Shown in pieces: positions 1 through 64,000 of a stretch of DNA of 64,000 bases. The notes below the pieces were generated by a model that did not search any database, was not told the origin of the DNA, and saw only the letters and a list, made by a program, of their open reading frames with translations. Numbering within the stretch: the stretch's first letter is position 1; every line of letters starts with the position of its first letter. This DNA is from an uncultured Anaerolineae bacterium (GTDB lineage: Bacteria > Chloroflexota > Anaerolineae > Aggregatilineales > J027), in the NCBI GenBank assembly GCA_964639245.1, contig CAZXCU010000021.1:9269-73268 (forward strand). Reading direction: 5' to 3'. The translations under genes and the position numbers were made by a program.

Positions 1-98
1 GGTATTTGACAGCATTCATGCCTGTACCTCCTTAAACCCCTTCATGGTGTGCGATAAAGTCATCTTCGGGAAGTCAAGAAATTTGTCAAAGTTTCGCA

Positions 99-380
99 CT
101 AAGGCGGGATAGGAGTGAGCGCAGCCGCCGTTGCAGCGTACTGAGTTTCTATCGCCGCACGAGTGGCAAAGATTGGGACAACAGCGGGCGTTGTTATGGT
201 TTCTGGTTCATCGGAGGCAGCCGGGGTAAACCCGAAAAAGAAGGTTGGGGAAATGATGGGAGTCTGCGGCGGAAGCGGGCGCGGTGGATATCCACCTGTC
301 GCCAACATGACTGCGCCAGCTAACGAACACAGCACTGCTAAAACAATTACCAGCAGCAGAACAAAGCGTCTTTTTGTCAT
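99..380 (-). CDS. Hypothetical small membrane-anchored, Pro-rich protein
   Basis: ORF track 99..446. An internal ATG at 380 is preceded by GAGAGGA. A hydrophobic segment FVLLLVIVLAVLCSLAGAVMLA is followed by a P-rich tail. No family recognised. Confidence 0.35.
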   Translation of the reverse strand: MTKRRFVLLLVIVLAVLCSLAGAVMLATGGYPPRPLPPQTPIISPTFFFGFTPAASDEPETITTPAVVPIFATRAAIETQYAATAAALTPIPP

Positions 381-523
381 GGAAGATCCTCTCGACCCTA
401 TCAATGACTGTGTAGGGTACAAGAGGTCAGAAAAAAGATGGTTCAATCAGTTGACAGGTGGGTGTTTCTCTGAAGGTGGTGAGGGTTTCAGGCATCACCT
501 GTTGCGTGGTCGGTTACTGCTTG

Positions 524-692
524 AGGTGCTTGTGACTATCCTAACCTAACCCACCCCGTCCCACTGTCAAGGGAGGCAAATTCCTCGGCTTCCTGGCTTG
601 CGCCGTTTCACTCACCAGCCGAGCAATTTGCCTTGAAACCCTTGACAGTGTGCCTAATAGGGTGGGTTGGTGGATAGTTGTCACAAGCACCT
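524..692. repeat. Long imperfect inverted repeat / hairpin (arms 524-589 and 618-692, ~28-nt loop)
   Basis: The left arm aggtgcttgtgactatcc...cccaccc...cactgtcaaggg...aggcaaatt.ctcggc pairs with the reverse complement of the right arm gccgag.aatttgcct...cccttgacagtg...gggtggg...ggatagttgtcacaagcacct. There are a few bulges. TTGACA lies at 642-647 inside the stem. Confidence 0.85.
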
Positions 693-1206
693 TTCAAAAT
701 GCAGAACCGAACTCACGCCGCTACGGATGCCCGTGCAAAACTCACCGTCCTGACTCATTGTAGGCAGGCGGGCATTCTAGCGGGCGGCGAAGTCCCGCGC
801 AATGTCGCGGGGCGCGAGGGCGGGGATGCCATCCTCACCCAGATGATGTAATCAGCTTCGATTGCGCCATCTGATGCTATCGCATGTCGCGGACTCTATC
901 TTTCGGAATTGACATTTCTGGGAGATAGGTCGGAAAGACCTCTGAATCTGCGGTCTGGCTCCTCCTCTTACAGCCAGAAAGCCACGTCCGGGCATTCAAC
1001 GGCAGACACTCGCAAGGGTGGATGCACTTCCTGCATGGGAAGGATAGCGATGGTGAGCTTGACTCCTACCATGATCAAGACAGATCGCACAGCGTTCGCT
1101 TGTGTGCCCCGCGTGTGTCATCACCTTTAGCCTGTTCGGTCAGTGTGGGAGTCCTTCAAAGTTTGTACTTATCGCAAGCCATTTATCTGCATAAGGAGTC
1201 ATTCCC

Positions 1207-1650
1207 ATGTCTAAAACAACTGCTACTAACGCCAAAGTGAACCGCGTGTTGGTATTGATTGATGCCACCCCACAGGGCGGGAAGGTTGTCCTGCGTGCCT
1301 TGCACGGTTGGGAGAACACCCTCGCTGAACAGACTGTCGAACTGGCAGCGCAGGATTTCACCTTCAACGATGCCAAACTGACGGGCGATCACGCCAAAAT
1401 CATCGCCATCATCAAAACGCTCAAACGCCTGACCAGCAAGCTCCCCGACCAGCGCAAAGCTCGCTATCAACTGGTGATTGTGCATTCCAGCAAGGCAGTC
1501 CAGACCTGGTTGACCGATCCCACCTCACGCAAAAATCCCTTAGCCCAAACTCTCACAGGCTATGTAGATCAGTTGGCAACCCGCTTCCCTCATCTGCACT
1601 TCGCGCAGCGGCAACGTCATATCATCACCCAACAGATAGCTACCCACTAG
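1207..1650 (+). CDS. Hypothetical protein (147 aa)
   Basis: AAGGAG lies 8 nt upstream of the ATG and an intrinsic terminator follows directly. A weak RNase H-like pattern (VLVLIDAT, LVIVHSS) is not asserted. Confidence 0.6.
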   Translation: MSKTTATNAKVNRVLVLIDATPQGGKVVLRALHGWENTLAEQTVELAAQDFTFNDAKLTGDHAKIIAIIKTLKRLTSKLPDQRKARYQLVIVHSSKAVQTWLTDPTSRKNPLAQTLTGYVDQLATRFPHLHFAQRQRHIITQQIATH

Positions 1651-1655
1651 CCAAG

Positions 1656-1682
1656 AGCCGCCCCACCAGGCGGCTTTTTTAT
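1656..1682 (+). terminator. Rho-independent terminator
   Basis: Stem agccgcc / ggcggct with loop ccacca, followed by ttttttat, immediately after the stop at 1650. Confidence 0.75.
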
Positions 1683-1703
1683 TTCTCCGGGAGAACTCTG
1701 CCC

Positions 1704-2078
1704 ATGAATGACACGCTCTTTAGTCTGCGTTTTCAGCGTACACCCCCACCTGACCCACAAGCGGCTGCCCAAGTAGAAAGTTGGCTGCACAGATGGGGGA
1801 TCCTTTATCAGCGCAATGTCGTGTGGCATACCTTTGATGCCGCCTATCGAGAGCAGTTCCACTTCACGTTAGCATGGGTGATCCTGCCCGCAGCAGGTCG
1901 CCAGCCGACGGATTATTTGCTGCTAGAAATCCTGCCGAACAGTTCCCCCAATCAGTGTAGTGCTGCCCGTTACCATCTGCTCAAGGCACTCTGGCCCGGA
2001 CAGAGGCTGATGCTTGAAGCACGCCTGCTGCGAACTGATCCGCAGACTGCCCAACTGCGTCTGTTGAATGCCCTCTAA
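1704..2078 (+). CDS. Hypothetical protein (124 aa)
   Basis: GGGAGA lies upstream of the ATG. The gene is co-directional and tightly packed with its neighbours. No family recognised. Confidence 0.5.
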   Translation: MNDTLFSLRFQRTPPPDPQAAAQVESWLHRWGILYQRNVVWHTFDAAYREQFHFTLAWVILPAAGRQPTDYLLLEILPNSSPNQCSAARYHLLKALWPGQRLMLEARLLRTDPQTAQLRLLNAL

Positions 2079-2094
2079 CGAAAGGATATGAACC

Positions 2095-2787
2095 ATGTTG
2101 ATGACTACCCAACAAGCTCTCGCACAGTACCATCTTGCCTATGACAACATAGCCTACCGGACAGCCTGTGGCGCGATAGGCAGGCTGCTGCTGGCGGGGA
2201 CACCCCAGCCCTTTACCAGTGTGACCCATAGCCCCGACTATATTGAACTCGCTAATCTGTTAACGGATACCGCCCTAGAGGTGTGCGGACATCCCGCCTA
2301 TCATGGACGCGGCTGGACACTGGCTTTCAGACTGCACCAGCTTGGCGCAGAGCGCCTTGAACGAGGTGTACTTGACTTCATGGTGATACAGCGCACCTTT
2401 ACAGCCGTCGAAACCTATCTCACACGGTTTAGACAGCAGATCATGGCTGCTGAAACCCTGCTGCACAACGATCCCACCGCCAGTGGGTTGCTCCAGATGG
2501 AAGGGGCATTGGGACTGCTGGAAGACAGCGTGTGTACGACCAGCACCATCTCCAACCGGAGTGGACGCGCCGCTTATCATCTAACCACCTCATGTGTAGG
2601 GTTGCTGCGAACTGCCACTTTGATCCTCAAGAGCAGTCACAGCCCGGATGCTTATGCTGCGGAAAAGTTCAGTCGCAGTTTGCGTGATCTCTTGTATGGC
2701 TTAAATGAATTAGCGGATTATCCCCATCTCCCGCATATTTTCCGCACCCTCCGTGAGCATTTGCTCAAGTGCATCGAGGCGGGCTGA
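2095..2787 (+). CDS. Hypothetical protein (230 aa)
   Basis: AAGGA lies upstream and the ORF is packed 17 nt after the previous stop. No family recognised. Confidence 0.55.
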   Translation: MLMTTQQALAQYHLAYDNIAYRTACGAIGRLLLAGTPQPFTSVTHSPDYIELANLLTDTALEVCGHPAYHGRGWTLAFRLHQLGAERLERGVLDFMVIQRTFTAVETYLTRFRQQIMAAETLLHNDPTASGLLQMEGALGLLEDSVCTTSTISNRSGRAAYHLTTSCVGLLRTATLILKSSHSPDAYAAEKFSRSLRDLLYGLNELADYPHLPHIFRTLREHLLKCIEAG

Positions 2788-2788
2788 G

Positions 2789-4210
2789 ATGCTATACCTT
2801 GCCCTCCGTTTTCATGAAAAGGGACGCTATGAAAGCCATGCCGATTCGACCAGCCGCCGCAAGTCCAAAGTGGCGGGCTATCAGGTCGTTAAACCCGCTT
2901 ATCGCATTCTCAAACTGCTGGCAGGCGAGCAGGTCAGTGACATTCCCCGTTCGCGGATTGTGGAGTATCACTACGTCACGGTGAAAGACACTGTGCGCCA
3001 GCAGGGGAACTACTTCATCCTGCCCATTGAGGAAAACCACCTGCCGCAACTTGAAGCCATCACTAAAATGGAGCGTAATCCACCCGCTTATCTGTGGCGC
3101 GATGAGGCGTGGTGGTCATTCCCCCAGTTGGAGCTGTACAACACAGGCGAAATGACCACAGTACGCACCACGATGGGTGACATCTTTGGCAATGTCCATG
3201 AGACTCGTGAACATCAGATCGAACGGACAGGGCTGCGAATCCGTCCCACCTACGAACCCTCTAAAGGTCCAGGATTTACTTTAGCTAACTCCCATAACAG
3301 CCCGGATGCACCTGCCAATCTACCCGCTGGCTTACCAGCGAGCATGACAGGCAATGGCATGGTACTGGAATGGAAACGCGGCTACGACGATAAACCGCAG
3401 TGCTGGTGGATCCGTGATGAACGCCGCGTCAGCAAGGCACAGTCCGCCACCTACCGCCACTATGCTGCCCTCAAAGCCACCCCTCATGCCCGTTGGAGCA
3501 AAGGGTTTTCAGCATGGTACTACACCGGTGGATCACTGCCGCCGCAAAAATGGTTGGAACTGGTTGGTTACATAGGGTCGGTTTCACCCACCATGCCGCC
3601 CGAACTCAGTCAGCAGATTGAAACCGTGCTGGCAGCCGATGACGCGGCGGAAAAAGAACCGCTTATTCCCCTATCACTCTATGATGCCCATGCAGGCAAG
3701 TACGACTGGAACTATGGCAACCCCGACGTATGGTGCAAGCTAGTCTGTGGTAACGAGTGGCTGTTTTTCGTCGCCAATGCCAGCCTGACCGAACGCAGTC
3801 TGTATGGGTACAAGCTCAAGTTAGGCGAAAACCCCATAGCAGGTGAGTGGCTAACACTCACACTGGATGAACTGGCAGAAAGCTCGGTTCAGCGTGATCT
3901 CAGCTTTATTCGCCAATCACTGCGCCACACTATCGAGCAAACGGCAGCCAATCTCAAGACCTTCCTGCCTGATGAACTGAGCATCCCCACCGATGCTGAA
4001 TGCCGCCGCCGTGTCCTTGAGGAACGTCACCACGCCTATCTCGCCGAACTGGAAGGCAAACGAGAACTAGAAACTGCCATGAAACCCTACCACGAGTTTC
4101 AGGCAATGCTCAAACTGCGCCAAATATTTGAGGAACGCCTGCATCATCTGACCTCTCTCAAGGCACTGCCAGCCCAGTCCACACCGCCTATTGACGATCC
4201 TTGGAGCTAA
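2789..4210 (+). CDS. Hypothetical protein (473 aa)
   Basis: ORF track 2753..4210. The ATG at 2789 sits 2 nt after the upstream stop (TGAGATG), which is the more likely start. The C-terminal region is charged and coiled-coil-like (RRRVLEERHHAYLAELEGKRELE). Confidence 0.6.
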   Translation: MLYLALRFHEKGRYESHADSTSRRKSKVAGYQVVKPAYRILKLLAGEQVSDIPRSRIVEYHYVTVKDTVRQQGNYFILPIEENHLPQLEAITKMERNPPAYLWRDEAWWSFPQLELYNTGEMTTVRTTMGDIFGNVHETREHQIERTGLRIRPTYEPSKGPGFTLANSHNSPDAPANLPAGLPASMTGNGMVLEWKRGYDDKPQCWWIRDERRVSKAQSATYRHYAALKATPHARWSKGFSAWYYTGGSLPPQKWLELVGYIGSVSPTMPPELSQQIETVLAADDAAEKEPLIPLSLYDAHAGKYDWNYGNPDVWCKLVCGNEWLFFVANASLTERSLYGYKLKLGENPIAGEWLTLTLDELAESSVQRDLSFIRQSLRHTIEQTAANLKTFLPDELSIPTDAECRRRVLEERHHAYLAELEGKRELETAMKPYHEFQAMLKLRQIFEERLHHLTSLKALPAQSTPPIDDPWS

Positions 4211-4213
4211 CAC

Positions 4214-4810
4214 ATGTCGCAAAAAACATCCTCAAAAAACCTAATCGCACAGAGTTTTGTGGGGCAGATCACCGTCGTCGGGGAGTGCTTCTGCTATGGC
4301 TGTGCGCTGGACGGGCAGCAGTTGGTCTATCTGGATGTGGCGGGTCCCGCTACATCAGTGGAAGCGGTCTGGGCAAAACTGGCACAGGCAAAGGAGTGTT
4401 ATGTTATCCCACCTGACCGCGAGGCTCCGAAAATCATCCTCCGCACGACAGAAGGGTTGCTCAAACGGCTGCAACGCAAGGTCGAAGGACTCGGCATTCA
4501 TCATTTGCTGCTCATTCATCAGGACAGCCTGACCCCCACCTATGCTGAACTCAGCACCACCTACTTGTTCCTCGCGGACAAGGCACAGTCCATCGCCAAA
4601 CTCGGCTCGCATCTCCAACAGTTGGTGGACATCGCAGTATTCCCACAATGGTTTCCGTATCTCGTCCAACAAGGGCGGGTGGAGGGACTTATCACCCCCT
4701 TGACCTGCTACGGCGGTGTCAGTCTGTGGAAACTGGTGCTGGATAAGACTGAATGGCAGCGGCTGATCTGCCGCGGTGTCAGCCAGCGCAGCCTGAGCCT
4801 GCCTGAATAG
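4214..4810 (+). CDS. Hypothetical protein (198 aa)
   Basis: GGAG lies upstream, the ATG is 4 nt after the previous stop, and a strong terminator follows. Confidence 0.6.
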   Translation: MSQKTSSKNLIAQSFVGQITVVGECFCYGCALDGQQLVYLDVAGPATSVEAVWAKLAQAKECYVIPPDREAPKIILRTTEGLLKRLQRKVEGLGIHHLLLIHQDSLTPTYAELSTTYLFLADKAQSIAKLGSHLQQLVDIAVFPQWFPYLVQQGRVEGLITPLTCYGGVSLWKLVLDKTEWQRLICRGVSQRSLSLPE

Positions 4811-4834
4811 GCTGCCCATTCATACATCCCTACG

Positions 4835-4865
4835 AAGCCCCGTGAAAAACGGGGCTTTTTTGTTT
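4835..4865 (+). terminator. Rho-independent terminator
   Basis: Stem aagccccg / cggggctt with loop tgaaaaa, followed by a T-run (ttttttgtttt). Confidence 0.8.
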
Positions 4866-4880
4866 TATGGAGAAACTGTA

Positions 4881-7800
4881 ATGCCAAGGTTAACGTCACT
4901 CGAAAAGGGTGGTTTTTACGCTTTCAACCCGACGTATCTACCGCATGTTGCCTCCCTGTTTGCCCCTGCCACCCACGGCGGTAAACTGCTTGATCCCTGT
5001 GCTGGTGAAGGGGATGCTCTCCAATACCTCACCCAAGCGTGGGGCTTGACTCCCTATGCCAATGAACTGGACATCGAACGGGCGGCTGCCTGTCTGGAAA
5101 AGTTTGGGGCAACCCAAGCGGTACAAGGGGACATTTTCCAACTGCGGGCATCCAGCAATGGCTTCTTGATGGCGTGGGTAAACCCACCCTACACTTGGGA
5201 TATGGGCAGTGATGAGAAGCGGCGCGAACTCAGCTTCCTCAAACACAGCCTCAAATGGGTCCAAACCAATGGTTATGTCGCTTGGGTGGTCTATACCCAG
5301 CATGTCACTGCCGAAGCTGCTGCGGTGCTGGCAAATAACTGCTCACAGGTGGATATCTGGGCAGTCCCTGAACTGCACTTAGGCGAGTATCGCCAGGTGG
5401 TAGTCATCGGACGCATTGGCAAAGCCGAGTATGAGCCGGCCACCTTTGCCCAAGCAATTCTGGGTCAAGTCCAGCAGCCGCAGCCCATCACAATACAGCC
5501 TGAACCCCCCTATACCTTCTCATCACCGCAGCCGCCGAACCGCTTCCTGTTCGCGCCGAAAATCCTCACCCCGGAAATCACCCTGGCTGCCCTGCAAACG
5601 GGCAGTGCCCACCACATGGCGCAATTTCAGAGCCTGCTTGAACCTCCTCCACCCATCGAAGACATCCGTCCCATCGTGCAGCCCAGAGGGATGCAAATCG
5701 GGTTGGTGCTGGCAGCCGGGATGTTCAATGGCTTAATTCTGAACACACCCGAACACGGACGGGCAGCCGTTCGCAGCACCATTCGCACCGTCGAGGAACT
5801 GCGCGAAGCGCCCGAAGAGATCAATGAAGACGATCCCACCACCACCGAACGTGAAGTCTACCGCACCCGCCCTGTCGTGACGATCACCCTGCTAACCGAA
5901 CGCGGCGAGACACTGCCCATGACAGGTGATGCCGCCTTGGTGAATTTCATCTCCGCGCATAAAGCTGCCCTGTTGGACTATCTCGATAGGCACTTCAAAC
6001 CCCTCTACGATTTCAACTACACCCCTCTCGCGCCCGTGCTGAACCGTGTTCGCATCGGCAAAGGGCTGTTCACGACGCAGAAACACGTCATCGCCGCTGC
6101 TTACACCGCCCTGCAACAGCGCAAAGGCATCTATCTGGTGGGTGAGCCGGGAGTCGGAAAAAGCGTGATGGGAGCCGCACTCGCCGCTGCCATGCAGCCG
6201 CACATGCGTTCAGATCAGGTGGTCATCTGCATGTGCCCGCCCCACTTAGTCGAAAAGTGGAAGCGCGAAATCGGCAAAGTCACGTCCAGCAGCTATGTCG
6301 AAATCCTTGAAAATGTGGATGAAACCCGCGCTTTCATGGACAAGTGCCGCCGCCTGCTGCCACATACCCTCAAGGTGGGCATCATCGCCCGTGAGCGTGC
6401 CAAGTTGGGGGAAGGTTGGGCAGCGGCAGTCCAATGGCACAAACGCCATACCGCCCTGTGGAAACTGGGAACTGAGCCGCCTGACGCTCTTAAAGGCAAA
6501 CCGCGCCTCTTCACGCAAGAAATCCCCCTCTGCCCAGCCTGCGGCGCAGTCGTCACCAAAGACCAGAAAGGTGAGAAGGTCGCCACACGCGCCTGGCTCA
6601 GTGATGCTCCGCGCACCTGTCATAGCTGCGGCAGTGCCCTCTGGCAGGACAAACGCACTTTCAGCGCACCCAAAGCAGGCGAGAAATTCCCGCGCAAGAA
6701 TCCGCGCATGGCGCTGGCGGATTACCTCGCTCGTGTCCATCCCGGACGGATTTATCTCTATATTGCTGATGAGGTGCATGAACTCAAGAGTTTGTCCAGC
6801 GATCAGGGCGATGCCTTCACCGTCCTGTGCAATACGGCACAGAAAGTCATCGGCTTGACTGGGACCCTCTACGGCGGAGTCGCATCGTCCATTTTTGGAC
6901 TGGAGTATCAACTCAATCCGCGTGTGACCCGCCGCTACAACTGGGGTGAGCGCAACACTGACAAAGGCAAACAGTTGGCACGCTGGGTGGATCAGATGGG
7001 GTCGTTGGAGCGCATCATCGAATACAAACCCCAGTATGACCAGTCAGGACGCTATACAGGCAAAGCCCGCTTTGAGCATCAGCCGCGTGAGGCGCCCGGC
7101 ACCTCGCCCATGTTGGTGCGCGAAATCCTCGATCATGCTTTGTTTGTCGGCTTGACGGACATCAGTGACATGCCACCTTACGAAGAAATCCCCGTTCCCA
7201 TCGACATGGATGCGGATTTGCGGGCAGTCTACGACGACACCAAACAGGCGTTGGGGGAATACCTCTTTCAATGCCGCTTAGAAGGCGATGCTTCGTTTCT
7301 AGGACGTTATCTACGAACGCTCTTGAGCTACCCCAATGCCCCCTTCCGCGCTGAGAATATCCTGCACCTCCGTAAGCTGCGCGGCGAGGATGGGACGTTC
7401 ATGCCGCTGGAAAAAAGTGTGTGGGCGATGCCGAACTTAGGTGAGGAGCGTTTGTATGCCAAAGAGCAGTGGCTCATTGACACGGTTCGGTCTGAACTGG
7501 CACAAGGGCGCAAAGTCGGCATTTTCGTCGAGCAGAGTGCTACCCGTGATATTCAACCGCGTCTGGCTGATCTACTCACACAGAACATCCCCCACGCCCG
7601 ACCTTTCATCCTGTATGGCAAGGTAGACCCCAAGAAGCGCGAAGTCGTACTAGAAACCCAATTGAAAGCGGGTTGTAATATCTTCCTCGCTAATCCCAAA
7701 CTCGTCCAGACGGGTTTGGACTTGGTGGCGTTCCCCACTTTAGTGTTCTACGAAACCTCGTATTCCCTCTACGTCACCATTCAAGCCTCGCGGCGGGCAT

Positions 7801-8648
7801 GGCGCATCATCCAAACAGAACCCTGTCGTACCTACTATCCTTACTATACCGACTCGATGGAAGCACGGGCAGTGGCACTCATTGGACGCAAACAGCGGGC
7901 TGCCAAGCTGCTATACGGCGACAACGACATTGGTTTGAGCGAACTCACTGACGGTGGCGATGAAGCCAATGACCTCATCGCTGAGCTGGCCAAATCGTGG
8001 GATGCAGACGCGGGCGTGACCGATCTGCGCGACCTGTTCAAAGCCGCTGCCAGTGCCGAAGAGCAACGCGAGAGCCTGTGGCTGGTTGAAGCCGCCGCAT
8101 CAGAAGCTGAAGGGCAGTCGGCTGCCCTTCAGTGGTTTGTGATTGAACGCTGGCTGGCAGAAACCCAGACTTGGCAAATCATCTCGCGCCATGTCAACGG
8201 TTCGATACCCGTCAACTTATTCGCCTCTAGCACCGAAGCGGAACAGGCAGCGCAGCAGTTAGCCGTTCAAACCCCACACTGCTACCGTGTCATTGGCTAT
8301 CCTGACCCACAGGCGTACTTCACCCACTATCAGGGTTCAGAACGGCAGATCATCCAGCAGACCGCCCAAGTCAGCCTGCCCGCCTACACCGCCTACGATG
8401 CGCTGGAACAGTGCGCCATCGAGTTAGGGGGGGCACTCGACACGCCGCCGAGCATAGCAGACCAGCCGTCTGCACCCAACAAGCTGCCACCTAAACCCAA
8501 AGTCCAGCGCCGCCGCGTGAGCCTATCCGCCGCGCCAGATGATCTCGAAGCCCCCCTGCACTCTACCAAATCGAATATGCCCAAACTGCCTCGCCATGAT
8601 CCCACCCCAGCCGGGGAGGTGCGCCAATTGGCTCTGTTTGATGTGTAG
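4881..8648 (+). CDS. N6-adenine DNA methyltransferase fused to an SF2 (SNF2/DEAH-like) helicase
   Basis: The track start 4842 lies inside the upstream terminator, whereas ATG 4881 has a GGAG SD. MTase motif I is LDPCAGEGDAL and motif IV is VNPPYTWD. Helicase motifs are Walker A GEPGVGKS, IADEVHELK, LTGTLYGG and motif VI QASRRAWRIIQ. There is a Cys4 insertion CPACG...CHSCG. The C-terminus ends RQLALFDV. Confidence 0.8.
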   Translation: MPRLTSLEKGGFYAFNPTYLPHVASLFAPATHGGKLLDPCAGEGDALQYLTQAWGLTPYANELDIERAAACLEKFGATQAVQGDIFQLRASSNGFLMAWVNPPYTWDMGSDEKRRELSFLKHSLKWVQTNGYVAWVVYTQHVTAEAAAVLANNCSQVDIWAVPELHLGEYRQVVVIGRIGKAEYEPATFAQAILGQVQQPQPITIQPEPPYTFSSPQPPNRFLFAPKILTPEITLAALQTGSAHHMAQFQSLLEPPPPIEDIRPIVQPRGMQIGLVLAAGMFNGLILNTPEHGRAAVRSTIRTVEELREAPEEINEDDPTTTEREVYRTRPVVTITLLTERGETLPMTGDAALVNFISAHKAALLDYLDRHFKPLYDFNYTPLAPVLNRVRIGKGLFTTQKHVIAAAYTALQQRKGIYLVGEPGVGKSVMGAALAAAMQPHMRSDQVVICMCPPHLVEKWKREIGKVTSSSYVEILENVDETRAFMDKCRRLLPHTLKVGIIARERAKLGEGWAAAVQWHKRHTALWKLGTEPPDALKGKPRLFTQEIPLCPACGAVVTKDQKGEKVATRAWLSDAPRTCHSCGSALWQDKRTFSAPKAGEKFPRKNPRMALADYLARVHPGRIYLYIADEVHELKSLSSDQGDAFTVLCNTAQKVIGLTGTLYGGVASSIFGLEYQLNPRVTRRYNWGERNTDKGKQLARWVDQMGSLERIIEYKPQYDQSGRYTGKARFEHQPREAPGTSPMLVREILDHALFVGLTDISDMPPYEEIPVPIDMDADLRAVYDDTKQALGEYLFQCRLEGDASFLGRYLRTLLSYPNAPFRAENILHLRKLRGEDGTFMPLEKSVWAMPNLGEERLYAKEQWLIDTVRSELAQGRKVGIFVEQSATRDIQPRLADLLTQNIPHARPFILYGKVDPKKREVVLETQLKAGCNIFLANPKLVQTGLDLVAFPTLVFYETSYSLYVTIQASRRAWRIIQTEPCRTYYPYYTDSMEARAVALIGRKQRAAKLLYGDNDIGLSELTDGGDEANDLIAELAKSWDADAGVTDLRDLFKAAASAEEQRESLWLVEAAASEAEGQSAALQWFVIERWLAETQTWQIISRHVNGSIPVNLFASSTEAEQAAQQLAVQTPHCYRVIGYPDPQAYFTHYQGSERQIIQQTAQVSLPAYTAYDALEQCAIELGGALDTPPSIADQPSAPNKLPPKPKVQRRRVSLSAAPDDLEAPLHSTKSNMPKLPRHDPTPAGEVRQLALFDV

Positions 8649-8656
8649 GAGGGCGT

Positions 8657-9595
8657 ATGATCCCCGACATGACCCTTCAACTTCTGCGGGCAATCTATCG
8701 TGGTCAGCAGACCGGCTATCTGACACTGACCGCTATCCATCCCAGTAAACGTCTCCCCACACCCTCACGTCACATCCTGATCACGGATAAGCAGGCGGTA
8801 CATCAGGCTCTGGCTGACCTCTTGGCTGCCAATGACCAGGGTTGGGGAGCCTACTTCTCGGTAGCACTCCGCCAGCGTCCTTTAGAGCGCTGGAAACGGG
8901 GTGGGCAGTCTGATCTGCTGGTGCTGCCCGCCTTGTTCGCTGATCTGGATGGCGATTTATCCACCAGTTTTGAGCGGATTCAGCAAGCAGGTTTGGCTGG
9001 AATGCCTGCCCCTTCCGCGATGGTGGGTAGTGGTCGAGGACTGCATCTTTACTGGCTTATCACCCCTACGGCAGATTTTCACACCGCCAATCTGGTGCTG
9101 GCAGGTCTGGCAGAGCGGTTGGGTGGGGATGTGACCACTGCCGCTAATGCTCTGCGGTTGCCCGGCAGCCGCAATACCAAAACCGAGGTCAACCGCCCGT
9201 GCCAATTGCTGTGGTTGGCTGAAAAGCGGCGTTATGCCCTTGCCGACTTCGAAGCCTTTCAAGCGGAAGCCGCACCACCACGTCCGATGCCTGAACTGCC
9301 CATGCGCTGGCGTGCGCCTCCGCATCTCTCGGATGAACTCAATCCTGATCTGGTGGAAGCAGTTGTGTATGTCCTTCTGCGCGATTATGCCGGTTTTGTC
9401 CAGAAAAATGGCTGGATTGGAGCCTTGTGTCCCTGTGGGCATAGCCGCGATCAACCCGGTCGGCACTTCGGTTTTTCACCCCAACATGGTGTCGCCCGCT
9501 GTTTTGGGCGGCATGGACAGCTTTTGTTGAAGGAATTATGCACCCTCATCGGTGTAGACCCCGCCAGTTACGGCGGACTGTATCGCAGAGCATAA
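8657..9595 (+). CDS. Primase-polymerase (archaeo-eukaryotic primase superfamily) protein
   Basis: AGGAGG SD. Motifs LFADLDGD (DxD), GSGRGLHLYW and LRLPGSRNTK. C-terminal Cys/His cluster CPCGHS...ARCFG. Confidence 0.7.
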   Translation: MIPDMTLQLLRAIYRGQQTGYLTLTAIHPSKRLPTPSRHILITDKQAVHQALADLLAANDQGWGAYFSVALRQRPLERWKRGGQSDLLVLPALFADLDGDLSTSFERIQQAGLAGMPAPSAMVGSGRGLHLYWLITPTADFHTANLVLAGLAERLGGDVTTAANALRLPGSRNTKTEVNRPCQLLWLAEKRRYALADFEAFQAEAAPPRPMPELPMRWRAPPHLSDELNPDLVEAVVYVLLRDYAGFVQKNGWIGALCPCGHSRDQPGRHFGFSPQHGVARCFGRHGQLLLKELCTLIGVDPASYGGLYRRA

Positions 9596-9615
9596 CCAAT
9601 GAAAGGAAATTTCGC

Positions 9616-10140
9616 ATGGCAAAGTCTAAAAGCAAGCCCAAGGAAACCGTCCTGCTGATTCGCATCCCCGATGTCGAAGCGCGGCGCGGTGAAGCCTCAC
9701 TCACTATTCAACGCGGCGATTTAGGACATCTCACCCAATTCACCTACACCGGCTTGACCCTGCGCGGCAATATCGCTGAAGCAGTGCAGGCTGCTCTCAT
9801 CGCCCTGACCAAGCTGGAAATGTCTCCTCCACCCAAGTTCAACACCACAGCTGCACCTACTCAGGCAGAAACGGCTGTCACCAGCGATACACCCACTGCT
9901 GAGAACGAAGCCGATACGGACGACGATGAAGTGGATACCCTTGATGAAGATGAAGGTGAGGAGGGTGAAGAGCCCTCTGAGATGAATGACGATGATGACA
10001 CTGCATCGGCTGTGATGAACCTCAGTATCGAATCGGAAACCTCCCCTAAACCTTCAGAACACACCAGCAGTGATGCACTGCTGAGACCCACCACTGGGGA
10101 TGTCATCCCCACCGATACTGCCCAAATGTCCTTGTTTTAG
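9616..10140 (+). CDS. Acidic low-complexity protein at the position of PRTRC protein E
   Basis: ATG 9616 with an AAAGGAAA SD (track start 9538 overlaps the prim-pol gene). The protein has a D/E-rich centre and ends AQMSLF. The assignment rests on gene order only. Confidence 0.45.
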   Translation: MAKSKSKPKETVLLIRIPDVEARRGEASLTIQRGDLGHLTQFTYTGLTLRGNIAEAVQAALIALTKLEMSPPPKFNTTAAPTQAETAVTSDTPTAENEADTDDDEVDTLDEDEGEEGEEPSEMNDDDDTASAVMNLSIESETSPKPSEHTSSDALLRPTTGDVIPTDTAQMSLF

Positions 10141-10162
10141 TCCAAAGATAGGAGCAATAACC

Positions 10163-10384
10163 ATGTCCGACAATCCTGTAACTCCGCAAAACCGTGTGTT
10201 TGTGATTGGTGGGGTGCGCCTCACCGAAGATGCGTCAATGGTGGGTAAAAACACCGCCGACATCCAGAAAATGCTCACGCCCCTTTATCCGCAAGTCGAA
10301 AACGCCACAGTACGCGAACGCACTGATGAAGCCAGTGGTATGACCATCATCGAGTGGATTCCCAAGCCGGGTCGCAAAGGCTAA
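10163..10384 (+). CDS. Small ubiquitin-like (beta-grasp) protein, PRTRC protein C-like
   Basis: ATG 10163 with an AGGAG SD. The protein is 73 aa and ends KPGRKG. It sits in a cassette with E2-like and ThiF/E1-like genes. Family recalled from memory, not searched. Confidence 0.55.
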   Translation: MSDNPVTPQNRVFVIGGVRLTEDASMVGKNTADIQKMLTPLYPQVENATVRERTDEASGMTIIEWIPKPGRKG

Positions 10385-10393
10385 ATCGTCCGT

Positions 10394-10428
10394 GCCTGCT
10401 GTTCAGTTTTGGACAGCAGGCTTTTTTG
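10394..10428 (+). terminator. Rho-independent terminator
   Basis: Stem gcctgctgt / acagcaggc followed by tttttt. Confidence 0.8.
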
Positions 10429-10439
10429 GAGAACCACCG

Positions 10440-10715
10440 ATGAACAATACCTCTTTACACCAGCTAATCACCTCACTGGAAAACCTTGAGCCGCTGAAGT
10501 TGGAAGCGGTGTCTCTGTTGCACACCTTACGCCCCCAAACAGGCGAATGGCTGCCTAGCGAGCTAACGCTGACACCAGAAGCTAAAGAGCAGGTCATTGC
10601 TGCCACTGTCGAACTTGTTGCATACACCCGTCGCAGTGCAAACATGGCGCGGCTGCTCTCGCATTTGCCGCCTATTCCCTTGCGTGTTGTACCCCTAGTG
10701 GAGCATTCACCATGA
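10440..10715 (+). CDS. Hypothetical protein at the position of PRTRC protein F
   Basis: The track start 10392 lies within the terminator, so ATG 10440 is used. The stop overlaps the next start (ATGA at 10712). Confidence 0.4.
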   Translation: MNNTSLHQLITSLENLEPLKLEAVSLLHTLRPQTGEWLPSELTLTPEAKEQVIAATVELVAYTRRSANMARLLSHLPPIPLRVVPLVEHSP

Positions 10716-11668
10716 AGCTGAGCGACCTACAAGACGCTATTGCCCTGCTGAGTACCGCGACCCTGGCAGACCCCCTGTTGGCACTGTGCAGCAGCCTCGC
10801 TTGGCTTGATCCCCTCATTATACAAGAGGACACTTTCATGGATGCGTTCGAGTATCCCTATATGGATACTAGCGACCCTTGGATGAGCATCGCGTATGGG
10901 TGGGACATCTCCCGTCGCTGTTTTCCAGCAGTGTATGCTGACACCACACTGGCACTCCGCAGCGGGACCCCTGAACCGCAGATCTCTGACTTACTGTGCG
11001 AGGGTATCAACCAGCATCTCGTGGGCGGTGAAATCCACGATCTTGAACAACTGCATTTCGGGCTGCCCTTCTTTGGAATGGGCGCGGATGTGACCTCGCC
11101 AGAGTTTTTCGCTGAACCGGCTCACGCCCCACTGGTGCAGATCTATAAGCTCTTTGGGGTCACGGTGGGTGACTATGCCATCCCGGATAACTTTGACCAA
11201 GCGGCACGGGTCGCACAGGTGCTGGCACTCAGCCTGCGTGAAACAGATGATGCCACGTATGCCAATGTCGCTTGGCTGCTGGAGTGGCTGTTTGCTCAGA
11301 CGGGCAACACTGCTGCCGATTACACCGACGAAGAATTTTTTGATATGGGACTCGAGCCGCTGCCTTGGGAGCCTGATGAGGTCGAGTTCAATGCTCTGAT
11401 GCACGACGAGGCGGCTGAAATCGTCCAATTTGCCCAGCAGGGGTTAGCCACACTGCTGGATGATTCAGAATTGCAAGCTGCGCTTCGTACCAATATTGAA
11501 AAAGTAGCATGTTCTGTGAGAAAGGTAAAACGCCATGACTTTAATGATGCCTATGCCCACCGCCTTGCACAGCGCCTCCGATGGGTTGACCGCCCTGAGT
11601 CAGTTGATGCGGGCGGAACCAACCCTGACCCTGAAACTATATCCCTTCGGGGTGCTGATGCAGCGTAA
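10712..11668 (+). CDS. Hypothetical acidic protein at the position of PRTRC protein B
   Basis: ATGA overlap with the upstream gene; 318 aa. No JAB/MPN metal motif was recognised by eye. Confidence 0.45.
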   Translation: MKLSDLQDAIALLSTATLADPLLALCSSLAWLDPLIIQEDTFMDAFEYPYMDTSDPWMSIAYGWDISRRCFPAVYADTTLALRSGTPEPQISDLLCEGINQHLVGGEIHDLEQLHFGLPFFGMGADVTSPEFFAEPAHAPLVQIYKLFGVTVGDYAIPDNFDQAARVAQVLALSLRETDDATYANVAWLLEWLFAQTGNTAADYTDEEFFDMGLEPLPWEPDEVEFNALMHDEAAEIVQFAQQGLATLLDDSELQAALRTNIEKVACSVRKVKRHDFNDAYAHRLAQRLRWVDRPESVDAGGTNPDPETISLRGADAA

Positions 11669-12269
11669 AACCCCGCAGGGCTGTATGGAATATCTGATAG
11701 ACCCCGCCCAGCTTGCCTTGCAGTTAGCAGCCACTGTCCGCTTGGAAACAGGTATTCTCTCTTCCAATACGATCTACATCTCACAGGAAGGGGTGCAAAA
11801 GCTGGTGGTGGAATACCGCCCGCGCCAGAAGACAGCCATCTTTCTGGAAGGCACAGAGGCTCCTGTGATTGTACCACTGCCTGAACTGCTGCTGTTCCGC
11901 CGCACCACCGACAAGGGACTGCCCGACTACCGCGTGTTTGCTGTCAAACAACGTCCAGCAGACCTCACCGCCAAGCTGTTCTATGCGCCGCTACCCAATA
12001 TCTATGATGATGGACGGGTCTGCTGGGGCAGCGTCCAGCACTTGCAGGCACAGCAGTTGATAGGAACCAACCTCGCCGAAGATTGGAAAGTCCTACTGGG
12101 AACACGCTTTGGCTCCCACAATGCGGGCAGACGCAGTAAAAGCCATTCCGATGACATCCGTAAGAAATATCTGGCGATGGAAGCTGCCAAAACACGGGTT
12201 TATTCCAAAGCTGATCTCATATCTGCTAACCGCACGCTGGAAGATGTACTGGAAGGACTACGAAGATGA
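11535..12269 (+). CDS. E2/UBC-like protein, PRTRC protein A-like (start uncertain: 11535, 11607 or 11658)
   Basis: The motif FYAPLPNIYDDGRVCWGS mirrors the E2 active-site HPN...C signature. The stop overlaps the ThiF start (ATGA at 12266). Confidence 0.6.
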   Translation: MTLMMPMPTALHSASDGLTALSQLMRAEPTLTLKLYPFGVLMQRKTPQGCMEYLIDPAQLALQLAATVRLETGILSSNTIYISQEGVQKLVVEYRPRQKTAIFLEGTEAPVIVPLPELLLFRRTTDKGLPDYRVFAVKQRPADLTAKLFYAPLPNIYDDGRVCWGSVQHLQAQQLIGTNLAEDWKVLLGTRFGSHNAGRRSKSHSDDIRKKYLAMEAAKTRVYSKADLISANRTLEDVLEGLRR

Positions 12270-13093
12270 AACTGTATGCCTATGATGGAGCCTGGCAGAT
12301 TGACCATCTGCTCATTGTGGGGATAGGCGGTACGGGGTCGTCCCTCGCGCACATTGCCGCCCGCATTTTGTGGCAGCGCAGGCAGATGGGACAGAGTGTA
12401 CCTCTGCTGCAGCTCGTTGATCCCGATGTAGTGGAAGAAAAGAATGTCGGACGACAGCACTTTCTACCCCTCGACATTGGACTGTCCAAAGCCGAAGTCA
12501 CCGCCCGCCGCCTGAGTCTGCTGTACGGGTTACCAATCATGTGGTCAAGCGAGACCTTTGATGCCAACAAGCACCTGCAACTTGGGACAATTCTGGTAGG
12601 TTGTGTGGACAACCATACTGCCCGCCAAACGCTGGTGAACGCCGCTGAGGGAGTGACTTACCTAGATGTAGGCAATGACCGCACCTATGGACAGGTGGTG
12701 TGCGGTTCCACCGCCTCAGTTGACAGGGTGATGAGCAGCATCACTCAGATGGAGAGCGACCAGCAGTACCCGCGCCGTGACCACTACTACCCCTGTCAGC
12801 ACCTACCCAACATCGCTTTGCTCTATCCTGAATTGCTTAACCCTGAACCACCGACGGTGCAACCTGACCTCTCTTGTGCAGAATTGGTCATGGCTGAAGA
12901 ACAGCACCTACTCATCAATGATGCCATGGCGATGGTGTGCAGCAGCTACCTCTACAAGCTGATTAATCGTCAGCCTTTGACCATCTTTATGAGTCAGGTG
13001 GATTTGCATCAACAAACCACCACTTCAAAGCGCATCTGCCCGACGGAACTGCGTAATAGTTTAGGCAGTGTTGTATCACAACCAACCGCTTGA
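12266..13093 (+). CDS. ThiF/MoeB/E1-like adenylyltransferase (PRTRC ThiF family)
   Basis: Rossmann nucleotide loop LLIVGIGGTGSSLA, followed by LVDPDVVEEKNVGRQHF and VGCVDNHTAR, all typical of the E1/ThiF fold. Confidence 0.8.
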   Translation: MKLYAYDGAWQIDHLLIVGIGGTGSSLAHIAARILWQRRQMGQSVPLLQLVDPDVVEEKNVGRQHFLPLDIGLSKAEVTARRLSLLYGLPIMWSSETFDANKHLQLGTILVGCVDNHTARQTLVNAAEGVTYLDVGNDRTYGQVVCGSTASVDRVMSSITQMESDQQYPRRDHYYPCQHLPNIALLYPELLNPEPPTVQPDLSCAELVMAEEQHLLINDAMAMVCSSYLYKLINRQPLTIFMSQVDLHQQTTTSKRICPTELRNSLGSVVSQPTA

Positions 13094-13136
13094 TCCTCTG
13101 TTTGTTATCACTATTGAACCCTTGAAAGGAACTACC

Positions 13137-13367
13137 ATGCCAACCCAACGCATTTTGATTACCTATCTGGTGATCGCCAATGAACAGCCGCTTGAAGCAG
13201 TCCAGCCTACCGAAGCTCTCGTCTGGAAAAAAGAACTGGCAGTGACCGCAGTTGATCCAGATATCCGTCCAGATCCCGATTGGTGTTATGAGCGCATCAT
13301 CGCGGCTAATCCCGATTTTGACCAGTACACCATCGGCATCTGTGCAGTGGATAGTGAGCCTGAATAG
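13137..13367 (+). CDS. Hypothetical small protein (76 aa)
   Basis: ATG 13137 with an AAAGGAA SD; a terminator follows. Confidence 0.5.
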   Translation: MPTQRILITYLVIANEQPLEAVQPTEALVWKKELAVTAVDPDIRPDPDWCYERIIAANPDFDQYTIGICAVDSEPE

Positions 13368-13392
13368 GGCTTGGCTTGCTCATCGCTGCTTG

Positions 13393-13424
13393 AAGACGCG
13401 CCTCTTGAGCGCGTCTTTTGTTTT
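13393..13424 (+). terminator. Rho-independent terminator
   Basis: Stem aagacgcgc / gcgcgtctt followed by ttttgtttt. Confidence 0.8.
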
Positions 13425-13438
13425 CTAGGAGACTGACC

Positions 13439-14419
13439 ATGCTGACCTTAGACCAATTGACTGAGAAAGTCGCCTTACCCAGTGAGATTGACCATGCCCT
13501 CAAACGCGGTTTTGATCTCGCCCTCAGTATTTCAGGAGGGAAAGACTCCGATGCCATGAGCCGACTGCTCTATCATATGCGCTTTCACCAGCCGCGTGGT
13601 TGGCGGGGACGCATCTACCTGCTTCATGCCCATCTGGGTCGGGCAGAACACCTCATCACACCGCGCTACATCGCCCGTTTTGCCAACCAGCTAGGGTTGC
13701 CTCTGCATCTTGTAGATGGGGGCGATCTGGTGGATGTTATGCAAGCCCGAAAAGCCAAACTCGAAGCACAGGGTAAACAGGCTCCCTTCTGGCCTTCGGC
13801 GCAAGCCCGCTACTGTACCTCCTCTTGCAAGCGTGACAAGCTGAATGCTTTCCTGCGTACTTGGGCAGGCAAGACGGGCAAAGTCATCTGTGCGATGGGG
13901 CTGCGTGCCGCTGAATCCCCTTCACGAGCGCACAAACCCATCCTCCAACCGCGTGTGGGAGTCCAAACACAAAGTCGCACTGCCTATGATTGGCTGCCCC
14001 TCCATCATTTCACCACTTCTGAGGTCTGGAATGCCATTGGCTACAGCCTTGATGAACTACACAGTCTACAAGCTCATTACAAGGATATGACCCCTGACCA
14101 GATTTTTGAGACCTCTTTCAAAGCCCATCCCGCCTATGCGTTGGGCAACGAACGGCTGTCGTGTGGGCTGTGTATCTTTGGCAGTTTGAGGGATTTACGC
14201 AATGGGGCGCGACAAAATCCAGAAGTTTACAGAGAATATGTGCAGCTCGAAGTCGAGTCAGGCTATGCCTTCCAGCCGGGACGTTGGTTGGGGGATATCG
14301 CACCCGAATTGCTGCCTCCTGATCTGCAAACAGCCTTCCAAGCAGCTAAAGGGCAGCCACACCAGTTCCAACCTCTTCCCAATCCCCCGCTGGTTCCTCA
14401 GCAGCTTCCCCTGTTTTGA
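13439..14419 (+). CDS. PAPS reductase-like / PP-loop ATP pyrophosphatase family protein
   Basis: ATG 13439 with an AGGAG SD. PP-loop SISGGKDSDAM. Cys pairs near the C-terminus (CGLCIFGS). The protein ends QQLPLF. Confidence 0.7.
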   Translation: MLTLDQLTEKVALPSEIDHALKRGFDLALSISGGKDSDAMSRLLYHMRFHQPRGWRGRIYLLHAHLGRAEHLITPRYIARFANQLGLPLHLVDGGDLVDVMQARKAKLEAQGKQAPFWPSAQARYCTSSCKRDKLNAFLRTWAGKTGKVICAMGLRAAESPSRAHKPILQPRVGVQTQSRTAYDWLPLHHFTTSEVWNAIGYSLDELHSLQAHYKDMTPDQIFETSFKAHPAYALGNERLSCGLCIFGSLRDLRNGARQNPEVYREYVQLEVESGYAFQPGRWLGDIAPELLPPDLQTAFQAAKGQPHQFQPLPNPPLVPQQLPLF

Positions 14420-14771
14420 AATCTTTTTCCACTGGTGCTGTGGTGGTGATAATGACCGCCCCTAGCTGTTCATCTCAAAATACACCGCTTCAGCACCACT
14501 CCTCCCTACAAAAACTACCTTTTCAGACCAACACCGCTTTTGGTTGGGCAGCGTGCGCTGCCCCGAACGCCACAGGCGTTCCGACACGATTTGCCCCGAC
14601 ATTTTTTGAAAAACACCGCCGCAGAAGGGGCAAACGTGGAGCAAGCCTAACAGCTTGCCCCTGCACGTTCCTTAGCAGGGGGTATGCGGCACTTTGTACC
14701 GCATCAGTTGCAGTGCAACTGGTGATATCCGCGCTCTAGCGTCGGATATTCGTTCATTTACGTATGAACTC

Positions 14772-17435
14772 TCAGTATAAGGATTCTTGAAATAGCTCCT
14801 GATGGAATATCTCATCATCTGGATTCAGAATAATTTCATAGCGTCCAGCACTAGCATCACTACCTTTGATAAGGCGGTAAGTCATGCCACTAGCTCCCGC
14901 TATTTCTTGGGCAAACCGCATCTTTTCACGCACAACGGGAGCTTCAACTTGGTGGTCGCCCTTTACCTCTACGATGATGAATTTTTCATTCTCATCTTGC
15001 AGCAGAAAATCGGGATAGTAACTGCGAACTGTATGAGATTCAGGATCAATATATTGCACATAGAAATCTGACTGACCATGTGTGAGCATCCCGGTGAAAA
15101 ACAATTTCTTCACCCGACCATCTCTTAACAGCCGCCAAAACAACTCTCGCTCTGGGTTTGAGTCAAAGCAGTAGGCATCTAAATGGAAGCTCTTGGCTGC
15201 ATCTTCACCAGCTTGAGTCTCTCGAATAACCAAATCGGATTTGGCACTGAGTTCGTAAAACCCTTCCGATGGGATCTTCACCAGATCAACCTCGTATTCT
15301 TGTTGTTTCTCCTCTGCTTTGATTTCATATAAGACCTCAAAGAGACGCGGAATGATCCAGTCATAAAGCAGTTCATTGAACTCATTTACCTCTACCAATA
15401 TTGCCTCAATAGATTCAGCAGACATTGCCAACAAGTCTTCAATCTCAAGGCACGACAGATGTAGATAGCGCGAAATCTCTGCGACCAAAGTCAGTCCGCT
15501 GAATTGACGTTTTTCTCGGCGATGGGAAATGTCCTCTGTTTTGATGGTTCGACTTGAAGCGGTCAATCCTTCACGTTCTGTATGGATCAGGCGATACTGA
15601 TCAGTGGGTGCTTGATTCAACTCTAAGCTGAAACCGGGTGTTAGATTTTTGGGCAGAAGTTCAAATGAGCGGCGAATTCTACTGAGTTTGATCTTCTCTA
15701 CTGGCAGTTTGACATAGGCGCGAACAACCTCACGCGCTTGACTACTTTGTTGCACTTCTTCAATTGAGACACGGAAATTTTCTTGGAGTTCATCTTCGAG
15801 AATAGCTATATTTTCATCACTGAGATAGACATGCCCGGTGTGTTGTGCATCACCGATAGACCGCAAGCAACGCATAGAGGCTTGTAAGACAAAAATCTTT
15901 GATCTTGGTCTACGAAAAAGGGCTACTGAAAACAATGACCGACAGTTCCAGCCTTCTCGCCCCTTATTGACCAATAAAATAAATTGCTTATCTGATCCGG
16001 GGGTATCAAGGCGATTGAATTCACGAATCTCCTCGTTGGAAGTGATTGACTCATCACCCACATTCACCAGTATCTTGTTAGTTGGGATGCCATAATTCAC
16101 CAATGCGTCCTCTACAGCAGGACGCAGCTCATTTTGTAATTCATCAATTGTCGCGGCGAAGAACGCCATCTTAGGCAGCATTCCTTCATGGCGATCACTG
16201 AGGTTATTGTGTTGAAGAAAGTCTTCAATTGCCAGTTTCACGAATTCTGCTGTTCGTGGATTGTTATAGCCATGAATACGGATATTCTTGAGGTATGCTT
16301 TGTTGATTGCTTCCTGTAACCCAAAGGCATAAACAACCTCCGGCAAGATTTGATCTTTGACATAGGGTGTCCCAGTGTAGTTGTAGCAAGCAACTACATG
16401 CGTACCTGCTTCTTTGAGACTGGCAGCGAGTGCATCAATAGTCACACGTAAACTGGTTGGTGAGGACTGCATACCCATATCGCGTGCGAGTTGATTACCA
16501 AACGCATGGTGGGCTTCATCCACATAGATGCCTAATTGTTCAAGTCGGCGCAGTTTCTCAAACCGCTGATTGGTGGATAGTTCGGTTTCATCTTCTGGCT
16601 GATCCCAACCATAGAGGTCGCTATATTGCTCATAGACTGAACCCGTATCGTAGGTGGGTTTGCCACTTTCCAATAGCAATTCCATTGGTGTTTTTTCTCG
16701 ATGCTGGCGTTTGAGAATGATTTTCTGTGTATTGGATATGATGAGGTTGAAGCGCGATTTATCCAGAATATTGAGTGTCATTCCTGCTTCATCAAGGAAG
16801 TAGAAGCGGATATTGGTATCTAACCAGTTGACATACTCAGGTGGCACGACCTTCGACTTATCAAATGTCTGGATTTCTCGCAGAGATTGCAGTACTGTTG
16901 TGTCTGGAGCAAAGACCAGCGCATTATGGCAGTATTTGGGGTCTTTAGGGAACTTGTTTGCCAGAATAAATTCATAGAAGATGCACGTTGCCATCAGGAT
17001 GGTTTTGCCTGTACCCATCGTCAGCGCAAAAATGTAATTAGGATAGGTGCGGGCATAGGAACGCATGTGACTATAAACATCATCAAACTGCTCCTTGGTC
17101 GGAGCATCGAACAAGCCTAATTGCCGCTTGTCTCCCTGACCAATACCTACCTTGCCACGTCCCTCAAACTTACCAGTATCCTCTGACCATGTTTTGAACA
17201 GTTGATGCACTGGTTCATTATCCATGTATTCTTTGAGGAATACGTACATCTCTAGTGCTTCAAACTGCGGTTGGCGCAGAAAGGCTTTAGCATTGGATGG
17301 GTCATTGTAATCCAGATACTTCTTGGTCAGTTCGCGGTAATGCTGGCGAATACGTCCACGATTGCTACTATAAAAATCCCAAAGATGGTTGAAAAAAGCA
17401 AAACTCAGAGAGGCAGATGTAGACTTTTTAGCCAT
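14772..17435 (-). CDS. res: Type III restriction enzyme Res subunit (SF2 helicase + PD-(D/E)xK nuclease)
   Basis: Motif I LTMGTGKT and DEAH box IYVDEAHH. C-terminal nuclease motif YPDFLL...IIVEVKGD. The ATG at 17435 (MAKKSTS) overlaps the mod stop by 8 nt. Confidence 0.85.
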   Translation of the reverse strand: MAKKSTSASLSFAFFNHLWDFYSSNRGRIRQHYRELTKKYLDYNDPSNAKAFLRQPQFEALEMYVFLKEYMDNEPVHQLFKTWSEDTGKFEGRGKVGIGQGDKRQLGLFDAPTKEQFDDVYSHMRSYARTYPNYIFALTMGTGKTILMATCIFYEFILANKFPKDPKYCHNALVFAPDTTVLQSLREIQTFDKSKVVPPEYVNWLDTNIRFYFLDEAGMTLNILDKSRFNLIISNTQKIILKRQHREKTPMELLLESGKPTYDTGSVYEQYSDLYGWDQPEDETELSTNQRFEKLRRLEQLGIYVDEAHHAFGNQLARDMGMQSSPTSLRVTIDALAASLKEAGTHVVACYNYTGTPYVKDQILPEVVYAFGLQEAINKAYLKNIRIHGYNNPRTAEFVKLAIEDFLQHNNLSDRHEGMLPKMAFFAATIDELQNELRPAVEDALVNYGIPTNKILVNVGDESITSNEEIREFNRLDTPGSDKQFILLVNKGREGWNCRSLFSVALFRRPRSKIFVLQASMRCLRSIGDAQHTGHVYLSDENIAILEDELQENFRVSIEEVQQSSQAREVVRAYVKLPVEKIKLSRIRRSFELLPKNLTPGFSLELNQAPTDQYRLIHTEREGLTASSRTIKTEDISHRREKRQFSGLTLVAEISRYLHLSCLEIEDLLAMSAESIEAILVEVNEFNELLYDWIIPRLFEVLYEIKAEEKQQEYEVDLVKIPSEGFYELSAKSDLVIRETQAGEDAAKSFHLDAYCFDSNPERELFWRLLRDGRVKKLFFTGMLTHGQSDFYVQYIDPESHTVRSYYPDFLLQDENEKFIIVEVKGDHQVEAPVVREKMRFAQEIAGASGMTYRLIKGSDASAGRYEIILNPDDEIFHQELFQESLY

Positions 17436-19395
17436 ACTGCACCTCATGTTCCAGTGATTCTGACAGCAAATCCGTAATCTTGATCCGAATTGTGCCAGCA
17501 TCTTCTGGGATAAGATAACGTCCTTCGACTAGATCGTTGTTGTCAGGAATATCAACTAGAGCAGGTTGCAAGACTGCGCCATCATAGTTCCAGTCAATCA
17601 TCACTGACTCGACTAACTCGCGCCAATCTTCTACATTTTCCTGTTGCAGACTGAGCTTTGAGAGCAAATTCATGGGATAGAACTGCTCAATTACCAAATA
17701 GTTGTCCTGGATGACGATTCTTGCTTCTGAGTCACGCTTGAACTGGAGTTCTTGCTTATCACGCAGAATGTCCACCACTTCCACATCCAACACATAAGGG
17801 CTGACTTCTTGTTGAAGGTAGGCAGCTAGCCCCGGCTCATGCCCCATACAAACCAGCGTTATTCTCTCAACCGGGCGAGTGGGATGTTCAGCATGGCGAC
17901 GTTCAAAGGCTTTATAGTCGAAGTTGTTGATAAGTTCATTCAAGTCCTGACGGGTCGCTATGCGATTGACGGGCAGCACTTTAATCATGCGCCCATCTTT
18001 TTCGCCATCGAAGAGATGCCCTGCTTGTAGACGATTAATTTCAAGGGCTTGCAGCAGAATCTCTTTGGCTTCCACTGGGTTGCGAAAAATATCATAATGA
18101 TTGACATTATAAACTTCAAAGCCTGTATAAAAGGACACGATGGGTTCTTCGCCATCCAGCTTCATAAGTTTTTGTTGCTTATTCTGCAATTCGATTTCAA
18201 CAGAGATAAGACGTTTTGTAGTAATTTGAACAGCTCCCAGGTTTATATCTGCGCCAATAAACCGTCGCCCCAATTTCATTGCAACCGATTGAGTTGTGCC
18301 ACTCCCCATAAAGCAATCAAAAACGATGTCTCCCAGATTAGAAGATGCTTTTATAATTCGTTCAAGGAGAATTTCAGGTTTCTGGGTTGGATAACCTTCC
18401 CGCTCACTTGCTTGGGAACTCAGTGCTGATATATCGTCCCATAATGACTGAACTGGAACTCCCATCCCTTCGTCCAAATAGAGTTTTCGGCGCGGCACAT
18501 TATTAGGTGATGTCTGTACCACCAAACCGTTTTCAATAAGCTCTTGCATTTTTTCTTGAGAATATCTCCAATAACGAGTAATTCCCATGACCTCGTATTT
18601 AGGATTACCTTTATCATCACCACCTGGTGCTGTCATACTAATTAACTGATATTTTCTTCCTGTATCTGCTTCAACATACTTATAGAACTGTTCTATGTAT
18701 TCATCCGAATACTCTGTGAACTCTGGATTGAAAGCATAATCTCCCCCTTTTCTGTAGAAGAATAGCGTATCCGTGTTTGCGCCCCAGAACCTGCTACCTT
18801 GTCCAACATTTCCTTTAACCGTGTTAGCTCTTTTCCAAACAATCTCATTAAGAAATTTATCTTTCCCAAATATTTCATCTAATATGCATCTCAAATAATG
18901 GCTTTGATGCCAATCACAATGAAGGTAAAGCGACCCTGAATCAGAAAGCAATTCTCTAATCAAGATTAGTCGTTCATACATAAATTGAAGATATGCATCG
19001 TTCGTCCAAATATCAGAATATTGCTTTTCCTCAAAAACATTATGGTCATTAGAGGCTGTATTTCCTCGTAGTGCTATTGATTTCTTGTAAGCCGCCTTTG
19101 AATCGAATGGAGGGTCAATATAAACAAGTTGTATTTTTTCTCTATATTCCTTTAATAAATGGCTCATCACCTGAAGGTTGTCCCCCCAGTAAATTTTGTT
19201 ACGCCAGCCATTTATGGCTTCACCATAAGTTTCCTTATGCTGGGCAGGGTAATATTGGGTTGATATGAAAGGGCGTTTGCCATGCCAATTCAGCATTGGG
19301 TAGCCTTTAATCGGTTCAAACCGATATTCCTCTACATTATCAAGCTGCCCTGTATTTTTCAGCCCAAGTTCTTGCTGGCGTGCGTCGTTGCTCAT
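17428..19395 (-). CDS. mod: Type III R-M Mod subunit (beta-class N6-adenine/N4-cytosine DNA methyltransferase)
   Basis: Motif IV VYIDPPFDS lies upstream of SAM motif I FDCFMGSGTT. Start ATG 19395 forms an ATGA overlap with the stop of the upstream helicase gene. Confidence 0.85.
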   Translation of the reverse strand: MSNDARQQELGLKNTGQLDNVEEYRFEPIKGYPMLNWHGKRPFISTQYYPAQHKETYGEAINGWRNKIYWGDNLQVMSHLLKEYREKIQLVYIDPPFDSKAAYKKSIALRGNTASNDHNVFEEKQYSDIWTNDAYLQFMYERLILIRELLSDSGSLYLHCDWHQSHYLRCILDEIFGKDKFLNEIVWKRANTVKGNVGQGSRFWGANTDTLFFYRKGGDYAFNPEFTEYSDEYIEQFYKYVEADTGRKYQLISMTAPGGDDKGNPKYEVMGITRYWRYSQEKMQELIENGLVVQTSPNNVPRRKLYLDEGMGVPVQSLWDDISALSSQASEREGYPTQKPEILLERIIKASSNLGDIVFDCFMGSGTTQSVAMKLGRRFIGADINLGAVQITTKRLISVEIELQNKQQKLMKLDGEEPIVSFYTGFEVYNVNHYDIFRNPVEAKEILLQALEINRLQAGHLFDGEKDGRMIKVLPVNRIATRQDLNELINNFDYKAFERRHAEHPTRPVERITLVCMGHEPGLAAYLQQEVSPYVLDVEVVDILRDKQELQFKRDSEARIVIQDNYLVIEQFYPMNLLSKLSLQQENVEDWRELVESVMIDWNYDGAVLQPALVDIPDNNDLVEGRYLIPEDAGTIRIKITDLLSESLEHEVQYG

Positions 19396-22307
19396 GGCTT
19401 GCTCCTGAATTTCCAATTCTTTGCATCACAGTAGTGGCGGATGTCACATGCTTCACAGAGTTTATGAGGGCGTTCCGGGATGGCAAAGTCTTTTGCCTCA
19501 ATCCGTTGAACTACTGCATCAAATGTTGCGATAGTTCTTTCTATCGAACGATTATCTTTGTCGAAAGTGATATAGGGATTGCCAGATTCCTCACCAGTAT
19601 AATACAGATGTGTCTGGCTGACGGTAAGCCCAGTTCGCTGTTCAACAATATGAGCATACACTTCAAGCTGGCGACGGTATTGATCTAATTTCTCCCGATC
19701 TTTCGGGTCGTTGACATCGAGCTTGCGCTCGGATTTGAAGTCTACCAATTCGACGGTATCCCCCTCACCTGCGATCAAGTCTACCTTGCCACTGAGGATA
19801 TAATCATCCTTCACCAGCGAAACATCCACCTCAGCTTCACGAATATATGACCAGTCCTTCTTGTTTGTCCAGTAGTAACGAATCACATGACTGAGCGCAA
19901 TATCTTTCACATTAGGAGCAAGGTAAACCTTCTCCTTTTTAGTGAGATAGGTATAGTTGGTGTCAAACCAGCTAGCCACCTGATCTTCTGTTATCTTATG
20001 CTGTTCTCCCCGCAGCACTGCCTTATGAATGTCCTCTATCGTCTGGTGGACTAATGTACCGAACAAAATAGGGTTCTTTCGGACAGCAGCAAATTCCAAT
20101 TCTCTAAAGAAACGGTACTGTTCGGCGCAGTTTTCGTAGACAGTTAAATGACTGGTAAAGGAGTAATCTTTCTTGAGGTTAACCTCTTTCACCAGTTCTA
20201 GTGGAATTGCCGCCAGATTTACTGATGGGTGGCGCCATGATGGGAGATGATTGTAGTAATCTGCAAAATAGGCAGAGGGAGTTCGTCCTCTACCGTCAAT
20301 CTCAAGGGCAGTCAAAACCAGGAGGTTTTGAGCGCGAGAGAATGCTGTATAGTACAGTCGCCGAAAATCATAAAACTTGGTTTGAGACAATGGTTCAAAT
20401 GGTGGGCGGGCGAGATAACCATTTTCCAGTTTTTCATCTAGGTCAGAATACTGCTTGCGCGGTACAGCCTTCAACGACCCGACAATTACTACTGGAAATT
20501 CTAATCCCTTCGATTGATGGATAGTCAGGAAGGAAACATGCCCGCTTGGTGCATATTCAGTTTCATCCTCGTATTCATTGATTCCCCCATCTTTCAAAAA
20601 GCGGAAAAATTGGTTAAATAAATCACGGATGTTTTTGTCTAAATAGTCAGGTGTGAATACACTCAGGTGATGCAGATACTCATATTTGTTAAGCATCTGC
20701 GAAAACAATCCTAGATTCCGCATAGGCCGGCTGTCGAGCAACCGACTCTGCAATAAATGCTCATCCAAGTAGCGACTAAACAAGGGAAAACGTAGTAGTT
20801 CATAGAACAATCCCGAAAATCCATAATCGGCATTGCGTGTTAAGGCTTTGTGTTGAAGGGCTTTTTGCCGCGCCCATTTGAGTAAATCTGCGTTCTCAGA
20901 TTTTCGTAGTTCATCCGCAAAGGCTTTGAAACAGTCATTATCGTAGTAGTCCCATATATCAAGATGGGCATCGGATTTCCATTTTCTCACAGTGGGGAAC
21001 TGGGGAAATAGAAAGATCAAAGCCCCAATCATCAAGCGTACTTCTTCACGGTCAAAGAATTGATTTGCGCGTGGTGAATAAACCGGGATACCATTCCCCT
21101 CTAAGTATTCTGCAAGACGGCGAACCTCTTCACTTTTTACAGATCGGAATAAAAAAGCGATTTGGTTCCAGTCAGTTAGATGACCAGCATCGCGTAAAGC
21201 ATGGAGAAATGCAAGAATTTCTTCATGCCAAGCTGCTTCTGTTTTGCCAGCCACTTTCATGACTGCTGGGGTATCAGGGAATACTGTTTGACGCGGAATA
21301 ATCCTTTTGTTGTAGCGAAATACCTGCCCTTGATGTTGCCAGTCTTGCCCAGCAATCCAATGATTATAGAAATCAATAATATCTTTATGAGAACGATAGT
21401 TGGTTTCGAGAGCAACCTGTTTGCACTGCCCATCAGGGTATTTGTCTTTGAACTGTAGAATATTCCGAATGGTCGCTCCGCGAAAACGATAAAGCCCTTG
21501 GTCGTCGTCACCCACCACGCAGATATTTGGATAGTCTTCTTTAGTCAGTTCAAGTAAGATAAGTTCTTGAATAGTATTGGTATCTTGATATTCATCTACC
21601 ATCAGGTACGCAATTTTTGAGCGCACCTCATCCCGAATTTTAGGATGATCTTTTAGTAGTCGTAGGGCTTCAAACTGTATAGTTGAGAAATCAAGTGCGT
21701 TTGCCTCTTCAAGCTGCTCACGATAAAGAATCGCACAATGACCTAATGCTTGTATTTCTTCATCAGGTGAGGTAGTCAGGTTATGCGGCTCTAACGCTTC
21801 TTCACTGACAACATTTATCCATTTCAAGAGATTCTCTGTTCTCTGCCATGAGTTTGTGTTTTCACGATTCCCCGTAATATGTTCAACGCCTTCAATACCA
21901 TCATACATATTTAGTCGCTGATAGAGAAAATACTGCTGGTCAAACTGATCCATCATCATAAAATTACGTTTCAGCCGGGTGAATTCACGATGTTCTTGCA
22001 ACCACCGCAGGCAGATTGAATGAAATGTCCCAAGATACATTTCGTTTAGATTAAAACGCACGCCAATTTCGTTGAGCCGGTTGGAAATGCGGGTTGTCAG
22101 TTCTTGAGCTGCCTTATCAGTAAAAGTTACAACCATTAGCTGCTCAGGGGTCACATTGGTCTGCGTAATCAAATAAACAATGCGCTCCACCAGAGTGAAA
22201 GTCTTTCCTGATCCAGGGCCAGCAATAATTAGCAAAGGTCCCTCTGTAGTTGTGATAGCTTCACGTTGTTGCGGATTGGCTCCAGGAGCTATGGGGGCAT
22301 TGGTCAT
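19392..22307 (-). CDS. UvrD/PcrA-like SF1 helicase fused to a Cas4/AddB-like PD-(D/E)xK Fe-S nuclease
   Basis: N-terminal QREAI...IIAGPGSGKTFTL. C-terminal NCAEQY, VELVDFKSERK (DxK) and LCEACDIRHYC, which together form a C...CxxCxxxxxC cluster. Confidence 0.8.
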   Translation of the reverse strand: MTNAPIAPGANPQQREAITTTEGPLLIIAGPGSGKTFTLVERIVYLITQTNVTPEQLMVVTFTDKAAQELTTRISNRLNEIGVRFNLNEMYLGTFHSICLRWLQEHREFTRLKRNFMMMDQFDQQYFLYQRLNMYDGIEGVEHITGNRENTNSWQRTENLLKWINVVSEEALEPHNLTTSPDEEIQALGHCAILYREQLEEANALDFSTIQFEALRLLKDHPKIRDEVRSKIAYLMVDEYQDTNTIQELILLELTKEDYPNICVVGDDDQGLYRFRGATIRNILQFKDKYPDGQCKQVALETNYRSHKDIIDFYNHWIAGQDWQHQGQVFRYNKRIIPRQTVFPDTPAVMKVAGKTEAAWHEEILAFLHALRDAGHLTDWNQIAFLFRSVKSEEVRRLAEYLEGNGIPVYSPRANQFFDREEVRLMIGALIFLFPQFPTVRKWKSDAHLDIWDYYDNDCFKAFADELRKSENADLLKWARQKALQHKALTRNADYGFSGLFYELLRFPLFSRYLDEHLLQSRLLDSRPMRNLGLFSQMLNKYEYLHHLSVFTPDYLDKNIRDLFNQFFRFLKDGGINEYEDETEYAPSGHVSFLTIHQSKGLEFPVVIVGSLKAVPRKQYSDLDEKLENGYLARPPFEPLSQTKFYDFRRLYYTAFSRAQNLLVLTALEIDGRGRTPSAYFADYYNHLPSWRHPSVNLAAIPLELVKEVNLKKDYSFTSHLTVYENCAEQYRFFRELEFAAVRKNPILFGTLVHQTIEDIHKAVLRGEQHKITEDQVASWFDTNYTYLTKKEKVYLAPNVKDIALSHVIRYYWTNKKDWSYIREAEVDVSLVKDDYILSGKVDLIAGEGDTVELVDFKSERKLDVNDPKDREKLDQYRRQLEVYAHIVEQRTGLTVSQTHLYYTGEESGNPYITFDKDNRSIERTIATFDAVVQRIEAKDFAIPERPHKLCEACDIRHYCDAKNWKFRSKP

Positions 22308-22492
22308 GATTCAAATTCCCTGATTTTATGCTCTTTAATTTTACTAAATTCACCAGCAGACAGAGACACAGGATTTCGCTGATGACATAAAATTATCTTA
22401 GGGTAAAAATATACTACATATATTACTACTTTACACACTGCTCAGGTAGAATAAATTGATAGATGACTAGACAACTATACTAGGAACTATCA
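22308..22492. promoter_or_regulatory. AT-rich divergent intergenic region (probable promoters for the helicase-mod-res operon and the four-gene cassette)
   Basis: Assigned on position only. A TAGAAT -10-like hexamer lies at 22447-22452. Direct repeats ATATACTAC / ATATATTACTAC lie at 22409-22429. No convincing -35 element. Confidence 0.4.
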
Positions 22493-23377
22493 ATGGCTTT
22501 CCAGTTTAAGTTTGAATCCCTCTCTGGCTTTCAGGATATAGAGAATTTCTATCAAGAATTTGCATATCAACTGCTAAAGGAATATCCCCATGAAGCAGAA
22601 TTTGATCTAGAAATTATTGAATTTATTACCCCTGAAGCCCTTTTGTCACTATTATGTGCTAGTCAGTATTGGAAGATAAAAAAAGGCTTTCCTGTGAAAT
22701 GGATTGTGAATGAGCGGGTATTAGCTTATTTGGAACGTGTTGATGTCATGCGTGTGTTTGCTGATGCAATTGTCTTTGACAAGTTGCCTAATGAAAAATG
22801 GACACGTAGCTCAAGTTTGTCAGTAATGGAGATCCGTGAAATTAGTCATGAGCCTGAACAAAATAGCTATGATGTTTCAGCCACTATTACAGCCGCAAAC
22901 CACTTCCTTTTGGGGCGGGTAACTACAAAGCAGTTGGGAAGCGCAAGCACTTTACTCAGTGAAATCACACAAAATGTCATTCATAGCAGAAGCATAGGTT
23001 ATGCATTTGCTCAGGCGTATCATGCCAATCAAGGAAGTCGGGTTCATCTAGGCGTGATTGATATTGGTGTAGGGATTGCTACGTCCCTTTCATCCAAATA
23101 TCCTGATGTTGCGAAGCCTTCGGACTACTTACGCCTATCATTGGAGTCAGGCATCACTTCAAGTTCTTCAAGCAATGGGTTAGGTTTATTTCATGTGCGG
23201 AATATTGTTCAACAAGGAAAGGGGATTCTAGTTATTCGCTCTGGAACAGCTTTGCTCCAAATACATGATGAGCGTTTCAATCAATGGGATAATCTTGCAG
23301 AAATCCCTGGAACTCAAGTCTATATAGCCATGTGGGGTAGCCATGAAAAAGGAAAATGGGAATACCCCTTGTCTTGA
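22493..23377 (+). CDS. STAS-like N-terminal domain + minimal GHKL ATPase (RsbW/SpoIIAB-type kinase-like) protein
   Basis: N-box SEITQNVIHS, G1 VIDIGVGI and G2 SNGLGLFHV. No DHp/H-box is present. The N-terminal ~100 aa (FDLEIIEFITPEALLSLLCAS...VLAYLERVDVMRVF) resemble a STAS antagonist fold. Confidence 0.65.
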   Translation: MAFQFKFESLSGFQDIENFYQEFAYQLLKEYPHEAEFDLEIIEFITPEALLSLLCASQYWKIKKGFPVKWIVNERVLAYLERVDVMRVFADAIVFDKLPNEKWTRSSSLSVMEIREISHEPEQNSYDVSATITAANHFLLGRVTTKQLGSASTLLSEITQNVIHSRSIGYAFAQAYHANQGSRVHLGVIDIGVGIATSLSSKYPDVAKPSDYLRLSLESGITSSSSSNGLGLFHVRNIVQQGKGILVIRSGTALLQIHDERFNQWDNLAEIPGTQVYIAMWGSHEKGKWEYPLS

Positions 23378-23398
23378 GTATAGAATGAGTATATACTA

Positions 23399-23430
23399 CC
23401 CTTAAGCAAAAGATGCTTAAGGGTTATTTT
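23399..23430 (+). promoter_or_regulatory. Perfect 9-bp stem-loop with T-rich tail, covering the SD of and abutting the TTG start of the next gene
   Basis: Stem cccttaagc (23399-23407), loop aaaagat, stem gcttaaggg (23415-23423), then ttatttt. AAGGG lies within the 3' stem and the TTG start is at 23429. Confidence 0.6.
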
Positions 23431-24022
23431 GGAAATTCTACGAATTACCAACTTGGTGCAATCCATTACTAGAGAGCCCTCAGTACTAGCAACTCGCTTT
23501 ACTGGGAAGCGTTTTTGGGATGAATTTCAGAAACAACTCTCCCTTTACGACAGGGGAGATGTTGTACTACTTTCATTTGATAACATATTGGTAATGGATG
23601 CATCATTTGCGGATGAGGTATTTGGGCAGATAGCTGTAATGCGAGCTAGGAAGGAATACGAATACCCCTACTTGATCTTGGCAGACCTAAATGAAACTTG
23701 TGAAGAGAACCTGCAAATGGCACTCGTTACTCGAATCGAGCGTGAGCCAAATGATAAGCCACATATACGAAATTGTGTTCTGGTAATAAAAAAAGGTGAA
23801 AGACTTGAATTGGCAGGAAAATATGAAAGTCATGTTCAAGAAACCTTCTCAGTACTTGCAAGTCGCAAAGAACTATCTGCACGCGAATTGGCTGACACAT
23901 TAAAGATCAGCTTAAATGCTGCAAGCACAAGATTAAAAACAATTGCAGATCTGGGGTTAGCAAAACGAGTTGATCTTCGAGATGCACAAGGAAAGCAATA
24001 CATTTACCATCCATTAGTCTAA
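23429..24022 (+). CDS. STAS-like (DUF4325-type) domain + C-terminal winged-HTH protein
   Basis: TTG start taken from the track. VLLSFDNILVMDASFADEVFGQI matches the DUF4325/STAS pattern as I recall it. C-terminal wHTH: LSARELADTLKISLNAASTRLKTIADLGLAKRV. Confidence 0.6.
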   Translation: MEILRITNLVQSITREPSVLATRFTGKRFWDEFQKQLSLYDRGDVVLLSFDNILVMDASFADEVFGQIAVMRARKEYEYPYLILADLNETCEENLQMALVTRIEREPNDKPHIRNCVLVIKKGERLELAGKYESHVQETFSVLASRKELSARELADTLKISLNAASTRLKTIADLGLAKRVDLRDAQGKQYIYHPLV

Positions 24023-24061
24023 ATTTTGTCAATGAGTTAAGCAGAATTTGCTGAGGTGATA

Positions 24062-27000
24062 ATGAGCAACAACTACTTTGAATACTACCGACGTACAATT
24101 GAATCACATCAAACAGGCTTGAAACTGGTTGGCGGCGGAACGGGTTTAGGCAAAACCAGTAGTATTCCAAATGCAGTGATGAAAGCGATCCCTGCCAATC
24201 GCAAAGGAATATATGTAGCGAACCGTACCCAATTGCTTCATGAAATGGCTGATACTACTGATCCAAATTTTGCCATTATTTTGCCTCGTGATTTGGATGT
24301 AGTACGGACTGTGATCAGTAGTAACCATCGTTCAGCTTTTGACGAGTTGCTACGCAATTCTATATTTCAGGCATACACTGATAAGCTTGATCTCAACAAA
24401 GTATATCGTGCCATCAAAACTCTCGATGAAATTTTTGGACCGACCGATTCAAGTATGCTACCGAGTTGGCAAGAGCAAGTAGCAGAAGAGTATTCAAGGC
24501 AGATTCTTAAAGCCTTTCGGACTGTAATTCTTACAGCCAAAAATCGGTCTAAGTCGGACTATAACAAGCTATTAGATCATGATATTGTCCATAAATTGTT
24601 TCCGTTCATTGCATTCAAACGGAAAATGACTGTGAGGTTACTGCTGGTCACGCTGCATAAGCTATTTTATGGCTTCTTCGATGGTGAAAAAACCATCACT
24701 GCCAATCATCTTAAAGGCTATGTAATCTTTGCAGACGAATTTGATTTTCTAGAGAATGATCTTATCCAATTGATTGCTCAGTCACGACAAATCGAGGATG
24801 TATTTCGATTTGTAGAGTATTTTTATCGTGAAATGCAGCGCCACAAAATGAGGTTGGAGAACTACCCTGTATCAGGTTCGCCTGACATTACACGGCGTAT
24901 CAGAAAGATCATGAATGAAATTGATCTGCTTCACGCTGAAAATATCAACTATCCCGATATTAATCAATTCATCAGTACAGAAGCACCAAATGATATAGCG
25001 ATCTTCCGAACAAGCCACACAGTAAGCTCCTCACCAGTTTACTTATGTCAGACAGAGCGAGCCTTCAACATCGTCAGTGATCCAACAATCTGTTCAGATA
25101 AAGTGTTTAGCGCGAGACGGTTGTTTACAGCAGTATCAGCCATCAGTGAACAGATTCTAACTCTGCTAAAGGAAATTGAGGTAGAAGACCCCGCAACACA
25201 TCAGGGAATCATTAATGATGCTTATAGAAACACTGTCTTCCCATCTCAAATTCAACAAGTATCACAATTCCCCCGCCGTCGTCCACCACAATCAACACGA
25301 CTAGGGGCACTCTTAGATGCTGGCTACAGCATGTATGATATTCACTATATTGCAAAAGCAACTGACCCTGAAGAAGTGGAGCTTCGGAATTATGCGATAT
25401 ATACTACCCCTGAGAAATTTATAAGCACATTAGCCGAGAAGAACCTTGTCTTTGCCCTATCCGCCACAGCAGACATCCACCGCTGTGTCAACAACTTTAA
25501 TCTGCATTGGTTGGGCGCAAAAGATGGTATTAACCTTCTGCTGCCAGATGAACGGGATGCACAAGATGTTAGTGCTTTAAATAATGAGAAGGCAGCTATT
25601 CGCGGGAATCAGCTTGAGGTAATCCGGCTTAAAGAATTGGATAATCGTCAATCCCTAGACAAGCAAATACGCCGCTTTATTGCAACAGCTTTCCAAACAG
25701 AACAATTTACAAATGATACAAAAGGCGGACACCTTAAGCGTCGTGTAGAACGATTCTTTAGTAGCCTGCTTATTGCCTGTGAAAGAAGCATTTTAAGCGA
25801 GGAAATTCAATCTCATCTGTTCTTTCTCAATACATATCGTGACATAGAACAGCTATTTAAGAATGAAATGCTGCATATAGCTCCGTTTTATAAAATTCGT
25901 CCTTTATTGGAGCGCAAGTTATTTACTGCCTATGAACTTGACATCAACAATCAGACGTTTGTAGTCGTTTTCTACAATGCAGAACAAGCCAAGCGCATTC
26001 GGCAAACGGCAGGTGCCAAGAATGAATTTAACCAGCTCTTTCATACAGAGTTGCCTGTGGTAGTGGTAACACAATACCTAACCGCAGGTAATGGCGTTAA
26101 CATTCAGTATGAACTTCAAGACGGAACTGAGCGTGATTTCCTAAATCTATATCTCTTAGAAGTTCCATATTTCTACTTCAGCAATGGTTCCGAAGATGAT
26201 ACAGATGAAGAGCGAATAGCAAAGTTGAAAGAAAACCTATGGTATCTTGCAAAGCTCCATTCAGAAAAATATCTGAGTGAGCAGGAGTTTCGCGCTAAAC
26301 TCAGCACGCTGCATAAGCCAAATGATTGGAACAATACATACCAGCATCATCCACGCATGTCGCATGATTATCTACTCAATACAATCGCTTCATTAATTCA
26401 AGCAATGGGGCGAATTGAACGTGTCTGGAAACCAATTCCAGATCAATCAGTTGTGTTATGTCGTGAAGCGTACCACGCTTTTCAGCAGTTTCTTGGTCCC
26501 GAATTTGATGATCTGCGTTACATACGTGAACCAATGATTTCTCATAATCTACAAACCCTGCTGGCAAAGATAGAGGAACAAATTCCGCAACAAGAACGTA
26601 TGGCTCGGCGAAAACAAGATGCCCGACTTGCAGAGCTTAATGAAGTATGCAAACGAAATATTACTCAGTTTATCGAACGCTTTGATACGATACGTAGTCA
26701 AGCGGATAAAGGAAAATTGCGCCAGATATGGCGTAGACTACGCATTGCGGCACTCCGCCACGATTTCGCGGATAATACTCTTCAAGAGTGGTCGGCTGTA
26801 TATAACTCGCCTAATGTTCACAACGGCGAAGTTTATCTGAGTCCCGATTATGAGTCGTTACCTATCAACCACGACCAGCCAGATTCTAGAGCTTGGCGGC
26901 TAAATGCTGTTTATGATGTTGTTAGCGACAACCATACTATTCGTGAATACTTTGCAAAACATGGATATGAATTTGACTTCGATATGGACGGGCAAAATTG

Positions 27001-27508
27001 TTTTGTGCCTTATTTTCACCAAGCAATCTTGTCGGGTGCTATAGGCGAAGAAGCAATTACAGCACTTCTAAATGCAAAAGGTATTCCTATTGAGGATTTA
27101 TCAGATGAGCTATTTGAAATTGCTGACATCAAAGTTGTAAACAAGCCATGGTACATTGACTGCAAAAATTATTCCGACTCAACAATGGAACGATTTTTGT
27201 TAGGACCTGATGATGCTGGTTTCTACCATAAATTCACAGGACACTACTTTACAAAGAGAGCCATTGAGAAATGGAGACTAATTGTAGAGTATGAAAACCA
27301 ACCCAGTCGTCTGCTATTTATCAACACGGCAACGCTCCAAGAGCGCCCATTACAGTATTATCGTTGCACTACATCTGAGTTAGTACCTGTTACCCATTAT
27401 AGGGATGCAGATATTGTTATCCTCCAGGGGGCACTCGTGTCCGACCACGCGAATCAATATCATCCATCTTTTGATCGCCTATTAAACGATATGGAGAATG
27501 AGTTATGA
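24062..27508 (+). CDS. DinG/XPD-like SF2 helicase fused to a C-terminal PD-(D/E)xK nuclease domain
   Basis: The GAGG SD favours ATG 24062 over GTG 24056. Motif I GGGTGLGKTS, II IFADEFDF, III LSATAD, V-like TAGNGVNI and VI QAMGRIERV. C-terminal GEEAI...FEIADIKV...WYIDCKNY. Confidence 0.7.
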   Translation: MSNNYFEYYRRTIESHQTGLKLVGGGTGLGKTSSIPNAVMKAIPANRKGIYVANRTQLLHEMADTTDPNFAIILPRDLDVVRTVISSNHRSAFDELLRNSIFQAYTDKLDLNKVYRAIKTLDEIFGPTDSSMLPSWQEQVAEEYSRQILKAFRTVILTAKNRSKSDYNKLLDHDIVHKLFPFIAFKRKMTVRLLLVTLHKLFYGFFDGEKTITANHLKGYVIFADEFDFLENDLIQLIAQSRQIEDVFRFVEYFYREMQRHKMRLENYPVSGSPDITRRIRKIMNEIDLLHAENINYPDINQFISTEAPNDIAIFRTSHTVSSSPVYLCQTERAFNIVSDPTICSDKVFSARRLFTAVSAISEQILTLLKEIEVEDPATHQGIINDAYRNTVFPSQIQQVSQFPRRRPPQSTRLGALLDAGYSMYDIHYIAKATDPEEVELRNYAIYTTPEKFISTLAEKNLVFALSATADIHRCVNNFNLHWLGAKDGINLLLPDERDAQDVSALNNEKAAIRGNQLEVIRLKELDNRQSLDKQIRRFIATAFQTEQFTNDTKGGHLKRRVERFFSSLLIACERSILSEEIQSHLFFLNTYRDIEQLFKNEMLHIAPFYKIRPLLERKLFTAYELDINNQTFVVVFYNAEQAKRIRQTAGAKNEFNQLFHTELPVVVVTQYLTAGNGVNIQYELQDGTERDFLNLYLLEVPYFYFSNGSEDDTDEERIAKLKENLWYLAKLHSEKYLSEQEFRAKLSTLHKPNDWNNTYQHHPRMSHDYLLNTIASLIQAMGRIERVWKPIPDQSVVLCREAYHAFQQFLGPEFDDLRYIREPMISHNLQTLLAKIEEQIPQQERMARRKQDARLAELNEVCKRNITQFIERFDTIRSQADKGKLRQIWRRLRIAALRHDFADNTLQEWSAVYNSPNVHNGEVYLSPDYESLPINHDQPDSRAWRLNAVYDVVSDNHTIREYFAKHGYEFDFDMDGQNCFVPYFHQAILSGAIGEEAITALLNAKGIPIEDLSDELFEIADIKVVNKPWYIDCKNYSDSTMERFLLGPDDAGFYHKFTGHYFTKRAIEKWRLIVEYENQPSRLLFINTATLQERPLQYYRCTTSELVPVTHYRDADIVILQGALVSDHANQYHPSFDRLLNDMENEL

Positions 27509-30039
27509 ACCGCAAAGCTAAAACCACTGCTATCGAAATCACACCGCCAATAACCTTCACTCAGTTAGATCAACAGTATCGTCTTGTAAAATATCTGTTG
27601 CCTCGAATGCTTGTGCTTTACAAAGACGAACACAAATATGCCAAGATGCACAATGAAATCAAGGAAATCCTTAATGTACCATACCGAGTTTTCACTAAGG
27701 ATTATATTAATGGTTACAAGCGTTGGTCATTGTACGCCCTATTTCCTCCAAAATCTGATGCTGATGGTACAAATGGTGGTTCGGAGGCATTAGGTGAAAA
27801 AACAAGCGATTTACCAGTTCTAAATTATGATGGAGAGGCACTCTCTCCTTATCCTGTACCATTTAGCGAACCAAAGTTGCATGTACTTATAAAATTACTA
27901 CAAGTTGCTTATACCCATCACCATGAGGTGGGACAAACCACAAATCGGTTTGTTGGACGACATGAGTGCTATATATATGCAACTCGCAGTGGAGATTCCG
28001 GTGAGTATCATAAATGCTTGGAAATGGAAATCCGAGGCGATATCCAGAATGAAAACATCTTCTATATTGATGGACATTCTCGAACATTTGCCTTAGATAG
28101 TAAGATAAATGCTCAATACATCAACATCAATACATACTTCACTATGATTCCTATCAAGGATGATTTGATTATATTTAATCAGATTAAGCGAAGTGCTGTC
28201 CGAGATGCTATTAAGGATAATAAGGCTTTGCGACTGTATAAGCAAATTCGGATTCCGGGCAAAAGAACAACTCTTGATTTCCACTCCATTGACTCACAAG
28301 AAGAAACTGAGCAAACACGAGGCTATCTAATTGATACATTCATTAGGGGCTTTTCTGCCTACCTTCAAGGTTTTGGTTTTAAAGTCGAGCATATTTCTCG
28401 TGATTTTCAACGATTTGAAACCACCACCACTTCGGATTTTAAGCTCCCGGTTGCCCAACTTGGTGAGATATTCATCTACGATGTCAGATTCTCAAAATCT
28501 ATTTCGCTCCAGAAGTACCTTCAAGCATTGGTTTCTCTATATCCTAGCAATACGTTCAAAGTAACTCATTCATTGGATGAAATTGGAACTAAACCGGTGA
28601 TTATCATTCAGGATTGCGAGGCAAAAGCCTTTAAGGAGGGTATGCCGCTTTTTGGAGAGATCGATCCTCATGAAGTGATATATCAAACGTACCCCTTGAT
28701 TCCCAAGCAGTTTCTGAATGTCAACTCTAACGAGTTACGTGAGAAGAAAAAAGAGGCAGCACAAACATCTGAGGAAGAAACAGTAGCCTCAGTAGAATCT
28801 ATTGATGGTGACTTATCGCTTAACATGCCTCATTTCGATAGTGCGGATGATGAGGAAGAAGACGAGACCGTGAATCCACGAGAACGATACTTGTCCTACG
28901 ACCTCAAAAAGATTGGAGACTCACAAGCAATAATGCTAATGAATCAGCTTTTCTTGAAAGATTTGATTCTTAATCAACGAAAAGTACCAGGTCGGCTCCC
29001 CACCCTATCCACGCTTATGTATGTACATCGAGAACACCAAATTATCAAAGGTATCAGATGCAAATTTGAGGTTGCCTTGTATGTTGAGAACCATAAGACT
29101 ATTTTTCTCGATCTCGTGAATAGCGAGGAAGACAAAGAGACTTTCTATAAGCGCATTGATGCTTGGGAAGTTGATTGGGAAGGTTGCTCAACTCAGATGC
29201 GTGAACGCCGTCTTGGTGATGAAGATGGCAAGGATTTACCTGACTTTGATGTAATTGTAGGTCCCAAGCTATTTGTGGAAATTTCTAGTGGAAATGAAGC
29301 AATTCTCTATCCTTATGATGAAATTATCCGTCGTCATGAGGAACAAACTCAGACATTTGAGCTGGATGAGCTCAAACTAGCCGCAAGATATGACGAGATT
29401 ATTGATGACTCTAATCTGACAGAAGAAATGTTACAACTCTGGGGGTATCTGAAACAGCAAAGCCGAGGAGGAGTTAGGCTCAAAAAGCCAAAGAATGCAG
29501 AACATCGTGCAGCGATACAGCTTTATGAGGCGCTACATGAATATGATAATCTCCTCGAAAAATTGAAGGAGCGTTACCCAGCAATTTCATTTTATGAACT
29601 GACAACAGACGAGAATATTGTTCCACACATTGTAAAATTGTTTGGGAGTCCACAAAAACTTCAAAATACTTACAAGAAGATAAAGATGTTCCGTGGATTA
29701 CGCGAGGCTGATATGGTTTCAGTCTACACAGGGATTTGGCATACAAATGACTTAAGGTATGTTGTTGGTGATCCAAATCCTATGAATAGTAGCCAAGCAA
29801 AGGCACATCGTGTACGTCAATTCCATATCTATCAAGGTAGCGAGAATCTTGATATTACTCCATTTCTAGAAGAAATGAGCGTAACTTTCGTTCGTCTTAA
29901 CCAATATACGGTTTATCCTTATCATTTCAACCTCATTGATATATACATAGACAGTATTTTGGAACACCAATACAAACTGATAGAGGTGCTTAATTTGAAT
30001 CCAGATGATGGAATGGAGACCGATGAAGATATCCAGTAG
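27505..30039 (+). CDS. Large uncharacterised protein (844 aa), translationally coupled to the helicase-nuclease
   Basis: ATGA start/stop overlap at 27505-27508. Acidic linker SADDEEEDE. No catalytic motif recognised by eye. Confidence 0.7.
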   Translation: MNRKAKTTAIEITPPITFTQLDQQYRLVKYLLPRMLVLYKDEHKYAKMHNEIKEILNVPYRVFTKDYINGYKRWSLYALFPPKSDADGTNGGSEALGEKTSDLPVLNYDGEALSPYPVPFSEPKLHVLIKLLQVAYTHHHEVGQTTNRFVGRHECYIYATRSGDSGEYHKCLEMEIRGDIQNENIFYIDGHSRTFALDSKINAQYININTYFTMIPIKDDLIIFNQIKRSAVRDAIKDNKALRLYKQIRIPGKRTTLDFHSIDSQEETEQTRGYLIDTFIRGFSAYLQGFGFKVEHISRDFQRFETTTTSDFKLPVAQLGEIFIYDVRFSKSISLQKYLQALVSLYPSNTFKVTHSLDEIGTKPVIIIQDCEAKAFKEGMPLFGEIDPHEVIYQTYPLIPKQFLNVNSNELREKKKEAAQTSEEETVASVESIDGDLSLNMPHFDSADDEEEDETVNPRERYLSYDLKKIGDSQAIMLMNQLFLKDLILNQRKVPGRLPTLSTLMYVHREHQIIKGIRCKFEVALYVENHKTIFLDLVNSEEDKETFYKRIDAWEVDWEGCSTQMRERRLGDEDGKDLPDFDVIVGPKLFVEISSGNEAILYPYDEIIRRHEEQTQTFELDELKLAARYDEIIDDSNLTEEMLQLWGYLKQQSRGGVRLKKPKNAEHRAAIQLYEALHEYDNLLEKLKERYPAISFYELTTDENIVPHIVKLFGSPQKLQNTYKKIKMFRGLREADMVSVYTGIWHTNDLRYVVGDPNPMNSSQAKAHRVRQFHIYQGSENLDITPFLEEMSVTFVRLNQYTVYPYHFNLIDIYIDSILEHQYKLIEVLNLNPDDGMETDEDIQ

Positions 30040-30072
30040 TCACCCTCATGGAGGTCTCCCTATTTTAATTTT
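30015..30072 (+). terminator. Possible terminator of the four-gene cassette
   Basis: ggagacc (30015-30021) and ggtctcc (30052-30058) are inverted, followed by ctattttaatttt. The loop is long (~30 nt), so the call is weak. Confidence 0.3.
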
Positions 30073-30202
30073 GGGATGAACTATAGCGTGGAGTTGGGGA
30101 TTGTTCCTTGCTGCTTTCATCTTTGGTGGTAAAGGTGCTATCCCTTAGCAAAAATTTCTCCTGTAATGTTCAATCATTAAACATCCTTCTCATCCAACCT
30201 GA

Positions 30203-30219
30203 TGTACAAAAGGTGTACA
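30203..30219 (+). promoter_or_regulatory. Tandem palindromic hexamers TGTACA-N5-TGTACA (candidate RHH operator)
   Basis: TGTACA occurs at 30203-30208 and 30214-30219, 11 bp centre to centre, about 20 nt upstream of the RHH gene start. Confidence 0.3.
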
Positions 30220-30240
30220 GAGGTATATGAAAGGATTTCT

Positions 30241-30687
30241 ATGAATACAGATAATCTGACTGAATTCGTGGATTATCAGCTTACTCATCGCAGCAGCATC
30301 AGCATGACCCAAGCGATGTGGGAAAAGCTGTGCCAAGTTGTCATCAACCGCCGTGACCCCAAGTTCAAAACCAGCGACGCGGTACGTGAAGCCATTCGGT
30401 TGTATTTGGACAATGAAGAAGACCTGATAGGCAGCCGCAAACATTTCAGCAAATCCTTGCAGCGCAGTTTGAGTTTGCATGAACAAACCATGCTGTTCAC
30501 CCTGCACGCGCTCCTACTGCTGGTGGCTCGGCTGTTTGTCTATATCATCAAAAGCCGTGACGGGCGCGACCTTGATCCTCTCCTGCTGATCGAAAGCTCT
30601 ATAGTAGATAGCAAAAAGCTCTCCAAGCGACTGCTGGAAGCCGCCAATGCTGTCCGCAAAGATGAGAGCATCCAGCCGGAGTCGTAG
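30241..30687 (+). CDS. Ribbon-helix-helix (CopG/MobC-like) protein, probable relaxosome accessory factor or repressor
   Basis: ATG 30241 with an AAAGGA SD. SISMTQAMWEKL (strand) and SDAVREAIRLYL (helix) fit the RHH pattern. A later hydrophobic segment reads MLFTLHALLLLVARLFVYII. Confidence 0.55.
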   Translation: MNTDNLTEFVDYQLTHRSSISMTQAMWEKLCQVVINRRDPKFKTSDAVREAIRLYLDNEEDLIGSRKHFSKSLQRSLSLHEQTMLFTLHALLLLVARLFVYIIKSRDGRDLDPLLLIESSIVDSKKLSKRLLEAANAVRKDESIQPES

Positions 30688-30690
30688 TGA

Positions 30691-31521
30691 ATGGCAAACC
30701 CAAAAGGCAAACGGGAACGACGCGGCACGATCTGGTCGAACTTACGATGGATACACCCGCAGCGCACGGGTTATGGCACAGGTGTTCAATCACTCAAAGA
30801 AAAACTGCGGTATTTCACTTATCGGGATGACCGTGATGTGAAAGCCCCTGCTGGTGGACGGCGCTGGATCAATCATGGTTTGGGAGAGACACACCGCGAA
30901 ATATTAGAAAGTTGCCAAACTCTCACCAGTGATGATCGGCTGGCATGGAGTGTGATGCTCAGTCCCAAGCCGCGCCTGATGGCATTTATTGAAGATGAGC
31001 AAAATCGCCATGAATTTCTACAACATCTGACTGAAGAGGTGGTCGAACAGTGGTTTGAGGCACGGGGCTATGTGGACGCGAAATATTCCTATGTGATGCA
31101 CGATAGATCAACCTCCGAAGAAGGATTACAGCAACTTCATACCCACATCATTCTCCCCGGCACAGTTGAAACTTCCGCTGGACGCGAACGCTTTGATAAC
31201 CGCCCCACTGACCTGCGCGAGTTCAATGAACTGGTCGAAGACCTATTTGAGCTGCACATGGATCGTCAACTTGGAGTTAAATGGCGCGTTCAATGGGCAG
31301 CCATCCAGAGGGAAGAGGCACTCAAGAAATACTTTCAAGAGATGCAGGTGGAGGTACTCCCACCCAATCTGCCTACACTCGCCGAGGAGTTATACGCACA
31401 GGGTCTGTCAATCGAACATATTCCGCCGCAGGTCACTACCCCAGCGGCTTTCAACGCCTGGCTGATCTCACTTGATCATGATAAAGATGATCTGGATACT
31501 TGGTTTGGGAGAGGAACATGA
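30691..31521 (+). CDS. Small HUH relaxase-like protein (MobA/VirD2-type metal motif)
   Basis: YVMHDRSTSEEGLQQLHTHIILPG gives an HxD...HxH triad. Candidate catalytic Tyr lies in LRYFTYRDD. The gene sits between the RHH and T4CP genes. Confidence 0.5.
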   Translation: MANPKGKRERRGTIWSNLRWIHPQRTGYGTGVQSLKEKLRYFTYRDDRDVKAPAGGRRWINHGLGETHREILESCQTLTSDDRLAWSVMLSPKPRLMAFIEDEQNRHEFLQHLTEEVVEQWFEARGYVDAKYSYVMHDRSTSEEGLQQLHTHIILPGTVETSAGRERFDNRPTDLREFNELVEDLFELHMDRQLGVKWRVQWAAIQREEALKKYFQEMQVEVLPPNLPTLAEELYAQGLSIEHIPPQVTTPAAFNAWLISLDHDKDDLDTWFGRGT

Positions 31522-31715
31522 TCAAAAAACTGACTCATCCGACCATCATTGGCATACTGCTAGTCGGGATCGCCTTCAACATCATACTGAGTATCTTGGG
31601 ACTGTTGGGTGTCGAACTCGTGGATGCCCTCTATCTGACCCTCATGCTCCTCACCATTATTGGATCACTAACAGTACAAATGTTCATCCGATACAGTAGA
31701 AAGGTGGGTGACTGA
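31518..31715 (+). CDS. Small two-TM membrane protein
   Basis: ATG 31518 (GGGAGAGGAA SD) forms an ATGA overlap with the relaxase stop. Hydrophobic segments IIGILLVGIAFNIILSILGLLGV and LTLMLLTIIGSL. Confidence 0.5.
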   Translation: MIKKLTHPTIIGILLVGIAFNIILSILGLLGVELVDALYLTLMLLTIIGSLTVQMFIRYSRKVGD

Positions 31716-33761
31716 ATGTACTACAAAGTGTTCATCGACGGACAAGCCCTACTGGGCAGCTCCATCCTCATTGCATCCTTGCTGTGTCTGTTGCCCCTGT
31801 TAGTCATTAGCTTTGCATGGAGTTTAGGCGCAGATATACGCCGCAGTGAAGCAGGCGGACATACCCAACTGCTTCCCCGAATATGGCTGCACCTGCTCAT
31901 CACCGTATTGGTTTCTCTCATCTATATCGGCATTGCCAGCCATTTTGCAGTGGCACGCGGCTACAGCACCGACCTGACAGGTTTTCTTGAAGTCGTAGTC
32001 GGGCAGCCGCCGCGCTATGTGAACCAACCGCGCCTCCTCATTTTTGCTATTGGACATTGGATCGTCCTTTTTCTGGTGAATCTAGTCGTCTATCAGAATT
32101 TGCAGTCGGGTGGCTGGCTGCGTGGACGACTCGACCAGATGCGGAATCCACCTGTCCAGCGCGGTGAACTGGGATCATCCCATTTCTGCACTCATCGTGA
32201 GTACAAACGCTTTCGGGTGTCCAATCCTGAAGGCATGACCTTCTTTGGGGCGTTCTGGGGAGAGCGCAAAATGCGACTCGATGCTGGACAGGGCATGTTC
32301 TGTCTGAATGGCGAAGATGCCGCCCGAGGCATTCTAGCATTGGGTGGTCCGGGGTCGGGCAAGTCGCAGGGAGTTATCCTGCCCGCCATCGCGGATAACA
32401 TGATGAACCGTCACAGTCTGATCGTGGCTGACCCGCAGGGCGAACTCAAACATCATATCTTGAAGTATGCCCGTGTGACCGGGCATTTGGTGGTCATTCA
32501 TGACCCCACTGGCACGGATACCCCGCGTTTCAACCTTGCCGAGAATATCCAAACGGTCTCGGATGCGCGTGCTATTGCCGATGTGCTGGTTCCATCAGCA
32601 CAGGGGGATAACAAGTTCTGGTCGGATAGTGCCGCCGCGCTGCTGGCAGCCTGTCTCATTCGCTATCAGAACTTAGGCGAGATTTATGAGGCACTCAAAG
32701 ACCTTAAGGCGATGGCTGGGGATTTCAGTAAGCAGGTGGATGATGCAGCCCTACTAGCGAACTCATTTATTGCCAGTGTGAATTCGGATGGCAAGGTTGC
32801 CTCCAATGTGGTCGCCACCCTCGCCACTGCCTTGACAGGCTGGGCTTCCATAGAAGTGCGCCAGAACACCGCCGCCAGCGACTTCGATGCCGACCTGATT
32901 GTACAGCAGCCGACGGTAGTGGTGCTGACCTGTCCCGGACGGATGCGAGCGGTCTACGCCTCTTATCTCGGCGCAGTCCTCCGCAAATTGATGCTGGATT
33001 TGGATAGTATTGGGGAAGCGAATCAGGGTCCGCTGCCGATGCCCGTCAACATCATCTTGGATGAGTTTCCGACATTAGGCAGATTGGATAGTTTGGTGGC
33101 AGACGTGAATCTCGTTCGTAAGCGGCGCATCTCCATCCTGATTGCTGCCCAAACCAAAGGACAGTTCCACCTGATTTATGGCAATGATGGTACGCAGGCG
33201 TTATTCACCGGCTTGGCAACACAGATTGTCTATGGCGGCTGCGATGCCGAAACCGCCGAGTTCTACAGCCGTGCCTCTGGCACTGCCACCCAAAAAGATG
33301 GCGATACTGACCATCCCGCCTACCGCAGCCGCCCCCTGCTGACGGTGGATGAGGTTGTCACCCCACAGGCAGGCAATGCCACGCTCTTTGCCCGTTATGT
33401 TGATCCTGGCTATGCCACCCAGATCATCCTGACCTGCCGCCTGACCCGCCTGTACGAACGCCAGGATTGGGCAGTGCGGCTCAAGACGAGCGCAGAGCGC
33501 GAACCGATGCTGCTTGAAAGAGGCATCACCCTGCGTTTGAATGCGATGCCAACACTACCCGCCCAACCTGCGAAACTTGAAGTACCGCTCAGTCGCTTAA
33601 TTCCCAGCTTGGATGCCCATTTTGATGCCATCTACCAGAAAACACAGACCTTACCCGCTGAGCAGCGAATGCAGGCAGGTGACGACCTACTGGCAGTCGT
33701 CGCCCCCAACCATCAGGTCTTTAATGCCAGTTTGAAGGATTTACGGAGAGCCAGAGCATGA
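31716..33761 (+). CDS. Type IV secretion coupling protein (VirD4/TraG/TraD family)
   Basis: N-terminal TM helices, Walker A LGGPGSGKSQGVILP and Walker B NIILDEFPTLG. Confidence 0.8.
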   Translation: MYYKVFIDGQALLGSSILIASLLCLLPLLVISFAWSLGADIRRSEAGGHTQLLPRIWLHLLITVLVSLIYIGIASHFAVARGYSTDLTGFLEVVVGQPPRYVNQPRLLIFAIGHWIVLFLVNLVVYQNLQSGGWLRGRLDQMRNPPVQRGELGSSHFCTHREYKRFRVSNPEGMTFFGAFWGERKMRLDAGQGMFCLNGEDAARGILALGGPGSGKSQGVILPAIADNMMNRHSLIVADPQGELKHHILKYARVTGHLVVIHDPTGTDTPRFNLAENIQTVSDARAIADVLVPSAQGDNKFWSDSAAALLAACLIRYQNLGEIYEALKDLKAMAGDFSKQVDDAALLANSFIASVNSDGKVASNVVATLATALTGWASIEVRQNTAASDFDADLIVQQPTVVVLTCPGRMRAVYASYLGAVLRKLMLDLDSIGEANQGPLPMPVNIILDEFPTLGRLDSLVADVNLVRKRRISILIAAQTKGQFHLIYGNDGTQALFTGLATQIVYGGCDAETAEFYSRASGTATQKDGDTDHPAYRSRPLLTVDEVVTPQAGNATLFARYVDPGYATQIILTCRLTRLYERQDWAVRLKTSAEREPMLLERGITLRLNAMPTLPAQPAKLEVPLSRLIPSLDAHFDAIYQKTQTLPAEQRMQAGDDLLAVVAPNHQVFNASLKDLRRARA

Positions 33762-34045
33762 ACAAACAAACCACCATTCGCGCCGCTGCCCGTCAGACAG
33801 GACACACCTATTTTGAGGTGCAGACCATCCTAGAAGCCATCATCGCAGTCTGGGCAGAGGAGTTGGCAAACAAGGGACAAATTTCCATACAAGATTTCCT
33901 GACCATTAAGGTCACGGAAATCAAAACCCATCGGCGGGGCAGGCTGCGAAATCACACGCCTGATACCCAAATTCCCAAGATTGCCTTCCGCGTAGACACC
34001 CGCCTCAGTGAGCGACTCAAGAAGCGACTTCACAAAAACAATTAG
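33758..34045 (+). CDS. Divergent HU/IHF-like DNA-binding protein
   Basis: ATGA overlap with the T4CP gene. The protein is 95 aa, starts MNKQTT, and has an arm-like RRGRLRNHTPDTQIPKIAFRV segment. Confidence 0.5.
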   Translation: MNKQTTIRAAARQTGHTYFEVQTILEAIIAVWAEELANKGQISIQDFLTIKVTEIKTHRRGRLRNHTPDTQIPKIAFRVDTRLSERLKKRLHKNN

Positions 34046-34234
34046 GGTATGGGAGAATAAAAGTATGAGTAATCAAATGAGGTTGAAGTGAACCCTCCCA
34101 AATGTACCGTTATGACCTGCACGCAGACAGCGCAATATCTGGACATTACCTTTGCGTTTTAGGTTGTAAACTAAAGAATCAAGCTTCATCATCTAACATT
34201 TAATCGCTATCTACAATGTTTTAGGAGATACCTG

Positions 34235-35419
34235 ATGGGCGAATGGACTAGTCTAAGTATTGGCGGTAGTGAAGTTATGCACTTCAAGAATTACATACCT
34301 TTATTTGTTGTTCTTTTATTTGAGAAGAATGATCTTAGATTCAATTTGGAAGAAACAGGTGAACTCGATGATAACGACACACCAATTACTCAAAAGAGCT
34401 TTGAATTTCGTAATACTGTTAAAAAAGCTCGTCAAATCTTAGCTAATCGAGGAATAGATGAGGCTTTTTGTAAAAAAGCATTTAATGATTTAAAAGCGGA
34501 AGAAGTATGGGTATCAGGAGGTGATGGTGATGATTATTTCGAGGGGGATGTTCCAAATACAATAGATTATGATGTTTATAAGCAACTTCTCCGTGAAAAA
34601 CATAATTATTCCACAGACAAAGATGAATCCTATGATGAATTACGCCAGTATAGATTACTTTCAGAGCGTTTATTTGATTCAGAATTTCCAACCTTCTTTT
34701 GGGGAGATAATTACCTTGCATTTGAAGAGGTCATTGATATTGTATCGCTTCGCGTACTATTAGAGGTAGCTAAACCTGAAGATGAAGTTTCGATTTCTTT
34801 ATGGTTTTATAGAGATAATGCAGAGACGCTTTACGAAGATTACATCAATTTAATGCTGAAAAAAATCAATTTTGATTACAGTGTTTATGGATTTGTCATT
34901 GATAATGATCCTAATTTAAATAACCGTCTTCTATCTAAAATACAAAGCATCTCTGATGAGCATAAGCTCATCAATCAAATTCTTGTGCCACTTCTGAAAG
35001 CAATGGGGTTTGAAGGTGTAAAACCTGTTGCTTTCCACGGTCAAGGAGAATTTGGCAAGGATATCCTGCCGTTTAGCAAGAGGACGGAATTTGGAACAGT
35101 TAGATATCTATCATTACAAGCAAAATCAGTCAAAATACATGGCACAAACAAGAAACGTAATAATGCAGCAGAAGTAATTAATCAGACTCGTACTGCATTC
35201 GGTGTTCGCTTTAGCGATAGCACTGATAATGAGATTAAACAAATTGACGAAGCTATAATTGCAACAAATCAAGATATTACACCTGAAGCAAAACATTTTA
35301 TAGAGCAAGAGTTAATCGGAAATAGGAGGATTACATTTATTGATCGCCATAAGCTTGTTGAACTTGTGAAGAATTATAACCTTACCCAATATATATTATT
35401 CTCTATTTTGGAAGATTAA
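34235..35419 (+). CDS. Mrr-like restriction endonuclease-fold protein with an unknown N-terminal domain
   Basis: AGGAGA SD and AT-rich sequence. C-terminal LLKAMGFEGVKPVAFHGQGEFGKDILPF...YLSLQAKSVKI gives a D...QxK core, as in Mrr-type PD-(D/E)xK nucleases. Confidence 0.6.
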   Translation: MGEWTSLSIGGSEVMHFKNYIPLFVVLLFEKNDLRFNLEETGELDDNDTPITQKSFEFRNTVKKARQILANRGIDEAFCKKAFNDLKAEEVWVSGGDGDDYFEGDVPNTIDYDVYKQLLREKHNYSTDKDESYDELRQYRLLSERLFDSEFPTFFWGDNYLAFEEVIDIVSLRVLLEVAKPEDEVSISLWFYRDNAETLYEDYINLMLKKINFDYSVYGFVIDNDPNLNNRLLSKIQSISDEHKLINQILVPLLKAMGFEGVKPVAFHGQGEFGKDILPFSKRTEFGTVRYLSLQAKSVKIHGTNKKRNNAAEVINQTRTAFGVRFSDSTDNEIKQIDEAIIATNQDITPEAKHFIEQELIGNRRITFIDRHKLVELVKNYNLTQYILFSILED

Positions 35420-35442
35420 CTTAGCATAATATAGAGCTTCAC

Positions 35443-37764
35443 TCAGTAGTCTAAATCAAGAAAATTAGGAGAGTATGGAGAAGTTTGGATCAGTGTGCCA
35501 GCCTGCTGGTACTGCGGCTGAAAAACAGCCTGCTCCATTGATTGAGCGCGATCATAGTGCTGCTCAAACGGCTGCAAGCCATTCTCTTGAGCGACTTTTT
35601 CTAAAAATGCTTGTGTCCCTGCTGTATTTTCGGGGGAACCAATGAACTCCAAGCCCGGTTTGTCCTTGATATATTGGGTCAGCCCATTTGCATAGTCTTG
35701 GGCATTCGCCTGCTGTTCAAAGCGGGCAAGTTCCATCACATAACTCTGGCTGATGTCACTCTCAATCGGCAGTCCATGCTGGTAGACATCCCGCAGGGCG
35801 ACCGTCGAATAGCCTATGGGCTGATCCTCTGCATCCACTGTTTGCATCGCTCGAATCGAGAATCCATACAATGGCTCAGGCGATGCTTCAGGCAGATCGC
35901 GCTCCATTGGACGAAAACCTAATTCCAAGGTCTTGAGTTCCCATTCACCCGCCTGCAATGCCCCAATCTCGGCGCGATAGTTAGGCAGCATAGCAGTTCC
36001 CATCCTAACTAAGTCAGTCGTATGTGTGCCAGAACGCAGCCCATTCAACTGCCCTACTTCGCGCAGAAAAGCTCGACCTATAGCCGGGTTATCACCTAAA
36101 TCATGGGCAACCATAAAATCGCGCAGATGTTCAGCATAATCGTCAGCCTGCGCTACCTGTTTGAAGTGCGCGAGTTCGGTCACACTGACCGTATCCGCCC
36201 CATGCCAATCCTCAGTATTGATTTTGAAAGGGATCGCTCCCCAGCGCACATCGACGGCTGCCACTGCATACCCCAAGTATTCCCCCTGTAAATTGGCAAC
36301 AGGTAATGTCTGAACCTCCAATACCTCTGCGCCACGATAGCCGGGTCGTCCTATATAGGTTGAACGCTGACTGCGCTCCTGCGCCAGCATTTCGGCAGAC
36401 TCTAAGGCACTACCCCATTTATCCTCATCCGTCAGAAGCCGAGCCGTTTGAGGGATGGGTTCGTCATCCTCAAGGACTGATGCTGTAGGCAAAGGCAGCG
36501 AGTTAGCGAAGGGTTCGGGAGAATCAGATAGATTGAGGTCAAGCTCGGTAGGTAATTCAGGACGGTGCTGCGGCGTATAAATGCTGGGCAGAGGCTTGAG
36601 TTCGGCTTCTCGATCTTGTTTGCGCCCAAAGGAGACCTTCCGCGCCGCTTTGCCTTGTTCTACCGCAAAAGCGTAGCCTGCTTCCGTCCCCGCCAGCCGC
36701 CCATTCTTGTGATGGGTGTGTCCGTTATCAACGAAGAAGGCTACACCACGTTCCTCATCCAAGCCGCGAATCATGGTACGGTCACGCTGAGTGTAGCGGT
36801 TGCCCTTTTCTTTGAAGTTATAGGGGACTTTACGGATTTGCCCGCCTTGAACCCCACCATTACGTGCGGCATCGCCTGCTGTCCAAACGACGACATTATC
36901 ATAGCTAATAGCATTGGCGGTCTCGACTACCCGTGCATCTACGCCCTTGTCGTTATCGCCGACATGAAGTTGCGCTCCCACCTCAGCCGCCCGCACCACC
37001 AACGCTGAGGCGTAGTTAAGTTGGGCATTATTGGCATTCATGCTGCCCGCGATGAGGATTTGTCTAGGGTGTTCAGGCAATGGTTTAACTGCCTGCGGTG
37101 AACGATAACCCTTGGGGATTGGCTGTGCTTCTTTTTTCTGCGACCAGTGTTCACCCCGTTCGCGCCAATTGACCTCACTGTGGGAGGGCAGCTCAGGCAG
37201 TGCCGAATGCGGGGTTACACGATGACGTTCCTGCACCCCTTCCTCACGGTAGCGTTCGTGGTCAAACTCGCCTGGCTCAATGTGTCCGACATCCACCCCG
37301 CGTTTGGCTAAAGAGTCCGCTAACCAGCGGGTGCGATGGCAGGTGCAGGTATCGGCACAAGCACACAAGAGGGCGATACGCTCCCCTTTATGAGCAGCGG
37401 TTGCCATACCATCTAGCACTTGAGTTGCATCCTGACGAGCATCCATGACCTGATAATCTGCCTGTCCTGCTGAGGTATATTCCCCCTCCTCACGCGGTTT
37501 ACCTGTGAGGGCGGGACGTGGGGCAAAACGCATGGGTCGTCCGTTGACCCCGTTACGCTGCCCCGCTACCTGAGCCAGTTGGTCATAGCTGTATCTGCCC
37601 CGATAATCGCTGTTACGAGTATCCACTAAGATAGTCACGCCTTCGGCTTCGAGGGCATCGAACATCCGCGACAGTCCATCGCCGCCCTTCCAAGCGTTAT
37701 AACCCACGGAGTAGATACCGCCACCACGCTGCTGAGGCAATGGCACAGGCAAATCATACGGCAT
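35443..37764 (-). CDS. Multidomain conjugative-element protein (DUF488-like N-terminus, Rossmann/SLOG- or DprA-like centre, two C-terminal repeat modules)
   Basis: IYSVGYNAW...VTILVDTRNS is DUF488-like. ILIAGSMNAN...VGDNDKGVDARV forms the central domain. The C-terminal modules are homologous to those of the 1031-aa protein. Confidence 0.5.
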   Translation of the reverse strand: MPYDLPVPLPQQRGGGIYSVGYNAWKGGDGLSRMFDALEAEGVTILVDTRNSDYRGRYSYDQLAQVAGQRNGVNGRPMRFAPRPALTGKPREEGEYTSAGQADYQVMDARQDATQVLDGMATAAHKGERIALLCACADTCTCHRTRWLADSLAKRGVDVGHIEPGEFDHERYREEGVQERHRVTPHSALPELPSHSEVNWRERGEHWSQKKEAQPIPKGYRSPQAVKPLPEHPRQILIAGSMNANNAQLNYASALVVRAAEVGAQLHVGDNDKGVDARVVETANAISYDNVVVWTAGDAARNGGVQGGQIRKVPYNFKEKGNRYTQRDRTMIRGLDEERGVAFFVDNGHTHHKNGRLAGTEAGYAFAVEQGKAARKVSFGRKQDREAELKPLPSIYTPQHRPELPTELDLNLSDSPEPFANSLPLPTASVLEDDEPIPQTARLLTDEDKWGSALESAEMLAQERSQRSTYIGRPGYRGAEVLEVQTLPVANLQGEYLGYAVAAVDVRWGAIPFKINTEDWHGADTVSVTELAHFKQVAQADDYAEHLRDFMVAHDLGDNPAIGRAFLREVGQLNGLRSGTHTTDLVRMGTAMLPNYRAEIGALQAGEWELKTLELGFRPMERDLPEASPEPLYGFSIRAMQTVDAEDQPIGYSTVALRDVYQHGLPIESDISQSYVMELARFEQQANAQDYANGLTQYIKDKPGLEFIGSPENTAGTQAFLEKVAQENGLQPFEQHYDRAQSMEQAVFQPQYQQAGTLIQTSPYSPNFLDLDY

Positions 37765-37767
37765 GGT

Positions 37768-40700
37768 TTAGAGTTCCAGATCAACAGTCACGGGCTGTTC
37801 GGGGGCAGGTGTCATGGAGATAGGGTGAAAATCTTCCGCCCTGTGCTGAAGTGTCCATTCACCTGCCGTGACTTGACCTACTTCAGCCGTATCCAGCCAG
37901 CGTTCGTTGTTCCCCAACCCATTTGCCACCTGCGCGTTTTTGACAAACTCCAGTGCGGGCATGATGTTCGTTCCTTCGGTATCGAGATCACGTTTGTAGA
38001 AGTATTCATGTAGAGAAGCGGCGTAAAAGTCAGCATCAGGTTTACGCTCGAAGTGTGCCACTTCATAAGCTGTCACTGCCTGCGTATCTTCCCAATCGCG
38101 GGAATTTTCATCCTGTTCCCACTGAGCATCCAGTGCGACCACTGAATGTCCTAATGCCTGTCCCTCTCCTGTCTGGACAGGCACAACTTCCAGCGAAAGT
38201 TCATGGTGTGGGGGATGCTCGGCGGCATACTGCCGGGCAGCATGGTTGATCTCGCGTTCCGAAAGGAAGGGGTCTTCGGGTCCTTCCTTAAACATTTGCC
38301 CAAAACGCACCTCTGGATTAATGTGAAGGTCTAATTCCTCAGCCCGCTCCACCATGTCAGGGTAATTCTGAATATCTGCCACTGTCGCGGCACGGGTCAT
38401 GGCAGCCTGAATGCCCTCTTTTTCCGCCAGATCAGCATAGGTATCCACCTCGTGCCGCGCATCATCGCGGTCATAATGGACACCCAACGTGACCACTTCC
38501 TGCTGGGATTCATCGCCTGCCCCCCAATGTTTGACCGTTTCAACGGCTAGGGCATCTACCCCATAACGTGCCACCTCGACTTCCAAATCGGGAATAGGAC
38601 GCATCCGAAATTCATAGGACTGTCCTGCCTCTAAAGGCAGGTCGTAAGCTGCATCCCCTACCGTGCGACTGTAATCCAGACGTGGGGGAATAAAGCCGGT
38701 AGATGCAGGTGGGGGGGTCTGTATATTTCCCACAGTTTCATGCCCCCAATCAAATTCAAGGTCTTCCCGTTGAGGGTCAGCGGGTCCCGCCTGAAACAAC
38801 CCCTCTTCCCGCACATTCAGATGTAAGGCGGTGGTCGTGCTTTCAGGCAGGTGGGCAGCCTGTCCAGCGAAGTCATGAGCGAGCGCCTCCATTTTTTCCA
38901 GTCGTTCCACCACATCAGTCCCTTGTGCCAGTTGATCGGCAGTTCGCACTGCCTCAGCCCGGTCATTCCCCAGCCCCAGTGCCACCGTTTCCAGTCCTGT
39001 TTCTCCCGTTTCGCGTTCCAGCCACGCCTTCACCCCCTCCACCATATAGGTGGGCTGTTCAGCACCGTCAAGTGTTTCCTCCCGCACCGCCACTCCGTAG
39101 AACTGACCCGCTTCGACTTCAGGATCAGCCCCGTAGCGTCCGACGGCGCGGGCATGAACCACTGACTCAGGCAGCGGGATTTTGTAACCGTTTAAACCAA
39201 AATTTTCGGCATCCCGCTCCCAATCTCGTTCTGTCTGAATTGCCCCCACTGAACGGGCATCATCAGGGATTGTAAAGGTGTCGGAAGGACCTTGTTCAAA
39301 GAGGCTGTCCCCCTTGAACCCCTCCTGCTGTGCCAGTCGTAGTGCCGACCCCATCGCATGATCGAGGTCATGCCGACCCCATTCATAGACCAGGGCGCGG
39401 GCATCTGAGAGGGCCTCACTGCGCGGGTCGAGATAGGAAACGGATTCATCATAAGCGTCGGCGCGATAGGTCTTAAGGACTGCTGACTCGGTGACTGCCT
39501 TCTGCAAGATGTCACTCTCGAAGGTCTTAGTAGCTGCCAGTATCACATCACCATCGGCATTGGGGGCTGAGACTTCCAACCCGTACATGGATTCATCGCC
39601 TACTGGACGCAACCGCAGCGGGGCAATCTGCCCTGGGTCAGTATTCTCCGGGGAACGATACTCCGCTGTGATGTAGGGCGGGAGATAACTGACGTGTTCA
39701 TTCAGGTCAACTTCCCAGTTGACCCGTTCGGCTTTGAGTGTATTTGCCATACCTTGCTCCTCTCTATCTATATCGGTGATCACTGCACCTAAGCGCAGTG
39801 CGTCAGCTAACAAGGGATCAAGCTCAGGATTAGCGGGCATATCAGAGGGGTGTTCCCTCCCTATCAGGCGTTCATATAAGTCGTAATGTTCAGGTTGCAT
39901 GGGCTGCCAGTGGGGATCAGCCACCTGTGTTTCAGCAAACCTGCCCCACTGGGCGGAGGAATCATAAGCAGCGAAAGCCGCTACTTCCAGTTGGTCACGC
40001 TGCTCTTGTGCCTGTTCAACCGTATCATGCTGACCAAGTGCCAGATAACTGCCTGCCAGATCACCCGTCAGGGCATCGCGGTAGACATCCAATAAGGCCG
40101 TCTGATAGGTCCCTCCCGACTGCGCGGGTGGCAGCACCGCGAAGCGTGCCTCCTGCCAGCCCCAGCCTGTGTCCTCGATTTCCGCTGCTGGAGCAACTTC
40201 CATGATTTCGGCATTGCGTTCCAGAATCTCCTGTTGATCTAAATAAAAGGTGGGTGACATGGGTATAGCCGCAAATAAAGACTGCCCTACCTCTAGCTGT
40301 CCATGCTTGTATGCCTCTTCTGCCGCAGTCGCCATCAGCAGTGGCACACCGCCCTCAGCCTGAGCGTCTTCTAAAGTCATGCTCAGGTGCGAGGCTTCAT
40401 GTGGCGATAAATTCCAGCCAATCATGGCATCAGCAATGCCGTGTTCATGTAGAGCTAGAATGGAAACAGAAGTTGGTTCGCCTGTAAAAACAGAATCGGG
40501 AGGATAGCTAGCCACCATATAACCAGCAGCATAGTCCAGCGGCTGCTGTTGGAGGTGAGGGAGATGCTCGGCGATGACCTCGCGCCCCTGTTCATACAAG
40601 GCTGCCGATACCTCCTTGAGATGTTCTTCGGCTTCCATATCGCTGACATATTCCGCCAACGTCAGCCGCTGTTGGACTTCCACTCCATGCGCTTGGCGAG

Positions 40701-40863
40701 TGCTGCGGACGAGGTTGACCCGATAGCGATCATCATCACTTTCGGGGAAAGCCAATTCCACCCCATAGACTGCATCGGCGGCATAATCCACCAGATGGGT
40801 CTCTTCAGGGTAGTCGTCATCCCGCACCACCAACATCTCCGCCCCAAACTGCCGCACGCTCAT
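37768..40863 (-). CDS. Large acidic repeat-module protein (1031 aa)
   Basis: Start overlaps the upstream stop (TAATG). At least five copies of a YGV/LG(Y/H)-type beta-alpha module are present. No TM segment or enzyme motif accepted. Confidence 0.6.
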   Translation of the reverse strand: MSVRQFGAEMLVVRDDDYPEETHLVDYAADAVYGVELAFPESDDDRYRVNLVRSTRQAHGVEVQQRLTLAEYVSDMEAEEHLKEVSAALYEQGREVIAEHLPHLQQQPLDYAAGYMVASYPPDSVFTGEPTSVSILALHEHGIADAMIGWNLSPHEASHLSMTLEDAQAEGGVPLLMATAAEEAYKHGQLEVGQSLFAAIPMSPTFYLDQQEILERNAEIMEVAPAAEIEDTGWGWQEARFAVLPPAQSGGTYQTALLDVYRDALTGDLAGSYLALGQHDTVEQAQEQRDQLEVAAFAAYDSSAQWGRFAETQVADPHWQPMQPEHYDLYERLIGREHPSDMPANPELDPLLADALRLGAVITDIDREEQGMANTLKAERVNWEVDLNEHVSYLPPYITAEYRSPENTDPGQIAPLRLRPVGDESMYGLEVSAPNADGDVILAATKTFESDILQKAVTESAVLKTYRADAYDESVSYLDPRSEALSDARALVYEWGRHDLDHAMGSALRLAQQEGFKGDSLFEQGPSDTFTIPDDARSVGAIQTERDWERDAENFGLNGYKIPLPESVVHARAVGRYGADPEVEAGQFYGVAVREETLDGAEQPTYMVEGVKAWLERETGETGLETVALGLGNDRAEAVRTADQLAQGTDVVERLEKMEALAHDFAGQAAHLPESTTTALHLNVREEGLFQAGPADPQREDLEFDWGHETVGNIQTPPPASTGFIPPRLDYSRTVGDAAYDLPLEAGQSYEFRMRPIPDLEVEVARYGVDALAVETVKHWGAGDESQQEVVTLGVHYDRDDARHEVDTYADLAEKEGIQAAMTRAATVADIQNYPDMVERAEELDLHINPEVRFGQMFKEGPEDPFLSEREINHAARQYAAEHPPHHELSLEVVPVQTGEGQALGHSVVALDAQWEQDENSRDWEDTQAVTAYEVAHFERKPDADFYAASLHEYFYKRDLDTEGTNIMPALEFVKNAQVANGLGNNERWLDTAEVGQVTAGEWTLQHRAEDFHPISMTPAPEQPVTVDLEL

Positions 40864-42029
40864 TAGTCCAGCTCCATCCCGACTGGACTAAAGGCACTCT
40901 CAGGTTCAACAGGCATTCCCCACAACTCACGCTGTTGGGTCGCCACTGCCATGCCTTCGGCAGCATCCAGCACCTGCCCCACATCTTGCGTGCGTTCTGC
41001 CACTCCCAGCAGGTATTCGGCAGTACGATAAGCATGATCCCAATCCCCTGTTGCTACGGGCGCGAGATGCGCGAGGGGCTGTCCGTTATCGTCCTGCTGA
41101 ATAGAGAGAATAGAGGTGATCGCCTCATTGGGATTGGTTGGATCGGGCTGATACACCCCAATCCAATAGGCAGTATTCGTGCTTTCATCAAATAAGGGAG
41201 GAGGCGTATTGGCAGGATCAAAATCCTCCGCTTGCAGTCCCAATCCCCGCATGACAGTCTGTAATTCATGCGTTTGGTCAATCTCATCCCGTTCCAATTC
41301 ATCCCTACTGACTTCAAAAACCTGCGCCAGCAGCCGATCCCGAGCTGCCCAGGTTGCATCATCCTGAAAATCGGGAGTATCAGGGGCAAGGGATTGATCG
41401 ACAATCTTCCACTGTGTATCCGTCAGCGGCTGCCACTCGCCTCCCTGTTTGATGAGTCCATGCGCGAAGTCCCCTAAATCCGCATCAGCCACCTCTGCTT
41501 CATCCGCCAGATGGTAGATGTTGCTCCGCATCTCCTCCGCCCGTGCCAAGTGGGGTGCATCTGCCATGTGTAAATAGGTTCCCGTCTGGTCGCCTGTCTG
41601 TGGGTCCTGCCAGACTTCCACCACTCCTACTGCGTAATGATCGGGCGTAGGTTCATCAGCAAAAACTTCTTCGATCAGGATGCCTGTATGCTGCAAACGC
41701 CAAGAGCTGTCCCGTTCAATGGGCAGCCCATCAGATGCAGGTGGGTGTGTCCCCTGTGTAGAGTAGACCTCAGCAGGTAGGTCAAGTGGTTCCGCCGCGT
41801 ACAGTTCTTCTGGCAGCGCATAGTCCTGAGCCGCTGGGATGGGCGGAGGGGCATACCGCGCCATCCTTTGCAGGAGCATATCGTCCTCATCCGGGAACAA
41901 ATCCGGCGGTTCTGGCGGCAGGGTACTATCAAAAACCCAATCTGGGGGTTCTTCCATAGTATTTACGGGAAAATACACATCAGGCGGTTCCTCAATCACC
42001 CAGTCATCAGGTGGAGGCATTAAGCTCAT
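40863..42029 (-). CDS. Acidic Pro-rich protein carrying the same repeat module (388 aa)
   Basis: N-terminal EPPDW-type short repeats. Modules HYAVGVVEVWQDPQTGDQTG... and AYWIGVYQPDPTNPNE... Confidence 0.55.
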   Translation of the reverse strand: MSLMPPPDDWVIEEPPDVYFPVNTMEEPPDWVFDSTLPPEPPDLFPDEDDMLLQRMARYAPPPIPAAQDYALPEELYAAEPLDLPAEVYSTQGTHPPASDGLPIERDSSWRLQHTGILIEEVFADEPTPDHYAVGVVEVWQDPQTGDQTGTYLHMADAPHLARAEEMRSNIYHLADEAEVADADLGDFAHGLIKQGGEWQPLTDTQWKIVDQSLAPDTPDFQDDATWAARDRLLAQVFEVSRDELERDEIDQTHELQTVMRGLGLQAEDFDPANTPPPLFDESTNTAYWIGVYQPDPTNPNEAITSILSIQQDDNGQPLAHLAPVATGDWDHAYRTAEYLLGVAERTQDVGQVLDAAEGMAVATQQRELWGMPVEPESAFSPVGMELD

Positions 42030-42041
42030 AGCAGCACCTCA

Positions 42042-43943
42042 CTACGGTTTCGCTGGCTGTAGGATCACGGGTTGATGCTCCAACCCCACCGTATAGCGGC
42101 ATTTGGGGAATGCCGAGCAACCCACAAACTGCCCGTTCTTGCCCACACGCACAACTAAATCGCTCCCACATTGGGGGCATGGTTCCCCTGTTTTCTGGGG
42201 TTCGGGTGGCATCACTTTAGGCTGGGCAGGACGCATTTCTGCCGCTGCCCCGCGCAGCAGTGGTTGAAATTCTCCCCAGAAGGTTTGCAGGACATCGAGT
42301 TCTCCGCGCTGCCCAGCAGCGATTTCATCCAGGGTGTTTTCCAGGCGGGCGGTGTAATCATCTGCCAGCAGCGTGGCAAAACCACCCATGAGATAGTCGG
42401 TCAGTTTGATACCAGTTTCAGTGGGGATAAGCCGCTTCTTGTCGAGCCGCACATATTCCCGTGATTTGAGATTGCTTAGGATGGCAGCATAGGTACTGGG
42501 TCGCCCGATACCACGTTTTTCCAACTCATGGACAAGCTGGGCTTCGGTAAAACGGGCAGGCGGTTGGGTCTGCTTCTGCTGCGGTAAGAGTTTTTGTAGG
42601 ATCAAGGGCTGACCCACAGCTAAAACAGGCAGCACATTTTCAGCGTCGTCTATCTCATCTGCTTCCACATCCGTGCCCGCTTGATACACGCGACGGAAAC
42701 CATCAAACTGGGGGGTACTATCCCGTGCGGTCAGCGTCAAGGGGAACGGCTGCCCCATCTCTTTCCCTGCCAGCACGCTGAGGGTTTGCACGGTATCCAC
42801 TGCCGATGCCATCTGACTGGCGACAAAACGCCGCCAGATGAGTCCATATAAGGCTGCCCCATCAGCGACATTTTCCTTGATATGGTCAGGGGTAAGTGTC
42901 ACATCCGTAGGACGGATGGCTTCATGTGCCTCTTGAGCATTCGGCTTGCTCTTATACTGCGGCTTCTCGGTTGGTAAATATGATTCTCCATAGGCTTTGC
43001 CGATGAAGTCAAAGGCAGCCACCTGCGCCTCTGGTGCAATGAACACGGCATCCGTCCGCATATAAGTGATGAGAGAGGTCTCATAGAGGGTTTGAGCAAG
43101 CTGCATGGTCTGCTCGGGCGAGAAGCCCAACGTGCTGCTGGCAGCCTGCTGCAAGGTGCTGGTCGTGAACGGAGCGGGCGGTTTGCGCTGTACGGTCTCA
43201 GTGTTGATCTCACCCACCCAATAAGTTGCACCTTTGAGGGTCCCAGCCAGCTTTTTGACAAATTCCACTTCTTTAAGGGGCAGATTTTTGTCTTGAACCG
43301 CCGTGAGTTTGGCTTTGAAACTGGCAGCCTCTGTTCCCAGCAGAGCTTCCATAACAAAGTAGGTTTCTGGGGTGAAGGACTGGATAGCCCGTTCGCGCTC
43401 CACCACCAACCGCAAGGCAGGCGACTGCACCCGCCCTGCCGAGTAGCGACCATCAAGGACACGACAGGCAATTGGGCTAACCAGATAGCCCACCAGCCGA
43501 TCCAGTTTGCGGCGGGCGTGCTGGGCTGCCACCAATGCCATGTCCAAACGGCGTGGATTTTCTACCGCTTTACGCACCACTTCCTGCGTGATCGCAGTGA
43601 AGGTCACCCGCATGACGGGCTTCTCACGCGGCAGTTTGGTCAGTGCCAAAATATGGGCGGCAATGGCTTCGCCCTCGCGGTCAGGGTCAGTCGCCAGATA
43701 GATGGCTTCCACCTCATTCATCGCCTTGACCAGCCGCTTGATGATGTTGTTTTTTCCTGCCACTGTCTCCCATTTGGGGACAAAACCTGCTTCTACATCT
43801 ATCCCCAGTTCATCGCTAGGCAGGTCACGCACATGCCCCATGGAAGCCATGACGCGAAACTCACTCCCCAGATAAGACTGGATTTTTTTGACTTTGCCCG
43901 GCGATTCCACAATCAGCAACCGCTTGGCTTTGGGTTTGCTCAT
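42042..43943 (-). CDS. Type IA DNA topoisomerase (Topo I/III-like) with C-terminal zinc ribbon
   Basis: ATG 43943 with an AGGAG SD. TOPRIM LLIVESPGKVKKIQSYLG and DPDREGEAIA. Active-site Tyr region LITYMRTDA. C-terminal CPQCGSDLVV...GCSAFPKC. Confidence 0.85.
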   Translation of the reverse strand: MSKPKAKRLLIVESPGKVKKIQSYLGSEFRVMASMGHVRDLPSDELGIDVEAGFVPKWETVAGKNNIIKRLVKAMNEVEAIYLATDPDREGEAIAAHILALTKLPREKPVMRVTFTAITQEVVRKAVENPRRLDMALVAAQHARRKLDRLVGYLVSPIACRVLDGRYSAGRVQSPALRLVVERERAIQSFTPETYFVMEALLGTEAASFKAKLTAVQDKNLPLKEVEFVKKLAGTLKGATYWVGEINTETVQRKPPAPFTTSTLQQAASSTLGFSPEQTMQLAQTLYETSLITYMRTDAVFIAPEAQVAAFDFIGKAYGESYLPTEKPQYKSKPNAQEAHEAIRPTDVTLTPDHIKENVADGAALYGLIWRRFVASQMASAVDTVQTLSVLAGKEMGQPFPLTLTARDSTPQFDGFRRVYQAGTDVEADEIDDAENVLPVLAVGQPLILQKLLPQQKQTQPPARFTEAQLVHELEKRGIGRPSTYAAILSNLKSREYVRLDKKRLIPTETGIKLTDYLMGGFATLLADDYTARLENTLDEIAAGQRGELDVLQTFWGEFQPLLRGAAAEMRPAQPKVMPPEPQKTGEPCPQCGSDLVVRVGKNGQFVGCSAFPKCRYTVGLEHQPVILQPAKP

Positions 43944-44113
43944 TTCTGCTCCTTCTTTTGACCATCCACTTTCAGGTTTTCCTGCGCCGCCGCGATATGC
44001 TGTTCCAACTGCTTGATCTTCCGCGCCAAGAACAGCGGCCATTCCAGAAAAGCGTGATAAGCATCCTTTTCAAGAGCCTGAAAGGTCGTTGTGTCCGTGA
44101 TCTTTTTTGCCAT
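43940..44113 (-). CDS. Small ORF (57 aa) absent from the ORF track
   Basis: Read on the minus strand as TAGGAGGGACGC-ATG...MAKKITDTTTFQALEKDAYHAFLEWPLFLARKIKQLEQHIAAAQENLKVDGQKKEQK. Its stop overlaps the topoisomerase ATG (ATGA). It fills the gap between virB4-like and the topoisomerase gene. Confidence 0.5.
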   Translation of the reverse strand: MAKKITDTTTFQALEKDAYHAFLEWPLFLARKIKQLEQHIAAAQENLKVDGQKKEQK

Positions 44114-44122
44114 GCGTCCCTC

Positions 44123-46276
44123 CTATGTTGATCCAAACCGCCGCAGTTCATCGCGTGAGGCGCGATTGAACAGATAAAACGTGCCTTCGTCCTGAATATC
44201 CAGCAGAAAGTGGAAACGCGGCAGCGATGAAATAATGGATAAGTGCTGGGCGTTGAAATGCTGAAAAGCTGCATCTTCGCGGAAGACATTCATGCCTTGT
44301 TTCTGCGAGAAAATGACGCGAATCGGGCTGTTCTCGAAGATCAGACGTGCCTTGCCCTCCAAGAAAATAGACATATTTTGATCAATCGAAACCAACTTCT
44401 TGCGTCTGGTACGGAAGGTCTTGGCTGCCTCCACCAGAAAGTCCAGCAGGGAGGGATGGCGCAGCATCCGATAAACTTCATCGACTGCGATGACTCGCGG
44501 CTGCTCATCGCGTAGGCTGTCACGGCGAATGGCTGCCAAGCACTGAGCGTATGCCAGGGCAGTCATCGTGGGATCGTTCTCTAACTCATGGAAGGAGAAA
44601 ATGCGTGGGGCAATCCAATTCCGACCCGCACGCCCGAAGTCGAAGGTCGTGGTTCCATTCAGGAACTTTGCCCAAGGACCCGATCCGGTCACGAGTGCCG
44701 CGATTTCATCCGCCAAATCTTTGGCAATTTGCTGGATGTGGGGTTTGTCCCCCAAGCCAGACCCAGAGAGGACATCACAGACAAAATCGCAGGTCGGGGT
44801 TTTGTCGGGTGAGAGGCTTTCCAAATCCTCCCGATACGCGGCATAAACTATTTCAAGTGCCTGTGCCAGCAGACCCCGTTCCAAGTTCTCGCGCTGCCCG
44901 CCGGAAAGTGAACGTCCCATCACCGTTTCGTAGATACGAATAGTGTGGGAGGTCTGTTCCAGTAAAGTCGGGAACATCACATCCTGTGGATTGAGGCAGG
45001 TCGCCTGCGCTGACAGCACATACCAGGGCAGCCCGAAAGCAGAAGCCAGATGTTTGCCGTGTCCCATGGGTTCGAGCATGTCGAAGGACACGCCGTTCTC
45101 AGCATATTCACGGTTGAGCAGGCAGTTCAAGGCAAAGGTTTTGCCAAACCCTGACTGCCCGACCCAGACCTCATGTACGGCCCGTTTATCCCGCCACGAG
45201 TTGTGGAAAACCGGATATTTGCCACCCACCGCTTCGCCACGCAGCACCCCATCAACCACCCCCAGCTTGCGGTAGCCCAGAGGAGCTAACATCAAGGCAA
45301 GTTCGCGGGAAGTCACGGGATGGGTTGTGTTAGGTATCCCAATCGTCGCGCTTTTGGAAGCCGAGAACAGATAGGCAGAGCGCGAAAGCAGTTCACCCAC
45401 TTCCTGCCGTAATCTAAAATACGATCTTGCTTCAGTGATAACTTCGGAAACCCGCGCCTTGAGCGTGTCCAAGGTGTTGGCTGCTACCGCGATGGCAATC
45501 CGCACCGTATGCAGGGCATCCCCCTGATTAATTTCTTCAAGGGTACGGCGGCAGTCATTGATACGGGTGATGGCGCGGCTGTCTTCTCCGCCGCGCAAAG
45601 AGACCAGATGCACCTGATAGGCCTGAATGATGCCTTCCACCGCATCCACTGCTTTGTTGCGATCCAACGTTTCAGGGATGTCTATGCAGAGTGCCAAGGG
45701 GAAGTTCATCCGCAGCAGGGGTGGGATGGGACGGAAGAAATTCCATGCCGCAGGCAGAAATTCGTAGGAGTTCAGGATTGCCCAGAAAGGACGACCTCCC
45801 GGACGACCAATGGGTGCAAGGTGCGAAAAAGGGGTTTCGCGTAAGGCGTAGCGACCTTCAAATAAAGGCGGTAAATCCGCTTCAAGGGCGGGTGTATCGA
45901 AAGCTGAAGCCAATCCATTGGCAACGGTGCGTCCAGTTTCCTCTGTCCACAGGATCATGCCGCATAAGGCACGCTGGAATTCAGCATCGGCTTGAAGTTG
46001 TTCATAGTGCCTACGATAGGCCATGCACATCTCGGCACGAGCGCGGTCTTCCACCAGGCGGGCAGTCTCCGTCACTGCGTTGATTTTCTCGTTCAGGTCA
46101 GCGGGCATCTGCCAGCACAGGAAACGGGCAGGACCATCCAATGTGCGTAGGAACGCCGAGAACCGTCCCTGTAGGGCGGTGACACCTTCCTCAGTCGCGT
46201 GCATCATCAGGTCAAACGGTTCGATCAGCACGGTGCGAGCGGGTAACTCTTCTTTCTTACGACGAGGGGCAACCAC
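44123..46276 (-). CDS. VirB4/TrbE/TraC-like conjugation ATPase
   Basis: GTG start with a GGAGGAGG SD. Walker A VWVGQSGFGKTFALN and Walker B RVIAVDEVYRML. Confidence 0.8.
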   Translation of the reverse strand: MVAPRRKKEELPARTVLIEPFDLMMHATEEGVTALQGRFSAFLRTLDGPARFLCWQMPADLNEKINAVTETARLVEDRARAEMCMAYRRHYEQLQADAEFQRALCGMILWTEETGRTVANGLASAFDTPALEADLPPLFEGRYALRETPFSHLAPIGRPGGRPFWAILNSYEFLPAAWNFFRPIPPLLRMNFPLALCIDIPETLDRNKAVDAVEGIIQAYQVHLVSLRGGEDSRAITRINDCRRTLEEINQGDALHTVRIAIAVAANTLDTLKARVSEVITEARSYFRLRQEVGELLSRSAYLFSASKSATIGIPNTTHPVTSRELALMLAPLGYRKLGVVDGVLRGEAVGGKYPVFHNSWRDKRAVHEVWVGQSGFGKTFALNCLLNREYAENGVSFDMLEPMGHGKHLASAFGLPWYVLSAQATCLNPQDVMFPTLLEQTSHTIRIYETVMGRSLSGGQRENLERGLLAQALEIVYAAYREDLESLSPDKTPTCDFVCDVLSGSGLGDKPHIQQIAKDLADEIAALVTGSGPWAKFLNGTTTFDFGRAGRNWIAPRIFSFHELENDPTMTALAYAQCLAAIRRDSLRDEQPRVIAVDEVYRMLRHPSLLDFLVEAAKTFRTRRKKLVSIDQNMSIFLEGKARLIFENSPIRVIFSQKQGMNVFREDAAFQHFNAQHLSIISSLPRFHFLLDIQDEGTFYLFNRASRDELRRFGST

Positions 46277-46726
46277 TTACACCTCCTCCACAAAGACCAA
46301 ACCCTGCCCATCCTCATCGGGTGCGGCGTAGGTTTCCCACTGAGACAAATCAACTTCTACCGCCTTTTCAGGTGGGGCATAGACCTGTGTTCCATCCAAC
46401 ATGACCAGGTGGATCGGCAGTTCCAATGTTTCTGCCGCTTGTGCGATGAGACTGTCGGGCTGACTGGCAGCGGCGATAATGAACCAGCCGCGCACGCGAT
46501 ACAGCAGGCGGGTATACAGACTCAAGCCGCCACGCTGGGCAGAGAGAATCAGCAGACCAATGAAGCCTACAAATCCGAAGGGAATAGCACCAATAGGGAA
46601 AACAATACGGGCGATCATGAAGATGACTACCGCCCCTACCCCTGCTCCCAGGAGGCGTTTGAAGGGAATGCCAAACATGCCTTTTTCGTCCCGTCGCAAG
46701 ACGTGGGATTTGAATTCTGCTACCAT
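46277..46726 (-). CDS. VirB3/PrgI-like small membrane protein
   Basis: Two hydrophobic helices (GAVVIFMIARIVFPIGAIPFGFVGFIGLLIL). Located immediately upstream of virB4-like. GAGGAGG SD. Confidence 0.5.
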   Translation of the reverse strand: MVAEFKSHVLRRDEKGMFGIPFKRLLGAGVGAVVIFMIARIVFPIGAIPFGFVGFIGLLILSAQRGGLSLYTRLLYRVRGWFIIAAASQPDSLIAQAAETLELPIHLVMLDGTQVYAPPEKAVEVDLSQWETYAAPDEDGQGLVFVEEV

Positions 46727-46830
46727 CGGGGATCGTCCTCCTCAATAAGAGGCAGTCGAGTCACCCCGACCGCCCATCCTCACAAAATATCCAACAGCCC
46801 GCTTCAAGTTGTGTGTGCCACCCCCTTTCC

Positions 46831-47073
46831 TTAAGTGAACGAGATCAGGCTGGCAACTGATGAAGCCAGCAGGACGAAGACCAAACCCATCACGACGCTG
46901 GAGGCTGCCTGCGGATTGTTTTTCTTCCAATCCCCGATCACGGGCATGGATGAACCGAGGTACATCAAGCCCAGCCCCAGTATGCCGAGAAAGGCGAAGA
47001 TGGGCGCAACGATTTGCGCTAGCGATTTGAGGTCAGTGAAAAACCCCTCAATGGCTGTTCCGAAATTGCCCAT
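46831..47073 (-). CDS. VirB2/TrbC-like pilin-type small membrane protein
   Basis: ATG 47073 with a GGAGGAAA SD. The protein is 80 aa with two TM helices (IVAPIFAFLGILGLGLMYL and VVMGLVFVLLASSVASLI). Confidence 0.5.
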   Translation of the reverse strand: MGNFGTAIEGFFTDLKSLAQIVAPIFAFLGILGLGLMYLGSSMPVIGDWKKNNPQAASSVVMGLVFVLLASSVASLISFT

Positions 47074-47212
47074 AGGCACTTTCCTCCAAAAAACCAATAA
47101 GATGACGTTGTACTCTGAGGATAAAGGGGAAGGGCTAGACAAAGTGTTCGATGACTGAACATAGGCTGTCAAGTCGCTGACAAACCCGCCCATTCTGTAG
47201 GCTAATCTACGC

Positions 47213-47218
47213 TATAAT
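47213..47218 (+). promoter_or_regulatory. Candidate -10 hexamer TATAAT upstream of the giant kinase/STAND gene
   Basis: Perfect TATAAT at 47213-47218, but no good -35 element. It sits 6 nt before the track TTG start, which favours ATG 47257 as the real start. Confidence 0.3.
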
Positions 47219-47256
47219 ATTATTTGAAATCTTTTGCTTCAGATGGATACAAATTT

Positions 47257-50200
47257 ATGCCAAAGATAATTGGGTTTGAAGGATTAAGCGAAAGCTATCA
47301 GAGACTACTACAAGTGGTTGCTGACACACTCGACCTAAACTTATATGAGATTGAACGTATCGATACAGGTAAGTCTACTGCGATTTTGTATCTAGTCTCT
47401 TTGGAAGGTAGTAAACAAGTCATAATAAAAATGGATGAAGTACGAACAAAAGCTGGGGTGAAACATGATGAGTCTGCATCTCATACGCTTGCTCAAAATT
47501 CCTATGCTCCTTGGATTTCAAAGAATATAACCGCTTTGGTTGCCGACCCTATATATTTGCCGGGAAAACACAAAAAGGTCGCAATGATATATGAAATTGC
47601 AGGATATTCTCTTCAAACAGTAAAACCGCTTTCTCATTATGGTTTTTCCTCTAGCACATCAAATGTAATATCTCTAATTGTTAATGATATACTAGACGAT
47701 TTTCTATCTATAAAGAGAGAAACAGAAAAAGCATCACCCTATGATGTTCTTCAACACTGGACCAAGAATCGATTACACAATTTAGATTCAGTGTTTGAGG
47801 ACATTTCTCAAGTCGCTTCATCGACTGCTGGGTTGATGATAGATGGGGTTGTTTTGCCAAATCCACTATTATATCTACACGACAGAAAATTATGGCAAAA
47901 TAAAGAATTCTTTGTTGTAAAAACTAGCAGACATGGTGATTTACATTTAGGCAACATACTCTATGATAATAGTTTAAAAAAATACTTTCTAATTGACTTT
48001 GCAATGTTCCAAGTAGAGAGTTATGGTTTTTTTGATATACCATATCTTTTGCTTAGTTACATACTTTTGCTTTCCGGGTCTTTAGATATTTCTTCTAAGA
48101 AATTTCTTGGAGCTTTGGCAGCAAACACAGGGATGTATAATTCTGATGGGCTTGAGTTTAATACCTTAAACGATAACCTAGCTCCAATAACTAGTCAGCT
48201 TCGGGAATTTGGTCAGAAATATGGTAGTCATTATGGAAACCAAGACGACTTTTGGATCCAGTACCACTTAGCTGGGATCGCAACAGGTCTAATTCAGGCA
48301 AGTGTGCAATCTATTTCTAAAGATAAGAAATTTGTGGCTTTGATTTTCGCTGCTAGTCACATGGAGGCTTTGCGACACCGATGGAATATGCCACGTCCCG
48401 CAAAAGCAGTTGAAATGAATGCTACGGTAACTTACATGGGTGATGAATTTATGTCTGAATTCGATATTTTAATGGACAGATGTGATAACTTTTCCCCAGG
48501 TCGCTTATATATTGCGGTTATAGGTCCTTCCAACAATGCTGTTACAAAATTAAATGCATTTGGCAGAGTTCCATGGAATTTAGTTATTGATTTTAATCCA
48601 AATCTTTCGCAGCATGATCAAATTTTCCAAGCATGTAAAGTTGAAATCGAACAAAAGAGATCGCTCCATCTCATTACCACCGACAACTACGATGCAATTG
48701 AAATATACCCTGATCGGGCTACAACCTATTGGTATGGGGCATCAGGATTAAATGAGCGACCAAGTACAAAACCAAATACTCCAACTAGTTCGACTTACAC
48801 AGAATGGATGAGAAATAACCACAGGCGATCCCTTAATCAATTTGTCGATAAATTGGCTACAAATAGTCATTTTCAACCAGTTAGCCTATTAATTTTTTGG
48901 GACGAGGGAAAATATATTGAAGCAGTCCATGATCAGTTATTTGAAGTCTTCACAGATCGCATTGATACATTTGTTATTTTAGAAGAATCTGATAGACGAA
49001 AATACTTGCAGGAAAGAATAGATGCCACAATGGTTCCCCTAAATCTGCATCAATTTGTAGAGGGAATAGAGAGGTACATTGGTTCGGCATCCAAATCAAT
49101 AACTGGTTTTCTCCTTCCAACTCGTGACAGAAATACTAGCCCAAGAGAAATATCGATTTCCAAAGTTAATTGGGTCCAGGAATTGATGGAACTTGTTCAT
49201 CTAGATATTGAGAACATCCCTCCCGAGTCTGAAGATGAATTTGAACGTAGTTTTTATCAAGGTAGAAAAATAACTTGGCGTGAACTGCTTGCTGATAAAG
49301 ATATTCCTCGCTTAGTGCCTCAAAGAAATCTTGAAAAAGCAGTTGTTCAACGTTTAGAAAATCGAGACGCATCTATTATTTATCTATATCACGAACCGGG
49401 AGCAGGAGGAACCACTCTTGCTAGACGTATTGCTTGGGATATACATAGGAAATATCCCGTCATAATTCTTCACAGTGCTGATGATTCTAACGAAGCATTT
49501 CAGCGCTTAACATATATTTACGAGGAGACTGATTCTATTATTTTAGCAATAGTTGAAGCATCCGATGTAAATGAAGATCAGCTAAAAAGCCTTTTTGACC
49601 AGTGCATTAGTGATAATCTACCTATCCTGTTTTTGTATGTAAAGAGGGCTTTTGAATCCCCAGGGGGAAACGCTATCTTTTTGCGTGAAGCACTAGATAG
49701 AGATGAAGCTCTCGCCTTTTCAATTCGTTATGCTGAATTGAAACCCAATAAACGAAACATTCTTAGTGAGCAAGCACAGGCTTCTAATCCCGCCGAGCGA
49801 ACTCCATTCTTTTTTGGGTTATTAGCATTTGAAGAAAACTATATTCGTCTAGACGATTACGTTAGAGCACGTTTAGGCGATTTACAAAGTGGCTCAAATG
49901 ATATTGAAAATATACAGAAGATGTTAATCTATCTTTCTATTGCATATTATTTTTCTCAGCAGGCTCTTGAGATTCAAATATTCGCACATCTATTAAACCT
50001 ACCGCAAAATAGACGGGTGATATTGCAGCCTTTATTTGAAAAATACCAAGGTCCTCTTTCGCTGCTAGTTCCAGAGAATGATGGCAAAACTTGGCGACCA
50101 ATGCATACGTTGGTCGCAGAAGAAATAATGAGACAATTATTTTCCAATAACTTTGCTGAAAATTATTCTCAAGATGACTGGTTAGAGTACCTTTCAATAT

Positions 50201-51723
50201 ATTCAAAGACCTTCGTAGAATATCTTGCCCAACTTCAAACTATGTTATCACCTTTATCGATTCGTCCTATCGATGATCTGATTAAAAAAATCTTTATAGA
50301 TCGCGATGATCAGCTAGACTTAACCTTTGAGGACACAGTACAAATCACCACTGTGGGAACTAAAAAATACTCTCGCCTAATTGATGCAATCAAGTCAGAT
50401 AACGGTAAAAAAGTCATCTTTGATGCACTTGTATTCAACTTTCCTAAAAAATCACACTACTGGGCACATAGAGGACGCTTTACATGGCTGGTCGAAAGAA
50501 ATTATGAACTAGCGCTTAATGATTTGGACACAGCAATTAATTTATCTGGTGGACGAGATACAGAAGATTATATTTTGCATCACATGCGCGGTATGGCTAT
50601 GAGGGCATGGGCAGAAAAAGATATGGATCATTCGGAAAGAAGTTATAGGACAACTGGAAAATTTAGCTCAGACTTCTTGATAAGCATAGATCAAAAGGTT
50701 TCAGATGCGTTAAAATCCTTTGCTATAAGTAGAGAATTACGCCCAAATCGGGGACATGGCTATATATCTGCCATTCAAATATTAATTCGCATGATTGAAT
50801 TTGGGTATAAAACTAGCGGATATGATAGCTATGGGGAATTTTTGAGAGCAACATCGGCAAGTAAATATCTTGATTACTTGCAAGAAGCCGAAGGTCTATT
50901 AGATCAACTACAACGTCAAACCCAACAGAGGCGGTCAGATAAATATATACAAGAGTGTGAAGCAAAATTGCTTGAGTTTTATGGTGATTACTCTAGGCTT
51001 ATCGAGGGTTGGCAAAATATGCTGGATCGCGGTACTGGTCATGCCCCATCTATTAGAAGGGGGTTAGTATATACATATGTAAGGCGTAAAGATGGATGGG
51101 ATTATCTTGAAGAACGAGAGCTTCAACGTACTTTAGAATTAATGGAAGTTAACCTACACCAAGAACCAAATGAATCGCGCAATGTATGGTTGTGGTTTCA
51201 ATCAGCTAGAAGACTAAATATTGCGATAGATATATTAATTGAAAGACTGTTTTACTGGGAGCGCAAAGGAAATTCTGTAGAAACAGCATTTTACTTATAT
51301 GTGTTATATGCAGTCAAAACTATTGAAGGATCCGCAACATCTAAAGAACCTTGTGAGCGTGTTATGGAAACCTGTAAACGACTTGCTCAAGGAAATCCTA
51401 ATAGAACACGCTCTTTAGAGTGGTTGACCTATGGTGATGGAGTGGGAAGTTTGATACATAGGTCTTCCCTAGGCAGGTGGGACAAAATTAAAGACTTTTA
51501 TGAAGATACCTCTAAACTATATCGGGTAAGAGGAACTATTTCTCGTATTGTTGATCGTCGTAAGGGTAACATAGAGTTGGCATGTGGTTTAAAGGCATTT
51601 TTTATCCCAGGTGTAACTGAAGACATAGCTGGTACTTTAAGTCTCAATATGCCAGTTGATTTCTTTCTCGGCTTTAGCTACGACGGATTAAGAGCTTGGC
51701 AAGTTGAAGTATTGGACAAGTAA
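47257..51723 (+). CDS. Giant multidomain protein: protein-kinase-like/APH-fold N-terminus, Rossmann-type middle domain, STAND-like NTPase with altered P-loop, TPR-like repeats, C-terminal OB-like domain
   Basis: Kinase-like: DTGKSTAILYLV, QVIIKMDE and SRHGDLHLGNILYD...FLIDF. NTPase: LYHEPGAGGTTLARRIAWD (Gly where the Walker A Lys is expected) with DSIILAIVEASD. TPR-like: HYWAHRGRFTWLVERNYELALNDLDTAINL. C-terminal: LYRVRGTISRIVDRRKGNIELACGLKAFFIPG. The gene is AT-rich and lies antisense within the T4SS operon. Confidence 0.65.
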   Translation: MPKIIGFEGLSESYQRLLQVVADTLDLNLYEIERIDTGKSTAILYLVSLEGSKQVIIKMDEVRTKAGVKHDESASHTLAQNSYAPWISKNITALVADPIYLPGKHKKVAMIYEIAGYSLQTVKPLSHYGFSSSTSNVISLIVNDILDDFLSIKRETEKASPYDVLQHWTKNRLHNLDSVFEDISQVASSTAGLMIDGVVLPNPLLYLHDRKLWQNKEFFVVKTSRHGDLHLGNILYDNSLKKYFLIDFAMFQVESYGFFDIPYLLLSYILLLSGSLDISSKKFLGALAANTGMYNSDGLEFNTLNDNLAPITSQLREFGQKYGSHYGNQDDFWIQYHLAGIATGLIQASVQSISKDKKFVALIFAASHMEALRHRWNMPRPAKAVEMNATVTYMGDEFMSEFDILMDRCDNFSPGRLYIAVIGPSNNAVTKLNAFGRVPWNLVIDFNPNLSQHDQIFQACKVEIEQKRSLHLITTDNYDAIEIYPDRATTYWYGASGLNERPSTKPNTPTSSTYTEWMRNNHRRSLNQFVDKLATNSHFQPVSLLIFWDEGKYIEAVHDQLFEVFTDRIDTFVILEESDRRKYLQERIDATMVPLNLHQFVEGIERYIGSASKSITGFLLPTRDRNTSPREISISKVNWVQELMELVHLDIENIPPESEDEFERSFYQGRKITWRELLADKDIPRLVPQRNLEKAVVQRLENRDASIIYLYHEPGAGGTTLARRIAWDIHRKYPVIILHSADDSNEAFQRLTYIYEETDSIILAIVEASDVNEDQLKSLFDQCISDNLPILFLYVKRAFESPGGNAIFLREALDRDEALAFSIRYAELKPNKRNILSEQAQASNPAERTPFFFGLLAFEENYIRLDDYVRARLGDLQSGSNDIENIQKMLIYLSIAYYFSQQALEIQIFAHLLNLPQNRRVILQPLFEKYQGPLSLLVPENDGKTWRPMHTLVAEEIMRQLFSNNFAENYSQDDWLEYLSIYSKTFVEYLAQLQTMLSPLSIRPIDDLIKKIFIDRDDQLDLTFEDTVQITTVGTKKYSRLIDAIKSDNGKKVIFDALVFNFPKKSHYWAHRGRFTWLVERNYELALNDLDTAINLSGGRDTEDYILHHMRGMAMRAWAEKDMDHSERSYRTTGKFSSDFLISIDQKVSDALKSFAISRELRPNRGHGYISAIQILIRMIEFGYKTSGYDSYGEFLRATSASKYLDYLQEAEGLLDQLQRQTQQRRSDKYIQECEAKLLEFYGDYSRLIEGWQNMLDRGTGHAPSIRRGLVYTYVRRKDGWDYLEERELQRTLELMEVNLHQEPNESRNVWLWFQSARRLNIAIDILIERLFYWERKGNSVETAFYLYVLYAVKTIEGSATSKEPCERVMETCKRLAQGNPNRTRSLEWLTYGDGVGSLIHRSSLGRWDKIKDFYEDTSKLYRVRGTISRIVDRRKGNIELACGLKAFFIPGVTEDIAGTLSLNMPVDFFLGFSYDGLRAWQVEVLDK

Positions 51724-51782
51724 TATGATTTATATAGTATTTATGCAAAACATTTTAGGAGATATTTTTAAATTAGTTCTTT

Positions 51783-53180
51783 TCAGTACAGCTGAATGCT
51801 GAACCGATACGTTAACACATCAAGTGAAATAAATTGCATTTGATCCTCCCATAGCCAAGTAATGGTTAGAGTTGCCGCCTGCCCTGGAAGGATGGTCATC
51901 TCTGCCAAATTAGTGGTTGGTATCCAAGGTCCGGGCGGATTAGGTTGGTTGCCAAAAGCCATCTGTATATCATCAGGGTAAAGGGTCACTGGGTCAAATT
52001 GCCCGTTGTAGAACCGCAGGCTTGTCACCAGATACCCATCGGGTGAGGTCTCCACGCTGACCAATTCCACGTAGAGCAGATCACGTGCTGGCAAAGGAGT
52101 AGAAGTGGGGATAAGTGGTGTAGGGGTTGCAAGGGGTGTATCTCGCTCAATATCCGTCGAGAGGAAGCCCTCACGGGTCAATTCCTGTTCCGCTTCATAA
52201 CGCCCTACCACCAACAAACGGGTAGCAGTTGGTGCGCCTTCATCATCGAGTTCACCGATCAAGACTAGCACTAAGCCGGGTGAAATCTGCCGAAAAGCAG
52301 CTGTGTCGCTGCGACGAGCCTCAGTTTTCCGCTCAAAGTGGTACTCAATGATTGCCCCGGTATTGAGAACAAGATGAAATACCGCTCCCTCGTTCAAGCG
52401 AGTAAAGAGGTCTTCGTTCTCCTCACTCCACGGGATGCCCACCACTCGCCGCACTGACATACCCAACAGGTAGCTGGCGGTATCGGGGTTAGGGTCATAT
52501 TCCCATTCGGAATACTCCACTGCCCGCCGCTGCACGACAAAGACCCGCGGCTGCTGTTCACCCTCTGGGTAGATTTGCAGCCCAACGGGGTACGAGAGCG
52601 TGCGGCTGCTATCCCGATCCCCATCCTTGATGATGGTATCCTGCTCCTCAAGGGCGATAGGAGTAGGTGTGACGGTGTAGCGCAGTGTCGGTGAGGCATA
52701 CGGATTGGCAGCTTCATCCACTTTAGGTTCATCACCTCCACCGATACGTGTCATCAAGATAAAAAGGAAGAAACAAATAAACAGCAATCCGGCTGCTCCC
52801 ATAAGCAGCATGGGATTGGGCATTCCACTCCCCTTCGGCATGTATTCGTCTTCTGGGGCAGTCAGAGGTTCACCGCCCATCGCGGCAGCCTTGACCCGCT
52901 GCGGCGGTTTCGCCCACCGCGCTCCAACAGGCACAAGGGCATCCTGCTCAAAACGTGCCAGCAGTGCCTGCACCACTTGTAGTTCTTCGGCATCGGTCAC
53001 TGCATTCACTTTACCCGCTTCACGCTCTAACACCTCACGGTAATACTGCTGCCGCTGGGTAGGGACAAGGGCGTAGGCTTCATCCAGTTCCGCTAGGGAC
53101 AACCCATGCCATGCTGCCAACGGGCGGTACTGAACTTCCTCAAGTTCAGGGATGGGGGCAATCGTTTCGTTTTTGGTCAT
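51783..53180 (-). CDS. Hypothetical single-pass membrane protein of the T4SS operon
   Basis: Central TM segment LLMGAAGLLFICFFLFILMT. Packed 4 nt from the upstream stop. Confidence 0.55.
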   Translation of the reverse strand: MTKNETIAPIPELEEVQYRPLAAWHGLSLAELDEAYALVPTQRQQYYREVLEREAGKVNAVTDAEELQVVQALLARFEQDALVPVGARWAKPPQRVKAAAMGGEPLTAPEDEYMPKGSGMPNPMLLMGAAGLLFICFFLFILMTRIGGGDEPKVDEAANPYASPTLRYTVTPTPIALEEQDTIIKDGDRDSSRTLSYPVGLQIYPEGEQQPRVFVVQRRAVEYSEWEYDPNPDTASYLLGMSVRRVVGIPWSEENEDLFTRLNEGAVFHLVLNTGAIIEYHFERKTEARRSDTAAFRQISPGLVLVLIGELDDEGAPTATRLLVVGRYEAEQELTREGFLSTDIERDTPLATPTPLIPTSTPLPARDLLYVELVSVETSPDGYLVTSLRFYNGQFDPVTLYPDDIQMAFGNQPNPPGPWIPTTNLAEMTILPGQAATLTITWLWEDQMQFISLDVLTYRFSIQLY

Positions 53181-53183
53181 GCG

Positions 53184-55835
53184 TTATTGGTTTCCTTTGA
53201 TTGTGCCTGAATGGGTCTGTGAGCTGCCTTCAGCAGCCTTTGTAATGCGGGTTTGGTCAATAGACCCCCTGATGCGGACTTCATCCGGCATTGCCGCCGC
53301 AACGGTCAGGAACTGTCCCACCTGCTGCTGTGCTTCACTCTGGCGTGCGCCTGTGGTGAGGCGAACCCGCTGCACCAGTTTGTCATGGGTTTCGGGGGAT
53401 ACAGTACGCCCATCTTCAGCGTTAGACTGCTCCTTCAGCACCTGCATAATCTGTCCCCCTGTCATTCCCAAGCGCAGTGCCTGATCGCCTACAGCATTGA
53501 AACGTGCCGCATCGCTGATCGCAGTCTGCCCATCAGCGGGCTGCATCCCGACTGCCTGTGCCATGCGTCCTCCAAATTGATCCCCCGCTCCGTCAAGCAT
53601 GGGTTTGTCCATTTTCTGGCGATAATCGCGCTCCATATCTACTGCATCGGCGACCACTGCCCCCACATTGCGGCTACCTGTCACATCCATCTGCCCCATG
53701 ACCCGATCCATCTGCTGCTGGTCAGCGAGTGCCTTCAATGCCCCTGCCGCCCCACTTAAATCCCGCCCAGCTCGTTCTAAGCCAGAGGTATCTACCGTGA
53801 TTTTTTGGTCTGCATCAGTAGTCTTCAGCGTCTCGCGCATAGCAGCATCATCGCGCACATTGTCCGCGTCCATCTGCGCTTGCGCGACACTTTCATCACG
53901 GCTGTTGTCATTGTTGAGAGCGGAGCGTAGAGCAGTGTCATTGCGTTCATTATCGGCATTCAAATGCGCTTGAGCAGTCACCTCAGCCTGTGCCGCCGCT
54001 TCTCCCCCAGCACTTGCCACACGGGGCTGTTGGCTTGGGGTAGATGCAGGGTTGGGGTCAGCCTCCTCCCCCACTAAGGGTGTGAACTGTGCTGGAATAC
54101 GTGAGGTGCGGCGACCTGCTGGACTATCGGGCAGCAGATCACCCGCCTCATAACCCGCAAGCGTGACGGGCTGTGGGGCAGAAGTAAGAGCAGCACGGAG
54201 AGATGATCCATCTACCTCGCTGCCATTTCCATCAGGGCTGCTGCCTAAACGGGTTTCTCCACTGGGCAGCATCAGCAGAGGTGCGTTGGCGTTCTCGCCT
54301 GCCTCTAATTGAGGAGTAGACTGAGCTTGCCCCGCACTGCCACCCGTCATAACACGCCCCGCTCCACTCATCGAAGCCATGCGTCCCGCCATCATCAACT
54401 GTCCACCTGCCATGCCCATCGCCGGTCCGCCAATCCCAGAGGCACTCATGCCTGTCATGGCTGCCCCTGCCAGTGCCAAAGCACCGCCGCCTGTCGCTAC
54501 CGCCGCAACCGTTCCTACTGTCCCCACTGCTGCTCCCGTAGCGATTTGCTGGGGAGACATGATCGCCCCACCCGTTGCCTGACTGATGGAGCCAAAGATA
54601 CGGGTCAGCGCATTCCAGACCAGTTTTATGGCAGAGATCATCAGGATCAGCATCATCACCGCACACAGCAGTCCAACACCGATAGAGGCAAGTGGATTTT
54701 GGGTTGCCGCTGCCGCGAGTGCCAGTGACACAATCAGTGACTGCCCCAGCGCAATGACCACACTGCTAACAATAATCTCAATCCACAAGTCCACTACCGA
54801 GCGGGCAATCGCTTCGGTCCGTTTGAAGAAGGCGAAAATCGCTGCCACCCCAAACGAGATAAAGCTCAAGCCTTGGGCGAAAGTGATCAGCAAGTAGACG
54901 ATTTTCTCGAAGATACCCAACCACAGCAGCGGCCAGGCGCCAATAATGCGATACTGGGCAGCGGCTGCCATACTCAACGAGCGTTCGCGGTCATCAGCGG
55001 GAATAAACTCCCAAGTCGGTGGAGAAACCGTCGTATCGAAATAGCCATCCGTGTGATACCAGCGAAAGGGCAGATTATTTTCGTACCCACCTGGATTGAC
55101 GGTTGTGCAGTTGCCTATGACGGACGGTGGTTGCCCTAGCACGTCCCGGGAGGTCGCCAGCATATACGCCATGCCAATATCCAACCCATCAACGCCCGCC
55201 CCTGCCTGCGAAGAAGTCTGCCCCGTCAGCCAGCCGAAGTTATCGCAGGGTTGCAGCATGGGAATGCCCTCGTTGGAGAGACTATTGTTCAATGGTGACA
55301 AGGGCGAACCACTGTTGTTGATGGACTCCAAGGCAGTGGCATAGAAAAAGCTGTTGATGTCCGAGCGCAGACTGTTCATGCTCAGGTAGAGTTCGGGTCC
55401 CAGTTGAAAGAACAACGCCACCAGTACATACCAGGTGAAGGCACTCTTGAATTCGACCACATTGAAGCGGATGAAATGCGCGATCATATAACTCATGCCC
55501 AGCACTAACATGGCGATAGTGAAGCTCATCGAGACTGCTATGCCGAACTGCGAATTGCTCTGGCTGATCAGGGGAGCAAAGGCATGTTCCGCCATAAAAT
55601 CCGTCACCAGATCAATAACGATCCCTAATATGAAAAACACTTTCATCAAAAACCATTGGATCTGAGCATGAAGTGCCAACAGGTCATACCACAGCCCATC
55701 CACCATGAATTGCATGTCCTGGGTCAAGTCATCCACCCAATCACCCGGATCAGGGATTTGGGCAAAGGCTGACGACGGGAATGCCAGCAGCAATCCCAGA
55801 AGCAGTGTGGTCGAGATAGCGCGTAATCGCTTCAA
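53184..55835 (-). CDS. VirB6/TrbL-like polytopic membrane protein with a long hydrophilic C-terminal extension
   Basis: Signal peptide MKRLRAISTTLLLGLLLAFPSSAFA, multiple TM helices and a G/A/M-rich segment. The C-terminus has repeated ADNxRxDxAxR motifs. Confidence 0.6.
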   Translation of the reverse strand: MKRLRAISTTLLLGLLLAFPSSAFAQIPDPGDWVDDLTQDMQFMVDGLWYDLLALHAQIQWFLMKVFFILGIVIDLVTDFMAEHAFAPLISQSNSQFGIAVSMSFTIAMLVLGMSYMIAHFIRFNVVEFKSAFTWYVLVALFFQLGPELYLSMNSLRSDINSFFYATALESINNSGSPLSPLNNSLSNEGIPMLQPCDNFGWLTGQTSSQAGAGVDGLDIGMAYMLATSRDVLGQPPSVIGNCTTVNPGGYENNLPFRWYHTDGYFDTTVSPPTWEFIPADDRERSLSMAAAAQYRIIGAWPLLWLGIFEKIVYLLITFAQGLSFISFGVAAIFAFFKRTEAIARSVVDLWIEIIVSSVVIALGQSLIVSLALAAAATQNPLASIGVGLLCAVMMLILMISAIKLVWNALTRIFGSISQATGGAIMSPQQIATGAAVGTVGTVAAVATGGGALALAGAAMTGMSASGIGGPAMGMAGGQLMMAGRMASMSGAGRVMTGGSAGQAQSTPQLEAGENANAPLLMLPSGETRLGSSPDGNGSEVDGSSLRAALTSAPQPVTLAGYEAGDLLPDSPAGRRTSRIPAQFTPLVGEEADPNPASTPSQQPRVASAGGEAAAQAEVTAQAHLNADNERNDTALRSALNNDNSRDESVAQAQMDADNVRDDAAMRETLKTTDADQKITVDTSGLERAGRDLSGAAGALKALADQQQMDRVMGQMDVTGSRNVGAVVADAVDMERDYRQKMDKPMLDGAGDQFGGRMAQAVGMQPADGQTAISDAARFNAVGDQALRLGMTGGQIMQVLKEQSNAEDGRTVSPETHDKLVQRVRLTTGARQSEAQQQVGQFLTVAAAMPDEVRIRGSIDQTRITKAAEGSSQTHSGTIKGNQ

Positions 55836-55844
55836 AGGAATCTC

Positions 55845-57020
55845 CTATCTTGGCTCGGCAAGCTCGCCCACACAGTCGGTGTTGATCGTGTTAATCCACG
55901 ACACGATATTGCTCCCCGCTACAATTGGCGTAGGTTCGACAGGATTGACAGGTGTGGGTCGTCCACTGGCATCCATCGTCCATGAAACACGGTAAAGTGT
56001 CCCTGTTGGTCCTTTAGCTGCCAATTTCAGCGTCACTTGTTGACCGGGGGCGAGGTTGTGTGCCTGATAGCCTGTAAAATCGGTGAAGCCTGCCAACTGT
56101 GCGGCAGTGTAGGTCGGGAACAACAGCACATTCTGCTCCGCTCCATTGGGCAGCAGGATGGAGGAGACGAAACTCTGGGCAGGTGGGTAGATCGTGTAGG
56201 TCTGGTCGTGGCTAAAGTTCTTGACCACGAAGGTCCACACATACAACGACTCAGCGTAGATGGCAGTTGGGTGGGTTCCCGGCACAGGTGTCTTTGGTGG
56301 ATTCGGGGTGGGTGTTCCCTGAAAGCTGAGACTCTGCATCTCCGTTACCCGAAAGCGGATGTTGAGATACTGCTCATCCGGTGAAGTGTAGATCGGATCG
56401 TTCAGGAAATAATCATTCGTCCGCACATAGGGGGTGGGTGTGGGGTAAGGCGTATAGGTCGGACGCGGTGTCGGATAAATCGGCGGCGGCGCACCCCAGC
56501 TTGATGGTGGGTAAAACTGTCCTACATTGCCGATGATGCGATAGATGGAGAAAGTCTGTGGATAACCAGCGTTCGTTGCCCAGACCTGAATCGTCGCGCT
56601 GCTGACTTCGGCGGGGATGTAAATGTTATAGAAGCCGTTCTGGGCAGGCTGATGGGGCGTGGAGTAGCCCACATAGACGTTACTTGCCCCCGACCAGTAG
56701 AAAGGTGAGACGGTCATGCTGCCTGAGTAGCTAACATAGATATTGCCCGCGTTTTGTGCCAGCCACTGCACAGTCACGCTGCTGATATTATCTCCGACCT
56801 GATAATTGCTCAGGTTGGCTGTGAAATACGGATTATAGGTGGGTGGGCTGGTAGGCAGCGGTGTATCGGTAGCTCTGGGGGTTGCTGATGGGCAGACATA
56901 CTGCGGCAGTTCCCCAATCGTGACCGCTTCAGGCGTGAGTTCCCCCGTGCAGGCAAGGGCAGCCAGCATAAGCAGCAGCACGACCAGCATGGACATAGAA
57001 ACGACTTTGTATTGGTTCAT
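55845..57020 (-). CDS. Putative lipoprotein / secreted protein with P/T/Y-rich linkers
   Basis: N-terminal LLLMLAALAC is lipobox-like. Contains YPTPRPTYTPYPTPTPY. Confidence 0.5.
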   Translation of the reverse strand: MNQYKVVSMSMLVVLLLMLAALACTGELTPEAVTIGELPQYVCPSATPRATDTPLPTSPPTYNPYFTANLSNYQVGDNISSVTVQWLAQNAGNIYVSYSGSMTVSPFYWSGASNVYVGYSTPHQPAQNGFYNIYIPAEVSSATIQVWATNAGYPQTFSIYRIIGNVGQFYPPSSWGAPPPIYPTPRPTYTPYPTPTPYVRTNDYFLNDPIYTSPDEQYLNIRFRVTEMQSLSFQGTPTPNPPKTPVPGTHPTAIYAESLYVWTFVVKNFSHDQTYTIYPPAQSFVSSILLPNGAEQNVLLFPTYTAAQLAGFTDFTGYQAHNLAPGQQVTLKLAAKGPTGTLYRVSWTMDASGRPTPVNPVEPTPIVAGSNIVSWINTINTDCVGELAEPR

Positions 57021-57032
57021 GATGAGCCTCCT

Positions 57033-58250
57033 TTATGGAATAAGCCCAGGCTGATTGCCTGGCGACAGCAGCAGGGTGAAAGTCTGGGCAGCCCCTGAAG
57101 AACGTGGCTGCACCGTCCACGATTCCCCGAAATAGGGAACCACCAGCAGTACAGGCGAATTGGTCGAAGCCTGCAATTGAGCAAAACCCTGCTCATCCGT
57201 GAAGGTATGGGCTAGGACATTATTTGTTCCCACCTCGACCAAGCGCACCGAAATACCCCTGACTCCTTCACTGACATCTATCACCCCATTAGCGTTCTCG
57301 TCATAGCCCATGACGATGGAAGCACTTACCACTTGGATAGGAATATCTGTCGCAGTGGGCTGCAGCGATGGCGGAGCGGCAATGAGTTCAACATCGCTGG
57401 CAGGTATGAGCGTCGGCATTGGGGTGTCGGTGGGCAACACCCCGCCGGGAACAATCAAGGTCAGGGCATCAGGACGAAAGACCTGCACCGCGTCCAATGC
57501 CAGCATGTGTCCGCTGCTGGCAGCATTGGCATTCGCGGTATTCTGGAGTTCGAGAACATGCTCCCCTGCGCCAACGGTAAAAACTCGCGTACCAGTAAAC
57601 GTGCCAACAGGCGCATAGGAGTCAATGACATCCACGATTATGCCATCCAGCAGCACATTCCAGACCCCACCATTAGTGAAACTCACGTAGCGCACTCGTA
57701 CAGCTTCCCCTGTGAAAGTGAAGCTCACTTTGGCAGCTACATCTTCAGTGAAGTGATACTGACCCTGACTGGCTCCCAAAGAACCAATAGGGGTCCAGTT
57801 TCCTTCTATATAGCGCATGGCGGGATGGTCACTCTCAAAGGCGACCCAGCCAGTGAAGTCGGTATATGGAAAAGGCATAAGTGTCGCATTGGGCAGCGGT
57901 TCAACAGGATTGGGGGCTTCTGCTAAAATCCGAAGGTTTTCAGGTTGCGGTGTCGAAGTGAGTGGTAAGTTCACACCGTGCATGATAAGGGTAGCGACTG
58001 CCACCCGAGTTGAAAGGGTTGCGGTAATGGTTGGGGAAGGAGTAATGGTTGGCGTAGCGGTTGCAGAAGGGGTCAAGGTTGCCGTTGCAGAAGGAGCTAT
58101 AGTAAAACTGGCTGTTACAGAAACCGTTATTTCAGGTTGTCTGCTCTTTTTTTCGGCAGAGGTATTGCTATCAAGGAGCAGGTATGCCAAACCTGCGCTG
58201 ATGGAAGCGACAAGGCTAAATATTCCGATGATGAACAACCATTTTTTCAC
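57033..58250 (-). CDS. Secreted or anchored protein with T/P linker, jelly-roll-like central domain and SdrD-B/Cna-B-like C-terminal domain
   Basis: N-terminal TM segment WLFIIGIFSLVASISAGLAYLLL. Linker TATLTPSATATPTITPSPTITA. C-terminal MGYDENANGVIDVSEGVRGISVRLVEVGTNN...TDEQGFAQL. Confidence 0.5.
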   Translation of the reverse strand: MKKWLFIIGIFSLVASISAGLAYLLLDSNTSAEKKSRQPEITVSVTASFTIAPSATATLTPSATATPTITPSPTITATLSTRVAVATLIMHGVNLPLTSTPQPENLRILAEAPNPVEPLPNATLMPFPYTDFTGWVAFESDHPAMRYIEGNWTPIGSLGASQGQYHFTEDVAAKVSFTFTGEAVRVRYVSFTNGGVWNVLLDGIIVDVIDSYAPVGTFTGTRVFTVGAGEHVLELQNTANANAASSGHMLALDAVQVFRPDALTLIVPGGVLPTDTPMPTLIPASDVELIAAPPSLQPTATDIPIQVVSASIVMGYDENANGVIDVSEGVRGISVRLVEVGTNNVLAHTFTDEQGFAQLQASTNSPVLLVVPYFGESWTVQPRSSGAAQTFTLLLSPGNQPGLIP

Positions 58251-58421
58251 ACCAAAACCTCATGCTATAACGTTGTAGAGATAACTCTCACTACCCTACA
58301 GCAGAAAAATGCGTTGGTGTGTTCGATAAGTTGACAGCGGAAAAGATAAAGGGAAGTTTTTTATCAAATGCGGGGAATTTGTGTCAGTGGGCTACCGACA
58401 GTTTCGACACTATGACAATAC

Positions 58422-58439
58422 TGACACTGTTGGCGAATT
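58422..58439. repeat. IS terminal inverted repeat (left in window)
   Basis: Perfect 18-bp match to the reverse complement of 60149-60166. Confidence 0.85.
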
Positions 58440-60112
58440 CAAGGAGCGAGTGCTAACTGAGCAAAAGGCATCAGGCGGGTTTTAGCCAAAGGTCGCTGTG
58501 CAAACCAATGAAAGAGGCGATTGAGATTCAAAGCCGTAGCGGAGGCTAAATTTTGCAGATGGGTTTTCTTGAGACCAATGTAACGCGCCGCACGTAGTTC
58601 AAAGGCACCTACCGCTTGCGAGAGTGTGCCTTCAATCCCTGCTCTTGCCTTATAGCGTTCCTTAAAATCCTCAGTGGTTTGGTAGTGACGCGCCGCTTGC
58701 AAAACCTGCCAGTGAGTCAAGTCTCGAATAGCAACGATGCGCTGTGGGCGGCGTGTACAGCGGGGTTTCAGTGGGCAGGCGGAACAATGAGAGAGACGGA
58801 AAAGAAATTTTAGAATAGGAAAGCCTGCCTTATCTTGAGCAGCAGTCGCACGATGGGAGGTATGACCTGCCGGGCAAATCATGGTCAGGTCAGTGGGATT
58901 GACAGTGAAGGCATCAGCAGCAAAGGCATCTGGGGTCTGTTTTTGCCAACTATGGTGATCTTGGGCAGGGCTGATAAGCTCGACCTCATAATCCTGCTGG
59001 CTGCTTAAGCGCAAAGCTGCATCGGTATAGGCACTATCCAGTAGGTGTTCTTTTGGCAGCAACTGCTGCACGGCTAAATCTCGGTGGATGCGCGGGGTAC
59101 TTCTGACATCATGTTCCGTACTGGGTACAGTTGCCACATGGATCACTAAATGTGGCGCATGTTCATCACACGTTTCGGTGAAGTGAACCTTGTAACCTAC
59201 CCAATGGAGATTGCCTTTGGTGGCATAACGGGCATCAGGGTCATGAGGAGAATAGCAACGCAAGGCAGCAGGAGGCATGTTTTCGGTTGGACGAAAGACA
59301 GTTTGCCCATCCACTTGGTAGTATTGCTGCACCCAAATCTGGCGCAGAAGTTGAATTTCAGGCAAGCGCCATAAACCAGTTGGCACTTCGTCGCCTGCAA
59401 AAAGTTGATTCAATAGATACATGCCATCTTGTCCAACTTGGTTCATTAAAGTGTGCCGCTCTTTTTCAGACTTAGGCAACCGATATTGTTCCACACGCTG
59501 CCCATAGCGGTCATACCATTCCTCATTGACCTGCTGCTTTAACCACTCTGGAGCCTCCTGTGCTAAACGGTTCAGGGCATGTTGCAAGGTTGTCCCGACC
59601 AGTTCTAAGCGATTGAGGCTACGAACCCGTGCCAAAATGTGAGTTGAGTCGGTGCGTTGCTTGCCACGTTCCTTCAACCAACCACTCTCGCGGCACACCG
59701 TCAATAAGGGATTCAACAAGCGGTCACCAGCACCGCCTTCCACCAGTCGCTGCCGAAATTCACACAAGACCGAATAATGAAAGCCGGTATCACGTAAGGG
59801 CAACCCCAATAAATATTTCCAGTCAATCCGACTTCGCACCGCATCGGCAGCTTGACGATCTGTGAGGTTCTCCATGAACTGCAACACGGTTACCCACGCT
59901 AACCGCCACGGACTTTCCGCAGGTTGCCCTTTTTCCGAGAATAAATCCGCAAAATCTTCATCTTGGTAGAGGTGTCCCAGTTGGTCACGCAATGTCAGAT
60001 ACATATTCCCCTTGGGAAAGATGGAGTGAGCTACTTCAGATGTTTCTTCAGGCACATCGCCTATTCCTCGAGCATGGAGTGACATCGCCAAATCCCTCAC
60101 GGTTTTGGGCAA
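58439..60112 (-). CDS. DDE transposase, IS1182/IS5-like
   Basis: The N-terminal domain (WKYLLGLPLRDTGFHYSVLCEFRQRL) and DSTHILARVRSLNRLE are typical of the IS5/IS1182 group. The ORF is framed by the IRs. Confidence 0.75.
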   Translation of the reverse strand: MPKTVRDLAMSLHARGIGDVPEETSEVAHSIFPKGNMYLTLRDQLGHLYQDEDFADLFSEKGQPAESPWRLAWVTVLQFMENLTDRQAADAVRSRIDWKYLLGLPLRDTGFHYSVLCEFRQRLVEGGAGDRLLNPLLTVCRESGWLKERGKQRTDSTHILARVRSLNRLELVGTTLQHALNRLAQEAPEWLKQQVNEEWYDRYGQRVEQYRLPKSEKERHTLMNQVGQDGMYLLNQLFAGDEVPTGLWRLPEIQLLRQIWVQQYYQVDGQTVFRPTENMPPAALRCYSPHDPDARYATKGNLHWVGYKVHFTETCDEHAPHLVIHVATVPSTEHDVRSTPRIHRDLAVQQLLPKEHLLDSAYTDAALRLSSQQDYEVELISPAQDHHSWQKQTPDAFAADAFTVNPTDLTMICPAGHTSHRATAAQDKAGFPILKFLFRLSHCSACPLKPRCTRRPQRIVAIRDLTHWQVLQAARHYQTTEDFKERYKARAGIEGTLSQAVGAFELRAARYIGLKKTHLQNLASATALNLNRLFHWFAQRPLAKTRLMPFAQLALAP

Positions 60113-60148
60113 ATTTTACCCATCTTTTCCTACAATCCTCCACAAAAC

Positions 60149-60166
60149 AATTCGCCAACAGTGTCA
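60149..60166. repeat. IS terminal inverted repeat (right in window)
   Basis: Perfect 18-bp match to the reverse complement of 58422-58439. Confidence 0.85.
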
Positions 60167-60205
60167 ATACTGACAGTTTCTGTAAACCCAGTCTGGTAAT
60201 TTGGA

Positions 60206-61177
60206 TTATTTAAGAAAAGTGTTAGCTAAATGCCATTCCAGTGCCTTTACATTTGGATTCAATATATTTTCTATTGGTTTGATAATCTCACGCGCATTTT
60301 GCATGAGTAAATGACCTGGAATATTGTCATTCGTATTGAGCATACTCGACAAAATTACAACGTAACCAGAAGTAATACCTACCAGCCCCTGATCAAATGT
60401 CCAATGACAGAGACGACAGAGCGCAATCCCGTTTCGGGGATCATCGTTATGACTGATACTCCAAGGAATGATATGGGCTGCATCAACTACTGTATAGCCA
60501 TTAGGGGTTATCATACGAACCCCACAGATAGCGCATCGGTGGTTATATGCCCTCACAATTGCTTTCCGAAAACCCTGGTCTCTAACAGCAGGTTTCTCGG
60601 TTTCAATAAATGTATCGCTGATTTGAAAGGGCTGTTGTTGAGCGTACCGCAATAACTCTTGGCTATATTCAAAAATTTCTATATTCAGCCGACTCAGTTC
60701 CAAAATAAGAGGTTGCACAGTGGGGCTAAAAAATGTCTCAATCAAAGTAACCCGTAATAAATCCCTTTGTGTCGGATCGCACATTTGGGCATATAACTCT
60801 TCTTCCAAATAAGCGGCTAAGATATTTGAGGTCAATTCTTTTATAGAAGTCATTTGATGAATGTTAGCCAAAATAGTTTCTCTGCCTGGTTGAGGTAGCA
60901 AATGCCAAAAACCGCTACTCTTGAGGTGGAAAAATGGCATTACAATATTTCCCTTGCGCTCAGGCGGCATTATTTTTGACCAATAATGCGAAAACGTCTG
61001 GATTAGCTCAGGTGTCAGTTCAACAAAATTTCTTTCAATCACCCCTTCTTCTATTAAATCCATCACTGCCAGCAGCAGTATAGGTTTGTGGGGTGCACCT
61101 CCTTTTGTTGTACTATCCCAATTTTTAGGATCAATATCACGCCTTATTTTTCTGAATTTATCAACATATAAGTTCAT
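60206..61177 (-). CDS. HNH endonuclease with an N-terminal DNA-recognition domain (possible modification-dependent type IV enzyme)
   Basis: HNH core: RCAICGVRM...AHIIPWSISHNDDPRNGIALCRLCHWTFDQG. The N-terminal GGAPHKPILLLAVMDLIEEG recalls the domain fused to HNH in McrA-like enzymes (from memory). Confidence 0.65.
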   Translation of the reverse strand: MNLYVDKFRKIRRDIDPKNWDSTTKGGAPHKPILLLAVMDLIEEGVIERNFVELTPELIQTFSHYWSKIMPPERKGNIVMPFFHLKSSGFWHLLPQPGRETILANIHQMTSIKELTSNILAAYLEEELYAQMCDPTQRDLLRVTLIETFFSPTVQPLILELSRLNIEIFEYSQELLRYAQQQPFQISDTFIETEKPAVRDQGFRKAIVRAYNHRCAICGVRMITPNGYTVVDAAHIIPWSISHNDDPRNGIALCRLCHWTFDQGLVGITSGYVVILSSMLNTNDNIPGHLLMQNAREIIKPIENILNPNVKALEWHLANTFLK

Positions 61178-61280
61178 CTGGAATCAACCGTTATCGCCAA
61201 AGTATTTTGCATTATAGTGGTTTGTAATCTAAAAAACATAACCAAGCCAGCCCCAATATCCATGCCCTTTTGGAGCTGTG

Positions 61281-62213
61281 CTAGGAGCGAGGTCCCAGAA
61301 ACCGATCCCCATTGTAATGAATGAGATGGTCTGGAATTTCAGCAATCCAGACTTCAGTTTCCCACGCAATTTCGGTTAGATAACTTCTGAAGGTCAGAAA
61401 ATCAAGAAATGCACTCACATATACACGCCCAGCAGCACAACCTTGCAAAAGTTGTTCAAGCTCCAGATAACGTTTGTGCGAAACGGGTCCATGTGAAACC
61501 ACTGCTTCGATCAAGAAAAGCCAATTGCGCTGGCTATCATAGAGAACCACATCCGGTAGTTTGTCATGGTTCGGAACAGGAATACCCAACTGTTCAAATC
61601 CTGCTTCATCCAGAATGAGTTTTTTGTTCTCTGTATCTCCTAAGTAAAATAGGTTTGCCCCCGCTGCAAAGCGTGGTCCAAACTCAGCCACCACTGCCAC
61701 TTGTAATTCATTGTGTTTGCCGGGAGAAAGTTCATAGGTCTTGCCCTGATAAACGAGGGGAATTTTATACTGCTGCCGTTTTTTCTGATAGATTTCCCGC
61801 AGTGCGCCCTGTGCGGCAATAAACTCTTCAACCCTCTTTTCCCAATCAGGGGTCAGATAGGCATGAACCGCACGAAGGGCAGCGTCCGACAGCGCATAGT
61901 GAGTTCTAGGGCTGTTGGTGGGCAGGCTCGGATCATCAGGGTTGCGATCTACAATCCCCGCCTGCTCAAACTGATGGATCACCTGCCGCCGCACCGTTTC
62001 ACGGGTATTCTCAGCATAAGGTCGGTTATAGCGATCTTTGATTTCTACCAAAATATCATGGATACGCAAACTCTGCCGCCGCGCCTCTGACCAAGACGTT
62101 TCTTCAGAAAGCTGTGCTAGAACCAGCAAGGTTAGTGCTGCCATTTCATTATATTGGGCAGTCGGCAGTCCTAATGCTTTCAGGATGGTTTGGGCATCTT
62201 CAATTTTAGTCAT
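61281..62213 (-). CDS. BsuBI/PstI-family Type II restriction endonuclease
   Basis: N-terminal ILKALGLPTAQYNEMAALTLLVLAQL...YAENTRETVRRQVIHQFEQAGIV..NPDDPSLPTNSPRTHYAL matches my recollection of the BsuBI/PstI REase family. The start overlaps the methylase stop (ATGA-type, 62210-62213). Confidence 0.7.
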   Translation of the reverse strand: MTKIEDAQTILKALGLPTAQYNEMAALTLLVLAQLSEETSWSEARRQSLRIHDILVEIKDRYNRPYAENTRETVRRQVIHQFEQAGIVDRNPDDPSLPTNSPRTHYALSDAALRAVHAYLTPDWEKRVEEFIAAQGALREIYQKKRQQYKIPLVYQGKTYELSPGKHNELQVAVVAEFGPRFAAGANLFYLGDTENKKLILDEAGFEQLGIPVPNHDKLPDVVLYDSQRNWLFLIEAVVSHGPVSHKRYLELEQLLQGCAAGRVYVSAFLDFLTFRSYLTEIAWETEVWIAEIPDHLIHYNGDRFLGPRS

Positions 62214-63772
62214 GCAAAACGGGTCTCTTTAATAACGGGGAAACTACCGGGCAGCAGATCATGCTCTTTAAGCGTAGCGGTGACTATTTCATCCAGATAA
62301 AGTGTTGTGTCTTCTGCTGAAAGTCTTTCACCAATAGCGCAGATTACTTCCCATGATGGCAGGGGCATGGCACGAAGTTCGGTGGCATTGACTTGAGTAT
62401 TACCATTGCTGATGCGAAAGTAACGATCCAATAAACCGCAGTTGAGCAGCCCAGATAACCCAACAGTTTCTATAGTTGTCAGTGGATTGTTTTTGCGATA
62501 AATGTAATTGAGATGATTTTCTAAACCCACCCATGAGTAGGGAAAATTATCGGCTAGGAACGGGGCTGCTACCAAACGCCGGGCTTCTTCCTTGGCGGTA
62601 AAACGCCTTAGCAGGACATAGTTAGCAGCCGGGGTAAGCCACTGCTGGGCTTCTGACAGGATGGAAAATGCGGCTGGCTTTTGCCGCCCATTCACAGCCT
62701 TGAGAAGCAGGGTTTGCGCCTTGACATGGTGCAGCCAGAGAAGTGGCACTGACTTCCCCTCTACCATCTCATCCATAAGGAAGGGACGCAACCGAAAAGG
62801 AACGATGGGACCCGTTGAAACTTCAAGCTGATAGGTATGCAGCGAACCTGACCAGCCATCCACCGTCTCAAGAATCTGATCGTCAAGTTCATGCGTGGGT
62901 AAGCGAAAGAACAGTTTTTTCCCCCGTTTGCTCAGAAAGTGCTGCATATCTACCTCTCGCGCTGTTCCTCCTGTTGGTAAATCAGTCAGAGTGGGGGATG
63001 TGGATATGGTAATAAGCGGTGCTAAAGGCTTGTGCTGGAAAGAGAACACGACATTTTCTTGCAGCACCCCGTCAAAGTTACCTTCGCGTGCCTCAAATAC
63101 ATGCACACGGTTAGGATTGACCTCATGGATAAGCTGCTGGCGAAAATCTGCAAAATAAGCCCCTGAACAAAAACTGCGGGGGACAATGAAACAAGCAGTT
63201 CCGTCGAGTTGAAGCAGTTTCACCGCTAATGCCATGAACAGCGTATAAATGTTAGTGTGTCCCTTGATTTGCCCTTTGGCAGCACGTCCATAGTCCGTGA
63301 CCTGGTTGATTTTGAAGTAGGGTGGATTGACAATGATATGGCTATATGAACAGTTTGTTTGGACTGTCTCAAATAATGGCGCAGCAGGCTTCATCTTTTC
63401 CAAGATAAAGTCACAACACTGCACTTGAAAGTGAACTTGTATCCCGTGCTGGGCAGCTACAGCCACTGTCTGTTGAAGCATTCGCTCGGCTACTTGGCAC
63501 AACTCAGGATCAATTTCATAGCCTTCCAACCAGATTTCAAGGGGTTGTCCAGCTTGTATCAATCGTTCGATCACCGCACAAGCCAGGGTTCCCGAACCGA
63601 TAGCAGGGTCTAATACACGACTGCCATTAGAGATAGCACCAAGCTGCTCTGCTGCAAAGTGGGCTAGGGTTGGAGGTGTAAGAAACTGCCCAAATGCCTT
63701 GCGGTGGGCGACTGAACGCTGCTGCAACAGGTTCACCCCCAACTCAAAACTGGCAGTGGTCAGATCGGTCAT
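62210..63772 (-). CDS. N6-adenine DNA methyltransferase (Eco57I/PstI-methylase type)
   Basis: Motif I VLDPAIGSGTLA and motif IV IIVNPPYFK. The gene is operonic with the BsuBI/PstI-like REase. Confidence 0.8.
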   Translation of the reverse strand: MTDLTTASFELGVNLLQQRSVAHRKAFGQFLTPPTLAHFAAEQLGAISNGSRVLDPAIGSGTLACAVIERLIQAGQPLEIWLEGYEIDPELCQVAERMLQQTVAVAAQHGIQVHFQVQCCDFILEKMKPAAPLFETVQTNCSYSHIIVNPPYFKINQVTDYGRAAKGQIKGHTNIYTLFMALAVKLLQLDGTACFIVPRSFCSGAYFADFRQQLIHEVNPNRVHVFEAREGNFDGVLQENVVFSFQHKPLAPLITISTSPTLTDLPTGGTAREVDMQHFLSKRGKKLFFRLPTHELDDQILETVDGWSGSLHTYQLEVSTGPIVPFRLRPFLMDEMVEGKSVPLLWLHHVKAQTLLLKAVNGRQKPAAFSILSEAQQWLTPAANYVLLRRFTAKEEARRLVAAPFLADNFPYSWVGLENHLNYIYRKNNPLTTIETVGLSGLLNCGLLDRYFRISNGNTQVNATELRAMPLPSWEVICAIGERLSAEDTTLYLDEIVTATLKEHDLLPGSFPVIKETRFA

Positions 63773-63778
63773 GAAGAT

Positions 63779-64000
63779 TTACCGTTCCCAGCTTTGCAGG
63801 ACATTGAACACCACTTCACAATCACAATAGCCGCCACAGGCTTGCAGTGCCCCGACATTGGCATCTACATCCAGCTTATGGCGTTTCAACCATTTCTTGG
63901 TCAGCTTGAGCGAATGGTCACAATTCCAAGTGAAATCATCTGCTTTGCGAGGATGAGGGCGAAAATGGCAACCTTCGGGTCCCTCCAGCCATTTGCACAA
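63779..64000 (-). CDS. Cys-rich hypothetical protein, N-terminus outside the window
   Basis: The ORF runs off the window edge. Its C-terminus reads ACGGYCDCEVVFNVLQSWER. Confidence 0.4.
   Translation of the reverse strand: MCKWLEGPEGCHFRPHPRKADDFTWNCDHSLKLTKKWLKRHKLDVDANVGALQACGGYCDCEVVFNVLQSWER

What the first reader, a model, noticed from the sequence alone, without database searches (positions are those of the whole stretch)
22308..30072. Four-gene AT-rich cassette: GHKL/STAS partner-switching-like pair + DinG-like helicase-nuclease + 844-aa orphan (top candidate for an undescribed defence system)
Seen in sequence: four co-directional genes, visibly more AT-rich than the backbone, diverge from the Type III R-M operon. 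Genes 3 and 4 overlap by ATGA. Gene 1 combines a STAS-like N-terminus with a minimal GHKL ATPase (N-box SEITQNVIHS, G1 VIDIGVGI, G2 SNGLGLFHV). It has no His-kinase DHp/H-box, so it has RsbW/SpoIIAB-type anti-sigma kinase architecture. Gene 2 is a DUF4325-type STAS domain fused to a wHTH. Gene 3 is an SF2 helicase whose GTGxGKT ... QxxGRxxR pattern looks DinG/XPD-like, with a C-terminal E / D / DxK nuclease (GEEAI, FEIADIKV, WYIDCKNY). Gene 4 (844 aa) has no motif I can place. Established knowledge: GHKL kinase plus STAS antagonist pairs act as partner-switching switches (RsbW/RsbV, SpoIIAB/SpoIIAA). Helicase-nuclease fusions are typical defence effectors, and defence genes cluster in islands. 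Inference: an ATP/phosphorylation-gated switch, with a DNA-binding STAS-wHTH component, may license a helicase-nuclease, and the orphan protein may act as sensor or second effector. More speculatively, a DinG-type helicase plus REase-fold nuclease plus large unknown protein echoes the computationally predicted pPIWI-RE triad (Burroughs, Iyer and Aravind). I could not confirm any RNase H/PIWI motifs in gene 4.
Basis: partly seen in the sequence, partly recalled or inferred. Interest (0 to 1): 0.9.

Follow-up and report, generated by a model that had tools for sequence, protein, structure and literature searches.

The report
Damage-switched Argonaute anti-plasmid cassette
The four genes are real and conserved together, but they are not an undescribed defence system: they are a distant relative of the Argonaute-plus-helicase-nuclease system DdmDE sitting behind a distant relative of the recently described CapK/CapS kinase-repressor switch, a pairing I did not find reported.

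Summary
Four co-directional genes (294, 197, about 1148 and 844 aa) lie in an AT-rich stretch, and genes 3 and 4 overlap by ATGA.

- **Gene 3** is a DdmD-type SF2 helicase fused to a PD-(D/E)xK nuclease (profile vs V. cholerae DdmD, E=5.5e-16). All five nuclease catalytic residues and the helicase motifs are invariant.
- **Gene 4**, the "orphan", is an Argonaute. Its AlphaFold2 model matches solved DdmE structures best (Foldseek E=1e-20 to 1e-18).
- **Genes 1 and 2** are distant homologues of CapK (STAS+GHKL kinase) and CapS (STAS-wHTH repressor), described in EMBO J 2026. In that system ssDNA-activated phosphorylation of a conserved CapS serine de-represses the adjacent immune operon. Gene 2 matches the CapS crystal structures (E=1.5e-7) and keeps the phospho-serine (S59) and the DNA-contact residues.
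- **Operator candidates:** a conserved promoter plus palindrome lies between genes 1 and 2, and a second copy lies before gene 3. The same operator occurs in a locus whose CapKS-like pair precedes an unrelated operon.

The quartet recurs in 11 loci, down to 28% identity for gene 4. The Argonaute pair also occurs without the regulators, and the regulators occur with other systems.

Verdict: a new variant of known kinds, of moderate interest.

The parts
22308..22492 (.). Divergent intergenic region between the UvrD-nuclease/Mod/Res operon and gene 1. It presumably holds the gene 1 promoter.
   Evidence: Sequence read. Only weak sigma-70-like matches were found (TTTACA-16-TAAATT at 22430-22457). 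No copy of the operator occurs here.
22493..23377 (+). Gene 1: CapK-like Ser kinase (N-terminal STAS-like domain plus GHKL kinase domain), lacking the N-terminal HTH of published CapK.
   Evidence: BLASTP against E. roggenkampii CapK (WP_001567866.1) gives E=2e-5 and 26% identity over 231 aa, with N161 aligned to the catalytic N218. Seven of 8 orthologues hit Pfam HATPase_c and 5 of 8 hit HATPase_c_2. The profile matches SpoIIAA over the N-terminal 16-89 at E=0.03. The AF2 model has pLDDT 88, and Foldseek returns GHKL folds.
23369..23397 (+). Sigma-70-type promoter for gene 2, and probably genes 3-4: TTGTCT, 17-bp spacer, TATACT. The -35 element lies inside the end of gene 1.
   Evidence: Found by the scan. 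By eye, a -35 / 17-bp spacer / TATACT-or-TATATT arrangement can be read at the same place in each of the quartet loci whose sequence was printed, and also in L021, L023 and L024.
23398..23424 (.). Operator candidate 1: a perfect 11-bp inverted repeat, ACCCTTAAGCA-N5-TGCTTAAGGGT, immediately after the -10 element. Its right arm covers the gene 2 Shine-Dalgarno sequence.
   Evidence: The half-site is TTAAGC in window/L012 (L001 has ATAAGC on the left arm) and changes to TTCAGC on both arms in L006/9/14/16. The same TTCAGCA-N5-TGCTGAA follows the -10 element in L024, where the downstream operon is unrelated. Published CapS sites are TTAA half-site palindromes (PMC13373217).
23429..24022 (+). Gene 2: CapS-like STAS-wHTH transcriptional repressor, with predicted phospho-acceptor S59 in the invariant motif D57-A-S-F-A-D-E63.
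   Evidence: The profile against PDB gives 9z71_A (E. roggenkampii CapS) at E=1.5e-7 over the full length and 9z72_A (V. cholerae CapS) at 2.2e-7. BLASTP against CapS gives E=2e-8. S59, N163, K170 and G188 are invariant and align with CapS S54, N145, K151 and G169/170. Pfam gives DUF4325 plus MarR_2/HTH_20.
24037..24055 (.). Operator candidate 2: TTAAGCA-N5-TGCTGAG, an imperfect copy of site 1 with the same spacing. It overlaps the gene 3 Shine-Dalgarno sequence (GAGG).
   Evidence: This is the only other match with 2 or fewer mismatches in the 64 kb window. The gene 2-gene 3 spacer has 82% mean column identity across loci whose proteins are 52-74% identical to the window's. The box ATGAGTT[A/C]AGCAG is invariant, and its A/C matches the A/C state of site 1 in each lineage.
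24056..27508 (+). Gene 3: DdmD-like SF2 helicase fused to a C-terminal PD-(D/E)xK nuclease (likely start ATG 24062).
   Evidence: The profile of 10 orthologues against V. cholerae DdmD (8u0u, 9bf1, 9ezx) gives E=5.5e-16. A single-sequence search gives E=1.6e-4, and the PADLOC DdmD model gives 5e-7. Invariant motifs, including E998/E1021/D1024/D1035/K1037, align with DdmD E1059/E1082/D1085/D1100/K1102.
27505..30039 (+). Gene 4: DdmE-like (long-C-type) prokaryotic Argonaute, translationally coupled to gene 3 (ATGA). It carries a lineage-specific acidic insertion at about residues 413-453.
   Evidence: The AF2 model has pLDDT 74.7 and pTM 0.68. The top six Foldseek PDB hits are all DdmE (L. casei 9ixm_B and 9iw3_A at E=2.5e-20 and 1.4e-19; V. 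cholerae 8u3k_E, 9bgk_E and 9ezy_B at E=1e-18 to 1e-17, target TM 0.59-0.68), followed by PiwiA and TtAgo. The profile against the L. casei DdmE sequence gives E=4.8e-5 on the C-terminal FVRxxQYTVxPY motif.
14772..22307 (-). Neighbour, not a core part: the divergent operon UvrD-helicase/PD-(D/E)XK nuclease (19392-22307), Type III-like Mod (17428-19416) and Res-like helicase-endonuclease (14772-17501).
   Evidence: Pfam and PADLOC results are. The operon is conserved next to the quartet only in the two closest relatives, L012 and L001, and is absent upstream in L014. Published capKS pairs lie downstream of an R-M system in 88 of 443 cases.

Best explanation
The cassette is a DdmDE-family, Argonaute-guided helicase-nuclease defence system placed under a CapK/CapS-type damage-responsive transcriptional switch.

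**Resting state (inferred from homology).** Dimers of the STAS-wHTH repressor (gene 2) bind two palindromes. One lies just after the -10 element of the promoter between genes 1 and 2. The other lies in the gene 2-gene 3 spacer. Binding keeps genes 2, 3 and 4 at a low level.

**Induction (inferred).** Single-stranded DNA accumulates, for example from DNA damage, restriction and repair of an invader, or perhaps conjugative entry. The STAS+GHKL kinase (gene 1) then phosphorylates Ser59 of the repressor. The repressor dimer falls apart and leaves the DNA, and the operon is induced.

**Effector step (inferred from solved DdmDE structures and assays).** The Argonaute (gene 4) is loaded with short 5'-phosphorylated DNA guides and binds complementary plasmid or phage DNA. 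It recruits the helicase-nuclease (gene 3). Gene 3 loads on the displaced strand, translocates and degrades the DNA.

**What is shown here.** Homology, domain content and catalytic and contact residues of all four proteins, the conserved promoter and palindromes, and co-inheritance of the four genes. The order of events above is inferred.
For: **Effector pair.**
- Gene 3 is DdmD-like: profile E=5.5e-16 against solved V. cholerae DdmD, with all helicase motifs and all five nuclease catalytic residues invariant.
- Gene 4 is DdmE-like: the top six Foldseek hits are DdmE at E=1e-14 to 1e-20 (five of them at 1e-17 to 1e-20), ahead of Piwi and TtAgo at 1e-9 to 1e-8. There is also a sequence-profile hit to L. 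casei DdmE.
- The gene order is helicase-nuclease then Argonaute, with ATGA coupling.

**Regulator pair.**
- Gene 2 matches both solved CapS proteins over the full length (E about 1e-7).
- It keeps the phospho-serine in an invariant DASFADE motif and the DNA-contact Asn and Lys.
- Gene 1 aligns with CapK from the end of its STAS domain through the whole GHKL domain, with N161 aligned to N218.
- The published mechanism is described in PMC13373217.

**Operators.**
- A promoter followed by a palindrome sits between genes 1 and 2 in every quartet locus.
- The half-site changes on both arms and in the second site together: TTAAGC in one clade and TTCAGC in the other.
- L024 carries the same TTCAGCA-N5-TGCTGAA three times around a CapS-like gene 43% identical to gene 2, yet it is followed by a WYL plus E1/E2/JAB operon. 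This ties the palindrome to the repressor, not to DdmDE or to an RNA terminator.

**Linkage.**
- The quartet is co-linear in window, L012, L001, L006, L009, L014, L016, L029, L034, L017 and L021.
- Across these loci gene 4 identity falls to 28% and gene 1 and 2 identity to 25-27%.
Against: **No experiment.** Nothing here has been tested on this locus.

**Weak homology for the regulators.** Gene 1 is only 26% identical to CapK and gene 2 only 23% identical to CapS.

**Differences in gene 1.**
- It lacks the CapK N-terminal HTH.
- The ssDNA-stacking Trp68 appears to be replaced by Phe13, judged by manual alignment only.

**Promoter uncertainty.** The gene 2-gene 3 spacer is only 33-39 bp and I could not place a convincing second promoter in it. 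Site 2 may therefore act differently from the published promoter-2 operator, for example as a roadblock or through translational occlusion.

**Limited statistics.**
- The operator co-variation rests on essentially one evolutionary split.
- The pattern count in the window is not significant on its own at 3 mismatches.

**Possible alternative role for site 1.** In window and L012 it also looks like an intrinsic terminator.

**Gene 4 details untested.** Whether it lacks a catalytic tetrad, and what guides it uses, was not examined.

**Regulators are not obligatory.** Two lineages of the same Argonaute/helicase pair lack CapKS (L003-type and L018).
Confidence: 0.7

Rival explanations
1. Post-translational (toxin-antitoxin-like) control. 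The gene 2 protein binds and inhibits the helicase-nuclease or the Argonaute directly, as VapS inhibits VapC. Phosphorylation by gene 1 then releases the active effector.
For: - The VapKSC precedent comes from the same protein families (PMC13373217).
- Gene 1 has the HTH-less STAS+GHKL architecture of VapK, and a Phe where VapK has F54.
- The four genes are tightly packed, and DdmD is known to need release from auto-inhibition.
Against: - Gene 2 keeps a full wHTH with the CapS DNA-contact residues invariant. VapS has only a short C-terminal helix instead.
- Conserved palindromes sit at the promoter and before gene 3.
- Close relatives of the same kinase/repressor pair, with the same operator, precede unrelated operons (L024, L023).
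- The Argonaute/helicase pair exists without them (L018, L003).
Confidence: 0.12
2. Two independent neighbours. Genes 1-2 are a self-contained module, for example controlling the divergent R-M/UvrD-nuclease operon or only themselves. They lie next to a DdmDE-like pair merely because defence genes cluster.
For: - CapKS-type pairs are modular and are often found beside R-M systems (88 of 443).
- Here gene 1 shares a 185-bp divergent region with an R-M operon.
- The DdmDE-like pair occurs alone or with other neighbours.
Against: - The order gene 1, 2, 3, 4 with 33-51 bp gaps is kept down to 28% identity of gene 4. The R-M operon is kept only in the two closest relatives.
- Operator copy 2 overlaps the gene 3 ribosome-binding site and is the most conserved non-coding stretch.
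- No operator copy lies in the gene 1/R-M divergent region.
Confidence: 0.08
3. A member of the computationally predicted pPIWI-RE system (PIWI-RE protein plus DinG-type helicase plus REase).
For: The functional triad is the same: helicase, restriction-fold nuclease and PIWI-fold protein. The Argonaute fold of gene 4 is confirmed.
Against: - None of 15 gene 4 family members, and neither gene 3 nor gene 4 of the window, hits any pPIWI-RE Pfam model at E<=1. That such models exist in Pfam is from my own knowledge.
- The best structural and sequence matches are DdmE and DdmD.
- The helicase and nuclease are fused, as in DdmD.
Confidence: 0.04
4. A wholly new four-component defence system in which all four proteins form one machine with no relation to named systems.
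For: Standard libraries give almost nothing. Pfam, NCBIfam and PADLOC have no hit for gene 4 and only weak hits for genes 1 and 3.
Against: Profile, structure and literature comparisons place every gene in a described family.
Confidence: 0.03

Closest known systems
DdmDE plasmid-defence system (Vibrio cholerae VSP-II; Lactobacillus casei homologue). DdmD is a helicase-nuclease and DdmE is a long-C clade pAgo.
   Same: - The two-gene order is the same: a helicase-nuclease of about 1150-1190 aa followed by an Argonaute.
- SF2 motifs and the E/E/D/D/K nuclease site are conserved.
- The gene 4 model is closest to solved DdmE and shares the C-terminal FVRxxQYTVxPY motif with L. casei DdmE.
   Different: - It is very divergent, with 11-12% identity to DdmE in the structural alignments.
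- No PADLOC model matches gene 4, and the PADLOC DdmD model hits only the nuclease region.
- Gene 4 is longer (844 aa against about 690-715) and carries an acidic insertion.
- The pair is preceded by a conserved kinase/repressor pair, which is not mentioned in the DdmDE text I searched.
- Relatives come from Chloroflexota-type MAGs rather than Vibrio or Lactobacillus.
CapK/CapS, "controller of associated pathways" (Chambers et al., EMBO J 2026, PMC13373217)
   Same: - A STAS+GHKL kinase gene is immediately followed by a STAS-wHTH repressor gene, upstream of an immune operon and beside an R-M system.
- The phospho-serine, the DNA-contact residues and the kinase N-box Asn are conserved.
- A promoter plus TTAA-containing palindrome lies between the two genes, and a second site lies after the repressor gene.
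   Different: - The kinase has no N-terminal HTH. The published delta-HTH mutant was functional.
- Phe probably replaces Trp68.
- The operator is TT(A/C)AGCA-N5-TGCT(T/G)AA, so the TTAA cores are 11 bp apart. The published sites are the 1-bp "narrow" and 10-bp "wide" forms.
- The spacer before the downstream operon is only about 35 bp.
- The downstream system is DdmDE-like. That type does not appear in the paper's main text or in its supplementary tables, by text search for Ddm, Argonaute, pAgo and helicase. No Chloroflexota entries appear in its CapKS table.
VapKSC toxin-antitoxin-like system (same paper)
   Same: The kinase architecture is the same: STAS+GHKL without an HTH, and an aromatic Phe at the proposed ssDNA-stacking position.
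   Different: The VapS partner has a STAS domain plus a short inhibitory helix and no wHTH, and the effector is a PIN nuclease. Here the partner is a full STAS-wHTH protein with operator-like palindromes.
ApsAB anti-plasmid system and the wider ApsA/DdmD family (PMC11096173)
   Same: That paper defines a broad family of helicase-nuclease proteins, each paired with an Argonaute-like protein and located in genomic islands. The window's pair fits that description.
   Different: ApsA is about 1500 aa. ApsB is reported to have no sequence similarity to DdmE and a different predicted structure. Gene 3 is DdmD-sized and gene 4 is DdmE-like by fold. ApsB itself was not compared here.
SpoIIAB/SpoIIAA and RsbW/RsbV partner-switching modules
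   Same: A GHKL Ser kinase phosphorylates a conserved Ser on helix 2 of a STAS protein. Gene 2 S59 aligns with SpoIIAA S58.
   Different: The cassette contains no sigma factor and no PP2C phosphatase gene. By homology to CapS, the output is DNA release by a repressor, not sigma-factor exchange.

Membership tests
DdmD (helicase-nuclease of DdmDE) | SF2 helicase core with Walker A, DExx, SAT and QxxGRxxR motifs | tested here: met
   GGGTGLGKT 27-34, DEFD 227-230, SAT 469-471 and QAxGRIER 782-789 are invariant in 10 orthologues.
DdmD (helicase-nuclease of DdmDE) | C-terminal PD-(D/E)xK nuclease with the five residues shown to be essential in V. cholerae (E1059, E1082, D1085, D1100, K1102) | tested here: met
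   E998, E1021, D1024, D1035 and K1037 are invariant and aligned to those positions. The residue list comes from 10.1101/2024.05.10.593530.
DdmD (helicase-nuclease of DdmDE) | Significant sequence homology to solved DdmD | tested here: met
   Profile E=5.5e-16, collinear over helicase and nuclease. PADLOC DdmD model E=5e-7.
DdmD (helicase-nuclease of DdmDE) | Auto-inhibited dimer released by DdmE-target complex | not testable with these tools
   Needs biochemistry or multimer modelling.
DdmE (long-C pAgo) | Argonaute fold closest to DdmE | tested here: met
   The top six Foldseek hits are DdmE chains at E=2.5e-20 to 4e-14, with target TM up to 0.68. Other Argonautes follow at 1e-9 and weaker. 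Model pLDDT 74.7.
DdmE (long-C pAgo) | Sequence-level relationship to DdmE | tested here: inconclusive
   Only the C-terminal 70 residues match L. casei DdmE (E=4.8e-5). There is no PADLOC, Pfam or NCBIfam hit.
DdmE (long-C pAgo) | Encoded immediately downstream of the helicase-nuclease gene | tested here: met
   ATGA overlap. The same order holds in all related loci.
DdmE (long-C pAgo) | No DEDX catalytic tetrad; C-APAZ in place of PAZ; insertion in PIWI | not tested
   No residue-level structural alignment was available. No Pfam PAZ or Piwi hit was found, but that is weak evidence.
DdmE (long-C pAgo) | Uses 12-14 nt 5'-phosphorylated DNA guides | not testable with these tools
   Conserved Y393, K401-Q402 and K485 could form a MID pocket. 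This is inference from the alignment only.
CapK | STAS domain followed by a GHKL kinase domain with the catalytic N-box Asn | tested here: met
   N161 aligns to CapK N218. E157, N161, DxGxG, GxGL and GT are invariant in 42 homologues. A Pfam STAS_2 hit occurs in the L017 orthologue, and there is a SpoIIAA match.
CapK | N-terminal HTH domain | tested here: not met
   Gene 1 is 294 aa against 368 aa, and the alignment starts after the HTH. The paper found the HTH dispensable, and VapK lacks it.
CapK | Gene immediately followed by capS | tested here: met
   The gap is 51 bp. The same arrangement holds in all quartet loci and in L023 and L024.
CapK | Aromatic residue stacking on ssDNA (W68) and activation by ssDNA | tested here: inconclusive
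   F13 lies at the corresponding place by manual alignment (GFQDIENF against AWIDENIF). Activation itself is not testable here.
CapS | N-terminal STAS plus C-terminal wHTH, homologous to solved CapS | tested here: met
   9z71_A E=1.5e-7 over residues 29-195, and 9z72_A 2.2e-7. BLASTP E=2e-8.
CapS | Absolutely conserved phospho-acceptor Ser on STAS helix 2 | tested here: met
   S59 is invariant within DASFADE in the 8 aligned orthologues, and the motif is also present in the L021, L023 and L024 proteins. It aligns with the second Ser of the CapS DSSF motif (S54) and with SpoIIAA S58.
CapS | Conserved DNA-contact residues (N145, K151, GG169-170) | tested here: met
   N163 and K170 are invariant. 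G188 is invariant and the second Gly is replaced by Lys.
CapS | Palindromic operators with TTAA half-sites at the capS promoter and before the downstream operon | tested here: met
   Sites at 23398-23424 and 24037-24055 are conserved and co-vary across loci. Their spacing and extended half-site differ from the published ones. Binding was not tested.
pPIWI-RE system | PIWI-RE-type PIWI domain recognisable by the family's profiles, with separate DinG-type helicase and REase genes | tested here: not met
   No pPIWI-RE Pfam hit at E<=1 for genes 3 and 4 or for 15 family members. The helicase and nuclease are fused. The existence of those Pfam models and the separate-genes description of the triad are from my own knowledge.
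RsbW/RsbV or SpoIIAB/SpoIIAA partner switching | Kinase sequesters a sigma factor; a PP2C phosphatase resets the STAS protein | tested here: not met
   No sigma factor or PP2C domain is found in the cassette or its flanks.

The most novel reading that the evidence does not exclude
The ssDNA-sensing kinase/repressor pair is a long-standing, co-inherited part of this Argonaute clade and makes pAgo immunity inducible. Single-stranded DNA would switch on the Argonaute and helicase-nuclease. That ssDNA could come from an entering conjugative plasmid, or from processing of invader DNA by the neighbouring restriction enzyme and UvrD/AddAB-type helicase-nuclease. The same processing could also supply the short DNA guides. 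This would couple first-line restriction, sensing and guide acquisition in one island.
Probability: 0.2. Interest if true: 0.6.

Novelty: new variant of a known kind. Interest (0 to 1): 0.4.

Why it matters
- **Regulation of DdmDE.** I know of no dedicated regulator described for DdmDE. A conserved clade in which the Argonaute/helicase-nuclease pair sits behind a DNA-damage/ssDNA-responsive kinase-repressor switch would give a direct handle on when such systems are deployed. It would also add an Argonaute system to the list of CapKS-controlled pathways.
- **A gap in annotation.** Current defence-system models miss this clade. PADLOC has no hit for the Argonaute, so DdmDE-like systems may be under-counted outside Proteobacteria and Firmicutes.
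- **Limits of the claim.** This is not a new principle, because both modules and their mechanisms are published.

Tried and rejected
**Searches that gave nothing useful**
- Single-sequence Pfam, NCBIfam, PADLOC and PDB searches gave nothing for gene 4 and nothing usable for gene 1. Only profiles and structure prediction resolved them.
- Megablast of the cassette and of the window flanks found no match against PLSDB plasmids or complete E. coli genomes. No tRNA was found. The host stays unknown.
- A literature search for DUF4325 gave nothing useful.
- A combined CapK/CapS/DdmDE/long-C search was swamped by unrelated word-start matches and showed no paper holding both system names.

**Readings considered and rejected**
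- pPIWI-RE was rejected because there are no profile hits and the helicase-nuclease is fused.
- Site 1 as merely an intrinsic terminator was considered. The hairpin has dG -16.2 kcal/mol and z=-3.4. I rejected it as the main reading because the T-run is absent in the other loci, whereas the palindrome, its position after the -10 element and its sequence in L024 are kept.
- The Type III R-M/UvrD-nuclease operon as part of the unit was rejected, because it is conserved only in the two nearest relatives.

**Less specific than hoped**
- Foldseek of the gene 1 model returned generic GHKL folds (Hsp90, GyrB) rather than anti-sigma kinases. That result supports the fold only.

**Left open**
- I could not place a credible sigma-70 promoter in the 33-39 bp gene 2-gene 3 spacer.

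Full report
**1. The observation**

The four ORFs exist as described: 22493-23377 (294 aa), 23429-24022 (197 aa, TTG start), 24056-27508 (1150 aa) and 27505-30039 (844 aa). All are on the + strand. Genes 3 and 4 overlap by ATGA.

GC is about 0.40 from 15 to 30 kb, against about 0.55 for most of the rest of the window. The low-GC block therefore also covers the divergent operon on the minus strand. That operon encodes three proteins:
- a UvrD-type helicase fused to a PD-(D/E)XK nuclease (971 aa);
- an N6/N4 DNA methyltransferase with Type III/II MTase hits (662 aa);
- a ResIII helicase with a TnsA-like endonuclease domain (909 aa).

The wider window looks like an integrative or conjugative element. 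It carries a type IV coupling protein (31716-33761), topoisomerase III, a DUF6094 methylase-helicase and an IS transposase. It also has several other AT-rich cargo islands. It has no close DNA match in PLSDB plasmids or in complete E. coli genomes.

**2. Genes 3 and 4 are a DdmDE-type pair**

*Gene 3.*
- On its own it hits the PADLOC DdmD model (5e-7) and solved V. cholerae DdmD (E=1.6e-4, collinear).
- A profile of ten orthologues raises this to E=5.5e-16.
- Walker A (GGGTGLGKT), DEFD, SAT and QAxGRIER are invariant.
- E998, E1021, D1024, D1035 and K1037 are also invariant. They align with the five DdmD nuclease residues whose mutation abolishes plasmid elimination.

*Gene 4.*
- It has no hit in Pfam, NCBIfam, PADLOC or PDB by sequence.
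- Fourteen homologue clusters were found by word-seeded search, and 305 representatives at 50% identity by full HMM search.
- An AlphaFold2 model built on the 15-sequence alignment (pLDDT 74.7, pTM 0.68) matches DdmE from L. casei and V. cholerae best. Foldseek gives E=2.5e-20 to about 1e-17 with target TM 0.59-0.68.
- A sponge Piwi and Thermus Argonaute follow at 1e-9 to 1e-8.
- The family profile also hits the L. casei DdmE sequence at E=4.8e-5 on a shared C-terminal FVRxxQYTVxPY motif.

The specific pPIWI-RE label is not supported. No pPIWI-RE Pfam model is hit by any family member, and the helicase and nuclease are fused as in DdmD.

The published mechanism is as follows. DdmE is a catalytically inactive long-C pAgo that uses 12-14 nt 5'-phosphorylated DNA guides. 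It recruits and un-dimerises DdmD, which translocates on the displaced strand and degrades the DNA (10.1101/2024.05.10.593530). A wider family of ApsA/DdmD helicase-nucleases, each with an Argonaute-like partner, has also been described (PMC11096173).

**3. Genes 1 and 2 are a CapK/CapS-type controller**

*Gene 2.*
- It has a DUF4325 STAS-like domain plus a MarR-type wHTH.
- A profile of eight orthologues hits two very recent PDB entries over the full length: 9z71_A (E=1.5e-7) and 9z72_A (2.2e-7).

*The paper behind those entries.* They belong to Chambers et al., EMBO J 2026 (PMC13373217). The main findings of that paper are:
- CapK (HTH-STAS-GHKL kinase) and CapS (STAS-wHTH repressor) lie upstream of diverse immune operons (CBASS, Bub, Bil, Thoeris IV, CarolAnn, YegP). 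They were found in 443 loci, 88 of them just downstream of an R-M system.
- ssDNA activates CapK.
- CapK phosphorylates CapS Ser54, which breaks the CapS dimer and releases it from TTAA-half-site palindromes. One site lies in the capK-capS spacer and one lies before the downstream operon.

*Direct comparison.* I recovered a bona fide capK-capS-Bub locus from an E. roggenkampii plasmid (L020) and compared the proteins directly.
- Gene 2 against CapS gives E=2e-8.
- S59, within an invariant DASFADE motif, aligns with the phospho-serine. N163, K170 and G188 align with the DNA-contact residues N145, K151 and G169/170.
- Gene 1 against CapK gives E=2e-5, 26% identity over 231 residues, from the end of the STAS domain through the whole GHKL domain. 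N161 lies on the catalytic N218.
- E157, N161, DxGxG, GxGL and GT are invariant in 42 homologues.
- Seven of eight orthologues hit Pfam HATPase_c and five hit HATPase_c_2. The most distant orthologue also hits STAS_2 at its N-terminus.
- The gene 1 model is confident (pLDDT 88) and returns GHKL folds.

*Differences from CapK.* Gene 1 lacks the N-terminal HTH, which was dispensable in the published assays and is absent from the related VapK. It probably has Phe13 where CapK has the ssDNA-stacking Trp68; VapK has Phe at that position.

**4. Regulatory DNA**

*Site 1.* Between genes 1 and 2 lies a sigma-70-type promoter (TTGTCT, 17 bp, TATACT; 23369-23397). It is followed at once by a perfect 11-bp inverted repeat, ACCCTTAAGCA-N5-TGCTTAAGGGT (23398-23424). 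The right arm of the repeat covers the gene 2 ribosome-binding site.

*Site 2.* An imperfect second copy with the same spacing, TTAAGCA-N5-TGCTGAG (24037-24055), lies in the 33-bp gene 2-gene 3 spacer and overlaps the gene 3 ribosome-binding site. It is the only other match with 2 or fewer mismatches in the 64 kb window.

*Conservation across loci.*
- The promoter-plus-palindrome arrangement is present in every quartet locus.
- The half-site is TTAAGC in window and L012 (L001 has ATAAGC on its left arm). It is TTCAGC on both arms in L006, L009, L014 and L016.
- The site 2 box ATGAGTT[A/C]AGCAG shows the same A/C split.

*The test that ties the palindrome to the repressor.* In L024 a CapS-like protein 43% identical to gene 2 precedes a WYL plus E1/E2/JAB operon rather than DdmDE. 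TTCAGCA-N5-TGCTGAA follows the -10 element there, and two more copies lie after the repressor gene. The palindrome therefore travels with the repressor, not with the effector genes. It is also not simply a terminator: the T-run seen in the window is missing elsewhere.

*A second subclade.* L017, L021 and L023 use GTTCAC-N9-GTGAAC in the same position.

*What I could not do.* I could not place a second promoter in the short gene 2-gene 3 spacer. Genes 3-4 may be co-transcribed with gene 2, with site 2 acting as an extra block. This step is inferred.

**5. Linkage**

*The quartet recurs.* It is co-linear in window, L012 (gene 4 92% identical), L001 (58%), L006/L009/L014/L016/L029/L034 (42-44%) and L017/L021 (28-30%). 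In these loci gene 1 identity falls to 27% and gene 2 identity to 25-26%. Where named, the source assemblies are Anaerolineae/Chloroflexota MAGs and one MAG labelled Saccharibacteria.

*The effector pair also occurs without the regulators.*
- In L003, L004, L032 and L033 an unknown 433-aa protein and a HerA-type ATPase precede it. L005 carries the same pair, but its contig ends just upstream of gene 3.
- In L018 it sits between housekeeping-type genes.

*The regulator pair also occurs with other systems.* The HTH-less CapK-like family has 72 clusters. It precedes a DUF5691/MoxR/DUF5682/VWA operon in L023 and an E1/E2/JAB operon in L024.

*Two subclades.* Identity matrices show two CapKS subclades, and each contains both DdmDE-linked and non-DdmDE-linked members. 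The regulators are therefore modular controllers, as published, and not DdmDE-specific subunits. Within the window's lineage, however, they have been inherited together with the effector pair for a long time.

*The R-M operon.* The R-M/UvrD-nuclease operon is kept only in L012 and L001. L014 has a group II intron reverse transcriptase upstream instead.

**6. Mechanism and rivals**

*Best explanation (confidence about 0.7).* The cassette is a CapKS-type damage/ssDNA-responsive transcriptional switch that controls a DdmDE-type Argonaute/helicase-nuclease system.
- Shown here: homology, conserved catalytic and contact residues, conserved operators and linkage.
- Inferred: binding, phosphorylation, the inducing signal, guide type and anti-plasmid activity.

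*Rivals.*
- Direct VapS-like inhibition of the effector by gene 2 (about 0.12). It is disfavoured by the intact wHTH, the operators and the modular contexts.
- Independent neighbours (about 0.08). It is disfavoured by deep co-linearity and by site 2 overlapping the gene 3 start.
- pPIWI-RE (about 0.04).
- A wholly new system (about 0.03).

**7. Novelty and score**

Both modules are published: DdmDE with structures from 2024, and CapKS in 2026. The "undescribed system" claim therefore fails.

What appears new:
- The pairing itself. No mention of Ddm, Argonaute, pAgo or helicase occurs in the CapKS paper or its tables, and its CapKS table has no Chloroflexota entries.
- A very divergent DdmDE clade that PADLOC does not recognise.
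- An HTH-less CapK with a different operator geometry.

I rate it a new variant of known kinds, with interest 0.4.

The most novel reading not excluded is this: ssDNA from conjugative entry, or from restriction/UvrD-AddAB processing, both induces the system and feeds guides to the Argonaute. An AddB-like plus UvrD-like pair directly upstream in L021, and the UvrD-nuclease gene next to the window's cassette, hint at it. I give it probability about 0.2 and interest 0.6 if true.

Noticed in passing
window 14772-22307 (- strand); L021 2346-8921: A UvrD-helicase/PD-(D/E)XK gene is fused into one operon with the Type III-like Mod and Res genes, with overlapping ORFs. This operon lies next to the cassette in window, L012 and L001. 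In the distant locus L021 an AddB-like (1062 aa) plus UvrD-like (1127 aa) pair lies directly upstream of CapK-CapS-DdmD-DdmE, co-directionally. There may be a link to ssDNA or guide production.
   Followed up: partly
L003 3150-6421; also L004, L032, L033: In one lineage the same DdmD/DdmE-like pair is preceded by a 433-aa protein with no Pfam hit and a HerA/DUF87-type ATPase (657 aa, overlapping ORFs), instead of the kinase/repressor pair.
   Followed up: partly
window 22493-23377 (gene 1, residue 48): The STAS-like domain inside the kinase has Glu at the position of the SpoIIAA phospho-serine in 7 of 8 orthologues (TPEAL/PPEAL). This looks like a built-in phosphomimetic and may be a pseudo-substrate.
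   Followed up: no
window 28741-28863 (gene 4 residues about 413-453): A 40-residue acidic, low-confidence insertion (pLDDT below 50) is present only in the window and its 92%-identical relative. All other homologues lack it.
   Followed up: no
window 47224-51723: A 1499-aa protein with nSTAND_NTPase5 and TCAD9 domains lies in a separate AT-rich island (GC about 0.375, 47-52 kb). It is likely another conflict or defence gene.
   Followed up: no
window 34235-37764: An AT-rich patch encodes an Mrr_cat restriction-endonuclease-domain protein (394 aa). Next to it is a 773-aa DUF488 protein that hits the PADLOC candidate PDC-M45B.
   Followed up: no
window 4842-8648, 13418-14419, 31716-33761, 42042-44042, 58439-60112: The backbone genes suggest an integrative/conjugative element: a DUF6094 methyltransferase-helicase, a DndC/PAPS-reductase-like protein, a T4SS coupling protein, topoisomerase III and a DDE transposase. 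There is no tRNA in the window and no close match in PLSDB or E. coli genomes.
   Followed up: partly
L023 9001-18080; L024 9001-17425: HTH-less CapK/CapS-like pairs precede two other operons. One is a DUF5691/AAA_5(MoxR)/DUF5682/VWA operon. The other is a WYL + E2-E1-JAB + CoiA_N + PNP_UDP_1 operon. Both are further candidate CapKS-controlled systems in Chloroflexota-type contigs.
   Followed up: partly
L026 9001-11432: One CapK-like protein (287 aa) is followed directly by an FAD-dependent oxidoreductase with no CapS-like gene. This is a context unlike the others.
   Followed up: no

Follow-up and report, generated by a model that had tools for sequence, protein, structure and literature searches.

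An AT-rich gene on the forward strand of the window, a 64,000-nt stretch of an Anaerolineae contig, has been acquired horizontally and is carried as cargo by an Anaerolineae conjugative element, in a variable slot. Its product, judged by sequence and predicted structure, belongs to the bacterial side of the SAMD9 family. This protein is best read as an Avs-like single-gene sensor with an N-terminal kinase as the putative effector. Taken together, a SAMD9-family core with a kinase head, carried as slot cargo and working through a kinase-effector immune mechanism, would best explain the observations jointly, and we put the probability of this account at roughly 0.6. The protein type has been known since 2017, when a kinase-headed bacterial SAMD9-family branch with a GGT/S Walker A was published (Mekhedov, Makarova, Koonin; Biol Direct 12:13; PMC5445408); here it occupies a defense-gene slot of a conjugative element.

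The gene and its slot

The mechanical open reading frame extends from a TTG at 47224 to 51723 on the plus strand (1499 aa). We consider the in-frame ATG at 47257 the likely start (1488 aa, with the stop at 51723), because it fits the N termini of homologues and database entry P0001. Of the boundaries initially proposed for the gene, 47213-51723, the end was exact, but 47213 is out of frame and only approximate. The frame is intact and single, its G+C content is 0.375 (37.5%) versus 0.549 and 0.535 (~54%) in the flanks, and its composition is strongly atypical. It breaks up a minus-strand row of VirB2-like, VirB3-like, and VirB4-like genes, so that the original prediction of an AT-rich plus-strand gene interrupting a conjugation row was borne out by base composition, neighboring genes, and recurring gene order. 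It had also been placed between the VirB2-like gene and the next T4SS gene. The VirB2-like gene does lie to the left, and it probably starts at Met41 (~47073), since homologues align only from residue 32-48 onward; the genes to the right (g465, g883, and g391), however, have no recognizable T4SS family, and the 465-aa border gene has no recognizable family.

The order g391-g883-g465-[slot]-g120-g149-VirB4-g105-TopoIII was seen again in ~30 Anaerolineae/Chloroflexota loci, and it is therefore justified to speak of insertion into a conjugation operon. At the DNA level, homology with the nearest related elements ends at 47218/47219 and picks up again at 51836/51876. Related Anaerolineae elements hold other cargo of defense type in the slot, including AAA_35-TIR (TIR-ATPase), PDC-S39 (E = 5e-190), DUF4062-UvrD (GajB-like), FRG/PDC-S15, and HNH; most of these genes are AT-rich and read from the opposite strand. 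The slot is empty, with a gap of ~260 nt, in L016, L027, and L041, and conjugation therefore does not require the gene. The proposal that its antisense position ties expression to operon read-through found no support, as opposite-strand cargo is usual for this slot; the sequence around the gene has no conspicuous promoter or terminator pattern.

Domain architecture and the SAMD9 family

The SAMD9-family core consists of a SIR2-like domain without the catalytic His, a STAND NTPase that reads GGT instead of GKT, TPRs, and a C-terminal OB domain. The same parts follow a kinase-like head in the window protein (Table 1). These parts had been named correctly from motifs that were all found in the translation, but the SAMD9 family had been missed. 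A profile built from four homologues matched three stretches of human SAMD9 in collinear order (E = 2e-15), and one built from 41 kinase-type homologues reached E = 7.9e-46, covering the SIR2-like, NOD, and TPR regions and the OB tail. SAMD9 took all five top places among the PDB matches to the predicted core (E = 1e-29), and EfAvs5 and AVAST5 came next; in the core model the domains are poorly placed relative to one another (pTM 0.47), and the TM value to SAMD9 is only ~0.3.

Table 1. Features of the gene, its product, and the surrounding conjugative element, with positions in the window
Feature	Position	Strand	Basis
1488-aa kinase-headed SAMD9-family STAND protein gene	47257..51723	+	ATG start; homologue N-terminus alignment
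N-terminal protein-kinase-like domain, APH/choline-kinase type (Pfam TCAD9 family), residues 1-390; predicted effector	47257..48426	+	weak Pfam, model, Foldseek, conserved residues
Kinase catalytic loop HGDLHLGN, residues 226-233	47932..47955	+	translation, homologue alignment
SIR2-like Rossmann domain without catalytic His/Asn, residues ~405-640	48469..49176	+	profile alignment to SAMD9 SIR2-like domain; alpha/beta model
STAND nucleotide-binding domain, residues 664-798, Pfam nSTAND_NTPase5	49246..49650	+	PF25199 match; SAMD9 alignment
Non-canonical Walker A H712-E-P-G-A-G-G-T-T720	49390..49416	+	homologue counts; SAMD9 H737, 742GGT744
Walker B strand ending E767, and sensor-1 Arg R797	49540..49650	+	align to SAMD9 D799, R837
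Helical and winged-helix part of STAND module, residues ~799-971	49651..50169	+	alignment, model
TPR-like helical repeat region, residues ~972-1376; predicted sensor/autoinhibitory arm	50170..51384	+	profile matches, model
C-terminal OB/cold-shock-like beta barrel, residues ~1386-1488	51412..51720	+	weak alignment, model
Variable cargo module	47220..51835	.	DNA homology to closest related elements; GC drop
VirB2-like small protein, two hydrophobic helices; slot left border	46831..47193	-	sequence features, homologues
Small membrane protein in VirB3 position	46277-46726	-	
Distant VirB4/TraC-type conjugation ATPase; anchors conserved gene order	44123..46276	-	
Topoisomerase III	42042-44042	-	
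T4SS coupling protein	31716-33761	-	
Conserved 465-aa element gene; slot right border	51783..53180	-	

The head is predicted to fold like an APH or choline kinase and keeps every catalytic residue, in line with the kinase fold originally proposed. Its model (pLDDT 80.3, pTM 0.83) finds its best PDB matches by Foldseek in ChoK, APH, FN3K, AmiN, TvaE, and LxmK, lanthipeptide kinases included, with E values down to 3e-7. The head is 10-15% identical to APH and ChoK proteins of known structure. The Pfam TCAD9 match scores 28.8 bits, under the curated cut-off of 40, and matches to APH (12.3 bits versus a cut-off of 23.2) and EcKL are weak. The motifs are DTGKSTAILYLV at residues 36-47, VIIK with K58, HGDLHLGNIL at 226-235, and FLIDF at 244-248, in which D247, within LIDF, is the metal-binding Asp. 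K58, H226, D228, N233, and D247 are invariant in an alignment of 41 homologues, and the H, D, and N of the loop, like D247, occur in 69/69 aligned kinase-domain rows. Across 41 to 69 divergent homologues (22-34% identity), the catalytic Lys, Glu, HxDxxxxN, and Asp are invariant or nearly so, which argues for selection on catalysis. Among the domains of the window protein only the kinase has a complete catalytic set; this head is also found on a canonical GVGKT NB-ARC/TPR protein, and an active APH-like kinase is listed among conflict-system effectors (Kaur et al.).

Such conservation makes it quite improbable that the head is non-catalytic in vivo, a scaffold or decoy in a protein acting through oligomerization or a partner encoded elsewhere. 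In related conflict systems the catalytic residues of most Ser/Thr/Tyr kinase domains are indeed disrupted (Kaur et al.), and the NTPase and SIR2-like domains of the SAMD9 family are themselves non-canonical, but no conserved partner gene was seen beside the homologues at the loci examined. Highly improbable is an APH-type antibiotic or small-molecule resistance phosphotransferase fused by chance to a large regulatory region. The HGDLHxxN catalytic loop and the fold are like those of APH and choline kinases; against this stand the subthreshold APH score, the low identity to APH and ChoK proteins of known structure, a SAMD9-type sensor core that makes up three quarters of the protein, and a resistance-gene context at none of the loci examined.

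The middle domain is SIR2-like and lacks the catalytic His, as anticipated and as both profile and model indicate. No invariant His or Asn occurs within residues 400-640 in the 41-homologue alignment, and we predict a structural or regulatory role, as in SAMD9, whose SIR2-like domain is without the NAD lid (PMC13600222). This region and the NTPase contain LYIAVIGPS, LITTDNYDAIE, YWYGASG, SLLIFWDEG, and EPGAGGTTLARR (713-724). The STAND P-loop NTPase expected at the center was recovered with PF25199 (nSTAND_NTPase5) at 43.1 bits, over the cut-off of 34, and ahead of it a conserved FYxGxxIxWxEL element aligns with a SAMD9 lineage insert.

Gly718 sits at the expected Walker A Lys position, as the original prediction stated, but this is not peculiar to the window protein because the family trait was already published in 2017 (PMC5445408). 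When the P-loop was aligned with 152 homologues, position 718 was Gly in 141, Ala in 11, and Lys in none; position 712 was His in 146 and Tyr in 6, position 719 was T or S, and position 767 was E or D. On these alignments, the Lys-to-Gly Walker A is a hallmark of the SAMD9 family. His712 likely stands in for the missing Lys: the 41-sequence alignment shows no substitution at H712, G717, R797, or H950, and H712, G717-G718-T719, E767, R797, and H950 (the last in the winged-helix part) align to the SAMD9 ATP-site residues H737, GGT, D799, R837, and the WHD His H985 (PMC13600222). In the SAMD9 cryo-EM structure, the upstream His fills the Lys position and ATP is stably bound in a closed, autoinhibited state (PMC13600222). 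The model places beta strands of the Walker B/sensor-1 region at core residues 362-367 and 390-397.

The TPR region is all-helical in the model, with profile matches to the SAMD9 TPR, IFIT1/5, and consensus TPR proteins. The tail aligns weakly but collinearly with the SAMD9 C terminus, contains RVRGTISRIVDRRKGNIELACGLKAFFIPG at residues 1421-1450, and forms five beta strands in the model, so that both the repeats and an OB-like barrel stand as first described. An extra Pfam CSD domain is carried by homologue P0114. It is unlikely, though not far-fetched, that the gene serves the conjugative element itself, as an addiction/exclusion module or anti-competitor weapon triggered by foreign conjugative DNA or proteins and not by phage. 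It is carried inside the element's transfer operon, an OB/CSD tail suggests nucleic-acid sensing, and SAMD9 is reported to bind double-stranded nucleic acids (PMC12015307). Homologues occur outside mobile elements too, however, and the present data do not set this role apart from antiphage defense.

Homologue settings and a proposed mechanism

The core carries swappable heads: among the best 150 hits, 67/150 have the kinase and ~58 AlbA_2 (Avs9 type), with DUF4365 and Metallophos also present; one cluster member combines Pfam SLFN_AlbA_2 with nSTAND_NTPase5. Full-length homologues in Streptomyces and Micromonospora share 25-27% identity and closer ones 31-34%, and at 90% identity the window protein forms a cluster of its own. 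The kinase-headed type is absent from the PADLOC models. Non-actinobacterial homologues have a lower G+C content than their own flanks, as is usual for transferred defense genes. A PNP-SAVED gene and genes of BrxC/D-like, HerA-like, and Dnd-like type flank one kinase-type homologue, and three examined homologues stand alone among housekeeping or metabolic genes; therefore, defense-island association is not uniform.

It is possible, if on balance unlikely, that the protein acts in signal transduction, its STAND/TPR-regulated kinase controlling host or element physiology (development, stress, or conjugation) by phosphorylating a cellular regulator. "Roles in signal transduction" were inferred from the kinase and TPR domains of bacterial SAMD9 homologues (Mekhedov et al. 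2017, PMC5445408), several homologues are solitary among metabolic/regulatory genes, and the gene is located within a conjugation gene row. Yet on one and the same core the kinase is exchanged for nucleases or a phosphoesterase, an immune-effector pattern and not one of dedicated signaling, the slots of sister elements hold defense-type cargo or are empty, and the composition of the gene is strongly atypical.

The immune-sensor reading, already part of the original prediction, agrees with both homology and location. Human SAMD9 is an antiviral protein. By homology throughout, we infer that the resting protein would be a closed, autoinhibited monomer or dimer with ATP stably bound in the STAND module, held by His712 (for the missing Lys), Thr719 with Mg, Glu767, Arg797, and the winged-helix His950, and with the SIR2-like domain as a structural clamp. 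A phage- or invader-derived protein or nucleic acid would bind the TPR/OB arm and open the module, and the resulting oligomers would free or gather the kinase heads. These may phosphorylate either a small molecule or, at a Ser/Thr/hydroxyl group, a protein or RNA-linked substrate, and the ensuing growth arrest or abortive infection would protect the element as well as the clonal population. Carrying the mechanism over from SAMD9 is an assumption, because the Avs9 and SAMD9 architectures have been argued to stem from convergence of domain combinations (Legrand et al. 2025).

Comparison with known systems

The kinase-headed SAMD9 proteins of Mekhedov 2017 have an identical architecture (kinase, SIR2-like, GGT/S P-loop with conserved upstream His, TPR, and OB). 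The kinase was called a Ser/Thr kinase there, whereas fold and motifs here point to an APH/choline-kinase-like domain (Pfam TCAD9), and the window copy sits in a Chloroflexota (Anaerolineae) conjugative element rather than an actinomycete chromosome. APH, choline kinase, FN3K-type kinases, and TCAD9 have the fold and the HGDxxxxN ... D motifs in common with the head; they occur as stand-alone enzymes or at the head of vWA-MoxR ternary systems, whereas the window domain heads a SAMD9-type STAND protein. The definition of TCAD9 is that of an effector-type domain in NTP-dependent conflict systems, and KINtaro lists it as a protein-kinase-like family.

Human SAMD9/SAMD9L share the SIR2-like, NOD, TPR, and OB core, by sequence and structure, and the FYRGxxxxW element before the P-loop. 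The window protein differs in its kinase head and in being without a SAM domain and the AlbA_2 tRNA nuclease; identity to SAMD9 is ~15%, and the second SAMD9 Walker B acid (D800) is replaced by Ala. Avs9 (AlbA_2-SIR2-P-loop-TPR-OB; Legrand et al. 2025) is likewise a single-gene system with the same core, at 30-34% identity over ~1100 residues (P0039, P0035, and others), but its head is a nuclease, through whose active site it is toxic to and kills E. coli (Legrand et al. 2025), whereas ours is a predicted kinase.

Avs5 (SIR2-STAND-helical sensor), which has been grouped in the literature with SAMD9-like proteins together with Avs6 (PNP head), has a structurally similar SIR2-plus-STAND arrangement (EfAvs5, E = 1.5e-11). 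In Avs5 the Walker A is a canonical GSGKT and the SIR2 domain is the active NADase effector; the window protein, in contrast, has a degenerate SIR2 domain and a Walker A without Lys. KpAvs8, whose Walker motifs are degenerate, is an earlier case of a bacterial STAND sensor that functions in immunity and yet probably has no ATPase activity, although it belongs to another STAND clade and its degeneration is lineage specific, unlike the conserved His-for-Lys substitution described here.

SAMD9-like core of the window protein

The gene under study lies in a long plus-strand open reading frame (ORF) of the window (47224..51723), whose in-frame ATG at 47257 gives a protein of 1488 aa. This is also the length of the database entry, and the ATG fits the N termini of homologs. 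The original prediction had thus described a real gene, with an imprecise start coordinate (47213), and all of the motifs that it quoted were found in the translation. A pseudogene was rejected, given an uninterrupted ORF in which every motif is conserved.

Pfam nSTAND_NTPase5 matched residues 664-798 above its cut-off, which bears out the P-loop NTPase predicted for the center of the protein; PADLOC holds no model for this protein, and NCBIfam gave nothing useful. The full-length relatives returned by a word-indexed protein search were three Streptomyces and Micromonospora proteins of 25-27% identity. The extreme rarity suggested by the three to four relatives in that search was refuted by an exhaustive profile search, which found 933 cluster representatives at E<=1e-30 and 2690 at E<=1e-3. 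When a profile of the window protein and its word-search relatives was compared with PDB sequences, human SAMD9 was matched in three collinear stretches, including the P-loop HHPGCGGTTLA, and we regard this match, made at the level of sequence, as the decisive result for family identity. A 41-sequence profile matched SAMD9 with E=7.9e-46 in an alignment that begins in the SIR2-like domain, spans the entire nucleotide-binding module, and extends into the tetratricopeptide (TPR) region; the C-terminal OB segment of SAMD9 was a separate match, weak alone (domain E about 0.1) and collinear with the rest.

An AlphaFold2 model of residues 401-1488 (pLDDT 74) pointed the same way. Its five best PDB matches were SAMD9 cryo-EM structures (E about 1e-29, alignments of >1200 columns), followed by the SIR2-STAND proteins EfAvs5 and AVAST5. 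Global TM-scores to SAMD9 were low (about 0.3) because the relative placement of the domains is poorly predicted (pTM 0.47). The SIR2-like domain, alpha/beta in the model, lies directly N-terminal to the NTPase, and the SAMD9 profile alignment starts there (profile 417 onward). No invariant His or Asn was found in residues 400-640 of the 41-sequence alignment, so that conserved catalytic residues are missing from this domain and a role as an active SIR2 NADase effector is rejected. The TPR stretch can be aligned to both SAMD9 and IFIT proteins, and at the C-terminal end the model forms a barrel of five strands, most blocks of which have a pLDDT of roughly 70-86. All of the SAMD9-family core features tested are present, and the protein has the single-gene tripartite layout of Avs-type antiviral STAND systems, with a head in the effector position, a central STAND NTPase, and a C-terminal repeat region. 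There was no match to AlbA_2, the Schlafen-like tRNA nuclease domain, in the window protein, whose residues 1-390 have a kinase fold; it is therefore neither an Avs9 nor a SAMD9 ortholog, and belongs to the kinase-headed branch.

The noncanonical Walker A of the window protein (H712-E-P-G-A-G-G-T-T) aligns to HHPGCGGTT of SAMD9. The replacement of the Walker A Lys by Gly, which formed part of the original prediction, is conserved: among 152 aligned homologs, position 718 is G in 141, A in 11, and K in none, and position 712, upstream of the Lys position, is H in 146 and Y in 6. This Lys-less GGT/S loop of the SAMD9 family was reported in 2017 by Mekhedov, Makarova, and Koonin (PMC5445408). Cryo-EM of SAMD9 places the upstream His in the position of the Lys and shows a closed, autoinhibited state that holds ATP-Mg stably and hydrolyzes it "very slowly, if at all"; sensor-1 Arg837 and winged-helix His985 matter for function, as do the Walker A Thr and the Walker B acids (PMC13600222). 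Alignment counterparts of the SAMD9 ATP-site residues in the window protein are H712, T719, E767, R797, and H950, the last three corresponding to D799, R837, and H985. H712, R797, and H950 do not vary among the 41 aligned sequences, and conservation extends across the 152 homologs at position 719 (T or S) and position 767 (E or D); the second Walker B acid of SAMD9, D800, differs in being Ala in the window protein. An NTPase killed by the Lys-to-Gly change is rejected, since the loop Thr and the upstream His allow SAMD9, whose loop is the same, to bind ATP-Mg. The suggested non-hydrolyzing switch is reasonable, because the SAMD9 ATP-site residues are conserved here and SAMD9 holds ATP stably; it is established family biology rather than a new feature.

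Kinase head and its exchange for other heads

Residues 1-400 were modeled with a pLDDT of 80 and a pTM of 0.83, and structural matches of this model included choline kinases (ChoK), aminoglycoside phosphotransferases (APH), FN3K, amicoumacin kinase, and lanthipeptide kinases, with a Foldseek probability of 1.00 against ChoK, APH, FN3K, and others. The kinase fold proposed for the N terminus was confirmed by a bilobal structure with the beta3 Lys, the alphaC Glu, the HxDxxxxN motif, and the metal-binding Asp. K58, H226, D228, N233, and D247 are invariant in homologs of 22-34% identity, and at least 90% of sequences share E72. The kinase-like conflict-system domain TCAD9 scored 28.8 bits on the window protein, below the Pfam cut-off of 40; it scored 51.2 bits on the homolog P0114, and P0155 and P0022 have confident precomputed matches. 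The HGDLHLGN loop gave weak APH/EcKL matches in Pfam. The head is placed in the APH/choline-kinase-like (TCAD9) class rather than among Hanks-type Ser/Thr kinases, which is a new assignment. The substrates of its nearest folds are small molecules, glycated proteins, or peptide Ser/Thr. An identity as an antibiotic phosphotransferase was considered and rejected.

The SAMD9-like core is found with several heads. Among the best 150 cluster representatives carrying it, 67 have the kinase head and about 58 form one cluster with a member bearing Pfam SLFN_AlbA_2, the Avs9 architecture of Legrand et al.; DUF4365 and metallophosphoesterase heads occur as well. The head is mobile in its turn: the metagenomic protein P0005 (1415 aa) has this kinase-like head (24% identity over 240 residues, with HGDLHTEN) on a body with a canonical NB-ARC-type P-loop (GLGGVGKTQLA) and TPR repeats, so that the head is exchanged among STAND families, both those that have the Walker A lysine and those that lack it. 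A conserved sensor core joined to swappable N-terminal heads is the hallmark of Avs-type immune proteins. Avs9 kills E. coli via its head (Legrand et al.), and an active APH-like kinase is among the effectors of NTP-dependent conflict systems (Kaur et al.); no published tests of kinase-headed members were found in the literature searched. Some kinase-headed homologs (P0114 with 2118 aa, P0146, P0119, P0131, and P0140) are 300-600 residues longer, and P0114 has an extra Pfam cold-shock (CSD) domain around residues 1633-1695.

A cargo slot in Anaerolineae conjugative elements

As first noted, the gene is AT-rich among minus-strand genes, with 37.5% GC versus 55% and 53.5% in the flanking genes. 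Its neighbors mostly have no Pfam or NCBIfam family, and the type IV secretion coupling protein gene of the window lies further left of topoisomerase III. A search with the VirB4-like gene found about 40 related loci, all in Anaerolineae/Chloroflexota genomes, with one record labeled Bacteroidetes. These share the gene order g391-g883-g465-[slot]-g120-g149-VirB4-g105-TopoIII, in which g465 is a 465-aa gene, g120 is VirB2-like, and g149 occupies the VirB3 position. In about 30 loci, g465 and g120 are separated by about 0.26 kb to 4.6 kb, with the largest distance in the window; the slot is empty (about 260 nt) in L016, L027, and L041 and otherwise filled elsewhere, which substantiates the view that the gene is lodged between conserved transfer genes. 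The SAMD9-like gene is in none of the related loci apart from the window. Compared with its closest relatives, the window loses DNA similarity at 47218/47219 and regains it at 51836/51876, and the variable module is therefore essentially the SAMD9-like gene itself. Cargo of the other loci (see the table) is also GC-poor, with genes mostly on the opposite strand, and the slot is a defense-cargo hot spot within the transfer operon.

Features of the transfer region, of the slot in related loci (L numbers), and of other modules in the window
Feature	Location	Strand	Remark
VirB2-like small protein	left of gene	-	two hydrophobic helices
Small membrane protein in VirB3 position	left of gene	-	
Distant VirB4/TraC ATPase	left of gene	-	
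Topoisomerase III	left of gene	-	
AAA_35-TIR protein + DUF1697	L011:4611-7761		slot cargo
PDC-S39 candidate defense protein, E=5e-190	L013:3062-5028		slot cargo
DUF4062-UvrD helicase, GajB-like	L022:3059-5690		slot cargo
FRG/PDC-S15 protein	L045:1628-2861		slot cargo
HNH nuclease	L012:7628-9175		slot cargo
WYL regulator	L038:5882-9203		slot cargo
1268-aa protein, DUF6094 methyltransferase N terminus + SNF2-type helicase	window:4842-8648	+	weak ZorD and DpdE scores
Three-gene cluster	window:14772-22307	-	
773-aa protein, N-terminal DUF488 domain	window:35443-37764	-	weak PDC-M45B score
1031-aa and 388-aa proteins, no recognizable family	window:37768-42029	-	

The proposal that the antisense orientation ties expression to operon read-through found no support: opposite-strand cargo is usual in the slot, and a promoter/terminator scan gave fewer promoter-like sites than in shuffled sequence and no terminators. 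A repeat search found no direct or inverted repeats flanking the gene as traces of an insertion mechanism. The window lacks tRNA genes, and megablast of the flank against plasmids gave no match.

Six homolog contexts elsewhere were inspected, and the expectation of mobile or defense settings held in part. One kinase-type homolog lies in a clear defense island with BrxC/D-like, HerA-like, and Dnd-like genes and a PNP-SAVED gene, and three homologs are solitary among housekeeping or metabolic genes. An AlbA_2-type homolog adjoins a DNA methylase and a HicB gene, and a Metallophos-type homolog has no defense genes nearby and adjoins a Y1 transposase. GC content of the SAMD9-like gene is 7-24 percentage points below its flanks in all five non-actinobacterial homolog loci (L004, L005, L006, L007, and L008); in the Streptomyces locus L002, it is in line with that of the genome (0.69 versus 0.70).

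Other modules were seen in the window and in its sister elements. Two helicases and a DNA methylase make up the three-gene cluster: one helicase, of 909 aa, has a TnsA-like endonuclease end, the methylase is of the N6/N4 kind (type II/III models), and the other helicase, of 971 aa, is a UvrD helicase fused to a PD-(D/E)XK nuclease, with GajB-like scores. The cluster is probably a restriction-modification or other defense module on the same element. Large methylase-helicase fusions, like the 1268-aa protein, are probably common on conjugative elements. Topoisomerase III and the coupling-protein region flank the genes for the 773-, 1031-, and 388-aa proteins. In at least seven related elements (L012, L013, L014, L029, L032, L033, and L035), virB4 is cut off at about codon 634, its remaining codons and topoisomerase III lying 31-42 kb away. 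On the opposite strand, directly at the break, is a gene for a homologous large serine recombinase of about 677 aa, 43-95% identical from locus to locus. L012:10001-13910 and L047:10001-10255 are on the same contig, about 31 kb apart, and L014 is paired with L046. This looks like a family of serine-recombinase elements with site-specific integration into virB4 of these conjugative elements. The inserts include DUF4365-TPR, WD40, Prim-Pol/DUF3987, ParM-like, and Eco57I-type methylase genes. In the window, virB4 is intact.

Proposed role and relation to known immune systems

Alongside the domain identities, the conserved ATP-site and kinase catalytic residues, the modular heads, and the hot-spot cargo that we observe, we tentatively propose, at odds of roughly one in three, that kinase-headed SAMD9-like proteins could be an uncharacterized Avs type. 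Its output would be phosphorylation by an APH/choline-kinase-like enzyme, with a metabolite, a nucleotide, a tRNA-linked molecule, or a core protein as candidate substrates, its switch would be ATP that is stably bound rather than hydrolyzed, and it would be carried by Anaerolineae conjugative elements in a dedicated antisense slot of the transfer operon. By analogy with SAMD9 and Avs work, the resting protein would be closed and ATP locked, binding of an invader-derived ligand to the TPR/OB arm might cause opening and oligomerization, and the kinase head, once activated, might bring about growth arrest. Protection against phage, or cell death on a trigger, is indirectly supported by the defense-type cargo of the slot and by the one homolog in a defense island.

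If this is true, phosphorylation would be an effector chemistry new among STAND immune receptors. With the kinase as immune effector, NLR-like immunity would gain a new output chemistry, and the His-for-Lys, ATP-locked switch would be open to study in a simple system. SAMD9 and SAMD9L are human antiviral and disease genes whose regulation has been visualized only recently, and their bacterial relatives are tractable models for them.

Taken together, the kinase-headed bacterial branch of the SAMD9 family has been known since 2017, and what is new here is the host lineage and mobile-element location, the class of the head, and the hot spot, which the window documents in Chloroflexota conjugative elements of a little-known family. 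Tests exist for the nuclease-headed type, Avs9; the kinase-headed type is equally common among the best 150 representatives, and the window protein offers a tractable entry point to this putative effector type.
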